This document shows positions 1-64,000 of a stretch of DNA of 64,000 bases, in pieces. Within the stretch, counting starts at the first letter, position 1. Every line of letters starts with the position of its first letter. The DNA comes from Octopus vulgaris (Eukaryota), in contig OX597831.1 of assembly GCA_951406725.2 (NCBI GenBank), forward strand, positions 38,192,001-38,256,000, written 5' to 3'. The notes below the pieces were generated by a model. The model searched no databases. It saw only the letters and a list, made by a program, of their open reading frames with translations, and had not been told where the DNA came from. The translations under genes and the position numbers were made by a program.

Positions 1-180
1 AACCCTACACGGTTGCTTTCATTCTCTCTGTATATTTCCACTTATTTCTTCCTTTCTGTCGAAGAGCATAGACTCGAAACGTAAAAGAATATTTCATTTT
101 CCCCGAGCGTGAAACTATGACATTTGCTTGTTGTTCATACAACTGGCTTCGTCTTTTGTTTTTCTATAAATTACAACGAC
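1..180 (+). mobile_element. Terminal fragment of an HHR-bearing, Penelope-like/retrozyme-like element (family H2); runs off the window start
   Basis: Contains the HHR motif at 52-87 and is similar to 55980-56170. Its downstream part resembles family H1 (ttccccgagcgt vs ttccctaagcgt) and ends at a CA/TA microsatellite. Confidence 0.5.
52..87 (+). ncRNA. Minimal type I hammerhead ribozyme-like motif with variant core CUGUCGA
   Basis: cttt-CTGTCGA-a-GAG catag a CTC-GAAA-C-GTA-aaag. Stem I is cttt/aaag, stem II is GAG/CTC, stem III is the ACGU palindrome, and the triplet is GUA. Confidence 0.55.
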
Positions 181-245
181 ATACACACACAGAGACATAT
201 ATGGACACTCACAGAAATATATATATACATATATTCACATACGTG

Positions 246-248
<3 letters not shown>

Positions 249-312
<64 letters not shown>

Positions 313-318
313 TATATA

Positions 319-372
<54 letters not shown>
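249..372. repeat. (TA)n microsatellite
   Basis: Directly visible, with short interruptions. Confidence 0.97.
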
Positions 373-376
<4 letters not shown>

Positions 377-389
377 CATACATACACGC

Positions 390-570
390 ATATATTGTAA
401 ATACAAAACAAGCACAAAAACAACAAGGCGAGGACGTGGTACATGTAAAGTATTAGCAAACGCTTAGGGAAGGAAAGACAGATGGTTTAACGTTTCGAGC
501 ACAGCTCTTCTTCAGAAACAGAGGAAAGTCCTATGGAGGAGGATGATAAAGGAAGAAAACCCCGAACGAT
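390..570 (-). mobile_element. HHR-bearing short element, family H1
   Basis: Homologous copies at 23213-23325, 35322-35532 and 53620-53835. The 3' end of every copy abuts TA-rich microsatellite. Confidence 0.7.
485..519 (-). ncRNA. Minimal type I hammerhead ribozyme motif
   Basis: Reverse complement reads gttt-CTGAAGA-a-GAGC tgt GCTC-GAAA-C-GTT-aaac. It has a canonical CUGANGA/GAAA core, 4-bp stems I and II, and a palindromic AACGUU stem III. Confidence 0.78.
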
Positions 571-699
571 ATAAATATGTATATCAGACCCCTATTTTTG
601 AGTAAATAAGCGAGTAAACAGTGCTGACTATGTATGTTTTAGAAATATTGTTAGCACCCCACTATGCACATATTTGTCTACAAATACACACCCACACAT

Positions 700-831
700 G
701 CATATATATATAGATAGATATACATATATATGTGTGTGTATAAATCTATATACGTATGCATATGTATATATATATATATATATATGTATGTATACATATA
801 TTCATATGTGTATATATGTGTGTATAAAACT

Positions 832-887
<56 letters not shown>

Positions 888-990
888 TATATATCATATA
901 TACATGTATATAATATATATAATATACATAATGTTTACATGTATATATGTATATATATATATAATATGTATATATATATGTATATATATA
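700..990. repeat. Compound TA/TG microsatellite
   Basis: Directly visible. Confidence 0.9.
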
Positions 991-1398
991 GAAAGACAGA
1001 GTGTGTGAGAGAAAGCGTAGGGGGAAAACGTAGACAGCGAAGGTGGAATGAGTCAGTGAGAGGAAATAAATTCTATTTTGTAATATCTTATTATCTTTCA
1101 GTGAATGAATTTCTTTTAAACTGCTGTCATTGTAAATACGAGGAGGTCTTTCTAATCTAAGTTAAATGTGTGAAGATAGTTACAATAGAATCTTGTTTAA
1201 CTGTCTCCTAAGATGATGTTGTTGCGAGTCGAGGAAAGAAATAATGAATTAATAATGCTGTTTCTACACTACTTCAAATGCTAATAGGAAATTTGGCTTG
1301 CGAGTTTTTAGAATCCCCAAATGCAGAATAATCACTAATATTATATCAAACTACATTGCTATTAGATTTCGTTTATAAATATATGCGTACACACAATC

Positions 1399-1480
1399 AT
1401 ACATACATACATACATACATACATACATACATACATACATACATACATACATACATACATGCATGCATACATACACACAG

Positions 1481-1514
<34 letters not shown>

Positions 1515-1614
1515 TTTTTTTTTTAGAGAAAGATACAAAGATACGAAGAGAAACGTAGATAAACAGACAGATATACATATATGCATATATACCTATATAC
1601 ACACATATTTACTC

Positions 1615-1678
<64 letters not shown>

Positions 1679-1680
1679 CT
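1399..1680. repeat. Compound (CATA)n/(CA)n/(TA)n/(TG)n microsatellite
   Basis: Directly visible. Confidence 0.9.
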
Positions 1681-2418
1681 GTGTATACGCACATATATAG
1701 ACATACACGTATAAACATATACAGATTCACACACATTTATGTGTGTATACATCTATGTATGAATGTAAAATGCCGGCAGTATAAATACAAGATAGAAATA
1801 TATGACAGTTCTGACATCAGACTGAGAGGATTTGTCTTCCAAACCAATATTCTCGTGATAACGGTGGACGTGCCTAATGTTATAGGGGCCAATTTGCCAA
1901 CGACCTCATAAAACGACTCAAAGATTCTGGGAGTATAAAAATCAACAATGGTGGTGTTGTGCGGTATGCTGGTGGTGTAGGTGTTGGTTGAGATATTGTT
2001 GGTGGTGGTAGTGCAAAAAGCATACAAAATACTATATTATCCAACGTAACTAGGTTTTCTCCTTAAGACAGCAGAGTGCGTTTCGTGGACAGTTTGGATG
2101 CCTTTTTAGCATCTTCAACAGCCACACAGAGAGAATCATTTGTTTGTTCTTAGTTTATCAGAGAGTAAGAGTAAGGCTATGTATACAGTACGGTGTGCTA
2201 CAAGATTTGTGGTAGGTTAACATAAATCTCTCTACTGTGCTTCAATTTTTCTTATGACTAAGAGCAGTAGTCGACTTTGCACTGCATGTTGTTGTTATTT
2301 TTGCGATGTGGTCTCTTGTCGCTGCCTTAACTTGCTTGGTTGAATTTAGACTCGAGTCCTTAGCATGGTGTATACTCTTCTTTCTACAAATTTGGCGCGT
2401 TTAGCTATCCGAAATATA

Positions 2419-2900
2419 CAGGTTGTCCCAAAAGTCCCTGATGGGTTTGAAGATATAATAGCTTCGTTAATTTTACAAATAACTGCATGAAATTTGAATA
2501 CAATATTAAGGACATAAGATCCATTAATATACAGAAGTCAAAGTTTGCAACACCACTACATCACATATGAAAAACGATATCGCTTAAATGGCAGCCGTTT
2601 TAGGCTTCGCAGGCCCTAACTCTTACACCATACCACCCTCAAGATTTTCAGACCCCACCTCTCTGATTTCCCTATTAATGTTCTCCTTCAGTTGCACTAG
2701 AGTTTACGGATTTTGACGTAACATATTTGTTTGAAGTATGCTCACAACAAAATATCCGGTCTAGTCAAATTGACATTGCCGTAGCGGGAGATTATTCTCT
2801 CTCTAAATCACTGTCGTAGCGACTGCATAGTTTCTCTTGCGGTATAAGCAGTTCCCCACATCTTGTCGTGTAAGGTCTACTTTGAATGGCCTTCACGTTC
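2419..2900 (-). mobile_element. Decayed Tc1/mariner-superfamily transposon (C-terminal DDD region plus one TIR)
   Basis: TA-caggttgtcccaaaagtc terminus at 2417. The reverse strand gives degenerate peptides AYTARETMQSLR, NLTRPDILL*AYFK and TLVQLKENINREI, matching the QQDGAxxH / SPDLxPxDxxLWxxLK layout. Confidence 0.6.
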
Positions 2901-2902
2901 TC

Positions 2903-3140
2903 AAGACTTGACTAGCCCGGATTCTTTTCTTGGAGGGATACCTGAAATGGAGTGTTTACGTCAACACAGCTGAAACCCTGGTGCAACTGAAGGAGAGCAT
3001 CAATAGAGAAATCAGAGAAGTGGGGTCTGAAACTCTTGAGGGTGTTATGCTGCAAGTTTTGGAATACGCTGTGTTGCACCAGAACTGACACGAAAAATCT
3101 TTCCGTGAGAAAAGCCAATGTATACTCACTCAAGTGCAGA
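2903..3140 (+). mobile_element. Second, inverted fragment of the same transposase C-terminus
   Basis: Degenerate DLTSPDSFL..YLKWSVYVNTAETLVQLKESINREIREVGSETL; reverse-complement similar to 2630-2770. Confidence 0.6.
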
Positions 3141-5236
3141 ATATAGATATTCTGTAATCACTATACTACACATGAAGATTGCATTTAGTAGACATTTGCC
3201 GGTACCAAGTAAGTTTCTTGAAATTCATTGCTTAATCATTTTGACATTCCATCCATATAACTTGTAAATCATTTGTTATGATATCAAGCACTGTACTTTT
3301 GATATAATTAGCGATCTCATTTCAATGATTAGGCATTTTTAATATAACTCTTTAGTAAAAACATAATATTTTGGCTTGATATAAATGTATGAGTGCCACC
3401 CCTAGGATATCAACACATGTCAACGTAAATCTCAAACCTCATTACTCTCTCTATGTTTAGACATGTAAGAATGGAACCAAAATTGTTTATACTATGCGCA
3501 CAGATATGAAAACGTAAGGCCAAAACGTTAACAGAATTTTCTTTTATGGAAAAGTCCATATTTTCTAACATGAAATTCCTAATTTCATAAAACTTCTCAT
3601 TAATAGCCATCATATATATGTTATTAATTCCTGAAAGTCTCAACTCTTAACTCTTTTGCAAAAGCAAAATATTATAAAACATATGAAAGTGGTTTAGTAT
3701 CAATTCAAAGTAATGACTTCAAAATTGAGCGTCTACTTTGATTAAATACAATATGACATAAATTCATATTTCTTAATATATTATGGTTGTGTACTAATGT
3801 TGGATGAAAAGGGGTATTTATCAGGAATATTTACAAGCAATTTAAGTAGAAAAAACCTTTTTGTATGGATATTTTGAAAATATTAGGAACTTTTATGTAA
3901 TTTGACACCCCTAATTAAAATGGTAATTTATGCACATTTAGATCAAGAATTATTTTTTTTTTGTTTAAATCAAATAAAAATTTGTATACTCAACTACAAC
4001 AAACAGCAAAAAAATAATTTTCAGCAAGTTTTTTCATTTTGCCTCTTTTATGCATTTAGGTATCTTGGTTGTACTATTGATTATTTCTCTAAGTATTTCC
4101 TTGGATGTTACTATGATGACGTTTCTCCTCTAGTTCTCTTTCTCAAGATCTTTAAACATGTCACCCGCTTCTTTATCCACTCGCAAAGTTTCTCTGTTGA
4201 ACGTTGTCTCTGTCATAATTCCATAAGTCTTTATATTCCAATAGTGTTTTTGCTACAATTGCTAAACTCTGGGGCTTACTACAATTGACTTGTTTCTCTA
4301 TAATAATCAGTTCCCTAAGTTTCCTGTCTGTCAATATATTTTGAATTTACAGGCCCCTTCTTTTCCTTATTCGTAGTCCTTTACCCTACATTGGCCTCAG
4401 GGCTTGTTTGGTACGAAATCTGTAAAAATCAATTAGAGATTAATCATAAATAGGTAAGTATCTGTTATAACCAGTAAAATCTAAATCAAGTAGTAGACAT
4501 GTGAACAAATATAATCAATCCATGACCACCCCATATGAATTTTCATCACGCATATTCTACAATGTGTCTTTGTATTTGGACGATAGGGAACATGACTTTT
4601 AATAATAAACTATAATTTTAAAAATATCGCATTTAGTAGATCGAGTGAACGATCACATGCAACCTTGAAATGGAAAAAGAGTCAAGTTCTCGAGGATTTG
4701 CATGTAAAGTAAAGTGAAACGGGTGGAGGAATAGCAGAGGGGGTAGAAGAATGGACTGAGTGTGCAAAGTGGCTCTTTTGTTCTACTTGGTTTTAACATC
4801 TTATTCAATGTAATTAGATCACACAGTCTAAATAGATTCTTAAACAGTATCATTGAGGAATAATTAAAAAAACAACAAATAACAACATCAGCAACAATAA
4901 CCAAACCACTAACTAATATGCAACAAACGACTAAAAATATAAGTTAAAAATTGAAATAAAAAAATATTATAAAAGGAAAGAGCAGTATTTATCCGATATT
5001 GTGAAAGCAATGTTTTTTTCGCTAACGAAGAGTCTTCGCTAATTATTGGCAAAAGTACAAAATATTAATTACTTCTTCAGTGAAATTTCCTTGCTCCTAC
5101 CATTAATTCAAAAGCAATTAAATTTACTTCTTGTACATTATTGGAAATTTATAATGATTTGAAAACTGAGGGAGGAAGAAAAATACTAAAAGACAACACC
5201 AAGCACAAAGATACATAGAGATGCATATATATATAA

Positions 5237-5389
5237 AGAGAGAGAGAGAGAGAGAGAGAGCGAAAATGATAGGGTGAGAGAGAGAGGAAGTGAGACGTAG
5301 AGCAAAAGAGAAGACAAAATGGAAGAGAAAGAGGCAGAAAGAGGAAAGACAAAGGAAAAATGAGCAAGCGGGAATGGGAAAGTGTGTGA

Positions 5390-5434
<45 letters not shown>

Positions 5435-5440
5435 AGAAGG
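5237..5440. repeat. (GA)n-rich purine tract
   Basis: Directly visible. Confidence 0.85.
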
Positions 5441-6056
5441 TGAGAAACTCAGGACAGAAAGAAAAAGAGACAGAGAGCGGGAGACAGAGAGATGAGGTGA
5501 AAGAGTGAAAGAGGGCGAGATGAAATAGGGGAGAATGGAGATGTCATAGAGAGATGCACGAGGGAGAGAGATTTAAATAGGATAGAAGCTGAAAGATATT
5601 GCGATGGCGATTCTGGAAGCGGTGACAGGGACAATAATGTTAGTGATGGTGGTGGTGGTGGTGGTGGTGGTGAGGTGGTAGAAGAGAATAGGTGATGGAT
5701 GACGGTGGTGGTGCAGGTGATGGTGGAAAATGATGGTAATGGGGATGTTTGATGATGATAACAGTCCTGGTGGCGGCGGTGGTACTGATGCTGCTGCTGC
5801 TGCTGCTGCTGTTGCGGTAGTGATGGTAGTGGCGTTGAAGGTGTTACAGATTCAACATGTTGTTAATCTGGATCTTCCAATAGGAATATTTCTACTAGAA
5901 ATACATGCCATTATTTCTAAAATTGCTCATGCATTAAGGAAACTAAATTAACAATTTAACTTCGTGGCAATACAGTATCATGTTTAAACAAAAAAAAAAC
6001 CAAAAGCTAAGAATAAGAATGACAATCATAAAACATTTATTTCCTAAAAGAGTAGA

Positions 6057-6137
6057 ATCATCATCATCATCATCAGCATCATCAGCATCATGATCATCAT
6101 CATCGTCATCATCTTCATTATCATCATCATCGTCGTC

Positions 6138-6197
<60 letters not shown>
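6057..6197. repeat. (CAT)n/(ATT)n microsatellite
   Basis: Directly visible. Confidence 0.95.
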
Positions 6198-6200
6198 GTG

Positions 6201-6378
6201 AAGGCGGCGAACTGGCAGAATCGTTAGCACGCCGGGCGAAATGCTTGGTATTTCGTCTGCCGTTACGTTCTGAGTTCAAATTTTGCTGAGGTCGACTTTG
6301 CCTTTCATCCTTTTCAGGGTCGATAAATTATGTACTTCATACCCCGAATTTCAGGATTTGTACCTATGGTAGAAATTA
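6201..6378 (+). mobile_element. tRNA-headed SINE family B (central domain resembling Meta/MESC)
   Basis: aaggcggcgaactggcagaatcgttagc head, B-box gagttcaaatt and the gcctttcatcctttcggggtcgataaa domain; many copies in the window. Confidence 0.85.
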
Positions 6379-6394
6379 TTATTATTATTATTAT

Positions 6395-7085
<691 letters not shown>

Positions 7086-7087
7086 CG

Positions 7088-7300
7088 AAGCGGTGGCCTA
7101 CCAGAATCGTTACTGCGTCGGACAAAATGCTTAGCGGCATTTCCTTTGTTTCTACGTTCTGTGTTCGAATTCCACCGTTGTCGATTTTCCCTTTCATCCT
7201 TTCGGTAATAAAATAAGTACCAATCTAGTACTGGGGTCAATGCAATCGTCTTACTCCCTCTCCGAAAATTTCAGGCCTCGTGCCTCTAGTAGAAAGGATT
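7088..7300 (+). mobile_element. SINE family B (diverged)
   Basis: Homologous to 6201-6378 and 58009-58225. Confidence 0.8.
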
Positions 7301-7847
7301 ATCATTATTATTATCATTATTATTTGTTTTGTTATTATTATTATCATTGTATATATATTCATTCATTTATTTAATTGCGGAATTCAATTAAACATAGGCA
7401 TTAAAGTAAGGACATATGTTGGCAGCTTTCAATCTTGTGCATGGCAAAAAACGTGTGACATTTCGCTGGTGGGAACAACTACGTGCTACATAACATGCTA
7501 AGGACTGTTCCCAAATCTTCCTTTCATCACAATCTGTATAACGTGTAGTAATAAAGAATGGTATTTTAATGTTTTAAATTTTCTAACATACCGAGATCAA
7601 AATATAGATAATATGACGTTCCCTAATGAAATAACGTTGCTATTTGCGATACTTTTTTCTCCAAAATACAATTGTCCATCCCTGTGAACTTATCTCATTC
7701 GCTTTTGTCCTGATCCAAGTTTCACTCAAAATCTCTGAACAACTTGATAATACCCGCTGGATGCTAGCAACAGAAGGAAAAAAAATAAATGCAGTAACAT
7801 AAGATTCATGATTTTATGCCCTACTGTATCTAAAGCATCTTGTTTCA

Positions 7848-8263
7848 TTTTTCTTTATTGCCCACAGGGAGCTGAACATAGAGGAAACAAACAAGGACTG
7901 ACAAACGGGTCAAGATGATTACATCGACCCCAGTGCGTAACTGATACTTAATTCATCGACCCCGAAATCATGAAAGGCAAAGTCGACCTCGGCGGGATTT
8001 GAACTCACAACTTAACGGCAGACGAAATACCTATTTCTTTACTATCCACAAGGGGCTAAACACAGAGAGGACAAACAAGGACAGACAAACGGGTCAAGTT
8101 GATTACATCGACTCCAGTGCGTAACTGATACTTAATTCATCGACCCCGAAATCATGAAAGGCAAAGTCGACCTCGGCGGAATTTGAACTCACAACTTAAC
8201 GGCAGACGAAATACAGCTAGGCATTTCGCGCAGCGTGCTAATGTTTCTGCCAGCTCGCCGCCT
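7848..8263 (-). mobile_element. Dimeric SINE family B copy
   Basis: Head cagctcgccgcct at 8251-8263; two ~183-bp tandem units joined at gacgaaatac|ctatttcttt. Confidence 0.88.
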
Positions 8264-8521
8264 AAGTATCTTCTTTCTCGAAATGAATTAAGAACTTAGA
8301 TAATTAGATTTCCTGGTTAATAATGGTATGAGTTTAATGAATTAAAAGTTCCTAGTGCATTAATGTGGAGAAATGTTAGATCTGTGAATATGTTGGATAT
8401 ATTGTTTCAAAAAATTTATTCTGATCTTTTTTCGATAAAGCTGTGCCAGTGAGAGAAGTAAGTTGGTAGAATACCTAAAAGTGCAGGCAATACCTTCTTC
8501 TGTATGTTTCTAATATATATA

Positions 8522-9403
8522 TAAGGTCTGATCAATAAGTATCTCGACTGTTGCCATAGCAACAAAGATAAGGCACGCAGAGTAAAGCTGCTTGGCAAAG
8601 ATTGACCTTGAACTCTGTTGTGCATGCGCACTAAGATTTGATGTTCTACCTCACTTTTGCTGTTTTACAGCAATGCTTGGAGAGAAGATGTGTAGCGTGT
8701 GATCATCGCATTGACCATGACTGAGTAAATTGTCATGGCGATACCTGCTTAGAAGCCTACGCATAGTTGCAGAAAGTGTATGGAGATAAGTGTATGAACT
8801 GCACACAAGTGTACGAGTGGATCACAAGTTCCCAAGTTGGTGGGAAAATGTCGATATTGGTGAACGTTCTGGGAGACCCGTAACCACCAGATCTGAGAAA
8901 AACATCGCAGATGTGCGTGCAGCTGAGACGAGAAATCGTCGAATCACCATCCATGAGTTATCACAGGATGTACAGATTAGTTTCGCTTCAGTTCAGTCCA
9001 TTATCACTGCAGATTTGGGTATGAGACGCGTGTCTGCCAAATTTGAGCCAAAACTGCTTTCTGCTGTCCAAAAACGCACTTAGGATTCACTTGTTGCACA
9101 AGATCACCTTTATTGTGTCCAGAACGATACAGATGTTATGAAAACTTTGCGTAGGTCTCTACGTAGGCAGCTATCGCCAAGCTTTCGTCAAAACATTATG
9201 CAAATTCTCTGCTCAACTATATCATGGTCAATGCGACGATCTCGCGCTACACACCTTCTTTCCAAGCACTGCTGTAAACAACGAAATGAGCTAGAACGTT
9301 AAAACTTAGTACGCATGCACAACAGGGTCCAAGGTCAGTATTTGCCGGGCGGCTTTTCACTGCATGCTTGACAACAGTCCTGATAATTATTGATTAGACC
9401 ACG
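8522..9403 (+). mobile_element. Internally deleted mariner element with ~200-bp terminal inverted repeats
   Basis: Arms 8522-8720 and ~9223-9403 are inverted and TA-flanked. The interior encodes ERSGRPVTT...RRITIHELS...LGMRRVSAKFEPKLL (mariner HTH and WVPxxL-like linker). Confidence 0.85.
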
Positions 9404-9420
9404 TTTATATATATATATAT

Positions 9421-9540
9421 AAACTTAGATAAACTTAGATATGTTTCGACCAAAGATTGGTCCAGGCCATGTCTAACTTAATAGCACCACCTGATAGGAT
9501 TATTCGAATCCTGTTTAAGTCAAGTTTTGTTCAAGTAGTG
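9421..9540 (-). mobile_element. Short TA-embedded element, family H4 (HHR-like half motif)
   Basis: Shares ccaggccatgtctaacttaatagcaccacctg and a hairpin-GAAAC with 35886-35965; TA repeats on both sides. Confidence 0.55.
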
Positions 9541-9583
9541 ATATATATATATATATATATATATATTTATTATATAGAAGGAG

Positions 9584-9630
9584 CTTCTACAGGACTAGAA
9601 CTGTTTCATTCAAGAGAAATCTTCAGGAAG
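9584..9630 (-). ncRNA. Type I hammerhead ribozyme motif with a closed stem III
   Basis: Reverse complement reads cttc-CTGAAGA-tTTC tctt GAAt-GAA-ACAG ttctagtc CTGT-A-gaag. The triplet is GUA, and the motif lies in a ~110-bp insert between two (TA)n tracts. Confidence 0.75.
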
Positions 9631-9683
9631 TACCTTATTGAGTACCTTATTTACTGTGGTTAACCCCGAATCAACCCGGGACC

Positions 9684-9741
<58 letters not shown>

Positions 9742-9779
9742 GTATAAATTGTATATATAATATATACATATCGCATTTA

Positions 9780-10173
9780 TTCTTTTTTCTGTAGGCGCAA
9801 GGCTCGAAATTCAGGGCGAGAGCGATGGTCGACTACATCGACCCCAGTGCGCAACTGGTCCTTATTTCATCGACCCCGGAAGGATGAAAGGCAAGTCGAA
9901 CCTTTGTGGAATTTGAACTCGGAAGAAATGCCGTACACCTTATAGATGGAAATAATCATGGTTTCAAATTTTGCCACAAGGGCAACAATTTTGTAGAAGC
10001 ACTTAAATCGATTACATTAACCCCAGAGTTCAACTGGCACTTATTTTATCGGCCCCCAAAAGGATGAAAGGCAAAGGGAACATCGACGGAATTTGAACTC
10101 AGAACGTAGCGAAGAACGAAATATCGCTAAGCATCTTGCCTGGCGTGCGAACGATTTTGCCAGCTCGCCGCCT
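9780..10173 (-). mobile_element. Two adjacent SINE family B copies (9780-9935 partial, 9960-10173)
   Basis: The atcgaccccg-aaggatgaaaggcaa domain occurs twice; head cagctcgccgcct ends at 10173. Confidence 0.82.
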
Positions 10174-10429
10174 TAAATAATAATAACGAAATAGAACTTC
10201 ACTCATTTTTCTTGATAATGTCTTTTCTTTTTATGTACCCCTCACTTCTTTCCCTTTTTTTTCTTGCAAAGAATCCAAACTTCATTAATATGACTTGGAA
10301 CCTTTCTGATTTAATTGAATTGAGAGCTTGACATTTACCAGGATAAATACGAACATTGTTTCTTAACAACTGGCCTACCTTCATGTTGTAACAGCTATGG
10401 AACTCTACTTATTTTCCTTGGTCTCCTTC

Positions 10430-10618
10430 TTATAACCCATATATACTCCTGGTTGCTTTTACGCAATGCAAAAGTTGCTCCTCCTCATTTGGACATGATC
10501 TCGCCGAGAAGCATCTAACTGAGAATACGAAATGTTCAGTGGGTAGTCGATACCTGTAGCTAACAGTTGCATACTGTCCTTGTCTTCCATATTGTGAAAG
10601 CTTACCATAACGTTTAAT
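10430..10618 (-). CDS. Candidate terminal coding exon of an unidentified gene
   Basis: Acceptor tttcactatttag followed by 62 stop-free, non-repetitive codons (IKRYGKLSQYG...SCPNEEEQLLHCVKATRSIYGL*). No homology recognised, and a second frame is also open for ~52 codons. Confidence 0.25.
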   Translation of the reverse strand: MKRYGKLSQYGRQGQYATVSYRYRLPTEHFVFSVRCFSARSCPNEEEQLLHCVKATRSIYGL

Positions 10619-10799
10619 CTAAATAGTGAAATTTTAAGACTTCATTTCTTTATGGGCACATATGAGATGATAAGAAGCGTAAGGCAATTGTGACGAGACA
10701 TCATTCGAGAGAAAATATTTCAAGGATTCTATGCATCTATAGTTCATATTGCGCCCCTATCAGGAATAATACTATTTATTATATCAAATGCATTTTTTT

Positions 10800-11090
10800 A
10801 CTGCAGTTTCAGCTCATAGCTGCGGCCATGCTGATGGACCGTCGTTTTGCTACACTGTTATTATTGAGAGCCTCCTCCAATATGTGGAACTTGGTGAAGA
10901 ATGGAGTTTGAGGTAGCTACCGTCATTTGCCCCTGTTGCCCTGAGGTAGGTTCATCGGGGACTCTCGATAGGAAGGGGCATGTTTTCCCTGTTTTTTTTT
11001 TTTAGAGAGATGGCTTTCACAGAATTTTAACAGTGATATAGATATTTGATCCTGAAACCGCAATCCGCCAGTCACACCTGCCCCGGTAAT
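10800..11090 (-). mobile_element. Probable LINE 3' end (L2/CR1-like) sharing its tail with SINE family A
   Basis: Reverse complement cagcatggccgcagctatgagctgaaac matches the SINE A tail cagcatggccgcagtcaaatgactgaaac, but the upstream sequence is unrelated to SINE A. Confidence 0.5.
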
Positions 11091-11278
11091 AGTGTCAACA
11101 AGTATCCGAGCAATTTGAGGCCCTTTGTCTTAGAAAAGCTTGGTAGCACAGAAAGACGGACTCGAATCCATGAGCAAATACTACTCCTTGCAAAAAAATA
11201 TTTCTAAGTCCTGCATATGCCTTTGAAGATGCAGGGTTATACTTACCAAAGGACTTTACTATTTAATAAATGACTCAC

Positions 11279-11485
11279 TTTACTATGATAATAGATAACT
11301 AATTTACTATGTAACACAAGAGTCATTTTACTATATAACCTAAAACTCTGCAACTCATACATGAGAAATGCGGAAATATTTGTTGTTGTCGTGTCGTATA
11401 TCCAGGTTGGTAAATATTTAAACAACGTTACTCCATTAATCTTTAGTTTCCATTTATATTGGACACTATTATACCAAGAAAATGT
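11279..11485 (-). CDS. Candidate internal exon (phase 0-0) of an unidentified gene
   Basis: Acceptor atttcacatag, 207 stop-free nt (TFSWYNSVQYKWKLKING...), donor AAA|gtgagt; alternative donor TG|gtaagt at 11247. Phase-compatible with 10430-10618. Confidence 0.2.
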
Positions 11486-12706
11486 CTATGTGAAATATGT
11501 AAGATTTTTAGAATCATCAAACCCATATCCATAGAAACAGCTGGTTTAAATATGTGTACGTATTTGTCTTTCATGTATAACTACTAAATGGGTGTACGTG
11601 TCTCTCTTTCAGTTATAACTAATAAAATATTTATGGAAAAAGTCACTCAAAATATTTAGTTACAATGTGCTTTCAGGCGTACTTATAAGTTTATATAATA
11701 ATCAGATGTTAAATATACCAAATATATTTATATAATATTTTAGCTATCAGAAATGATATAATTATGGACGTTTGGATACTTAAAATCTAATGCGGTGGTC
11801 TTCGTGATTTATCCTTTTACACTAAATTAGAAATAATGAATTCTTGTATTCAGCAAAAGAGCGAATGTATGAACAAAAAATTTAACAACAAGCCGTGATG
11901 GCAGCCCCTATGTAGTCACTCTATGTACGAGAAATAGAAGCGAAATAAAACAAACTTTCCTCAAATCACGTGCACACCAGTGAAGTGGCTGTAATATTAT
12001 TTATGTCCTTGCACACTGGTAATGATACGAAAAATATTCGCGCACAGGATTTTAGATCAGAAATGTACTTGTTCACTTCGCATGGAAATTAAAAGAAAAG
12101 AATAGAATGGATGAGATTCTTGTTATGACTGGAAAACAATTACAGAGAAATTCACAAATATGTTGTTTTTACCCTGCGTTAGGAATCAGTGATGTGTATA
12201 GAAAATAAAAACCTATGAATAACATATTTTCAAGGCACTCAATTATTAATGTAGATTTTACAGCTTTAAGCTATAATCTTCAAGATGCATGTTACAATGA
12301 AGATTTTCCTCGTAAAGAATGGGTTTGGCGACATATTCACTAGCGCCCTAAAAAGAAGAGATACGTTTTATCCTGTTCTCCTTGAGATGCAGACATATTT
12401 TTCGTCATAAGTTTCCTGAATCAATGTTGAGCAACAGATACATAACAACATTAACAAAACGCTAAGAGCCTATGATAATTTTTCAAATGGTTCATGAAAA
12501 TAGCTTGTAAAGCATTTTCTTGTAACCCGATAGATTTAAATGATATTTTGTAAAGGTTTTTCAACCATTATCGATATTATATTCGCAAAAGTTTGAGCAG
12601 TTATCAAAAGTCTGAGATTGCAACACCACATACACACACACACACACATATATATACATTCATATATATATGTAAATACATATATATACATGTATCTCTC
12701 TCTCTC

Positions 12707-12777
<71 letters not shown>

Positions 12778-13349
12778 ATATATGGATTTACTTCCCGCCA
12801 GTTCATTTTATTGTTCATTTTTGCGTCTTGAAATAAATCATGTATTTTGATGTTTTTTTATTACTCGTTTATAAAAACATAAACTAAATTTAGACAGCGG
12901 ACATATTGGATTACAACCCGCAAGGTTATAGGAGATTATATTGACCGCAATACTAGCCTTTTTCTCGTTCAGTACCATAACACTAAAGAACCAGATCTGT
13001 TTATCAGATGTACACCATTAGTACACATTGCAATACTTTAGGACTGAACTTTGTAATTCTCTTATTACTTAATTAAAAGCAGTACAATTAGATTTGGAAT
13101 GGAACAGGATGTTTTTTCTTTCGGATTCTCAAACCTGAAATCAAGAAGAGATGGTGGAACAGATTTTGATAAAGGCTAAAATAATATGGAACCACTGTTT
13201 TAGAATGTAAATTTTCCAGGTATTTTCTTTATTACACATTTTATCAAATGATAAATATGTAATCGTTCTGGTTATGATAAAAAGTAGAATGATTTGGGGT
13301 GAAATTTGAGTTCATAACTTAAAGTAATTTCACTCTATGCGACCAAGTA

Positions 13350-13917
13350 TTGGGTTGTCCGGAAAGTTCGTGCCGATTTACAGTAGCTTACACTTGAACT
13401 TATTTTAGAACGTGGCTGACTCCATAAAATAGGATTTGACTACACCTCTATTTACAGCACAGTTTAAGCTATCTTTTCGTGGAAGAAGTTTTATGTTCCT
13501 ATAACCTGTGTTAATTTTGTAACCCTTCAAAATGGAAGACAAGAAAGTTCATTTTCGGCACTTGGTGCTTTCGGAACCAGACAAAAATTGCTGCAGCTCG
13601 GCTGTGATATGTTACCCCACCCTCCATATTCACCAGATATAGCTCCTTCGGATTTCCACTTATTCAGGTCTCTACAGAATAGTCTTAATGGTAAAAATTT
13701 CAATTCCTTGGATGACGTAAAAAGATACCTTGATGAATTCTTTGCCATGAAACCACCTCAATTCTAGGGAAGATGGTATTTTCAAGTTAAAGGAAAGATG
13801 GAGACGCATTGTGCGACAAAATGGTTCATATTTGGTTGATTAAAGAATGTAATGCCAAGTATTTATTGACCTTTTTCTTTCCTTTAAAAATCATCGCGAA
13901 CTTTCCGTACAACCCAG
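13350..13917 (+). mobile_element. Internally deleted mariner element
   Basis: TIRs ttgggttgtccggaaagttcg / cgaactttccgtacaacccag with TA TSD. MEDKKVHFRHL is fused to TRQKLLQLG.DMLPHPPYSPDIAPSDFHLFRSLQN. Confidence 0.92.
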
Positions 13918-13987
13918 TAGTAGATGCGACGCTTTACCGATTATGCCTTTCATCTTCACTACATTTCAAACTTTTTTTACGTTTATT

Positions 13988-14404
13988 ACTCTTTAGTCTT
14001 CTACTCTTTTACTTGTTTCAGTCATTTGACTGCGGCCATGCTGGAGCACCACCTTTAGTCGAGCAACTCGACCCCGGGACTTATTCTTTTTGTAAGCCCA
14101 GTACTTATTCTATCGGTCTCTTTTTGCCGAACTGCTAAGTGACGGGGACGTAAACACACCAGCATCGGTTGTCAAGCAATGCTAGGGGAACAAACACAGA
14201 CACACAAACACACACACATATATATATATATACATATATACGACGGGCTTCTTTCAGTTTCCGTCTACCAAATCCACTCACAAGGCATTGGTCGGCCCGG
14301 GGCTATAGCAGAAGACACTTGCCCAAGATGCCACGCAGTGGGACTGAACCCGGAACCATGTGGTTGATTAGCAAGCTACTTACCACACAGCCACTCCTGC
14401 GCCT
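13988..14404 (-). mobile_element. Full-length tRNA-headed SINE family A (CORE-like domain)
   Basis: Head aggcgcaggagtggct, A/B boxes, cttgggcaagtgtctt domain, internal TA/TG microsatellite and (aaagagt)n tail. Confidence 0.92.
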
Positions 14405-14450
14405 TGTCTAAGAAAACTAATACAATGCGACTAGGAAATAAAATTTTGAT

Positions 14451-14853
14451 AGGCGCAGGAGTGCCCGTGTGGTAAGTAGCTTGTTTACCAACCACATGGT
14501 TCCGGGTTCAGTTCCACTGCGTGGCACCTTGGGCAAGTGTCTTCTACTATAGCCTCGGGCCGACCAAAGGCCTGTGAGTGGATTTGGTAGACGGAAACTG
14601 AAAGAAGCCTGTCGTATATATGTATATATATATGAGTGTATGTGTGTCTGTGTTTGTCCCCCTAGCATTGCTTGACAACCGATGCTGGTGTGTTTATGTC
14701 CCCGTTACTTAGCGGTTCGGCAAAAGAGACCGATATAATAAGTACTGGGCTTACAAAAGAATAAGTCTCGGGATCGAATTGCTCGATTAAAGGCGGTGCT
14801 CCAGCATGGCCGCAGTCAAATGACTGAAACAAGTAAAAGAGTAAAAGAGAGTA
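14451..14853 (+). mobile_element. Full-length SINE family A
   Basis: Same structure as the previous copy, arranged head-to-head with it. Confidence 0.92.
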
Positions 14854-15762
14854 AGCAATATCAGTTTTTGTTTTATATTTTAATATATTTTTTACCTAAA
14901 ATCCTCATCGCATATCAGAGGTCGAGTTAGTTTGACTCTCTACTGATCAAAATTACAAACAAGTTATTTTTTGTTCAAATTCGAAACATTGAAATGTGAA
15001 ATAAAAGTAAATTTTTGTTAAGTTATTTTTGTTTTGCTTATGCTTTCTTCTCTATTTCTAACTCACATCATATTGCGTTTCTTAAACGCTGTTAATCTAA
15101 TTCGCTATGCTTCATATCAACTACAATATTCTGAAATTTTTCTATATTTTTTTTTATTGGATACCATATAGATGTTTTCTTTGGATGTTCAATATCTGAG
15201 GAATATCTGCCTTTGATATATTTACCTGTCTTTGTTATTTACCATATTCCTTTCGTGCTCATATCTCGGTTCTTTCAATACCACTGGGGTTTTTTTTCTT
15301 CTTGTTTTTCTGTACAATCCTTGTTGACTATGCTTTTTCACAGCAATAAACAATTAACAGCTGTAGTAGCTCACACATCGTTTCCTTATGTTTATTGAAA
15401 CGTGTTTCTGTATGAAATTGTCTTATATTTTTTGATAATTAACGGAGAAGACCTGTAGTGAGAGGCGATCTAGCTGTGACCTTTCCATTTTATCGAAGAA
15501 AGGAATGAATAGCAAGAATGACATTGAAATCGATAGCCACACTATCAAAGTAATTTCTGGTATGATCCCGGTGACTGTCTTTTTCAAGATTATTATATCC
15601 AGATAGACATTATGTAATGAATCTTTCATTGGGGAATAAGATACATTTTATTTCTCTCAGGCTGGACGATTTTGAGGCTTTCATTCATGTTTACCTTTTA
15701 GTAGCTGTGTTTCTTTTAGCATGATTTTCACATATTATAAATTCAACAACTCTCGCATTGTA

Positions 15763-16329
15763 TTGGGTTGTCCGGAAAGTTCGTGCCGATTTATAGTAGC
15801 TAAACCTCTGGACTTATTTTATAACATGGTTGAGTTCATAAAATAGGATTTAACTACACCTCCATTTAGGGCACAGTTTAAGCTATATTTTCGTGGAAGA
15901 AGGTTTATGTTCCTATAACCTGTGCTAATTCTGTAACCATTTAAAATGGAAGATAAGTAAGTTCATTTTCGGCACTTGATGATTTGGGAACCAGACAAAA
16001 GTTACTACCGCTCGGGTGGCTTGTGTTACCCCACCCTCCATATTCACCAGATATTGCCCCTTCGGATTTGCACCAATTCAGGTCTCTGCAGAATAGTCTT
16101 AATGGTAAAGATTTCAATTCCTTGGATGACGTAAAAAGATACCTTGATGAATTCTTTGCCATGAAACCACCTCAATTCTGGGAAGAGGGTATTTTCAAGT
16201 TAAAGGAAAGATGGAGATGCATTGCGCAACAAAATGGCTCATATTTGGTTGATTAAAAATGTAATGGCAAGTACTTATTAACTTTTTTCTTTCCTTTAAA
16301 TATCGGTGCGAACATTCCGGACAACCCAA
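15763..16329 (+). mobile_element. Internally deleted mariner element (same deletion as 13350-13917)
   Basis: Same TIRs and TA TSD; ORF 15984-16256 contains HPPYSPDIAPSD. Confidence 0.92.
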
Positions 16330-16779
16330 TATTATTTCATTGCTGATAGAATGGTTAGTGCGTCGGAGAAAATGCTTAACAGATTTATTCCGACTCTTTA
16401 CCATATCTCGGTTCATTGAAGAAAATAATAATCAGGAGGACTGATAAGGGTTCTAGGCATCAAAACTAATATCAACATGCGGTTATTTTATTGATGTTTA
16501 TACTACATTCCTAATGCTCCTGGTAACCGTGGTGTGTGTTCCAAATATCCATCCATTCAGCCATTTCCCACGCCCACTTTTCCTGGGAGAGTCATAAAGG
16601 TAGTGTCCTATCAAAAGCAACCGCCATCACATGTTCCGACTGAATTCCCAAGCATCACTATCTGCACTATAACATTTATCCAAACATATCGCTCTTGGCT
16701 TACTGCTAGATCTCCTGCCGTTTGGGTCGACTTGAAGAAATTTTGATTGCGATAGTTTCCACTGACTTGTTAATCATAT

Positions 16780-17060
16780 ATGCTTACCATTTGCATTATG
16801 ACCTCGTTATGCAGAGAAGTAGCAGGTCGACGCGGATGTTGAGCCAGTACGACTCTGTGATTCTCTTTCAGTGACGTTTTATCAGAGATCATGCCAGGGA
16901 ATTTCATTTCGATCGCTTGTATTTGCGATCATACTCTTTCGGTCATTGTCCAATATTCATGACTATAGGTGAGGGCAGGCACCAAAACCGAGTTGATAAC
17001 ATATTTGGCTTTCCCTACCAAAGTCTTTTCTTCTGGTGATTGACCGCTGAACCTGACAAG
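16780..17060 (-). mobile_element. RTE-like LINE remnant (post-RT region)
   Basis: SVLVPALTYSHEYWTMTERV*SQIQAIEMKF resembles the PxLTYGxExW...IQAxEMxFLR segment of RTE-clade ORFs. Confidence 0.6.
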
Positions 17061-17884
17061 TTTCTGAGCTAGCCCCTCCAATTCCAGCTTCCAATTCAGC
17101 TCCCTGTCCCCTATCACACAGCTGTTTAATTTATATGCATGCCTGCCTGCCCTAATAACACTTATACAAAAAACCAGTACTTTTATTTGAAAGTCAACAG
17201 AAAGAATATTTTATTGCTCTTCTTATCTAATATCTGATGCAAATCCTGTGACCAAATATTTGAACTAAGATATCTCAGCCTCCAACAACATATCATCATT
17301 TCTTTCAGAAATTTCCTCTCAAATTTCGTTACTAAAATTTTCCTATTGAATTATGTTTTCTAAGCTATACAATTGAGATGGGAGAAAATAATTAAGTTAC
17401 TATTCCTAGCATACGGATTCCCAACGTAGAGGGTTCCTTGTAGTCTTGAGAAATACCTCATTTATATTTTCAGGTTGAAGTGGAATAACGCCTATTTAAT
17501 CACCATTAAAGTGTATTGTCGTACTTTCCTTATTTCAGATAATTCCTTTGATGTTTAGAAATAGACATTTACTAGACTTTATATATATATATATATTAGA
17601 ATTGGATTAGAATTGTAAAATTCACTTCCACTCCTCAGCATGATATTTCAATATTATAAATTTGAAAATGCTAAACCTAACCTTAGCATCTCCGCCCAAC
17701 CGACATCGAAACATAACACAAGGTAACCAGCATTTCCGAATTTATATAGACAAGTAATTTCGTATCTCTCCATATAAATTTACCATCTGCGTCACAAGAC
17801 AGTACCGCAGAAAAAAATGCAGTTTGCTAACAGGAGTGAAAAATTATCATTATATCTATATCTATAATAATTTTTTACACTATA

Positions 17885-17947
<63 letters not shown>

Positions 17948-18029
17948 GTGAAAAGGAACACACGAGTTGATATATATGAAAAAACAAGTCAAGATAGAAA
18001 ATGCTAAAATAATTTTATAAAGAACATTT

Positions 18030-18067
18030 CAGTACCTGTTTCGGTCATTTTGAGACCTTTTCAACTG
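18030..18067 (-). ncRNA. Hammerhead ribozyme motif, U3-A8 core variant
   Basis: Reverse complement reads cag-TTGAAAA-GGTC tcaaaat GACC-GAAA-CAGG-TA-ctg. Confidence 0.7.
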
Positions 18068-18421
18068 TAACGATTAAATAATTAAATTTAGAAAAATTAA
18101 AAGAAAAGTTTTTTTAGAGGAATATTTGTATAGTGTTCAAATATAAGTGGAATTCTGCCTTTCTCTGTCTCCTTTGTTTGCCCTTGTGTGTTCGATCGTT
18201 GTGAATTCTTGGTAGAGTAGAAGAAGAAGGTTGATGAGGAGAGGGGGTGGAAAAATTTGGGAGTGCCTTGTTTGTCGTATTTTGAATGGTCAGTGACGGC
18301 TAGCAGTTGCAGTTCAATTCAGGAGGATATTTCTATTGAAAGGTTTGTTTATTGAATTTGCGTAGGTGTTTTACTAAAAAGCATTAGTGATAAAGTTAAG
18401 AGGTAGAAGGTGGAGCAGAAG

Positions 18422-18509
18422 CTTCTTCTTCTTCTTCTTCTTCTTCTTCTTCTTCTTCTTCTTCTTCTTCTTCTTCTTCTTCTTCTTCTTCTCCTCCTCC
18501 TTCTTCTTC
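18422..18509. repeat. (CTT)n microsatellite inside the inverted-repeat spacer
   Basis: Directly visible. Confidence 0.95.
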
Positions 18510-18614
18510 AGAGACAGAGAAAGGCAGAATGCCACTAATATTTGAACACTATACAAATATTCCTTTAAAAAAACTTTTCTTTTAATTTTTCTAAATTTAA
18601 TTATTTAATCGTTA

Positions 18615-18652
18615 CAGTTGAAAAGGTCTCAAAATGACCGGAACCGGTACTG
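18615..18652 (+). ncRNA. Hammerhead ribozyme motif, U3-A8 core variant (GAAA mutated to GGAA)
   Basis: cag-TTGAAAA-GGTC tcaaaat GACC-GGAA-CCGG-TA-ctg, with palindromic ACCGGU stem III. Confidence 0.62.
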
Positions 18653-18698
18653 AAATGTTCTTTATAAAATTATTTTAGCATTTTTTATCTTGACTTGC

Positions 18699-18830
<132 letters not shown>

Positions 18831-19157
18831 ATTTAAAGCTTATACGCGATTATAGGCGAATTTATATGTAACTACTGTCTATATGTATGTGTATGTCTTT
18901 GTATCAGTATACGTGTATCATTTCTCTCTCAGGATCTTTAATAACAAAAATCTACATGTGCAAACATTCAGTAGAAATGCATAAACGTGTAGATGCATAC
19001 AAGTTAATTCTTCATCACAGGCATCATTTACAGCACAGCTCACCTCAGCATCCAAACTCTTCCATACAAACACGCACACACACATACAATCATACACACA
19101 TACGCACCCATGTACGAACACGAATATGCGTATATTTATATATACAGACAATTAGAA

Positions 19158-19242
19158 GGATAGATAAATAGACAGATTGATAGATAGAGAGATAGATAGA
19201 TAGATATATAGATGGACAGATAGACAGACTGATAGATCGATT

Positions 19243-19288
<46 letters not shown>

Positions 19289-19325
19289 ATGACAGACAGA
19301 CAGACAGATAGGTAGATGGATAGAC

Positions 19326-19380
<55 letters not shown>
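19158..19380. repeat. (GATA)n/(GACA)n/(TA)n microsatellite
   Basis: Directly visible. Confidence 0.92.
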
Positions 19381-20356
19381 CATTTATACGAAGACAAAAA
19401 TATATGTATGTGTGTATGTATACCTATATACATATATACATATATTCATTCTATGTAATAGATTATCATTATCCTCCTCTTAGATAATTTCAATAACCAC
19501 CACTGATATTCCAAGAAGCATGGTATTGTATTTCTCTTTAAACATCCTTTATATTTTATAACGTGCTTCAACAGGTCAAATCATTTTGTTTCCGTATTTA
19601 TAAGTGCCGTTGTTCTCAAAGACAAAATGCAATCGGATATTTAAGTTTATGATTACTAACGTCTTCTAATAGAAGATTTATCTTTGTAAAAGCATTATTT
19701 ATTTTACTTTGTCTTTAAAGGATAATGAAATCATTGCAAAAGAATTGATATAGTCATTCTTCAATACAGTTCCAACATCAATACCACGAGAAACCTTCAA
19801 TAAATTTTCTTATTCGTGCATGTGTGTGAATGCGTTTTTGTGTGTATATATGTGCTTTGTTTTATTTTGTTCTAGATTTTTCTGTTGGTTAAACAAACAT
19901 GCAAACTTACAATGGAACATTTTCTGTTAGTGATGTTGTAAAATGATCAATTTCCTTAGAAACAGTCAGGATTTAATCATTTGTTAGATCTCCTAAAAGG
20001 GGGCTGCTAATAAAACCTTTAGTCCTCCTGAGATGATGAAATGGACACTTGAGGATGAAGGCATTGTAAGCCAAACTAAGTTTGCACGTATTATATCTTC
20101 TTCTGCTATCAATGGATTTACCTTGAAATAGGAAACTGTTGTTTCCTTTATAGTTATTCAGTCTTTGCATTTATAAGCCTCCTTTGTGAAAATACGAAAT
20201 GAAATGAAGTAAACTCCACGTAATTGTTGAGAAATCCTATCTCATTTCTATAAATGTTAAACAACATTAACTTGCGTAATAATTACTGCGTTCAATACAA
20301 AAGACATGTAAATGGGACTAGCTAGTGAGTGTGGATTATAGTAGTAGATCATAGGG

Positions 20357-20560
20357 AGGCAGGGAGTTAGCAAAACCATTAGAGCTTCGGAAAAAAACTT
20401 GCTTTGTGGTATCTGGTCCATTTCTTCTCACTCTGAGTTCGTATTCCAGCGAGGTAATTCCAATATTCATCCTCTGACAAAAGCACCAGTTTAAATTATA
20501 GGCTTGATATTATTGACTAAACACCTTCCATTATTAGTTCTGTCCGTGTGTTTACAGAGG
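20357..20560 (+). mobile_element. Highly decayed SINE family B
   Basis: aggcagggagttagcaaaaccattag head, ctgagttcgtattcc B-box and ttcatcct. Confidence 0.55.
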
Positions 20561-21525
20561 TAACCGGCATTGAATTGACTTACATGCTGTTTAATTACGA
20601 CTTTGTACCTTCTGAGATAAATCTCACCAGGTATTTAATAACTTCCTTCTTTACTGCTTCGACAAAATACTCACCAACCAAGTTCAGGGCTCAACCTTAA
20701 GTGACTATATTATCATCAACCCCAACATACAACCCAAAGGCTGTATACCAGTGAGAAACGCCTATGACTATCGTGTAGCAAGTAATCAAAACTTTACTGA
20801 ATCTTAAAGCAATTTAAGAAATGACATAATTTTAGTTCAAAACCAGAAACTAAAAATTCACGTGTGTTTGGAATGTAGTTTAATCTGATTTTAGAAAGAA
20901 TTTTTTCTCAAAATATTTCATTTTGGAAGCATATGTGTTCCTATTTATTGAATGTCTTTAGATATTTTTGCCGCTTCGAATCTGGGGCTAGATGGTGGCT
21001 AAACTACAGCGAGCCATGTGTTAAATTTCGGTGTTATTTATTAATAAATCATAATTGATTAGTTATGTCCAGGGAGAGTCATTATGCCAAAAGTTTTGTT
21101 ATAATGATTCTCCCTAGACACAATCAAATGTGCTTCAATACAGAAATTTCCATAAAGAATCTTTCAAACTAGATACGATAATTGATTAGTTATTCTCGCT
21201 TTAATAATAAACAGAGAGTTCCGAATTCATGAAGATAATTAACAATGTATTATTTTAGTATCATGTCTACGTAACAAGAAAAGATATCTTACAAATATAT
21301 TTGAAAGCACCTACGTTGAAATGAATATACTTGTATTCCACCTGCTAGGACAGATGACAGGAATGTGACGACAGGTGAACAAAACAAGTAAAGCCAGTTT
21401 TCATAATGAACACACCAGCATTCCTTACCTTGTCACCAGTGTTCATACAAATCTAAGCACTCGGTATATATTTATGATTTTTATATTAAAATCTTTTTGT
21501 TTCCTCATAGAACAGGAAGACTTAC

Positions 21526-21621
21526 GCAAAGAAAATCCTACGGGAGTATTGTTTGTTATTTCTGTTTCTAAGAGTTCGTGCTCTTGAGAAAATCTCGGAA
21601 AAACCTTTGGCAGATATTCGA
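21526..21621 (-). CDS. Candidate 96-nt symmetric (phase 1-1) exon, weakly cadherin-repeat-like
   Basis: Acceptor cccattttttcag, donor GC|gtaagt, open frame EYLPKVFPRFSQEHELLETEITNNTPVGFSL. Confidence 0.25.
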
Positions 21622-22188
21622 CTGAAAAAATGGGCACAATAAGAACGAAACACCAGCATAAATTATAAGTGGGAAAACTCTATGGTTTCTGTTATAATTC
21701 ATGCAATTTATGTATATTTATCTGTGTTTGTATGTACTTCTATAATTTATGTATCGTATATAGCTTAGCTTATATAATTCTCTATATTTGTATAGCATTT
21801 TGGTTTCTCTGTAGATTTACATATATTGACACGTTTACAATTTAATGCAAATTTTATAATTTTGTAATTTATAATTTTATCATTTTACTTTATATTTTAT
21901 GGTTATTCTCGATTTCCATTCATCTGAACTCTCTGTATATAATTAAATTTGGTAGCTCAATTGGAGTGGAATCTTCCATTAAATATGGTTTGCTTTAACA
22001 TCGCCTCTCGCCCGGTCCTCTAATTAAACTTCTTGGTTTCATAGAAAAGTCAGCGCTCGATGAACGTACTTGCCATGTACCTGAAACTATTCTAAGCGTG
22101 TGTAATGCATGTGGAGTGAAGCACATACCTTAATATTGGGCTCTCACTAGATGGAGTATTCTTCTTGTTGAACATTTTACGCAATACA

Positions 22189-22238
<50 letters not shown>

Positions 22239-22244
<6 letters not shown>

Positions 22245-22381
22245 ACACACAAATTTCCACACGAATGCACGGGATCTCTGCCCTAGGCATGTAGCTTCAA
22301 CCGTGTTTTTCTGACGTGAATTTGCTACCCAGGTATCGGTTAACCGAATTATCCATAATAAGATAATTCCTTCAACTACTC

Positions 22382-22385
<4 letters not shown>
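22239..22385 (-). mobile_element. Short structured insert between two (TA)n tracts; probable Penelope-like terminal fragment
   Basis: 8-bp hairpin GAATTATC/GATAATTC, palindrome tcggttaaccga, and a downstream cattcgtgtgg motif similar to the extensions of the 18-kb and 54-kb elements. Confidence 0.4.
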
Positions 22386-22442
<57 letters not shown>

Positions 22443-22683
22443 TCCGAATAAATGTAATTATATGATAAGATCTAGAGTTGTCTACCAGAAATCTATTATT
22501 TTTCTTACAATATAGTTTTACTTTCACAAAGGTGACAATGGTCCCTATATTTTTAAAGGGTATATTTTCCTCTCTGATGGATAGTTTCTATCATTGGCGT
22601 GTAGCAATCTCTGTCTACCTATCTGTCCCTATACGCACACATACTCATATCTATACGTATTTAATACATCCATACAGAATTAC

Positions 22684-22722
<39 letters not shown>

Positions 22723-23046
22723 TCCTTCATGACTATATAACACAGTAATAATGCAATAATTAGTATTCAACATGATTTTATTCGTTCTCGTAATTTTCGT
22801 TATTCCCTTGCTTATTGCAATAATGTATGCACTAATTTCTACTAATTGTCTTTCGTAACAGCTGAGACTTAACGTACGCATTTTATCTTGAGATCAAGTA
22901 TTCGTGAAATGGTTATATTTCTCTGCATCAAGTAAAATGATTTCTTGCAAAATACAGACTTATCAGGGATTTGAACAATCAGAATATGTCGAAAAGCCTC
23001 TTGAATATACGTCAAATGCTAGAAGTTCATAGAGAATAGCATTTTG

Positions 23047-23200
23047 GGCGCAGGAGTAGCTTGCTTACCAACCACATGGTCCCCTGTTCAGTCCCACTGC
23101 GTGGCACCTTGGGAAAGTGCCTTCTACCACAGCCTCGAGCCGACCAAAGCCTTGTGAGTAGATTTGGTAGACGGAAACTGAAAGAAGCCCGTCGTATATA
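23047..23200 (+). mobile_element. SINE family A, 5' half with a small deletion in the head
   Basis: ggcgcaggagtagcttgcttacc, a microhomology deletion relative to other copies; ends at the internal TA repeat. Confidence 0.88.
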
Positions 23201-23212
23201 TGTATATATATA

Positions 23213-23323
23213 TAACGTTAATCCAAACATGAAAACACAAAGAGAAAACACAACAATGTGAGATCGTGTAACAAGCATAGTGTTATTGTTGGACGCTCAG
23301 GAAAGGAGAGAAAGAATGAGGAT

Positions 23324-23325
<2 letters not shown>
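23213..23325 (-). mobile_element. Family H1 fragment truncated just before the HHR
   Basis: Aligns to 35322-35425 and sits in the TA repeat of a SINE A copy. Confidence 0.6.
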
Positions 23326-23384
<59 letters not shown>

Positions 23385-23804
23385 TATATCTATCTGTCAA
23401 TCTCTGTATCACCCTCTCTCTGTCTCTTTGTATATATATATATAGTTTGTGTGGTGGTGACAACAGTCTGGGGATTGCGTAATTGAACTGTACCGCCCGA
23501 TGAAAGAGACATTTTCCTGCTCTGGTCATGGACAGGAATATCGCCTCCGGTAATTTGGAGCAGCATAGCAGGTGTGAAATTTTGGCGGAAAAACTATAAA
23601 CCTGCTGCACAAGAAGTTGGGCAGAGAAATCCAAAACAGATCAACGGCCAGGGTAAACTAGTTCAGTGAGAGAAATGCTGCGATCTTCAATAGACGTGGC
23701 GCACACTGTTGATTATACTGAACTATCGAAAGACTAGTCATGACCATAGATCATTCCAGAAACTCATACTGTACCGATCGTCGCGCCGATTACCAAGGGT
23801 CACA

Positions 23805-24940
23805 TCCCAGTTAGCCTTGAGTTCCACACATTTTTTTCCATCAGTGTTGCAGTGCTGGATCCCATTGGTGAAGAGGCTTTCATCCTGTTGATCACAAGAG
23901 ACATCAACAGCAGATATGACGTCATTACAACTGCGTTACTGGTTCCCAGCTTTTTTTCTTTTGTTTTTCATATTGGGAAACAGATGATAGTTAGATGGGG
24001 CCAAATCAGAAGAAGGGGAAGAACGAGCATCTAGTTCAATGTCACAGTCCCACACAGTAGCAACTGAAACCATGGACTGTGTGTTGGAACTTTGTCCTGA
24101 TGAAACAGGACCCCTTTCGTCCGTTTGTCTGGGCATTTGGTCTTCATAGCTTTTCATATCTGATTCTACAAGCTGGCATATTACTTTCTGTAGCCGGTGT
24201 AGCCATTTTGAAGACAATGAAAGGCAGGTGAAGAGCAGTGTTTCCACTACATGGATTGTCTCTTTGTCTATGACTCACATTAGTGAACCCAATACTGATC
24301 TTGACTATGTAAATGTTCAAGGCAACGACCTGGATCTGCCTCAAACATTGTCAGATTTTCCATGAAGTGATGAGGCCGGTGTGCTTTTGATGAGGTGTCA
24401 GAAAACGTGGCACCTACAGAGCAAAGACCTTCGTCATGCCAAGCTCATTGTGGAGAATATTCTCAACTCTCTCACGGGATATACTATTAGCCTTCGTTAT
24501 TTCATTTATTGTCAATCGCTTGTCATCTATCAACATGTGGTAAACGCGATCAATGTTTTCCTCAGTAGTGGCAGTTGCATGACGTGTACACTTCGAGTCA
24601 TCTTCAACACACTCCCTTCCTTTACAAAATTCAGCTGCTCACTTTTGCACTGTTGAGAGAGCTGGAGCGTTATCCTGGAATATAGCAACCATGTTAGTAT
24701 GAATATTATTGGGGGAACCACGATGTCAATCTCTATTTTCCATTTTCCATTTGTCCATTTGCAAGAGGAGTCGCTGCAGGTTACATTTGAATTCTTCTTT
24801 GAATAATCAGATATCAGTTTACTTTGAAAGGCAACAATAATAAAAATCTGAATAAGATGTTGAAATTAATGCTTTCACGATTTCACAGCTCTAGCATCAC
24901 TCCTTCAAAGTCTTCCTACGACTTTTGAAGCCCACCCGCG
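23805..24940 (-). mobile_element. Decayed near-full-length mariner transposon
   Basis: Terminus TA-cgcgggtgggcttcaaaagt. Peptides TTEENIDRV...RERVENILHNELGMTKV and SSDLAPSNYHLFPNMK are present, with many frameshifts. Confidence 0.8.
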
Positions 24941-25517
24941 TAATCATGAAACCAAGCAAATAATGAATAATGAGGTTCCAAATAGCGCTGATGACAAGGC
25001 CGGCCGATCACACAGGAGAAGAAAATATAATGAGTTGAATTTCATTCATATAATAAAGAAAATTATAAGTAAGTAGATGTGGCGTCATCGTATGTTTTAC
25101 ACAAGCTTGCTTGTTCAGTGATCAATTAGCTGGCAGTAGCTAGAGGAAAAAATAAACTGAAATAATTTCAGGAAGTCGGATAGCTTTTAGTGGCTTTTAC
25201 TCGAAAAGAGCAAATTGCATGAGTGTGTATGACATGAAAAGTTGTCGATAAAAGCTTACATAAACTGTACTCTCTTATGCTCGCAGAAAAGCACACAAAC
25301 AAAAGTACAAAAGAGTTTGTGTTTGTGTGTCGGCTACTGTGTGTGTATGTGTGTGTGTTTGCGTATGTGTGTGTCTCCTTATGAATGTGTATGTGTGTGT
25401 GTGTATTTATATAAAGAGGGAGAGAAAGTGAGAATTTCAGTCAGAAAAATAGAGAGACAGAGATGGCGTGTAAGAGAAGACAGTGATATTGATAATAAAC
25501 GATGGCTGTAATATATA

Positions 25518-26403
25518 CGAGTGGATACCGGAAAGAAACCGGAATTTTGCAGTAGCATTTTATTCATTTAGTTTTACTTGTTTACACTTTTATCCCCTAC
25601 AAACCTATTCTCCAGTTGAAGCAATGCATCAGTCCACGTGCGTTTTCCACTGTTCGAAACAGTGCAGGAACATTTGGAAAGTGATGCCTTTTAACGCCTC
25701 CGTCGTTTTTCCCTTTCATCTCTTTCATATCTGCAAATTCCGTGGTACCAGGTTCTATCACCAGTGAAGAACTGAGAAAATAGGCCCGGATCAACTTCTA
25801 GCTGTTCTTTCAGTTCACGACTCGCATTCAATCATGACCCCTTTTGATCTTCCATGAGCAAGCGAGGAACATATTTTGCTGCAACTCATTTCATTTGCAA
25901 TTCCTCGCTCAGAATTCGTTGGCTGGAGCTCCGGGACGCACCCGCCATATCAACAAGTGCGTCAATTGTTCGGTGACGGTCTTCCAAGATCATTTCAGGA
26001 GTTCTCTTGGTGTTTTCATTCGTTCGGGATGTCGATGATTAACCTGAAAGAGGTTGGTTTTCAAGCGACAAATGACCATTCCTAAAGCGTGGAAACCACT
26101 CGTAAACTTATCTTTTGCTCTTGGCAGCGACCTTGAAGACTGTTTGAAGCACGAACACTGTTACAGCTGCCGTTTTCCCCAACAGAAAATAGAATTTCGT
26201 TTCAGTCATCGCAAAAATTGACAAACACGGGAGAAACACTGCAAGACAAAGACACAGCACGTGGCAGTACGACTTCATCCGATGGTACCATTCGGCAGAG
26301 TTATGACTGAAAGTCCCATCAAGTGGCTTCTACCGGCGGAGGCCTGAGCTACAACGAGTTTGTCCACAGAGAAGGTTTCCGTTTACTTTTGGGTAACCCC
26401 TCG
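25518..26403 (-). mobile_element. Internally deleted mariner element
   Basis: Imperfect TIRs cgagtggataccggaaagaaaccggaa / ttccgtttacttttgggtaacccctcg with TA. Peptides VYEWFPRFRNG, QRILSEELQMK*VAAKYVPRLL and CFEQWK are present. Confidence 0.82.
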
Positions 26404-26603
26404 TATATACAAGAGAATTTATAAAACGCAAACCTTGCTATAATTTTCAACATGGTATGGTAATAATATGATAAAATCCTGAGTGTGTATTAGTACTATC
26501 TGATATCTTTCAAAAAAGAATTATCGAGGCAAAGCCGATTCACGTCAGTATCAGACTGGCTTTTGCAAATGTATAAAGTGCTTTAGCACAGTAAAATAAG
26601 GTA

Positions 26604-26649
<46 letters not shown>

Positions 26650-27529
26650 GCGTATCATACAAGGTTTTTCTAGTGTAAAATACAGTTTTAAAATGCTCTG
26701 CAAGTTTTGCGGGGATTAAAAAGAGGTAACAACTTTCTATTTTGCTTATTCTGGAGAACCATCATAAAAATCATATCTATTTTCGAATAATAAAGAGATT
26801 TTTAACGATAATCCGTAATGTATGGCATCGATGAAGAAGATACGATGGACCATAGGGAGCCTACATAATGTTATCTTACATCATGAGTGAGCCGGAAAAT
26901 GCTGTTTTACATTCAATATCATTTTTATTTTTTCCTATTCAATATAGCAGCATATCTAAAAGTGGAATGTGCTTTGTATGTCAATATGAGACTAACGCGT
27001 TTTGTATATTGAATTTTTTTTCTTTCTTATATTTTAGAATGTTCTTTTTTTTTTTTCTCTTTATCTTTTTTCCTTATGCAGTTCTAGAACAACAACAGAG
27101 GATATAGCATTAGCCTTGAATTCAGCTTTTTACTCTCTTGCTACGCCTGTTTCGGCTTTATTTCTTTTTAACTATTGAAGCTACTTCCAAAGACAGCTAC
27201 TCTTCTACTTCAACTGAAGGAAGTGATATGCAATAGAATGAAGACCAAGCAAAATTGTGAATAAATAAATAGATAAATAAATGAATAAATAAGCGAGTAA
27301 ATAAAGAAGGAATGAATGAATGAATGAATGAATAAAAATAGGAGTCTGTCAACAAAATATATACCATTTATTCATGGATAAGATGCAAATCAAAAATATT
27401 TTGATAATTTCTTAGTTGCATAACTCCTATTTGAATCTAATCACGTAGAAATATGCCTAAAGGCGTTCCAGCAATGCCCATCATGTACAATTTGCTATTC
27501 ATACGTAATGTAACTGGCATGATAAAATT

Positions 27530-28173
27530 GGCATTCTGTCGGATACGACGATGAGGGTTCTAATTCATCACTGGAACAGCCTGCTCGGGAAATTAATGAG
27601 CAATTGGCTAAGCACTGAACAGAGACGCGTTATCGTAGTTAAGGGTCACAAAGAATGTGACAAAGCTGGCCCTTTCAAATACAGATATTACTCATTTTTG
27701 CCAGCTGAGTGGACTGGAGCAACGTGAAATAAAGTGTCTTACTCTTTTACTCTATTACTTGCTTCAGTCATTTGACTGCGGCCATGGTGGAGCAACGCCC
27801 TTAGTCGAGCAAATCGACCACAGGACTTATTCTATCGGCCTCTTTTGCCAAACCGCTAAGTTACGGGGACATAAACATACCAGCATCGGTTATCAAGTGA
27901 TGTTGGTGGGACAAACACAGACACAAACATATACACACACATACATATATATATATACATATATACGACGGGCTTCTTTCAGTTTCCGTCTACCAAATCC
28001 ACTTACAAGGCTTTGGTCGGCCCGAGGTTATAGTAGAAGACACTTGTGCAAGATGCCACGCAGTGGGACTGAAACAGAACCATGTGGTTTGTAAGCGATC
28101 TACTTACTACACAGCCACTCCTGCGCTCCAGAACACAAACGCATCATCAAATACCCTAACCACTAAGCCACGC
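27530..28173 (-). mobile_element. SINE family C split by a nested SINE A insertion
   Basis: actcatttttgccagctgagtggactggagcaacgtgaaataaagtgtctt stops at 27740 and resumes as gctccagaacac...ccctaaccactaagccacgc at ~28125; compare 43131-43280. Confidence 0.75.
27741..28126 (-). mobile_element. Full-length SINE family A (nested)
   Basis: Homologous to 13988-14404. Confidence 0.9.
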
Positions 28174-28284
28174 AGGCTAATGAAATAAGAGATTAAGATA
28201 TTAAACAGACGATCATAGCAGTAACAAGTTCTGGTGACCTTGATGATTACCATCGATTTTTGTCTGCATTAACGACCATCTCTA

Positions 28285-28397
28285 TTTCGTGAAATGAAGT
28301 GTTTTGCTCAAGAATGCAACGCGTCCCCTGGTCCAGTAATTGAAACCACAATATTACGATCATGATGCTGACACCCTAACCAGCCAGCCACGCGCCT

Positions 28398-28400
<3 letters not shown>
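28285..28400 (-). mobile_element. SINE family C, 5' part
   Basis: gtgaaatgaagtgttttgctcaagaa...accctaaccagccagccacgcgcctt. Confidence 0.7.
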
Positions 28401-28688
<288 letters not shown>

Positions 28689-29118
28689 CTGTATGCATGT
28701 GCAATATGCATTTTAAAGAAAATCGTACGGACATCTCTCATATGTTTATGCAAATATGAGAGGAAAATTATTTAAATAAAACTATAGCGATGTATGTTTG
28801 TTGTTGATGGTATTGTCATCGCTGTTGGTGTTCTTATTTGTGTTACAACACTGTTTGTCGTACTTGTATGGAAGTCATTAGATAGTTAGCTTCAGAATTC
28901 GTTTTTCAGTGTTTGTGTTTATACAAAACATTGTTCAGAATGCATACTCTAAACGCTGCATATTATTTTAAAATTTAATGTCGTTCGCTCGGTATGCATA
29001 CAATTCTAGAATCACAACACGATGTTTCTTTGCAACATACACACATCATCGCTCACATATTTACATGTGTATGTATGTGTGTGCATATATATATATATTT
29101 ATATCCTATACACACACA

Positions 29119-29164
<46 letters not shown>

Positions 29165-29346
29165 AATATATAACTGTGTGTTTCTAAGCCTGCCCCACTT
29201 TTTTTATAAAGTTCCTTTCAAAATTTTAGTTTGCATTGAAACATTTGTACAGCTGTTAGGTTCTTAGTGATTCGATTATAGATACAATTTTTTTCACTCT
29301 TCTCTCTTCAGAATTTCCTGGATAAAAATCGGGAATTACTAACCGT

Positions 29347-29390
29347 TATATATATACATATACATATATATATGTGTGTATATATACATA

Positions 29391-29450
<60 letters not shown>

Positions 29451-29555
29451 ATGTATATATGTATATGTATATATGTATATATATGTATGTATATATATAT
29501 GTACATATATATATATATGTATCTCTGCCTCTTTCACTCTATCTCTCTCTCTCCC

Positions 29556-29640
<85 letters not shown>

Positions 29641-29682
29641 TTAGATAGATAGAGAGATAGATAGATAGATAGATAGATAGAT
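29347..29682. repeat. Compound (TA)n/(TG)n/(GATA)n microsatellite
   Basis: Directly visible. Confidence 0.93.
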
Positions 29683-31012
29683 ACATGTTTGTATATAGCC
29701 ATATGTATACGTTCATCCTTACAGGTTTGCATATATATATATAAATAGAAATATATCGGTATTCTATAACAAATGCACACAGGAACATGTACGTAGATGT
29801 AGTATATATACCCTCATAAAAACTACTACATTCGTATACACACTCTTTTTACGCACATATGTATGAAAATTATACACGGGTACGAAGGTTTTGTAAACAA
29901 TAAACGAAATGCACTGTTTGTTTTGTTGTAAGTCCTTCTATAAATTTCCGTCAGATACAAGCTTTTAATGGCGTTCTGAAGACCACTCACATCCATATGA
30001 TATCGCTGCTGTTGCTTATGATGTTGTTGGTGTTATTATTTCACTCAAAGTCATTTCCATCTGAACAGTGACATAACCAAATATTTTCATACATTTCCAA
30101 TAATAACAATCTGTGTAGAATATCATCATTTCATGTGCCGTTTATTTATTTTTTTATCCTTTATGATCAGCAGAAAATAATGGATGGGTTTGCTATACCT
30201 GGGTATAACAATTACCAGCACAATTGCCGATCATTCGATGCAGGTATATCTGCAATCAGGCGTTTTAAATTTCTCTCGAATCATTCTGTCTCTCATCGTC
30301 TCCCTTGCTTCCCCCTCTCACGCTCCCTCTCTAACTCTCCCACACCTCTCTCTCTCTCTCTATTTATCAATATCCCTATCTGTCTCTCTGTATATGTACG
30401 TTTGCTGATTTCTCTCTCTTCTATTCTCTATCCTTTCTCTCTCCACCTATTTATTTCTGCTCTCACATGTCTTTGTGAATCGGCGCGAACTGCTCTGTGT
30501 GTTTCGCTTGCAGCGCTAAAGAAGTGCTGCCGCTAAAACAGGCTCAATGCCTAACTGGCCGTGTCAAATAATCTACACCCAAATAGCAGCACCCATTCAT
30601 CTCATTCCAAAAATTTACTCTTTAGAATTAATCTAGACTTAAAAGAGAAGGTATTCGAATGAACTGAACATACAGGAACATATTTTACAACGTGGATAAC
30701 TACCCAGTCTTATTAAATTGTTGATGCAAAGAGAACTAATATACACATCATTATATGCATCTATACAAGATCTGATTTTGATGATAGTCCTTCACGCAAA
30801 ATAATTTTTTTATACCTATACCAGCAATGACATACATTTAGCCAGAACAACTTGGAGAAAGCAAAGAGGAGGAGTAGGGTATGCATCATACATAAGCATA
30901 AACAAAGGCAATACATAACTTCAACGGGTATATATACAAATGTGTAGCACCCTATGCCTCTGAGACGTGCAAAAGGATAAAAGAATAAAAGAATTTGTAT
31001 ATATATTACTTC

Positions 31013-31242
31013 CTTTACTCGTCCATTTGCTTCAGTCACCCTACGGTGGTCATTCTGGATCACAGCCTTAAAGTGTTTTTAGTTCAAGAAACCGACACCA
31101 AGAGTTATTCTTTGCAAGACTACTACTTATCCTATCCATTTCTCTTGCCGAACTGCTAAGTTACAGGGACATAGACACACAACCATCGGTTGTAGAGCAA
31201 TGTCACGGAGAAAACCGCAGACTCAAACATAAATACACACGC

Positions 31243-31287
<45 letters not shown>

Positions 31288-31446
31288 GGTTTCTTTCAGT
31301 TCCCGTCATTCAAATCCATTAACAAGTCCTTGGTCGACCCTCGGCTACAATAAAATGATACTTGCAAAAGGTGCCACGCAGCGGGATTGAACCCGGAACT
31401 ATGTGGTTGGGAATCAACCTTTTTCTCTTAAAGCCACACATCCGCT
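31013..31446 (-). mobile_element. Diverged full-length SINE family A
   Basis: Collinear with 13988-14404, with many substitutions. Confidence 0.82.
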
Positions 31447-32291
31447 TATATATATATATATATATGGATAGATGGATGGATATACATATATACATATGTG
31501 TGTATGTGTGTATAACTTAGCCGTATAATGCTATAATCAAAGCCTTGTCTTCTTGAAGCCCATCTGTTTATTCCAGTATTCTGTAAGTTTTATGAACACG
31601 TCATATTTGTGTGTCCTGTCCAGAGGAGCTGAAAGACAAAACGTGAAAAATATTTTTGCAGAATAATGACCTATCAAACTTAGATATTCGAAACACATCT
31701 CGTATCGTAGATTACTAACAGGTGTAACAAAATTGTAATCATGACTCCAGACGTCAATATCTTATAAGCTCCATTTACGGGTTGAATATGTTTCTCAAGA
31801 GTGGAGGAGAGCCCCATTAATTTTACACAAGACTTTGAATTTTTCAAAGAGGTAGCTCTTCTAAGAGCTACCTGTTTAAAAATAGAACCAATCATCTTGA
31901 AATGTTTTAAAAAAGTAGTATGGTGACAGAGAAAGTGGAAATGTTTGCTACAAACTTAGGTCACTAAAATGCAGTGACTTTCCACTGCCCCACTACCGTT
32001 TTATTATTTTTATATATTACTATGTATTACATAAATTACATAATGTCATTTGGCGATGGATGCGTTGCGTAAAAAGCTATATCTGCGCAAATGCAAGTAT
32101 GAAAATAAATGAGAATAATCAGGTTGAATACGAGAAAGTAATCATCTGACACGATGAGGCAATAATCATTATATATATATATAGTATATGATCATAATAA
32201 GCAAGAAGGATATCCAAGGTACTGTAGTACAATCGTTTCATGGTGCCTTTAACTTAAGTACCATATTAATCTGAATCTAAATTTTGCTGAA

Positions 32292-32337
<46 letters not shown>

Positions 32338-33170
32338 CATTCATTTCTTACAGGAAATGCTGGTTTTTCCTTTAGTCAGCAGATATGTAATCGAAGACCA
32401 TTTTATTTTATTTCTTTTTATTTGCCTATTTTTGTTTTTTCACTGAGTTGATCTTGTACTCGGTCCAGACAAAGAGTATGCAGAAGACAACATTATGCAA
32501 TGTCTACTTCCTTTTTCGTTCATTTTGTTGTTTTTTTTCTTTTCTGATACCACACTATGATTGGAAATGGTGTCGTTGCTATTTCTGAAAGCCAGAGCAA
32601 TAACATAAGCTAACTCATTGTCTGGTGGTTTATTCAAAAGATTTATGGTACTTTTGATGAGAATCTTTGCACCTAACAATATATATCTCTGCAGACATGT
32701 TTGTCTTGCATAAAGTCAATTCTCATCCATTTTTGTTTTCCATCTTTTTTGTTATTATTTTTGTTATTTTTTTCTTTCTGTTGTTGTTTTCTTTTTTTTT
32801 ACTACAGCTTTTCTATAGAATATGTCAGCTGTTTACCGAGAGTTCCACAACTTTTACTATTCAACGATCAGATGGTTAAAGCAGATATATAATAGATTTA
32901 TCAGCAAAAACATAGTTATAGTGTAATATGGAGAAGCAATAAAAACAGTTTAGTATATTCTACTAGTACGATTAATACTCTTACTTCTGCTACCAGTACT
33001 ACCAGCATAAATGAAGCGTGTTTGTCTATGTTATTATTTTCGTATCCTTTGTACCAAGTGTGTATTTTATTTATATTTTATTCACAAATTTTATTAAACT
33101 GTTGGAACAGATTTTGTTCATAAGATTCATACGTAGCAGACACAGCATCCATACTGTCTTCAAACATGTG

Positions 33171-33238
<68 letters not shown>

Positions 33239-33242
33239 TGTA

Positions 33243-33305
<63 letters not shown>

Positions 33306-33464
33306 GTATATATATATGTATACATATATATTTACGCTTACTTTAACATTTAGTCGAGTTCGTACATTAATCTATGAACTCATATACAAGTCTTTTGAGC
33401 ACACGCACACACATGTATATATATATACATACATATATATGTGCAAATATATATGTGTCTGTAC

Positions 33465-33521
<57 letters not shown>

Positions 33522-33890
33522 CGTTGTTTGCTGTGTGTAATATTAGAGGTACTTTCAATACTATTGAATATAGAACAGAGCACTCTATAGATTATCATCA
33601 TGCTGTCTACTTCAAATAAAGTAGGGTGGTTACTACTGCACTGGGAAGTATTACCGCACTGAGGAGTATAAATGCACAGACGAAATTTAGATGTAATAAC
33701 ATAAACACAAACTGCAGTGCAGTTTTATACCATTTCTGCACTACGCCCGTTTCGCCCGAATGGCAAAATATGCGTAGGTGAAATAAGCTGCACCTTGTGT
33801 TTAACATAATCCTCTCCTTATATACATATGTGTGTGTATGCGTGCGTGCGTGTATGTATGTGTGTGTGTGTGTGTTTATGTGTGTGTGGC

Positions 33891-33922
<32 letters not shown>

Positions 33923-34351
33923 TGTGTGTGCATATATGCAGTGTATTAGTTGACTGCCACTGCGGAGCTTTGGTGTGGGAGGTTTATCATTTCGTGATTG
34001 TTGATAGCATACAATACTTTCGTATTTCCCGTGTGGGTATGCGAGTGCTTTTAATCGTTATAAGTTTGTATTGCCAAAATCACCAATCATTTACTGACTT
34101 AGGCTCAGACGTTCTTTCATATTAGTATTTTCTTGGATTTTATTTTATTCTAGGCTCAGTCGTGGGTACGTGGAAGGAAGTTTCCTTCCCAAACGTAGTT
34201 ATTGCGTCTTGCTTCCTCTTCACTTTCTTAATTTTACTTCTTTTTTCTTTTCACATCTTTACTTACATGTATGTAGGTCATTATTCAGTTTTATATCAAG
34301 ATTTCTCGCCAATATAGAAAGAGCCGGTTTCTAATATATATATATATATAT

Positions 34352-34556
34352 ACAAAATGGAAAAAGAACGCAAAACATTCAATCGACGATACAAAAAACG
34401 CGAACGGGTCATTCGAAGCCTCTAATCTTCAGTCAAGAACCGGATCATCCTCGAAATTTCGGCTGATTAATCATGAGATTGCTCCAATCTGGTCAGCCCA
34501 AGGAAAAACTAAGCTACGAACATTAGATTTCTTGGAAAAAGGATCGAATGTGAACG
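34352..34556. mobile_element. Dispersed TA-associated repeat (family shared with 50188-50480)
   Basis: cagcccaaggaaaaactaagctacgaacattagatttcttggaaaaa matches 50189-50240; flanked by TA repeats. Confidence 0.55.
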
Positions 34557-34619
34557 TATGTTTGTATTATATATATATGTATGCATGTATGTATGTGTGT
34601 ATGTATGTATGTATGTATG

Positions 34620-34653
<34 letters not shown>

Positions 34654-34684
34654 TGTATGTATGTATGTATGTATGTATGTATGT

Positions 34685-34853
34685 GTACGACGGGCGTCTT
34701 CAGTTTCCGCCTTGTAAATACACTCAAGATTTCTGCTGATCAGGACATCCAGGAATATTATAGAAGACACCTTCCAAAGTGCAGGCACGATGCTGAGCCC
34801 CGAATCGTGAAGTTGGAAAGGAAACTTCCTGCCACGTAGCCAAGCTTGCGCCT
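34685..34853 (-). mobile_element. Diverged 5' half of SINE family A
   Basis: acgacgggcgtcttcagtttccg...cttgcgcct. Confidence 0.75.
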
Positions 34854-35287
34854 GTAGTAACTAATGTTTACGGAATGAATCATCATTTTGATTCATTTAT
34901 TTTATTGTTTAAACCAATATTCAATTTTTGTCCCACGAGTTGCTATATTGATTTAATTATAAATTTAACTACTTACAAAATCCTATTAAGCCATCAATTC
35001 TACAAGTTTCATTTGATGAATGTTATTCTAGTAATTCTCTTTCAACAACCTTAAGATTCACAGATTTTATTTACATACCAAATAAACATTTTAGACTAGA
35101 AAATTTTGTATATTACGTTATTTGAACAAGCAAACCTAATTTTTTATTCATTTCCATTTCTCCGTTTAATTTTTCTACTTAATGTTAGTATGAGGAAGAA
35201 GGTCGATTAAAAGAATAGTGGTTTAAAGTTCAGTTCATCACCGAGGCACTTTGGCACCTGTTTCCTGTTATATTCCCGACAGGCCGA

Positions 35288-35321
<34 letters not shown>

Positions 35322-35329
<8 letters not shown>

Positions 35330-35532
35330 TAATCCAAACAAGAAATCACAAAAAAAACACAACAACGCGTGGACGTGGAACAAATATAGTATTATTGGAC
35401 ACTCAGGAAAGAAGGACAGATGGAGGGTTTAACGTTTCGAGCGGAGCTCTTCGTCTGAAACATAGGAGAAGGAAAGATCCAGAGAAGGGAATTTAGAGGA
35501 AAAAATCGCCAACGGTATATATCACATTTTGA
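35322..35532 (-). mobile_element. HHR-bearing element, family H1, between TA tracts
   Basis: Homologous to 390-570 and 53620-53835. Confidence 0.72.
35427..35461 (-). ncRNA. Hammerhead ribozyme motif (core CAGACGA, one substitution)
   Basis: Reverse complement reads gttt-CAGACGA-a-GAGC tcc GCTC-GAAA-C-GTT-aaac. Confidence 0.62.
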
Positions 35533-35683
35533 TATATATATATATATATGATCCTTTATAATTTCTGTACAGTACTTACGGAATGAAAAAATATATCTTT
35601 CTACTTCTTCTACAATACATGTCAAAGCTTCAAAAACAAACTTACATTTGTTACACACAAACACACACACACACATACATGTA

Positions 35684-35965
<282 letters not shown>

Positions 35966-35976
35966 ATATATATACA

Positions 35977-36016
<40 letters not shown>

Positions 36017-36389
36017 GATTATAAAATTGCTAACAGACAAAAAAACCATACTATTTTATAGTTTACACTTTTTCGTTTTGAATATCAGCGTCTGAGTTTC
36101 AATGTTTTTCTTATGAGACTGACAGGGGGAGTTGAATTTTATCCTGGGCACGGTAAGATTCACTGATGACGATTAAGATGCTCTACATCAAAACCCGAAA
36201 GCATCGATTTGGCTATATCCACCAGGGGCTTATCTCCCCTTGCCAGTCATTAAGACAGTGCTTTTTGTCTTTTGATTTGTTTTGACATTCATTTGTGGCA
36301 ATACTGGTACTAATGAGTACTCTGTCACGTTAGAGAACGTCTATTAATTTGCCTTTAGGTTGTTACATTGCTAATAAGCCAACCATGTT

Positions 36390-36408
36390 CGTCTTCTTCT
36401 TCTTCTTC

Positions 36409-36478
<70 letters not shown>

Positions 36479-36695
36479 CATTATTATTACTTCATAACAC
36501 ATTTTAGGTAAAAATACACTGGAATCTTTAGTCATCTGTCAAGTCACAACAAGGACCTCAGACAGATAATACGTTCCTTAACATGTGCACTGTGCCCATT
36601 AAGGCTGCTATTTGCAAGATTTCAATCTTTCATGGGAATTACTATTATTATTATGATTATTATTACTATTATTATCATCATCATCATCATCAACA

Positions 36696-36755
<60 letters not shown>
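36390..36755. repeat. (CTT)n/(ATT)n/(CAT)n microsatellite tracts (36390-36490 and 36638-36755)
   Basis: Directly visible. Confidence 0.88.
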
Positions 36756-36756
<1 letters not shown>

Positions 36757-37174
36757 GATGTTTTCATGAGGCTTAAACAACATTAACACCGTACTTTGTT
36801 GGCAAATACACTTTACCATTCAGTACTGTTACTGTATATCTCTCGCTGTGTGACTTAAAACAGGTTGTTTTTCGCTATACTACATTAATGAGTGTGTGTC
36901 GGCTACAGAACACAGAGTGTTTGCGAGTGGAGAAAACTTTCATTAACATCCAGTTATTTTCTCACATTGAGGACGGGTAACCAACCAGAAATCATGGTCT
37001 GTGAGTATTACGTAAGGCTGGAGATGGAGATGAAAGCGATGACCTCCCTTACAAACACTATACCGACACAGACTGTTTGTCGATAGACAGCTGGAAAAGA
37101 TGATTTCCTGACTTAAACAACAGTAACATCGTCCTTTAAAGGACCGCCTCATTTTATTGGCAAAGAAACTTTAC

Positions 37175-37204
<30 letters not shown>

Positions 37205-37209
<5 letters not shown>

Positions 37210-37861
37210 TGCGATTGTTAAATTGTCGCCATATATATTTTTATTCTCGCATCTGCATTGATTGCTTTTGATTTTGTCGACTACACAGTATATTAGGGCC
37301 AGTTGGGCACCGTCTGTGAAATAAACAGCACCATGACGCGATCCACTCTGCCAGAAATTTGGAAACTACATACTGCTCTATCTGGCATTCGCGCCGGAAT
37401 CTACGATATGAACATTTCCAGAGTGTTTGGGTGTCAATCTGAGAACAATGCAGAGTATTCTTCACACAAGCAGGAGAGCCTAGTCATAGCTGTCAAACAA
37501 TTTCTGTGACCACATTATCCCTAACATCTGTGCACCTAACTTCCCAGACTGCAACTCTCTTGATTATTATTTGTGGCCGAGAGACCAACAAAACACCTTG
37601 TCACACCAAAGATGACTGAATACAAGCGTTGTGGCAGCATTCACCAGCTTAAACAAGGGGACCGTTCAGAAGAATTACAGAAGATTCCGAAGTTGTCTGG
37701 GGGCAATTATTGAAACCAATGGCAATTGTATTGAATACTTTTACTCTCTAGTATTTCAAGATATTTTTATGTAATTTTGGTAACTATATTTGTTAAAATG
37801 AGATGTGAGTGTTATTTTCAATTTTGCTTTATGTACGTTACAATTTATTCGGCGCATCTTG
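37205..37861 (+). mobile_element. Internally deleted Tc1/mariner element, DD37D (maT)-like
   Basis: Imperfect TIRs ggtgcg..taaattgtcg / acaatttattcggcgcatcttg; peptide PNICAPNFPDCNSLDYYLW...ETNGNCIE. Confidence 0.7.
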
Positions 37862-37909
37862 CATATACATATAATATTTATAATCATGCGTGTATATATC
37901 CTTTTGATG

Positions 37910-38108
37910 GTTTTTGCCCCCATCACCGCTTGACATCAGTGGATGGTCTGTTTACGTCCTCGAAATTTACCAGTCCGGCAAGAGCATCTGATAGAATAAA
38001 AATTTGATCTTTTGAAAAAATCCGGGGTGTGGAGCGATTTGTTCTACTAGCTCCTTCATGCTTGTCGTGAATGACTCAATCAATGACAGGAATAAAACGC
38101 TAAAAGAT
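37910..38108 (+). mobile_element. Old 3' half of SINE family A
   Basis: gcttgaca...tgtttacgtcc...ggcaa...gatagaataa is collinear with the SINE A 3' half. Confidence 0.55.
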
Positions 38109-38747
38109 CCTTTTAAAATTCACATTCATTCTCCGTTCGCTTCCGTACAAACCATCTAATTTGATGGCAAAAAGTTTCCCCTTTACAATATAGTATATTG
38201 TTGCTATCATAGCTTTCCATTTTCAACGCCCATATAGTATGTAAACCTTTTTCTATCTGCTCATTTTTATCCCACATGTGGGATATAATATAATCGTTTA
38301 TAGTGATTCTGTATTTCAATGTCCTCATTTTCTCACACGTGTATTTAATTTGACATCATATTTTGAATTTATTCCATTTTCACATTTCATAATTTAGTTT
38401 TTTTCAGCTACTACCAAATGTATCTCACTTTCAACTAGTTGCTTGCTTGTATACATATTACTAACATGGGCGAATCCTTTAAAATCACAATTTTCCATTA
38501 AGATATGCGCGTTCTGTATTCAAAAATTTGTTCATCTGAAGTATTATAAGGATTCTTTGCGCAACTGAAAAAAGCATTCTCTTACACAATAAAGCAATTG
38601 TTTAAATGTCGCCACTAACATTAGAGCTTGATTTACGTATGCGTTAGTGGTGTGCGGTTTGTGTGCCTGCGTCCATATGCGTGCACGTATGCATGGGCTT
38701 TGTATGTGTGTGATTAGATACATACTTTCAGTATTTAGTAAAAAAAA

Positions 38748-38820
38748 TGATGATAATAATAATAATAACAATAATGATAATAATAATAATAATAATAATA
38801 ATGATAATAATAATAATAAC

Positions 38821-38919
<99 letters not shown>

Positions 38920-38952
38920 AAGAAGGAGGAGAATAATAACGATAACGATAAC

Positions 38953-38984
<32 letters not shown>

Positions 38985-38990
38985 TAATAA
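38748..38990. repeat. (AAT)n/(AAG)n microsatellite
   Basis: Directly visible. Confidence 0.96.
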
Positions 38991-39349
38991 TTCCTGTCTT
39001 CATTCTTCATACGTATAAGGTATGCAGCTATCGAAACTGTAATGATATCTACAAAAAAAAAACACTGCAATATCAACTATACCAAACTATGTTGTCACCT
39101 ACCTAGCCTCGGTACCCTAACGCTTATTTCCGGGTAAAATATAGGAGGTATTTCTGTCGAACCGTGTACATGTGATGATGATTGTAAATGTTTTAAGAAT
39201 CATAATAGCATCACTTAAACTAACAGCCATCTCGATAATATCCACAGCCTCTCTGTTCCCTTGGATGATCTTAACAATCTCTCTGAAGCTTTAAAGTATC
39301 TACGAATCGCCGTCTGTGCATAATAAAGTGCAGGAAAATTTAAAGCTGC

Positions 39350-39467
39350 TTTTTTCATCAAAAGGTATAGTCAACCCCGACGGAGTTTGAACTCATGCCA
39401 TAAAGAGGGGCGAAATGCATCTAAGCATTTTGTTCTCCGTGCTGATGCTTCTACCAGATAACCACCT
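39350..39467 (-). mobile_element. Decayed SINE family B 5' part
   Basis: cggagtttgaactca...ctaagcattt...gtgctgatgcttctaccag. Confidence 0.55.
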
Positions 39468-39525
39468 TATATACAAAGTTAATATAAGCAATAAAACACA
39501 GAGCTTAATGAAAGGTATGAATAGA

Positions 39526-39940
39526 AGGCGCAGGAGTGGCTGTGTAGTAAGTAGCTTGCTTACCAACCACATGGTTCCGGGTTCAGTCCCATTGCGTGGC
39601 AACTTGGGCATGTGTCTTCTACTATAGCCTCGGGTCGACCAAAGTCTTGTGAGCGGATTTGGTAGACGGAAACTGAAAGACGCCCGTCGTATATATGTAT
39701 ATATATATATATATGTATGTATGTATGTTTGTATGTCTGTGTTTGTTCCCCCAACATAAACTGACAACTGATGCTGGTGTGTTTACATCCCCGCAACTTA
39801 GCGGTTCGGCAAAAGAGACCGATAGAATAAGTACTGGGCTTACAAAGAATAACTCCTGGGGTCGATTTGCTCGACTAAAAGACGGTGCCCCAGCATGGTC
39901 GCAGTCAAATGACTGAAACAAGTAAAAAAGAGTAAAAAGT
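39526..39940 (+). mobile_element. Full-length SINE family A
   Basis: Complete from head to tail. Confidence 0.92.
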
Positions 39941-40145
39941 ATATCTAAGAATCCCAATCGTGAATCCAGAATCATATCTGGAGTATTCACGGTTTCAAAT
40001 ATTATCTTTAATGTCAACGTATACAACAACAGCTTGAAATACGTTTTCCCACATAACCCTTTTAATATGCTTATATTCATTTATGTATGTTTGTATGTTT
40101 GTTTGTATGTATGTTTGTATGTATGCTTGTATGTATGTATGTATG

Positions 40146-40363
40146 TACTCTTTACTCTTTTACTCTTTTACTAGTTTCAGTCATTTGACTGCGGCCATGC
40201 TGGAGCACCGCCTTTAGTCGAGCAAATCGACCCCGGGACTTATTCTTTGTAAGCCTAGTACTTATTCTATCGGTCTCTTTTGCCGAACCGCTAGGTGACG
40301 GGGACGTAAACACACCATCATCGGTTGTCAAGCAATTCTAGGGGGACAAACACAAACACACAA

Positions 40364-40412
<49 letters not shown>

Positions 40413-40578
40413 TACGACAGGCTTCTTTCAGTTTCCGTCTACCAAATCCACTCACAAGGCATTGGTCGGCCCGGGGCTATAGCAGAAGACACTTGCCCAA
40501 GATGCCACGCAGTGGGACTGAACCCGGAACCATGTGGTTGGTTAGCAAGCTACTTACCACACAGCCACTCCTGCGCCT
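40146..40578 (-). mobile_element. Full-length SINE family A, tail-to-tail with the previous copy
   Basis: Complete from head to tail; very similar to 13988-14404. Confidence 0.92.
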
Positions 40579-40779
40579 CTCTATATATGTGTGCATATAT
40601 TTATACATACATATATAATGGGAAAATTGTACACAATCTATAAACGATGATGACTAAAGCACCGGCAGAGTTTCCATTACCTGCTCTTATACGTAGATTT
40701 ACTACAGGGACATCGTAGGTGTAGTTGGGGTAACAATATTAATGAAATTGGAGATTGAATGTGCAACAGACTTTATTGG

Positions 40780-40821
40780 GTACAACGCATGTTTCCACCT
40801 GTTCTGGGTCTCTTCAGGTAC
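40780..40821 (-). ncRNA. Type I hammerhead ribozyme motif followed by AATAAA
   Basis: Reverse complement reads gtac-CTGAAGA-gACC cagaaca GGTg-GAAA-catgc-GTT-gtac-ccAATAAA. Stem I extends via ttatt/aataa. Confidence 0.65.
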
Positions 40822-41109
40822 ATTAATAAAATGTCTCACTAGGGATTTCTTAAATCGGCTTACGTACCGCTATATGTACATCAAATTGGAGAATCAGTAA
40901 AATCAGAGGAAAATTATTGAAGCGCAAAAAATTCAAATATGAACGTGGAGAGTATACATTCTAGCTTAGAGAAAATGACGTAATCAGCTTTCGCTGTCGT
41001 AACTGTTAAGAGAAAGGAAAGGAAGTAGAATGTGAAAGGAAGATAATGCTTAGACAATGTGTGTGTGTGTGTGTGTGTGTTGTACGTATGGAATTATGAA
41101 TTTAGTTCA

Positions 41110-41172
41110 CGTACCCCAATGCTACCTTTGCGGACCTCTAAGGGTCCGCGAACCCCAGGTTCGAAACCACCA
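41110..41172 (+). mobile_element. hAT-type MITE terminal fragment
   Basis: Hairpin gcggacct/gggtccgc followed by ccccaggttcgaaaccac, resembling the ...caggttgagaaccactg ends of hAT/Charlie MITEs. Confidence 0.4.
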
Positions 41173-42904
41173 ATTTATAATATGCAATGTTTTCTTAAGA
41201 ATTTACTTACTTGTGTGAAGTATTGTATCCATTAAATGTTGTAAAATCACTCCCGAATAAAAACATTGTTTGAAATACTCTTTACGACACAGAAAGAGTA
41301 AGAAACAAATGCTTTGAACTTTAAGCACTTTAATTGCGTTACTCTGTTTACATTCCTAAAGAGTATTGTTTAGTAAAATCTATAAACATATCTGGAAAGT
41401 AAACTGTTCGAAATTAAATTGAACTTTGTCAGATCTTAACTGATTGAAATGAGGTTCAACGAGAAAAATTGAATATATTTCTGGACAATAAATGTGTTTG
41501 AAATATGCGATTTATTGAGGATAGTGTACCATATAAGCTGACAGAATTACTAAAGTTTAAGCTGTTTGTCATAGGATTTCCTAAAGATATAAATATTTGG
41601 TGAGATGCTAAAATGGTAGAAACGTAATATTTTGATAAATACAACCTACCACGAAAATAGCACTGTTCGAAATGTATATTCCAGAAAAAATGCTTGAAAA
41701 CTAATTTGGACTAATACAAAAACATTTCTAAAAGGTTAAATTATATGACATCTGTGTAGGTTTCCTAAAGTATACAAAAATATACCCGAAGTCTAAACTA
41801 CTTGAATCGTGACTTTAAAAAAGTAACGGAATAATACAGAAATAAGCTAAAACGGAAACATATCCGTTGAATAAATTGCTTGAATTGTCGTTATTCTACT
41901 GAAAAACGAATTTTATTGATATGTCTGCGCTTTACTTTAAAAGAAAATCTGTTGAACTATTGTTTTCGTAAAAAAAATAGCAACACATACGGAAGTAAAA
42001 GTTTTTTTCGAAATAGCGATGTGTCTCTCTGCACGTATAAATATTTTAAATACTAGTTAACAAAGACAAATTCATCTCTGCAAAATAACAGTTTTGAAAC
42101 GTAGAAATATCTGTGGTTTGTAAACTCTTTGTTAATATATTTTATAGAGAAAGCGGAAACATGTCTGGAACTAAATTGTTTAAATTTTGTATTTCATGAA
42201 AATATAATACCAGACGTTAAATCACCGGAAAGGAGTGTGCTTCATCAAAATATAATAAAACAAACATCGCAAAAGGCAAATACAGTTTGAAATGGGTTTT
42301 ACTAAAATATGATAATTGACGTGTATGGGTATTAACTATTTTATTTGAAATAGTTTAATATCCATTTGATGTTCGGAATTTAGACTGTTTCAAATTATAA
42401 TATTTACTGGAAAGCATACATCTCTGGAACACTTTAAAATATTTGTTTTATTTAAACAGTGATAACGCTATACAAAACAAAAAGTACTTGTGTTTTGACG
42501 TTTTACTAAAAATTACAAACATTTCTGGAAAATAAAATACTTGAAATCCGTAATGCCACACTGTTTTTCTGGATTTTATATAAATTCAGTTTTTCTTTAT
42601 ATATATTCAGTATTTTCAGTTTTATTGCAAAAAAGAACAGGTCTAGAGAGTGAGGAGCTTTAAATCTTGTAGTAGTAGATTCCGAAAATACAGAATTATT
42701 TCGGCAGACCAAATCAATTGAAATGTGTTTTACACAAACAAAAACGAAAAAAAAAAATTACACTCCTTGAAATATCGATTTTATTATAAGCAGAATTATC
42801 TCTAAGGCTTAAACTTCTTGAAATGTTGTATGTTGCTAAATATTAGAAATATTTCTGGACATTAAATTATCAGAAGTATGTGAGTCTTACATAAAACACT
42901 AATC

Positions 42905-43090
42905 CTTAAATTTTGGCAACAAGGCTAACAATTTTGGTGAAGGGGTAAGTCGGTTACATCGACCCCAGTTATCAACTAGAACTTGTTTTATCTACCCTGA
43001 AGGAATGACAGATTAAGTCGATTTCGTCGAAATTTAAACTCCGAACGAAATGTTGCGTCCGTATTTACTATTCTGACAGCTGACTTCCTT
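42905..43090 (-). mobile_element. Decayed SINE family B
   Basis: ggggtaagtcggttacatcgaccccagt...aaggaatga...aagtcga. Confidence 0.65.
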
Positions 43091-43130
43091 CTATAGTACA
43101 CTGATATTTTTGTAACTCTAAACTGTTAAA

Positions 43131-43366
43131 GTGGAGGCGCTTTGCTTAGTGTTTAGGGTGTTGAACTCATGATCGTAAGATTGTGGTTTCGATTCCTGGA
43201 CCGGGCGACGCGTTGTGTTCTTGAGCAAATCATTTCATTTCACGTTGCTCCAGTCCACTCAGACTGCAAAAATGAGTAATCCTGCGACGGACCGGCGTCC
43301 CGCCCAGGTGGGGAATTTCTAAGCCACGGAAACATTATAAGCCTGTCATGACTCGAGAAGGAACAT
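43131..43366 (+). mobile_element. tRNA-headed SINE family C
   Basis: A-box gcttagtg and B-box ggtttcgattcc; gttgtgttcttgagcaa domain; tail cgtcccgcccaggtggg...actcgagaaggaac. Confidence 0.85.
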
Positions 43367-43371
43367 TTATA

Positions 43372-43680
43372 GTGGAGGCACATGGCCTAGTTGTTATAGC
43401 AGCGGACTCGTGGTCGAGGGATCGCGGGTTCGAATCTCAAACCGGGATATATGTGTGCTTATGAGCGAAACACCTAAGCTCCAAGCGGCTCCGGCAGAAG
43501 GTAATGGCGAACTTCTGCTGACTCTTTTGCCACACTTTTCTCTCATTCTTTCCTCCTGCATCTTGCAGCTCCTCCTGCATCTAGCATCCCGTCCAGGTGG
43601 GTACCTAAACGCCAAGGAAACCGGGAAACCGGCCCTATGAGCCAGATATGGCTCGAGAAGGAACAAACAACAACAACAAC
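43372..43680 (+). mobile_element. tRNA-headed SINE family D sharing its 3' tail with family C
   Basis: tggcctagttgtta / gggttcgaatctc boxes, a different body, then catcccgtccaggtggg...gctcgagaaggaac(aac)n. Confidence 0.8.
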
Positions 43681-44054
43681 TAACTCTTAAAAGTATGTAT
43701 AAAAGAGCCATGTTCATGTACATATATATCTGTGTGTGTGTGTGAGTGTGCTAAAGTATTCCCTTTAAATATAATCAAAACCTTGTCCTGGGACAAACAC
43801 TTGAATGTGTTTGTGTCTTACTAAAAGTTAAAACGTTTTACAGCTCTGAAAAGAAAATGCATCTTAAAATATTGGTAAAAAGAAGAACAATCTGTCTGAA
43901 CTAAATTCTTGAAGTAAGAATTAGAAACACCTACGTAGGCTAAATTATCTAAAATATTGTTTTTCGACAAGAGCAACAAAAATTAAATAGAAACAGAAAT
44001 TTCGGAGGACTCGGAGCAACGTTTGTGACTCTAGAAGCAAAATTGTTTTAAATA

Positions 44055-44453
44055 TTCTTTTCTACTCTCGGAAAAAGGCTGGAAATTGATGGTGATGGAG
44101 ATCAGTCGATTAGATCGAACTAGTACCTAACTGGTAGTTAATTTATTGACCCCGAAAGGATGAAGGGCAAAATAGACCTCGGCGGAATTTGAACTCAGAA
44201 CGTAAAGCCAAACGAAATACCTATTTTTCTACTAGCCAAAAGGGGCTAAACACAGAGAGGACAAACAAACGGACAAACGGATTAAGTCGATTATATCGAC
44301 CCCGGTGCGTAACAGTTACTTATTTAATCGACCCCGAAAGGATGAAAGGCAAAGTCGACTTCCGCGGAATTTGAACTCAGAACGTAACGGCAGACGAAAA
44401 AAAACCGCTAAGCATTTTGCCCGGCGTGCTAACGTTTCTGCCAGCTCGCCGCC
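44055..44453 (-). mobile_element. Dimeric SINE family B copy
   Basis: Same acgaaatac|ctattt...aggggctaaacacagagaggacaaac junction as 7848-8263. Confidence 0.85.
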
Positions 44454-46139
44454 ATAAAATTATTTTAAATATTGAATTAACTAATACAAGAATATCAAGA
44501 AACGTGGATTTGAAGAGTTTGAGATAAGCATTATTGAAACTTAAACAGTTCGAATATTAATTTCTACAAAATAATAAGAAATTGAAATGAGATGTAGTAA
44601 CCAAATAATTGCTAGGGTTAACTGTATAAAACTGTTTTCCAACAGCATTTATCTGAATCATGTCAGCATAACAATATAACAAACTAGCCGTGTTTCACAT
44701 TAATCTGGAGTCTTGTATACAACAACTGTTCTACAGTGTACCATTAAGAGTTAAATGTGTTATCCAGAAAGATTTTTATTATGCTCAATTAGATGTGAAC
44801 CACCAAGCCTTCTGATGCACAGGACGTTGACTTCATGACACTACGACGCAGCTACTGCCTTGAATAATAAACTTGTTTCAATTAGTTATCAATATTTTAG
44901 TCGTGATATATGGGATTGTTGAATAGCTTGTTGAAAACTACTCTGTTCTTGTTGATGTAGTTGTCGCAATGTTACACGTCAGTAATAACAATACTACAAA
45001 TAATGTTATTTCAAAAATCAAACTACTGCTAACAAAATAAAACTAGATGTTAAATACAAGAAGTAATTAAATCATCAATTAAACTAATACCAAATGCACT
45101 TTGGAATGTTTTAATTATGAATGGAGTGATTCTGTAGAGAAACAATAATGATGATGCTGATTATGATGATGACGATCATTCTGCAAAATACAATACGAAA
45201 GATACAAGCTAACAGCCATCAAATATAAAACGAAAACAAAACGCAACAATAAATGCATCAAAAATAAGAACTATCACAGAGATTACCAAAGTTTTCCTCA
45301 ATTTAATTTTACATTAGTTTGTAAAGTAATTTTGAAAACATTACAAAAAGAATTCCATAAAATTTAGCCATAAAGACTATTAATACATCCACCTCTCTCC
45401 GTCTCTCTCTTCCTTGTCCTCTCTCTCGCTCTCTGTTACTCGTGTCTTCATTATCATATTCTGTTAATCATTCGCACACGGATACACACCCTTCTAATAA
45501 TTCCATTCATTTTCTATCTCCAGCAATTTGTTTTCATTTTTGTTTTTACATTTATATTATCGTTTTCCTAATGTGAAGCTACATACTGAAGAAGAGAATT
45601 AAAAACAAATTCTCAAAGAGGAACGAAGAAAAACGACAGATAACGTATACAAAGCACTCTTCAATAAACCTAGCTCAACTCAGAAAAAATATGTGTGTAT
45701 TGATATTGGTTATCACTGAGAAGACGAAATGAATAAAGTAAATATGAAAAACTTAGGTAAAAAAAACTACTTAAATTACAACATATTTTGAAGAATGTTT
45801 CAAGTAATTTAAGCGAATTGATGCTATGGTAGTAATTATTTCAGTATTCTCAGAATTTAAAAGGGTTTGAGAAACTTTCAAAATACAAAGATCTGGAAAT
45901 AGAGGTAACACAAATGTGGAATCTAAAAACAGAAATACTGTCTATCATAATAGTTGCATTAGGTATTTAAAAAAATATTCAGAGAAATACATAACAAAAA
46001 CACCAAGGCTAACAAATATGTATAACATGCGGGAAATAGCACTACAAGGCACCGCACACATAATAAGTAACAGATTTTCAATACAGTGAAAATAATGCGC
46101 TCGGTAGTGCAGTGAAGGCACGTGATTAAAATAAGACTA

Positions 46140-46142
<3 letters not shown>

Positions 46143-46207
<65 letters not shown>

Positions 46208-46275
46208 AAAAAGGTAGAAGAAGAAGAAGAAGAAGTAGGAGAAGAAGCAAAAGAAAAAAAAGAATGATAATATCA

Positions 46276-46310
<35 letters not shown>
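46143..46310. repeat. (AAT)n/(AAG)n/(GAT)n microsatellite
   Basis: Directly visible. Confidence 0.93.
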
Positions 46311-48040
46311 ACGTTCCCTATTGGCCACAGGGCCCACACAAAATCAAAAGGATATTACGCAAAATGAACAAGGGACGGAGGATTTAGACGATGCACATAA
46401 ATTGTAAATAAGCAAAAGTAAGTAACAATCGAATTTCAACAAATATATTCCCCATTTGGGGGGAAAATCCAAAGAGGTGCGTCCAAGGAAGCTCTACACA
46501 CGATGGAAACCCGATCACACAGGATGCCGCATGCATGCACCCCTGTTGTCTTCAACCTCCCCAGCCTACAAGCGCATACTTAGTGTAGGCCCATTAACAC
46601 GGGCCATCCTGGCCGCATTCATCCACCTTTCAACGAAATTACTGGGTGACAGCTCCTCCCTCTCCACCCTCACCTTCATTTTCAGGTCGAACCTGAAAAT
46701 GTTAACGAGTCTTTGGCCGCAGAGGAACGATTCTATCTAGAACTCTTTCACACGCGTCCACCACACAACCTCTTTCGACATAGCCACCAGAAAGAGAAAA
46801 ACTGCCTGACCTTCCTAGCCAAAGGAAGGTGGCGGGGTATCTTCATGATGGAATCAGACGAGAGTCGGATCCGTCCCTCATGCAACACCGACTATTCGGC
46901 AAAGCTCATTAAGCCAGTAATACCCGGGCACTGTAAGAGTACGTGCAGGATGGCTTCATTGCTCTGCGCGCCTCTCGGACAGGACCGACGGACCACATTT
47001 CCGTGTCTGTAGAGCTTGTCTCAAACTGGTAGAGGTCCCCACCCCGTAGCAAAGCTAGGCCAGGGATTTCAGGAAATTATCTATGGACTTTAACGTTCTC
47101 CAGAAACGACCAGCCAACTGATCATCTGCAACGCCCAGAAATACCCCCAGAACGTCGTCACACTTACTCTCCACTAATACCCTATAGAACTTCATTGTGG
47201 GGCTTCCACCGACCGCATCACCCGACTGGCTTAGAAATATGAGCACTTGAAAAATACTCTAAATATCAAACGCCCTGTCTCGGTCTACGCTTGATCCTGA
47301 ACTGTTCCTCCGTCAAAGAGACGAGCAGCGGGGAAGCGCGTTTAACAAACGGCGACCACATCTGTTCACCAATAAACTATTGCTGGAGATATCGCAGCCT
47401 TAGCGCATGACTGCGCATCATTAGCCACGGAGTCCCCAGAACTCCACACAGCAGATGCTGAGAGCAAATGGATCATCTGGCAAGCGGAACCTGTCCTTTC
47501 CACAGAAAGTGGAAGAGCAAGCTATCCAGCTTAATCAACCACGAAGCAGGGCACCGAAAGACGGTCAGGCGGTAATAGATGTACGTATTTTCTAGCTCCA
47601 TCCGACTTTTCATGCACAGTTTTCTCACGCCCCACTTCTGGATGAGATTGACCGCCCTGCTTGTGACCTTCTTCGAAGTTCTTGTCCACTTGGAGATTTA
47701 GACAAAACCAGACACCGAGCAGTTTAACCGATTCTTCTGTCCAGCCTCCAACTACACTGTCGGTTGGCATGGACCTGGCCCACCAGGTGCCGAGCTGTAG
47801 GCCTACTGACATCTCCTGATTAATCTTTCCTCCTTTCACCCCTTCGTATTCCTTTAGTGTAATGTGAATCACCACGATTTCCGAAAAGTACCCATTAGCT
47901 TTGTCCACCGAGCATATGTCGCTATACAATGGAGCAATCCAGCCACTGAAAACGGGAACAAAACCAGCAGCCTTCAGGACAGCCGCCAAGTATTTATTGT
48001 CGACCTTATCAAAAGCTTTCGATTAATCTAAATTGATCCA
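46311..48040 (-). mobile_element. 5'-truncated, decayed Tx1/L1-like LINE (RT to 3' end)
   Basis: INLD*SKAFDKVDNKYLAAVLKAAGF...WIAPLY...NG; KINQEMS...VKLLGVWF; LFHFLWKG; degenerate C-terminal CP...H.L.QCP. Ends in (ATC)n. Confidence 0.85.
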
Positions 48041-48293
48041 AATTGATAATAATTGCAATTGGCATAACTAAGATTTTGTAAGGAAAGTCAAAGTTCCACG
48101 CATAATTTTACCAAACAAATTACAATTTGTGACAGAATTCCTTTAGTGATTAAATGGCACCGAAATTTCACTGGCATTTGAAAGGTGTTGCATGAAAGTT
48201 AGCAGCATGTTGCGAGAAAATATCCTCGTTTCAAATGTATATTTCTTCATCTGTCTGTTGTAGCCTTTAGAGAGAATGAAACTGTAATGATGA

Positions 48294-48324
<31 letters not shown>

Positions 48325-48342
48325 AACAAGAAGAAGAAGAAG

Positions 48343-48387
<45 letters not shown>

Positions 48388-48409
48388 AACAACGACGACG
48401 ACAACGACA

Positions 48410-48583
48410 AGATATTTGGTGGGAGTGGCTAGTCGATTACATCCAAACCAGTAACTGACTGGTATTTCAACAACCATACTTGAAACACTTTTAAACACAT
48501 GTAAACGCGGGTGGGGTTGGGGGACAAAATGCGGTTAAGAATGTTGCCTACTATCTAACGATTCTGCCAGCTCACCGCTTCCA
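48410..48583 (-). mobile_element. Rearranged SINE family B fragment
   Basis: ctaacgattctgccagctcaccgc head and gctagtcgattacatc...cagta segment. Confidence 0.55.
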
Positions 48584-48585
48584 CC

Positions 48586-48646
<61 letters not shown>

Positions 48647-48657
48647 TAATAATAATG

Positions 48658-48705
<48 letters not shown>

Positions 48706-48709
48706 GAAA

Positions 48710-48778
<69 letters not shown>

Positions 48779-48779
48779 C
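48586..48779. repeat. (TAA)n microsatellite, ~190 bp
   Basis: Directly visible. Confidence 0.97.
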
Positions 48780-48780
48780 A

Positions 48781-49916
48781 AAGATATTGAAACTAACGGA
48801 TATAAACATCTGCGAATTATAGAATGCGACAATATCAAAGAACGTGAAATGAAGGAAAGCTTTAGGCGAGAATATCTCAGAAGAACCAAGTTAATTATGG
48901 GAAGCAGACACGACAGGAAAAACAAAATTAGAGCAATGGACACATGGGCTGTTTCCTTAATGAGATACGGCGCAGGTGTTGTTGGGTGGAGAAAGGGCGA
49001 TCTTGAGGAAATGGACAGGAAAACTAGGAAAGTAATGAGAATTAACAAGGAACTATACTCGAAAAGCAATAGTGACAGACTGTGAGAGCCTAGAACCAGG
49101 GGTGGAAGAGGTTTCATAGGATGCAAAACTTGTGTTGTCAACGAGAACAAGAGTTTGAGGTGGCTAAAAAAAAATGCAAAGGGAATCATTTCTCGCTTCT
49201 GTTAGAATTAACAATATAATACCTTCTGAAAATGTGATACACCCACAAACGTTTAAGAAAGAAGATGAAGAAGAAAGAGTAAACAACTGGAAAATGAAAT
49301 CACTGCAAGGGCAATACGTCAGAGGAATCGAAGGAAAAGATGAACACTTGGAGATGGCTAAGAAAAAGTGATCTGAAAGGAGGCACTGAAGCATTGATAG
49401 GCAGCTCCCAGGAACAAGCTCTGAGAACTAAATACAATAAGTTCTAAATGTATAAGAGCAACAAATCGCCTCTTTGTAGGGTTTATAGCAGTAGAAACGA
49501 AACAATCTCATATATTGTGAGTGAATGTAGCAAGCTGACCCACTAAGCACAACAAAATGTGGCATGATAATGTGGCTAAGTTCGTCCGTTGGAGACTGTG
49601 AAAAGTATGGTTTGAACCGAGGATGGAAATGGTACGAACATTAACCAGAAGGAGTTACTGAGAACATTGAACATAAGGTATTGTCGGATTTTACATTCCA
49701 TTCTGACTTCCTCGGAGTCTCCCAAGGCTCGGAGACCAGATAGTGTTGTGGTAGATAGGGGAAAAGAGAAAACCAGGATCACAAATATTATAATACCTGG
49801 GGATTCATGCATAAGTGAGAAAAAACTAGAAATGATTGTAAAGTACAGATTACTAAAATACGACATTGCAAGAATGTGGACTACGAGGAGAATGTCTGTC
49901 ATTCAAGTAGTTGTAA
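48781..49916 (+). mobile_element. 5'-truncated R4/Dong-like LINE with restriction-like endonuclease remnant
   Basis: YKHLRIIE (YKYLG-like), NKIRAMDTWAVSLMRYGAG...DRKTRK, PRTRGGRG, QEQALRT, CR...ETISHIVSEC, HDNVAK, WYEH.PE, ARRPDSVVVD...EKKLE.IVKY. Abuts (TAA)n, the known Dong target. Confidence 0.88.
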
Positions 49917-50086
49917 TAAATGTATTTTTAGAGGAAAAATTAATGGATTTGTTCCCTTATAAGGTTTTTTTCACGCTAAATACTTGATAAATTCTTATAA
50001 AGATTTTATCCTATTTTTCAATTATATATGTGTGTGTATGTATATATATACATGTACATATGTAGAGAGACACACACATACATGTG

Positions 50087-50138
<52 letters not shown>

Positions 50139-50187
50139 TGTGTGTATGTATATATGTATCTATCTATCTATTTATATATATATTTTT

Positions 50188-50480
50188 ACAGCCCCCAAAA
50201 AAGAAAACTAAACTAAGAACATTAGATTCCTTGGAAGAAAGCAGCGGATATATACAAAAACAAGGACGGAAGAAACGGACAATGTTACACGCATATATAT
50301 ATACAACAAAAAATACAATAAAAATAATAACTGGACATAGAAACAGGTGTCTTTCGACTTAAGACGAATTGAGTTAAGCTGGCACGTGTGGAAATGAAGC
50401 CTTATGACAGAGATACAAAAGTTTCAGAAACACGGGGAAGAATATCGATGTTGTACGGACAAAGGTCAGAGCAAGAGAGA
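50188..50480. mobile_element. Dispersed TA-associated repeat (family shared with 34352-34556)
   Basis: About 60 bp of homology to 34494-34550; begins at a TA-rich tract. The right end is uncertain. Confidence 0.45.
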
Positions 50481-50715
50481 AAGAGCGGGCTTGGCCGAAC
50501 AGTGACGTGGGAAGAGACGAGAGAGAGAAGTAGAAGCAGTGGAACAGAAGAATTAAGGAGGGGCGAGAAAAAATGACAGGGACACAGTAGAGTGAAAAGT
50601 GGAGGGAAAGTGAGTAAGAAGAGAAAGCAAAGAAATGGGGCAGAGGGGGAACGAAAGAACGAAGAGTGGAATGAACGAATAAGCGTGAAAGGGCAAATAG
50701 ACAGAAAGAGAGTTG

Positions 50716-50759
<44 letters not shown>

Positions 50760-50949
50760 CAAACAGATGCATTGTTATTTCTAAATCTCTCAACGAGAGA
50801 CATTCAGGAACAGTATTTTAAAGTAAACATTAATTGCCAAGATATTGTGGCCCACCCGTTTGGAACGAATGTTACTGTTATATGATCCCAGGAGACATCG
50901 TCTCCAGCTGGCTATACGATACATTGTCTGTGTCCCTATATTTTCGAAC

Positions 50950-51310
50950 ACGGGACACTTTGCCCTTCATCCTTTCGGGGTCGATAAATCAGGTACCAAT
51001 GAGACACTTGTATCGATGTAATCAATCAGTCACCTCCACCAAATTTTCAACCCTTTTGCGTATAGTGAAAAAGGATTATTACAGCATGGAACGAGGCGGC
51101 GAGTCGGCAGAGCCGTTAGCATGCCCGGCAGAATATCTAACGGCGTTCCTCTTTCCATATATTCTAAGTTCAAATATCACCGAGGTCGATTTACCTTTCA
51201 TCTTATCGTTGTCGATAAAATAAGTACCATTTGTCCACTGGTATCGGTTTAATCGACTTATTACCATCCACAAAAATGCTGCCCTTGTGCCAAAATTTGA
51301 CAGCAATATA
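50950..51310 (+). mobile_element. Two SINE family B copies (50950-51080 partial; 51093-51310)
   Basis: The ttcatcctttcggggtcgataaa domain occurs twice; head aggcggcgagtcggcaga at 51094. Confidence 0.8.
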
Positions 51311-51640
51311 AAAGTACATTAGTGCTTCATTTAGATTACCATCCAAGACTAAATTTTAAGAGGCATGTCTGTCTTACATCCCAGCTGAACCAGTTTACAC
51401 ATCATCTTAAATTAGCAACTGTTACAAAATATGAAAAAAAAAGGCATTATAAACTGCAGCATGAGACACACCGAAAAGAGTCCACAGGAATAACCATACG
51501 ATTAGCAAGAGTAGACGAATTTGTTCATAATCCTCTAATCTAATCAATATATTTTCTGTTTGAGACGTCTTCCCCCAATCGAGATTTTTTAGTTACGTTC
51601 ACTCACAGCAAACTTCAAAAGTTCACCCGTTTCATCATCG

Positions 51641-51658
51641 TAGTAGTAGTAGTAGTAT

Positions 51659-51711
<53 letters not shown>

Positions 51712-51726
51712 ATGGTAGTAGTAGTA
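51641..51726. repeat. (TAG)n microsatellite
   Basis: Directly visible. Confidence 0.95.
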
Positions 51727-52044
51727 GGGAATGGCGTTAGACCGAGGAAAAGGAGGACGATGAGTGGAAGACAAAAGAAGGTGAAGCGGCGCCGGGAGCA
51801 AGAGGTGCAGATAGGTTTGAATGTATTTTCTTAATGCTCTTCATGAGAAAACATATTGAGTTAATGAATCAAATGAATGCAATGAGATTCATCGTTTTCT
51901 GAATAAAGAAAAAATTATAAATATGACATAGGAAAGAGTCGGGGGCAGTGATACTGTGAGAGTGAAGAATGAGTGCAAGCACGACAAATAATGCAGCGCT
52001 TAGAAACAAAACACAGGAAGATGCTATAAATAGACTGAAAGCAT

Positions 52045-52139
52045 TACACACACTCACACAGACACACACACAAACACCCCCCCACACACACACACACACA
52101 CGCACGCACACACACGCACAAACACCCACACACACACTC

Positions 52140-52198
<59 letters not shown>

Positions 52199-52567
52199 TA
52201 TAAACATGTATATATAATATATATAAATACATACATATATGTACAGACAGATAAATACACACAAATATATATATATATGTATGTTTATGTATGTATTTAT
52301 ATATATATATATACAGACCAACACACACGTACACACATATATATACATATACAAACACATACACACACGCACACACATGCGCACACACACAAAAAAAAAC
52401 ACACACACACACACATATGTATATATATGTTCGAGTGTTCAGAAACGCACGCGTGAGAGTGTATGTGAGAACGTATGTATACATGCATGCATGCATGGAA
52501 GTATGCATGTACGCGTGTGTGTATGTATGCTTGTGTTAACATGTATGTATGTGTGTATATATATATG

Positions 52568-52643
<76 letters not shown>

Positions 52644-52670
52644 TGTATGTGTGTATTTATGTATGTATCG
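52045..52670. repeat. Compound CA/TA/TATG microsatellite
   Basis: Directly visible. Confidence 0.9.
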
Positions 52671-53538
52671 GTGTAAAACCTTACAGTTAATTATATTTGT
52701 TTGCAAAAATTCCTGTCGTCGAAATCACATGTAAACATGCATGTGAAAGTCATAAACCGGTCTTCTTTAACTGAAGATTTATATCAAAGGGCATTTATTA
52801 CTCCTAAGTCAAGTGGAATAAAATCGTTTTTTTGAAATATAAAAAGCGATTTATTCAACGTTATAATCTAATGCTTTTATCTTATGAATTATCAATTTAT
52901 TCTTTTCTAATTAATCTCTTTGATGTTACGCGACATTACTATTTTTGATATTATTGTTACGATATATATTTATATGTATTTTTTTATTATTCTTTTCAGT
53001 TTAAATACCAAGCTTTTCATGACAGTAAAGGTTATTCAAGACATTGCACGGAGTTACTCATTAATTTCTTATCTCACTCACTCTGCCCTCTCTTTCTCTC
53101 TCTCTCTCTCTTTCTGTCGCTCACTCGCTCTCCTCTTTTTGTCTCTGACGATCACTATCTGTCATTCTCTGTATCTATCAGTCTACCTATTTGTCTGTCG
53201 GTCACTCTTTGTCTCTGTCTCGCTCTCTCTCACTCTCTCTCTCTTTCTCCATCTCTCTTTCTCCATATATCTTACTCTCCATCTACTTGTTGTCTGGTAC
53301 ATGATTTTGTGCTCTCTCTCTTAGTGTCTTCATTTATTTATATTTTCATTAATTTTACCTGCATTGATGTTTATATATTTTTTACATATATTTAATATCG
53401 TCCTGACCCGAGAGCGTTTAATACACACACATACAAAGGCAGACTAGTGTCGAATCCATGTAAAGAAAATAAGAGAATGTGTACGTATATAGTGTCTACG
53501 CACATATTATATACATGTATTTACATAAATATATACAC

Positions 53539-53572
<34 letters not shown>

Positions 53573-53619
53573 GTATATATATATAAATATATACATATAT
53601 ACATATATATATGTGAATA

Positions 53620-53835
53620 CATCAATGCAATAAGAAAAGGAGAAAAAACACAAAAAAGCAACTCGGAGAGGACGTGGTATATGTAAAGTATTAGCGGACG
53701 CTGAGGGAAGGAAAGAAAGGTGGTTTTACATTTCGAGAAAAGCTCTTCTTCAGAAACAGGAGACAGGAACGTCCAATAGAAGAGGAAGACGGAGGAAAAT
53801 AAATCGCCAACGATTCACATGTGGTTACATTTTGA
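53620..53835 (-). mobile_element. HHR-bearing element, family H1
   Basis: Homologous to 390-570 (gaggacgtggta.atgtaaagtattagc..acgct.agggaaggaaaga). Confidence 0.72.
53723..53757 (-). ncRNA. Hammerhead ribozyme motif
   Basis: Reverse complement reads gttt-CTGAAGA-a-GAG ctttt CTC-GAAA-T-GTA-aaac. Confidence 0.65.
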
Positions 53836-53861
53836 ATCTATATGAATCTATATGAATGCAT

Positions 53862-53906
<45 letters not shown>

Positions 53907-53958
53907 TATATATATATATGAAAGAAGGTTTGAAAATGCAATTTTAAAAGATGTATAT

Positions 53959-54004
53959 TCACTTGACCGGTTTCACTTTTTTAGAAAATGATTGTCAAAA
54001 GTAA
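53959..54004 (-). ncRNA. Hammerhead ribozyme motif, U3-A8 core variant
   Basis: Reverse complement reads ttactt-TTGACAA-tc-ATTTT ctaaa AAAGT-GAAA-CCGG-TC-aagtga. Stem I is 6 bp, stem III is the ACCGGU palindrome, and the triplet is GUC. Confidence 0.68.
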
Positions 54005-54328
54005 CATGGAAAAGCTTTGTTGTGCTAGGTACTGGATGCCACAAAATATTGCAATGCATATATATATTCTTTGATAATAATAAGAACATGTTAAAAACAA
54101 TACATATATTTTCTGTAAACTGTCTTTTACATTTTCTTATTATTATCAAATAATGTATATATGTATTGTAATTTTTTGTGCCTAATATTTTAATGAACTT
54201 TTTAATATTTTCTCAAGACTTTTCCTTGTTAACTGTTTTTAACATGTTCTTATTATTATCAAAAAATGTATATATGTATTGTAATATTTTGTGACAACCA
54301 GTACCTAACACAACAAAACTTTTACATG

Positions 54329-54374
54329 TTATTTTTGACAATCTTTTTCTAAAAAAGTGAAACCGGTCAAGTGA
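54329..54374 (+). ncRNA. Hammerhead ribozyme motif, U3-A8 core variant
   Basis: ttattt-TTGACAA-tctttttctaaaaaagt-GAAA-CCGG-TC-aagtga. Confidence 0.62.
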
Positions 54375-54799
54375 ATAAAGATCTTTTAAAATTGCATTCT
54401 CAAACGTTCTTTCATATATAATTCCACTCGTGCGGTACCTTACAACTTCACTGTGTTATATATATGCATATAAGTGTGTATACGTGTGTATACATATGTA
54501 TGAAAATATACTTGAATGTGTGTGCATGGAAGATCTATTTTTACAAACCTCTTAATTTTCTCATATGCGCTAGTTCATTCGTTTTAGACCATATCATCCA
54601 CACCCAAATATTTGCAGTCAACTTCAAGTTTACATTTTCCATTGCTGAAAATTGGAATAATAAATAACATATAAGTACTCGTGATTGAACGCTTAAAATT
54701 ACTTCATTATAACATCAGGAGCACGTTATTTTCTTCATCCCGGAAACCGGGATTCATCGTACGGTCCACACTTACAAAGCGGTACGGATGTATACCGAA

Positions 54800-54847
54800 T
54801 TTAATGTACATGTTTCACATATATATAATGTACATTTATACATATAA

Positions 54848-54901
<54 letters not shown>

Positions 54902-55448
54902 ATGTATGTATATTTTTATGCGCATACGCACGTTTTTATAGTATGCATGTATCTACCTATATATATCTATCATTCTCTCCATCTATATATATTATATATA
55001 TGTGTATATGTTTACATATATATATATATACATTTATATACACATGTGTATATACGTAAACATGCATGTATATATATAGATATATTCACACACATACACA
55101 CATATATGCATACATATACATTTATACATGCATATACATAGTTATATATATGTATGTATGTATATATATATATACGTATAAACATATGTATACATTTGCA
55201 TATATGTAAAAAACATATATATATATATAGATGAACATATATATACACATATATATATACATACATATATATATATGCATAGACATTTATATATATACAT
55301 ATACATATATACGTACATATTCATACATATATTTGTGTGTATACAAACATATATATACATATATATATACATATGTATATATGTATATGTATACACACAC
55401 ACAACAATATGCAGACTCACGCACCCATTCCCTCACACACACACACAT

Positions 55449-55512
<64 letters not shown>
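54800..55512. repeat. Long compound TA/CA microsatellite region
   Basis: Directly visible. Confidence 0.9.
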
Positions 55513-55513
<1 letters not shown>

Positions 55514-55979
55514 AATGCGAGAGCATAGAAGCGTAGTACTTTTTTATTGTGATAGCTAGCTGCGATTCTCATTATACGAATTCATAAATAAAATTATTAT
55601 TTCCCCTTCTTAAATGATATTTCCTTTTTAGTTTTTTTTTCATAAAATATATTTTTAAAAATTATTTTATTAAAGTTAATCATACAACAAATTTTTTCAC
55701 GTTACATTAGCATTATCTATTTATTCTATATAGCTTTGTTTCTTCTCTTACATCTTATCGACAATAAGATTCAAATAAAGATCGGATTTACGCCATTAAC
55801 TTAATAGGCTTCATTAAAATTGATAACATGAGTTTGTTGGTATCCCATTCTTCAAAATATATACGGACGTGGATAAACATATACGCGAGCACATACATAT
55901 ATACATAAACATATAAATTAACTCTCTCTCTCTGTATATATGTATCCACACGCACATACATACTCTCTTATACCCACCT

Positions 55980-56170
55980 ACGCGCATCTTCGTTTTAGGA
56001 TCACCACTACTTTATTATTTCCCCTTCTCCCTAGTTCTCCTGCGTGACCCCTCCGTCCGAAATTCGCCATGATAGATCGCTAAGCACTACACATTCTTTA
56101 TTTTCTCTCCTTGTTTCTTTCTGTATTCCTTCTGTGGAAGACCGTATGCTCGAAATGTTAAAGGCTTTTT
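55980..56170 (+). mobile_element. HHR-bearing element, family H2
   Basis: ctacac...ttctctc...ccttctgt.gaag...ctcgaaa.gt is shared with 1-90; the left boundary is uncertain. Confidence 0.5.
56128..56164 (+). ncRNA. Hammerhead ribozyme-like motif with variant core CUGUGGA
   Basis: cctt-CTGTGGA-a-GAcC gtat GcTC-GAAA-TG-TTA-aagg; stem I is cctt/aagg. Confidence 0.5.
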
Positions 56171-56184
56171 CTATCTATCCATCC

Positions 56185-56508
<324 letters not shown>

Positions 56509-57524
56509 TATTTTCTTTATTGTTGGACGTTTTAAACAATTATGGCAAAATCACTTTTGCGTTACCCATGTTTGGTTTTCTTATTTAGTTATTCATGGAT
56601 TCCTACATGTACGCTTAATGGAGGTGCATTGAATATCAGACTAAACAAAATGAATGTTTATAAAAGTGAACGGACGCAGAATAAAACTAGAGCGAAACAG
56701 ACAAACAACGCTGGTGCTTTACAACACAAATATCACACAAAAATGTTTTGTCCAATCAAAGTAACACTGGAATGTAAACATTCATTTGCTAAATAAAAAA
56801 AAATATTGTATAAACTTTTACCACCACTCCTAGACGAATACCAAATATGAATTCTGCTAAAAGAAAATTCCCAGTCCTCCGTTTGCCGAAAGGAATCAAG
56901 GAAACAAAGAAATCGACACTAGTTGTAAATTTATTTATTTGAACATGAACAAATTTTGGTGGTACTTTACGGATACTCTAAAACAAATATCGAATATTGT
57001 TATGTCGTTTACTGGAAGTGAGATCTATTCTATTAGGCAGATATCTATTCTAGAGCAAATATATATGTGCGTCGATAAATTGGCTTAGTGTGGCAGACGA
57101 TTACTCATTGCTGAGGTCTTCAAACACACAACAATACAGAAAAATATCAGAGACAACGAGGACTCTACTCGTTAATAATTTTCGTATCACAAATTGGGAT
57201 ATTTGGGAGCACTGAATTTCCCTTTAATAATTTGATGTTGAAATCAGTCTTCGTGTTCTAAGAAATGCTGACGATTCATAAGAAGCTGATGAATTTACAA
57301 AGGGCGATTCCGGGGTATGCATAGTAGTGCCTACAGTATGAAGGTTTCTAATAAACCAATATCAAAGCGCTTCATAAGCCAGAAAACTTCGAGTGATAAA
57401 CTTGTTATAGCATCAGAGAAACTGCCAAGGAGTCTATAATTTGCTTCTTTAAAACTATGCTAAGATTAAAAGGTTTAACTTTTCATCATACCAAGTATGA
57501 TTAATTAATACAACAGTTGAGTAG

Positions 57525-58225
57525 TTTACGCTCTCAGTTCAGATTCCACCGACGTCGACTTAGTATTTCACTCTTTCGAAGGCCGATGAGATTAGTACTA
57601 ATAGAGCTCTGGCGTGGATGACAGCGACTAGCTCTCTCACACAATATTTCAATCCTTGTGCCTAGGTCACAATCGTTATCATGCCGAACAAACTGCTAAG
57701 CGGCATTTGGTCAGTCTTAACGTTCTGACTCCGAATTCCGCCGAGGTCGACATTCCTTTTCATTCTTTCGGTGTCGATCAAACAAATGTCAGTAAACTAC
57801 AAAGGTGGATTTAATCGACTAGCCTTCTCTCCAAAATTTCAACCTTTAGTAGAGAGTATTATTGTTATTATAATTGTAATGATCTGGCAGAATCATTACC
57901 GTATCGGTACAAATTGAATAACGACATTTCTTTATGTTCCGAGTTCAAATCCTGCCTTTCATCCTCTCGAATCGATTAAATAATATTATTATTATCATTA
58001 TTATTATTAAGGCGGTGAGCTGGAAAATCGTTAGCACACAGGCAAAAATGCTTAGCTGTATTTCGACTGCCACTACGCTCTGAGTTCAAATTCGACGAGG
58101 TTGACTTTGCATTTCATCCTTTCGGTGGGTCGATAAATAAAGACCAGTGAACTACTGGAGTCGTTGTAATCGACTAGTCCCCTCCCCTAAAATTTCAGGC
58201 CTTATGCTTATAACAGAAATTATTA
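57525..58225 (+). mobile_element. Head-to-tail cluster of four SINE family B copies or fragments
   Basis: The B-box plus gtcgact..tttcatcctttcg domain recurs near 57535, 57725, 57938 and 58080. The best-preserved copy is 58009-58225. Confidence 0.75.
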
Positions 58226-58226
58226 A

Positions 58227-58259
<33 letters not shown>

Positions 58260-58261
58260 GC

Positions 58262-58312
<51 letters not shown>

Positions 58313-58350
58313 TGTTGTAGTAGTAATAGTAGTAGTAGTAGTCGTAGTAA
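58226..58350. repeat. (ATT)n/(TAG)n microsatellite
   Basis: Directly visible. Confidence 0.94.
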
Positions 58351-59765
58351 TATACACTGTTATTCATCTATCGTATTTTATACAACATTGTATTTACACT
58401 ACTAAATGCGTACAAGAAACACAGAAGCGTTTTATGTTGTGGCGCTTTTTTAATCTTCTAATTGCATACCATTAATTAACTCTAAATTAGGGAAATGTTA
58501 AAGGATGAATTAACAATTAAATAGTTGCTAATATGTGTAATTTTATATAAACATATTTACTCATTATAAATTTCTTTTTCAAAGGGAATATTATACACTG
58601 ATGTGTGTATAGTTAAGTATTCTCCATATCTCTTTCGATGTAAATACTAGAAGGGATTAAAAATAAACGAGATAATAGAAGGAGATAAGTAGAATGTAAA
58701 ATTAATTGAATAAGAATTTTAATGACAAAAGTATTTTATAGAAAAAGGAAAAAAAAAATCAAAAACAAAGGAAGGCTCGACGTTTACACCTCCTCAATTA
58801 GAATAGCATCCTTTAAAATCGATGCATTAATTAATATATAGAGATGTGTATTAAAATTGATTAAAAAATATTTGTGTGAATATCTATAAACACATACTGA
58901 TTATGTGAAAATAAGGTATGTGTATGTGGATGTGTCCATGTGTGATACGTGCATATTCGATAGATGTACGTATATAAATACAAGCGTAGAAAATTTTATG
59001 TGGATATATATGAGTGCTTATATAGATAGATACGTATGTATGTATGAATATAACTATATTATGATTCTGTTCGTTCGTTCGACCACACATTACGTTCTAA
59101 CTTGTTAGATAGAGAGAGAATTGGAATGAGTGAGAGACGGAGTAAGTGAAAGAGGTAGAGTTGGTGTGATAGTGACAGAGTGGGTGAGGGAGAGAGAGAG
59201 AGAGAGAGAGAGTGGGAGTGAGATAAATACATAGTTAAAAGATACATTACGATGTGACGTGGTTAGCGGAAGTGAGAAGAGAAAGAGAAAGAAAGAATGT
59301 CAACGACGCGAACACGGTAAAAATGTTTGTTGAAGTAAGAGGTAGAGTGAAATATAAAGTGTTCAGCAAAGAGTAGTAATATCATATATTATTCTGACTG
59401 GAAAATAGATGCAGATTTTATATTATTTGTCAATTTGCAATGAAATTGAAAATAATAATGTAAATTATAACATCGTGTATATTCACTATAACCTTTTGTG
59501 CACATGGTTTTGTGCATAAGATGTGAAGGAATCATGATAGAATATTGCGTAATAAGGAATATGCTATTAAATATTGGTATTGCAATTTCAAAAGAATATG
59601 AATTCAATACTGTAAAGACGGTTAATATATATTTGCATATTACTTATTGCACAGAGAAAATAAAATTCATATGCAATAAGCATGCAAATTTTGTTTTCTT
59701 TCTTAATTGGTTCCTCATAATTTTTTTCATTCCGTAGAATTTCCGCGGATACCGCTACTATATAT

Positions 59766-60197
59766 ACTCTTTTACTGTTTTACACTTTTACTTGATCCAG
59801 TCGTTTGACTGTGCCCTTGCAGGAGCACCGCCTTTAGTCGAGGAAATCGACCCCAGGACTTATTTTGGGTAAGCCTGATACATATTCTATCGGTCTTTTT
59901 TGCCGAATCGCTAATATACGGAGACGTAAACACACCAGCATCGGTTGTCAAGCGATGTTGAGGGGGACAAACACAGACACACAAACATATACACACACAT
60001 ACATATACACATATATATATATATATACAAATATACGACGGGCCTCTTTCAGTTTCCTTCTACCAAATCCACTCACAAGGATTTGGACGGCTCGAGGCTA
60101 TTGTAGAAGACACTTGGCCAAGGAGCCACGCAGTGGGACTGAACCCGGAACAATGTGGTTGGTAAGCAAGCTACTTACCCCACAGCCACTTCTAGGC
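59766..60197 (-). mobile_element. Full-length SINE family A
   Basis: Collinear with the other copies. Confidence 0.9.
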
Positions 60198-60244
60198 ATA
60201 TATATATATATATATATATATGTGTGTATGTGTGTGTGTGTGTA

Positions 60245-60284
<40 letters not shown>

Positions 60285-60305
60285 GTATGTATGTATATAA
60301 ATATA

Positions 60306-60540
60306 TTTATTTCTTTATTGCCCACAGGGGGCTAAACATAGAGGAGACAAACAAGGACAGACAAGGGGATTAAGTCGTTTATATCGACCCCAGTGCTTGA
60401 CTGGTACTTATTTAATCGACCCCGAAAGAATGAAAGGCAAAGTCGACCTCGGCGGAATTTGAACTCAGAACGTAACGGCAGACGAAATACCGCTAGGCAT
60501 TGCACCCGGCGTGCTAACGTTTCTGCCAGCTCACCGCCTT
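60306..60540 (-). mobile_element. Monomeric SINE family B with the cccacaggggg-type tail
   Basis: Near-consensus copy with head gctcaccgcctt. Confidence 0.9.
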
Positions 60541-60579
60541 TATATATATTTATATATGTTTGTGTGTATGTGTGTGTGT

Positions 60580-60616
<37 letters not shown>

Positions 60617-61160
60617 CCTTTACTTTATTGATATCCAATGTGCATATTCGCTTTTTTTCTGCTTACGTTCCCCATGTCTTTTCCACACGAAGTTTCTATT
60701 TTCTTTTTTAAACATATTTCTATTATATATATATATATATATTCCTAACTCAGATCCAGTGACAATTATATCATAGCTATGGATCAGCTTACTATTTGAC
60801 ATATTACCAAATCCAACTAATTACACTATCTCTCCCTCTCGCTCTCGCTCTCACTCTCTTTCTCTCTCCCTGCCATAATACTTATTATAGTGATATCTGT
60901 TTGGGAACTGTTAATGGCAACACATATTACAACTCTCGTTATCATAAATTGTTCTTCATTCTATTAAAATAGGAAGAGATTGTGGATTCATTCTAGTAAC
61001 GGGGATTCATTCTCGTAAAGGAGATTGCTTACCTTGATAATGGTTGTTTTTTTTTTCTCTCATAGATAACCTTGTTAATCGTAGATATCGGTGTCCAGCT
61101 TGGGGACCTACTGAGTCATATATCTACAAACACACACACACACACACACACACACGCGCG

Positions 61161-61231
<71 letters not shown>

Positions 61232-61599
61232 CATAATTAAGAATTTCATGGTAATAATTATTTTAGCAATTTCTACTACCAGTCGCCTAGTTTTAAAAAA
61301 TTAGTCAATAGACTATATATTATTCATATAAAATACAGTGTATATTAAAACACATTAAGATGCTTCCATCATAGGAATCGCTTACGCTAGAAAGAACAGT
61401 GAAAGTCCAAACAACTAATTAGGGATAAATTCAGGAAGGGAATGAAAAATAAAAACATTTACCATCTAAATCCTGGACCATGGTTTCTGACTTACTTTAG
61501 TAAATAAGAATTATTATTTACCAGGCGAAGTCGTTATCAACAGGGATGCCATAGATTAAATATATAATGTATATAATGGCTGCGTCAGTGTGTGTGCAT

Positions 61600-61890
61600 G
61601 GGTGTGTAAGTGAGCATGCGTCGCAGTGTTGACTGGAATATCGGATGCTGTTAGACACCGCTGACCACAATGTACTTCGCATTATTTTAGCTTTTGATTA
61701 ATGCCACCACTTTGGCAGAATAGAGCGCCATTCCACTGAGGTGTTGAATATTTACAGCTGAGTGGACAGGTGAAATATTAACGGAAGTGTATTTTCTTTC
61801 CTAAGAACACAACATGCAGCCGGTTTGCGAATTGAAACGACGATCCCCCGGTCTTGAGTTCAACAACATAGCCACAAGACCACGCTCTTT
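61600..61890 (-). mobile_element. Decayed SINE family C-like copy
   Basis: cagctgagtggac...aagaacacaac...aattgaaac...agccacaagaccacgc. Confidence 0.55.
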
Positions 61891-61934
61891 CACACACATA
61901 CACACACACACACCATGTATACGTGACATACATA

Positions 61935-62139
61935 CGGGGGGATGCTGAAAGGTTCCCGATTATGAGTAAAGGAATATAGAGGAAGATCAGTTAATTATGG
62001 TTTTATTCAGCATATTCTACTCTCAGATTCACACACTTATTGCAGCAGTTCAGATCCCTGTAAAAGAACTCGGAAATTTAGGCATCCAAACAGGCCTTTC
62101 GCGACACACTTAAAGCCAGGAACATTTCAGTACCTTTCA
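61935..62139. mobile_element. ~205-bp Tc1/mariner-type MITE
   Basis: TA-cggggggatgctgaaaggttcc ... ggaacatttcagtacctttca imperfect TIRs. Confidence 0.55.
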
Positions 62140-63325
62140 AATATATTCATACATATACCTACACGTACATACATATATTTGTGTGTGTGTGTGTGTAGTT
62201 TTAGGGGGGATGTGAGTGTTTGTATGATTCTGAGTGTACGTATACCTGAGTGTTATCAGTCAAATGACGTTTAAATTTGTAAGTATATTCTGCCCGATAC
62301 AAGTAAATTAATTAAGCTTGCATGCATTAATTATAATTCGATTTTAAGCGACTCTCTTTGAGCTTATATAAAATGATGTATGGAATTATAATTTTCATAC
62401 GACAAAATACTACCTTAAAATTGATATGTGTGTACGAGGAAGGGCGTACACGCATGTGCCATCGTCTCTACGATATGTTTGTCGATATAAGTAAATACTT
62501 GAGAATACATTTGTTTTTATATGTATATGTTTGTATTTGGGTATGCGTATATATCTATACATTTGCATGCGCCTGCATTTATTCATTCACACATTCTCAC
62601 ATACGTCTAAGCCGAATATATTTCTTTGCTAACATTTGATACTAATATATATATTTCATATATATAGTGTTACAATCAAGAATATTGCAATTTATGATAC
62701 ACTTCAAATCTGTTAAGTAGCTTTTCAGTTGATTATTGTAGTGTTTATTATACAATTTTCATTTCTTTTCAAATAACTTTTCAAATATGACATGCTTTAA
62801 TTTCTTTTCCATGATACGTTTGCAATTGAGTCCCTCCTGACCTTATCTCTCCATCTGTCACCTTTCATGACTTTGTCTCTCTCTCTCCTTCTCTACAAAA
62901 CACATCTCACCTTCACCTCTTTACCTGTCTTTTCGTTTTATTCCCTTTATTTTATAACTCTAATACATATTGTACGCTTTATTATATTCTTGATAATGTT
63001 GCTCTATCAATGCTCTTAGTCACAATATTTCTTTCTCTCTCTCTCTCTCTCTTTTTCTCACTATTTCCCTCTTTTTCACTTCCTCATTCTCTCATACGAC
63101 TCACTCATTTACTCCCCCTCATGAGCTCATTCTTCTATCTGTACGATGTTTTTTTCTTTCGTTGAATGCGTGTAGAATGTTCTTTACTCATTGCTTGTCA
63201 TGCTTGAGCACCCCTGCAGCATGCCACATGTTTTCCTCTTCACTCTATACGACGCAAAGCGTGGCTGGACGAATCAATCATCCTGCCAGCCAGCATTTGC
63301 ATTAGCTATCATATGAATAAATATG

Positions 63326-63402
<77 letters not shown>

Positions 63403-64000
63403 ATGTATGTGCGTGTCTGTCTGTGTGTATTATGTGTAGATGGATGCACATATATGAAGCGAACATACATATACACACACACACTTATTCATTGCTATCG
63501 TTAAGCTGATCCCAGACGCTAAATTACGATATTTTCAGCAAATAACGTTAGAACGAGAAAATTGAAACCATTGATTATGTTTTATTAATTTTTGGCAGAT
63601 GTTTTTTTAGAAGATTTTTTTTTCTTTTTCGATGGGGGTTGTTTCTATAGAAATATGGCACAATGTACAAAAATCATCAAGAACAACTAGATGTGCTGTA
63701 AATAAATGGCATTTCTCATTAAAGATACTGTTTATACAAGGAAATGGTATTGCCTAAGAAGCTAGTAATTTTTATCGCAAATGCAAGCATGTGCTTGTAT
63801 ATGATTCTTTTATTGACAGACATATGCGACCCTAGATACACACAAAAATATACTATAATCCCACTTGTATCCGGGGTGCTTTTAAGCAATATTTAATCGA
63901 CTCCCCGACGTCGCTGTTATTTCATTTTATCAGCCTACGTTCTCAGCAAGATTTGTGTTAAATTACTCTCGAAGTTTTGTGTCCTGCCTCCTTTACATTA

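Follow-up and report, generated by a model that had tools for sequence, protein, structure and literature searches.

What kind of event leaves two hammerhead-shaped motifs facing outward from the arms of one inverted repeat, inside a TA microsatellite of an octopus, and would such ribozymes still cleave where they lie? The locus in question lies within a 64,000-nucleotide stretch of DNA (the window). What lies there is likely all that decay has left of a Penelope-like retrotransposon that inserted in that microsatellite. More specifically, we consider it highly probable that the outward-facing pair of 3′ ends is a single 5′-truncated insertion of a Penelope-like element (PLE), with ribozymes that are predicted to be inactive at this locus. 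The PLE open reading frame, with its telomerase-like reverse transcriptase (RT) and GIY-YIG endonuclease, is absent from the copy at 17946–18706. Since no PLE protein-coding frame was found, PLE membership rests on architecture and no clade is assigned: the locus is classified as a PLE-type 3′ remnant, short of a proven PLE or clade member.

The two arms (17985–18171 and 18511–18697) are 187 nt each, 97% complementary (mismatched at 6 of 187 positions) and separated by 339 nt. The left flank is a (TA)n target array (17881–17945, no strand assigned). It is followed, all on the minus strand, by a one-sided 3′ tail (17946–17969), which is covered by family contigs and missing from the inverted copy; an internal (AT)4 tract (17970–17977), which is the end point of the untailed copy; the left arm, representing the 3′ end of the main copy (17985–18171); and the spacer (18172–18421), an upstream part of the main copy that belongs to the same repeat family at lower depth. 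The inversion junction holds a (CTT)n tract on the plus strand (18422–18510, with (CTT)n itself filling 18422–18509). Beyond it, the right arm (18511–18697, plus strand) is the inverted second 3′ end, more strongly 5′-truncated, whose internal AT tract merges into the right flank (18698–18832, no strand assigned; the (AT)n array is 18699–18832). On the minus strand, the main copy extends from 18421 down to its tail at 17946; on the plus strand, the inverted copy spans the sequence between the (CTT)n tract and about 18706. The right arm probably extends through 18706, this last part being the internal AT tract, with a 6-nt T run lost. With the right arm reaching that far, the part found at the left end only is 24 nt (17946–17969); measured from the ungapped arm, the one-sided tail is 39 nt.

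A hammerhead-shaped 38-mer occurs twice in the window, outward-facing and each time one mismatch away from the two-arm consensus. Shuffled sequence contained no match to it (100 shuffles), and a strict type I descriptor had no hit in 200 shuffled windows and a single hit in 20000 shuffled arms. The left motif (18067–18030, minus strand) is a minimal type I hammerhead with a 3-bp stem I and a 4-bp stem II: the core from U3 to A9 lies at 18064–18058, GAAA at 18042–18039, and the predicted cut falls after A17 (18033), following GUA and 87 nt from the tailed end. The second motif is at 18615–18652 on the plus strand. In both, the core is UUGAAAA, in which U3–A8 forms the Watson-Crick 3–8 pair. The lesions differ. 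In the left copy, a change at 18037 gives the stem III hexamer ACAGGU in place of ACCGGU, so the palindrome is lost there with the catalytic core intact (G12, A13, A14, A15.1, U16.1 and H17 are all present). The right copy keeps the ACCGGU palindrome and fails that set through a core lesion, A13G at 18641; A13 is part of the consensus core in the available portions of PMC7151607 and PMC3088659. Neither copy matched Rfam at the gathering score: Hammerhead_HH9 scored both at only 16–17.5 bits, with a cut-off of 52. The microRNA-like Rfam matches were discarded as the purine/CTT fold-back at the junction. The original prediction had described a 187-bp inverted repeat with outward-facing hammerheads and one lesion per arm, and PLE-type asymmetric inverted ends in (TA)n. 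Both descriptions stand, the first with 6 of 187 differences and no shuffle match and the second with its one-sided tail between the two flanking arrays.

Two PLE traits are present here, a hammerhead near the 3′ end and an inverted 5′-truncated copy at the 5′ end, and a tail at one end only is found as well (24 or 39 nt, and about 36 nt in a second element described below). According to the available part of PMC8557442, PLE insertions carry an inverted 5′-truncated copy and a 30–40 bp one-sided tail, and (TA)n targets occur in the Naiad and Hydra clades. The available part of PMC11167929 reports that purified Poseidon protein cuts and extends both strands, with two RT start sites delimiting the tail. 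Our locus shares with these insertions (PMC8557442; Poseidon PAc, PMC11167929) the outward-facing 3′ ends, the tail at one end and an AT-rich target; unlike the published insertions, it has no ORF left. With the AT tract counted with the arm, the 24-nt tail falls below the published 30–40, which is a point against the PLE reading. The untailed end also differs: here it is a tract identical to the target, whereas the PAc RT start, as far as that text goes, is not homologous to the cut DNA (PMC11167929).

For a single PLE insertion, the element’s endonuclease would nick both strands of the (TA)n array, and two cDNAs would be primed in the 3′ region of the element RNA, one at the tail end and the other at the internal AU tract. 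Both cDNAs would stop early and then join head to head at the element’s CTT/GAA microsatellite. On the sense strand of family copies, (CTT)n lies immediately upstream of 18415, and because family contigs enter the same triplet repeat past that position, the junction is placed within the element’s own microsatellite. The first 5 bases on each side of 18421|18422 are complementary. A pure snap-back origin of the inversion was rejected, since complementarity to the spacer ends with those first bases after 18421. Priming through base-pairing to the target, or endonuclease cutting of the tract, would explain why untailed ends lie at the AT tract. In an active family, dimer formation via the ACCGGU palindrome would let the motif cleave after GUA, at a site that, judging from known PLE hammerheads, would lie between tandem terminal repeats of the full-length transcript. 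At this locus each copy has since mutated, and in read-through RNA from either strand the motif would be buried in a 187-bp hairpin.

The arms have diverged by 0.033 (about 3.2%), i.e. about 0.016 per arm, which agrees with the earlier view of a fairly young insertion. The insertion would be some 4–5 million years old, provided that the octopus scale of 0.09 per 25 million years given in the available part of PMC13282606 applies. An editing check had also been proposed: A-to-G on the sense strand accounts for just 1 of the 6 arm differences, so the arms bear no editing signature.

Part of the stretch is contained in 20 of 24 listed runs, under four organism codes. The contigs of four runs that aligned to 17946–18421 numbered 2506, 2710, 1413 and 51, the first three sets coming from runs under three organism labels. 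Summed contig depth, which is not copy number, was 153,000–310,000 over the arm and 36,000–89,000 over the main spacer in run X1, and on the same measure, again not copy number, the drop from arm to spacer was steeper in X4 and X5. The contigs show a very abundant family with a bias to the hammerhead end. Among the loose ends listed, 41 contigs of X4 exit the element at the internal AT tract into TA-rich sequence and 34 contigs of X1 exit at 17981. The self-complementary stem III of the original prediction is a family property: at 18037, the letter that gives ACCGGU makes up 97–99% of depth in the three larger, DNA-type runs. Core positions are absent among the variant rows (best 40 of 67), and core conservation is seen only as such absence. 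The stems that had been expected of the family also pair, with 3 bp in stem I and 4 bp in stem II, and in the second element they do so with other sequences. A C11.1-to-U variant, also a CpG-type change, reaches 16–31% of depth in the family, and G10.1-to-A appears as a loose end among those listed; if linked, the two would be a putative compensatory pair.

These family data bear on the reading that survives best beside the preferred one, and that we regard as a serious but tentative possibility: the family may be a non-autonomous, microsatellite-rich, SINE-like PLE derivative that has no ORF of its own and relies on the enzyme of a different PLE. No frame is open in the spacer, and stops remain in all frames when family-majority letters are used. 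The family enters (CTT)n upstream, and its contigs also run into CT-rich repeats near 18154–18230; both observations would suit such a derivative, and putative non-autonomous PLE derivatives are described in the available part of PMC8557442. Searches for coding sequence found 0 Pfam families in the 6 frames of the spacer, no homologs in its three sense frames at E ≤ 1 (0 of 50, 0 of 31 and 0 of 65 candidates, which is weak evidence), and no RT or GIY-YIG frame among the 122 ORFs of the window, 0 of which scored above a Pfam cut-off for any family. With no Pfam match, no homolog in the sense frames and persistent stops, the PLE ORF end once hinted at in the spacer did not materialize, and the spacer is likely 3′ untranslated sequence. 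The 3′ depth bias, however, would arise just as well from a long element subject to 5′ truncation, and a non-autonomous origin would alter the status of the family and leave the insertion mechanism unchanged. Elsewhere, a loose pattern matched viral contigs 4 times, with stem I and a cleavage triplet missing from all 4; two further searches of the viral contigs gave 0 and 0, and metagenome contigs contained 0 and 0 family relatives. Prokaryotic genome contigs, used as a control, gave 8 matches to a core-only pattern, all 8 lacking the stems.

The inverted pair could instead reflect two separate events, in which members of one family inserted head to head into a single microsatellite, or an assembly artefact that created the inversion. 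The family is certainly abundant, and the contig alignment covered 17946–18421 only, short of bridging the junction, but we judge this origin very unlikely. No TA sequence separates the copies, and the same build is found again at 53913–54456. The arms agree at all 5 of the listed sites with a 31–53% family split, as would be expected from one template lineage, and these shared letters together with 6 private differences are unlike a collapsed assembly. Since the arms agree at the split sites and yet have private changes in each, they point to one event followed by decay, in keeping with a single PLE insertion.

The second element (53913–54456, plus strand) is divergent but similarly built. 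Its inverted arms (53913–54099 and 54234–54420) are 187 bp with 15 differences (8% divergence), and a tail of about 36 nt (54421–54456) is found on one side only. Its outward-facing U3–A8 hammerhead motifs (53998–53965 on the minus strand and 54335–54368 on the plus strand) have a UUGACAA core, GAAA, ACCGGU and a GUC triplet; stem I is ACUU/AAGU, and stem II is U-A-rich with a U-U mismatch at its base, which is a point against the hammerhead and PLE reading. Both elements have the U3–A8 core, the ACCGGU palindrome, the inverted layout and the one-sided tail, as well as an internal CATATATA tract lying 44–54 nt past the cut site, plus a short ACTCGTG motif in their tails, and in both the untailed copy ends at the internal AT tract. 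The compensatory U3–A8 core of the original prediction thus recurs in both copies of the first element and both arms of the second. Because the second element combines the same core with different stems, the hammerhead fold is not due to chance, and this recurrence in two elements would be the best evidence here, at the level of sequence comparison, for a selected fold. The spacer of the second element contains a 74-nt partial direct repeat.

The same comparison weighs on a further reading, in which the feature is a MITE at TA with 187-bp terminal inverted repeats and the hammerhead shape is incidental or captured. Long near-perfect inverted repeats, TA flanks and high abundance without coding capacity all fit a MITE, but the ends are asymmetric, with a one-sided tail in both elements, the arm-to-spacer depth ratio is greater than the twofold expected of a fixed MITE, and a ribozyme core has been kept, with different stems, in two divergent families. 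We therefore consider a MITE very unlikely.

As for activity at this locus, a stem III self-duplex is predicted at −8.3 kcal/mol for ACCGGU (the family majority and the right copy), and the left hexamer is predicted at 0.0 kcal/mol for self-pairing and −2.3 when its partner is intact. When the whole element was folded, stems I and II had a pair probability of 0 on either strand. Each strand has one sense ribozyme only, which is lesioned and is transcribed after its antisense copy; together with the zero probabilities of the stems, this leads to a predicted long hairpin and no cleavage should the locus be transcribed, and both ribozyme copies at 17985–18697 are predicted to be inactive. The idea that cleavage would compete with a hairpin does not fit these folds, nor one lesioned sense ribozyme per strand. 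Although the catalytic core of the left copy is intact and family sequence occurs in contigs of X13, a run guessed to be RNA (those contigs are family-wide rather than locus-specific), a working RNA switch that pits self-cleavage against the long hairpin in a host read-through transcript is extremely improbable, given the single sense copy per strand with the antisense copy made first either way, the unpaired stems, A13G in the right-copy core, the self-complementarity lost in the left copy, and no host exon found near 17985–18697 among the 122 window ORFs.

Much of what the locus displays is in print for PLEs. In the available part of PMC4209133, a U3–A8 core is described in the Cercyon PLE of Schistosoma mansoni (about 1,300 hits), a UUGAAAA core identical to the present one appears in Fig. 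S3, dual PLE hammerheads lie on opposite strands 100–700 bp apart, and PLE hammerheads have a palindromic stem III, act as dimers and show low activity. The portion of PMC3088659 at hand describes natural U3–A8 covariation and cites earlier proof of activity. The U3–A8 pair, which had been thought surprising, is therefore not novel (PMC4209133, PMC3088659). Our motifs share with the Cercyon type the UUGANAA core, GAAA, a short stem I and a palindromic stem III region, as well as the 3′-end location and opposite-strand pairs a few hundred bases apart. Compared with the hammerheads seen in PMC4209133, those here have no bulged base before stem II, a stem II of only 4 bp, a 2-nt loop III giving a 6-bp palindrome, and a GUA triplet; in shape they come closest to the C3–G8 motif of Marsupenaeus japonicus in Fig. 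S3.

The AT-rich stretch at 18068–18150 (minus strand), with TTACAG at its end abutting stem I, has the look of an intron 3′ end, comparable to the Penelope case in the available part of PMC4209133; it is a candidate only, and no GT donor was found for it. At 18049, a loose end marks a divergent subfamily that has the core and TTACAG at stem I with different sequence upstream, which hints at a conserved splice acceptor at the 5′ edge of the ribozyme.

Among PLE clades, Hydra would fit in part: the (TA)n target agrees, the hammerhead shape only partly so. In the available part of PMC8557442, Hydra-clade PLEs likewise have (TA)n targets, a hammerhead ~50–100 nt from the 3′ end and an AC...GU stem III, and many Hydra rows share the U-U juxtaposition at the base of stem II with our second element; all the Hydra hammerheads listed there, unlike ours, have C3–G8 and a stem III of 3–4 bp. 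One octopus family is listed in that clade, and the hammerhead and 3′ end of Hydra-1_Obim, compared by eye, match neither element. The octopus Naiad PLEs (PMC8557442, file S5, in the part available) also have (TA)n targets, inverted ends and a tail, but Naiads are described as having no canonical hammerheads, unlike the present element. A Naiad origin, which would explain those missing hammerheads, was rejected, as the 3′ ends of Naiad_Obim and Naiad_Ovul do not match. The motif in hammerhead context had no match in the available Naiad file S5, in which line breaks can hide motifs. Non-LTR retrozymes, from what is available of bioRxiv 10.64898/2026.07.22.740005, are similarly non-coding and PLE-related, with a type I hammerhead; they are head-to-tail tandem units, whereas here the pair is inverted and the window holds only two copies of the motif.

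The literature on octopus PLEs, cephalopod hammerheads and U3–A8 cores yielded no description of the family, which the Zenodo library of PMC13282606 could hold. As U3–A8 cores, opposite-strand pairs, inverted truncated copies and one-sided tails are all published for PLEs, the feature is not new. Lunse et al. 2017 reportedly deals with dimeric PLE hammerheads and may already list the present family. The locus shows, in an ordinary and well-preserved form, the paired ribozyme-bearing ends that PLE insertions leave behind, and the known U3–A8 hammerheads gain a host, octopus. What may be new is that, in both elements, the untailed end falls at an internal (AT)4 tract matching the (TA)n target; the literature covered, including that on Neptune, microsatellites and pLTRs, described no internal target-like tract at a tail boundary. 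If untailed ends are primed at a target-like tract, they offer a simple, countable test of site choice and tail formation in microsatellite-targeting PLEs. It is conceivable, though doubtful, that the two elements represent an undescribed (TA)n-targeting PLE lineage of at least two families, with a fixed U3–A8 pair and an internal AU tract, 45–55 nt beyond the cut site, whose annealing to the nicked (TA)n target primes the second cDNA in the manner of telomerase. If so, template–primer pairing would account for both the microsatellite targeting and the one-sided tail, and CUGANGA-based searches would overlook a large ribozyme class in this host.

Further C3–G8 motifs near 515 and 40817 indicate that such elements are commonplace in this genome. 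The first (486–518, minus strand) is a canonical C3–G8 minimal hammerhead motif with a bulged A, a 4-bp stem II and GAAACGUU; situated between two (TA)n arrays, it is likely the 3′ end of another PLE family. The second (40781–40821, minus strand) is hammerhead-like, with a CUGAAGAG core, a 4-bp stem I, an AC...GU stem III and a short stem II, similar in shape to the Hydra-clade motifs. Two frames (47534–48022, minus strand, and 49616–49984, plus strand), neither of which matched Pfam at E ≤ 0.01, resemble by eye fragments of non-LTR retrotransposon RT and restriction-like endonuclease. Inverted pairs of about 200 bp are common in the window for reasons other than PLE insertion: 2 of the 4 longest belong to an unrelated repeat. 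At 14060–14780 and 39526–40578, an abundant SINE-like repeat distinct from the present family forms inverted pairs that are about 90% complementary and would likewise fold into long hairpins if transcribed.

Follow-up and report, generated by a model that had tools for sequence, protein, structure and literature searches.

A likely Penelope-like insertion with U3-A8 hammerhead motifs in a TA microsatellite of Octopus vulgaris

The window analysed here is a stretch of 64,000 nucleotides of Octopus vulgaris DNA (contig OX597831.1, positions 38,192,001 to 38,256,000 of the forward strand), and all positions below are counted from its first letter. At about 54 kb lies an inverted repeat of 537 bases that has a tail on one side, is embedded in a TA microsatellite and recurs in a great many variant copies (Table 1). 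Two copies of the same 3' end stand head to head, each with a U3-A8 hammerhead motif, TA repeats lie on both flanks, and the 36-nt tail is found at the right end only. An earlier note on this DNA had claimed a second inverted-repeat element here, and the claim is borne out: the arms (53913-54099 and 54234-54420) are 187 nt each, 92% complementary and 134 nt apart, and without the TA run they are 180 nt long with 15 differences (53920-54099 against 54234-54413, 165/180 identical). The spacer is an upstream continuation of the arm and not foreign DNA, because 54109-54180 repeats 54220-54293 (89% over 74 nt, at an offset of about 112 nt). Contigs of all four sequencing runs that were aligned (4/4) start to fit at 54109, upstream of which the letters differ, and some contigs extend further upstream. 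The right arm ends in TCATATATA, 52 nt beyond the predicted cut site, and in one run (X3) 28 contigs go on as TA repeats past 54420. The TA run is the sole k-mer common to both flanks, which leaves no target-site duplication to be recognised, and (TA)n on both flanks is a trait also of the Naiad and Neptune elements and is therefore not diagnostic of the Hydra clade considered below.

Table 1. Features of the 54-kb element, and the comparator at 18 kb (window positions)
Feature	Positions	Strand	Basis or remark
Comparator, another family of the same design	17946..18705	-	window self-comparison, motif scan
Left flank, host microsatellite of (CA)n followed by (TA)n	53865..53919	.	sequence; merges with the element's TA end
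Left arm: inverted, 5'-truncated, tail-less copy	53920..54099	-	53913-54099 including the TA run
Left-arm hammerhead motif (core 53965-53998, stem I 6 bp)	53959..54004	-	
Probable junction filler, 9 bases, between inverted and direct copy	54100..54108	.	contig fit
Direct copy, 5' part, AT-rich, no ORF	54109..54233	+	Pfam blank
Right arm, direct copy, pseudo-LTR-like 3' end	54234..54420	+	self-comparison
Type I hammerhead motif of the right arm	54329..54374	+	pattern match and stem reading
TCATATATA end motif; inverted arm stops here and runs into host (TA)n	54412..54420	+	
Tail, 36 bases, one-sided, holds ACTCGTG	54421..54456	+	partly common to the 18-kb element
(TA)n right flank	54457..54470	.	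sequence

Other repeats surround these two elements. What we take, by their motifs, to be mariner-like remnants lie at 8503-9427 (with inverted ends at 8503-8720 and 9222-9427), 13347-13922, 15760-16334 and 23936-24640, and reading frames that are presumably decayed LINE-like ones, again by their motifs, lie at 47369-48022 and 48900-49990; Pfam gave no transposase match on the former and no support for the latter. A SINE-like family of about 400 bases occurs at 13997-14848 and 39521-40584, both of them head-to-head pairs forming long palindromes, and at 27739-28126, 59759-60201, 31006-31424, 23055-23194 and 56346-56511. A second abundant dispersed family (7850-8263, 9778-10193, 44053-44472, 57668-58247, 60308-60557 and others) often adjoins trinucleotide microsatellites, and one further inverted repeat (2622-3056, arms 2622-2768 and 2908-3056, 77%) has neither a hammerhead motif nor TA flanks. 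There is also a third hammerhead family, canonical (C3-G8) and minimal, at 489-515, 53727-53753 and about 35430-35460, all on the minus strand, with a tail piece at 23217-23321; one copy lies 170 bases left of the 54-kb element, and the core of the 35.4-kb copy is damaged. Its motifs carry an extra A and a G-C first pair, and in the copies at 489-515 and 53727-53753 the extra base and G-C first pair are like those of the 2014 consensus for hammerheads of other metazoan Penelope-like elements (PLEs), as given in PMC4209133.

In the right arm of the 54-kb element, stem I (54329-34/54369-74) has 6 bp, the core U3-U-G-A-C-A8-A9 lies at 54335-41, and stem II (54343-48/54352-57) has 6 bp, one C-G and five U-A. 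GAA and the palindrome ACCGGU, which would form stem III, follow at 54359-67, and the cut is predicted after C54368, at a GUC site. Of the features of a type I hammerhead, it has a 3-8 Watson-Crick pair (U3-A8), GAAA, an NUH site and stems I and II. In both arms the 3-8 pair is U3-A8 and a U.U (54342/54358 in the right arm) underlies stem II, the usual G10.1-C11.1 closing pair being absent; the left motif has one private change in stem II and fails the stem descriptor. The pattern TTGANAA-N8-25-GAAACCGGTH matches twice, at 54335-54368 (+) and 53965-53998 (-), both directed outward as had been claimed, and none in 100 shuffles (mean 0 in 100 block-wise shuffles); enrichment over shuffled sequence, which the earlier note had set as a check, is thus present. 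A stem-aware scan that allowed C3-G8 or U3-A8 and required at least 3 bp in stem I found five motifs in the window, against a mean of 0.12 and a maximum of 2 in 100 block-wise shuffles: these were the right arm at 54 kb, the left arm at 18 kb, a pair of canonical motifs from a different family, and a single match of poor quality. Rfam returned no hammerhead among the best 150 of 305 matches to the whole window, nor among the 9 matches to 53700-54460, and minimal PLE hammerheads need not match it.

The present copy is predicted to be silent. Stems I and II of the right copy, in isolation, come to +0.6 kcal/mol, and the read-through RNA (-250.5 kcal/mol) pairs 46 of 47 hammerhead positions with the opposite arm, so that in these folding models the motif, of which there is one per strand, would be buried against the antisense arm. 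The hammerhead fold was not the minimum-energy fold, and the z-scores of the four copies in both elements ranged from -0.1 to -1.5.

The 54-kb element belongs to a large repeat family. Part of the stretch is contained in 20 of 24 listed sequencing runs, from 9 studies, and contigs were aligned from four runs of four studies, three of them DNA and one guessed to be RNA (X11, 52 contigs). The DNA runs, under two organism codes, gave 2,373, 5,007 and 3,116 contigs on the element, mostly 90-95% alike, and summed depth at the arm end is thousands-fold that of a single contig, which is not a copy number. About half of the ends in the family are tail-less: tail depth relative to the depth just before it was 0.44, 0.46 and 0.64 in the DNA runs, and position 54421 reads T, with the TA run going on, in 42%, 55% and 60%, to which longer TA runs in tailed copies could contribute. 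Four strand-switch joints, at different places, were seen among 15 of the 33 joints listed. Summed depth rises about fivefold from 54195-54217 to 54241-54263, and no position in the depth data stands out as a frequent start or end of molecules. In the three DNA runs, 99% of the depth at 54332 is C, which turns a U-G of stem I into C-G, and one loose-end consensus points to a subfamily in which just the free N7 position is changed, to A, and stem I is lengthened to 7 bp. At G54365, a CpG site in stem III, A accounts for 39%, 11% and 16% of depth. Core conservation was judged on 40 of 95 variant rows, which do not prove it. Separately, A>G and T>C changes make up 29 of 59 variant places (53850-54520) in the guessed-RNA run X11 and 13/47, 10/43 and 15/52 in the DNA runs (Fisher p 0.01-0.03 against X11), a hint of A-to-I editing of hairpins that alleles or other copies could also explain.

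The comparator at 18 kb is built from a direct copy with tail (18422-17946), an inverted arm (18511-18697) and a hammerhead core at 18033-18064. Its arms, 17985-18171 and 18511-18697, are 97% complementary and 187 nt long, which agrees with the earlier claim of equal arm length (about 186 bp) in the two elements. An 87-base (GAA)n tract (18423-18510) sits exactly at the inversion junction. Neither 18-kb arm has GAAACCGGTA exactly; they read GAAACAGGTA and GGAACCGGTA, and the right hammerhead copy has GGAA in place of GAAA. The common motif GAAACCGGU(C/A) that had been ascribed to both elements is accordingly exact at 54 kb, whereas at 18 kb it exists only as a composite of the two arms. Stem II also differs, having 4 bp from a G-C at 18 kb and 6 bp on the U.U at 54 kb. 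The bodies are unalike, as the note had said of the arms: blastn at word size 7 found no match between the elements at E<0.5, and local alignment from hammerhead to tail gave 66/97, heavily gapped and scoring no more than 36. The one-sided extensions are indeed similar, with 29 of 36 aligned letters alike and a score of 34, above the maximum of 30 in 2,000 mononucleotide shuffles, although the TA run contributes part of this and the match without it is 13/16. Among 9,840 window tiles the 18-kb tail is the best non-self tile for the 54-kb tail.

Because the core, the TA end and the tail are common to both elements in the same order while the bodies are unalike, we suggest that the two families are better read as distant relatives through a terminal module that descended from a common ancestor. 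The 'independent recurrence' that had been proposed is therefore doubtful, and two families do not suffice to define a lineage. We can entertain, as a tentative idea that we would sooner doubt than accept, that both families belong to one TA-targeting PLE lineage in which U3-A8 became fixed and the TATATA-ACTCGTG-TTCAC end was kept while the remaining 3' end turned over. If this were true, screens for CUGANGA would miss the lineage and leave thousands of ribozyme motifs uncounted in an animal group, and the conserved tail would be a ready substrate for work on start-site choice by the PLE reverse transcriptase and endonuclease. By eye, and across three frames with several indels, the 18-kb spacer (18127-18425, minus strand) shows short motifs like a Hydra-type endonuclease end. 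One of the three frames, with X at stops, had no match at E<=10 among 21 candidates; two database matches of the frame were to long repeat proteins and were rejected as artefacts.

Long inverted repeats, TA flanks, the lack of an ORF, high copy number and weak folding energy would all suit a MITE or some other non-autonomous DNA transposon whose terminal inverted repeats, of 180 bases, sit at a TA site and whose likeness to a hammerhead is incidental. We consider this very unlikely. The symmetrical fixed termini and inner boundaries of a MITE are absent from the 54-kb family, in which the tail is one-sided and present on about half of the ends, the joints vary and the spacer continues the arm sequence. 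Moreover, the motif recurs with other stems in the second family, variation within the 54-kb family respects stem I, and the mariner-like inverted repeats at 8503-8720 and 9222-9427 have no such tail or motif.

It is also unlikely, if somewhat less so, that the family is a non-autonomous PLE derivative, a retrozyme- or SINE-like short non-coding unit with an arm of about 185 bases, moved in trans by an autonomous PLE. Animal retrozymes have been proposed to be such derivatives (bioRxiv 10.64898/2026.07.22.740005), and the animal non-LTR retrozymes described there resemble the 54-kb family in being short, non-coding and PLE-related and in having a type I hammerhead. The missing ORF remnant, the tandem units of about 112 nt upstream and the fivefold rise in depth would fit, as would the agreement of the two families in arm length (187 and 187 nt) and in the distance from junction to cut site (135 and 139 nt), which counts against random truncation. 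However, this agreement may be chance, given two cases and varying joints, and the depth step is explicable by other upstream letters before 54225. The depth data give no common start or end site of molecules, and the joints of the inversion differ between copies. Retrozymes form arrays that run head to tail, every unit having its own hammerhead, unlike the 54-kb copies, which stand head to head with a tail and whose 112-nt units hold no hammerhead.

We consider it likely instead that the 54-kb element is a dead, 5'-truncated insertion of an endonuclease-bearing PLE, whose clade is probably Hydra or a relative of it that also targets TA. PLE insertions consist of 5'-truncated copies with an adjoining inverted copy and a tail of 30-40 bp at one end, at microsatellite targets (Craig et al. 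2021, PMC8557442), and an inverted pLTR of 181 bp with an optional tail of 31 bp has been reported by Arkhipova et al. (2013, PMC3846280). The same traits are present here, with an inverted 5'-truncated copy at the 5' end, a tail of this length at one end and, close to the 3' end, a sense-oriented hammerhead motif of type I. Both parts of the earlier reading, the U3-A8 hammerhead and the PLE, are supported by architecture, shuffles and literature. Membership of the PLEs and of a clade within them rests on architecture, because no ORF link was obtained: Pfam gave no reverse transcriptase or GIY-YIG match in 369 window ORFs of at least 50 aa, a search of low sensitivity that also missed the known mariner-like and LINE-like fragments. 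Such an absence is to be expected of a 350-base 3' stub.

By analogy with other PLEs, the GIY-YIG endonuclease of the parent element would have cleaved a (TA)n tract on both strands, and reverse transcription would have begun at two sites close together in the RNA, one at 54456, where the tail ends, and one at 54420, in the TA motif. Synthesis of the two cDNAs would have broken off after roughly 350 and 180 bases, and their truncated ends would then have been joined head to head. The hammerhead of the parent may have folded as a dimer through the ACCGGU palindrome in tandem RNA, with U3-A8 replacing C3-G8, and the 8% difference between the arms would point to an old insertion, if a single RNA was the template for both. 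AT-rich DNA cut on both strands, two reverse transcriptase starts that bound the tail, and a dependence on the 3-8 pair have been described for a PLE, and cleavage was not needed for its insertion in vitro (Frangieh et al. 2024, PMC11167929). Self-priming on an antisense template is an alternative route to the same shape (PMC3846280). By the same comparison with other PLEs (PMC11167929), the conserved tail motif may be a reverse transcriptase or endonuclease signal, and its conservation in two unalike families would help to define the cis signal for the start of reverse transcription. It may alternatively be a core promoter of TATA box and initiator, by analogy with the pLTR in which a TATATATA box lies 20 bp ahead of an initiator-like TCACT (Arkhipova et al. 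2013, PMC3846280); the spacing from TATA to TCAC is about 35 nt at 54 kb and 27 nt at 18 kb.

The combined pattern gave 46 loci in a metagenome scan, none of which (0/46) had stems I and II both of at least 3 bp; as they also had no blastn match to either element, they were set aside as chance. Viral contigs had no match to a 19-mer of the family and one, unrelated-looking, match to the hammerhead pattern. In the literature on octopus, hammerheads and Penelope, and on U3-A8, the 54-kb family appears to be undescribed; a study by Lunse et al. that deals with small hammerhead variants of PLEs may cover variants of this kind.

The known picture of PLE insertions is unchanged by these findings. 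Like the units of endonuclease-bearing PLEs, the 54-kb element has a truncated direct copy and an inverted one, a tail, a microsatellite target without clear duplication and TATATA near its end; unlike them, it has no ORF. Stubs of this kind resemble MITEs, and their U3-A8 motifs escape screens for canonical hammerheads. U3-A8 itself is not new and is already known in PLEs: some 1,300 such motifs in Schistosoma mansoni were found by way of Cercyon PLEs (Cervera and De la Pena 2014, PMC4209133). That study also describes dual PLE hammerheads on opposite strands, 100-700 bp apart, and low activity, seen only in dimers or with an extended stem III, the assayed motif having a canonical core. The Cercyon hammerheads share with ours the U3-A8 covariation, the PLE context and the opposite-strand pairs, and one PLE-linked motif of Schistosoma has the UUGAAAA core of the 18-kb element. 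Unlike ours, they carry an additional base following position 9, and their first pair is G-C; their stem II is longer, their stem III is minimal and their host is a different one.

Naiad, a PLE clade whose endonuclease is N-terminal, has inverted copies, tails and (TA)n targets in common with our elements, and it was reported (PMC8557442) to be without canonical hammerheads in a core search that used 'cuganga', so that U3-A8 motifs at a Naiad 3' end could have been missed by a screen requiring CUGANGA. We nevertheless find a Naiad origin highly improbable, as the 3' part of Naiad_Obim and the whole of Naiad_Ovul and Naiad_Omin are by eye unlike either element, motif searches of the supplement found no Naiad or Hydra consensus with the family motifs, and the design of stem II is nearer to that in the Hydra list. 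In Hydra hammerheads stem III is palindromic, and stem II rests on a U.U or directly on a pair, without a single bulged base; in our hand count of file S2 (PMC8557442), U stands on both sides of the stem II base in 14 of 25 listed families and insertion is into (TA)n in 26 of 27. Hydra hammerheads lie no more than about 30-100 nt from the 3' end, the six new families ending about 29, 39, 39, 80, 92 and 103 nt past stem I, and the 54-kb element ends 46 nt past it without the tail or 82 nt with it; in one Hydra family, too, a truncated copy is inverted and its hammerhead points outward. The U.U, the TA target and these distances point to the Hydra clade, an assignment that we put, within the PLE reading, at about an even chance because no protein link was obtained. 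Hallmarks of the clade are the RWK and DKT motifs of its reverse transcriptase, a linker of the form CxCX5C and an endonuclease that lacks CCHH. Unlike our elements, all 25 of 25 families are C3-G8, a canonical descriptor having been used, and stem III is mostly one pair longer; the listed Hydra family of an octopus species also has a 3' end unlike these elements (PMC8557442). If the link to Hydra is true, this would be a second PLE clade with U3-A8, here joined to a stem II based on U.U, a natural variant of interest with regard to cleavage.
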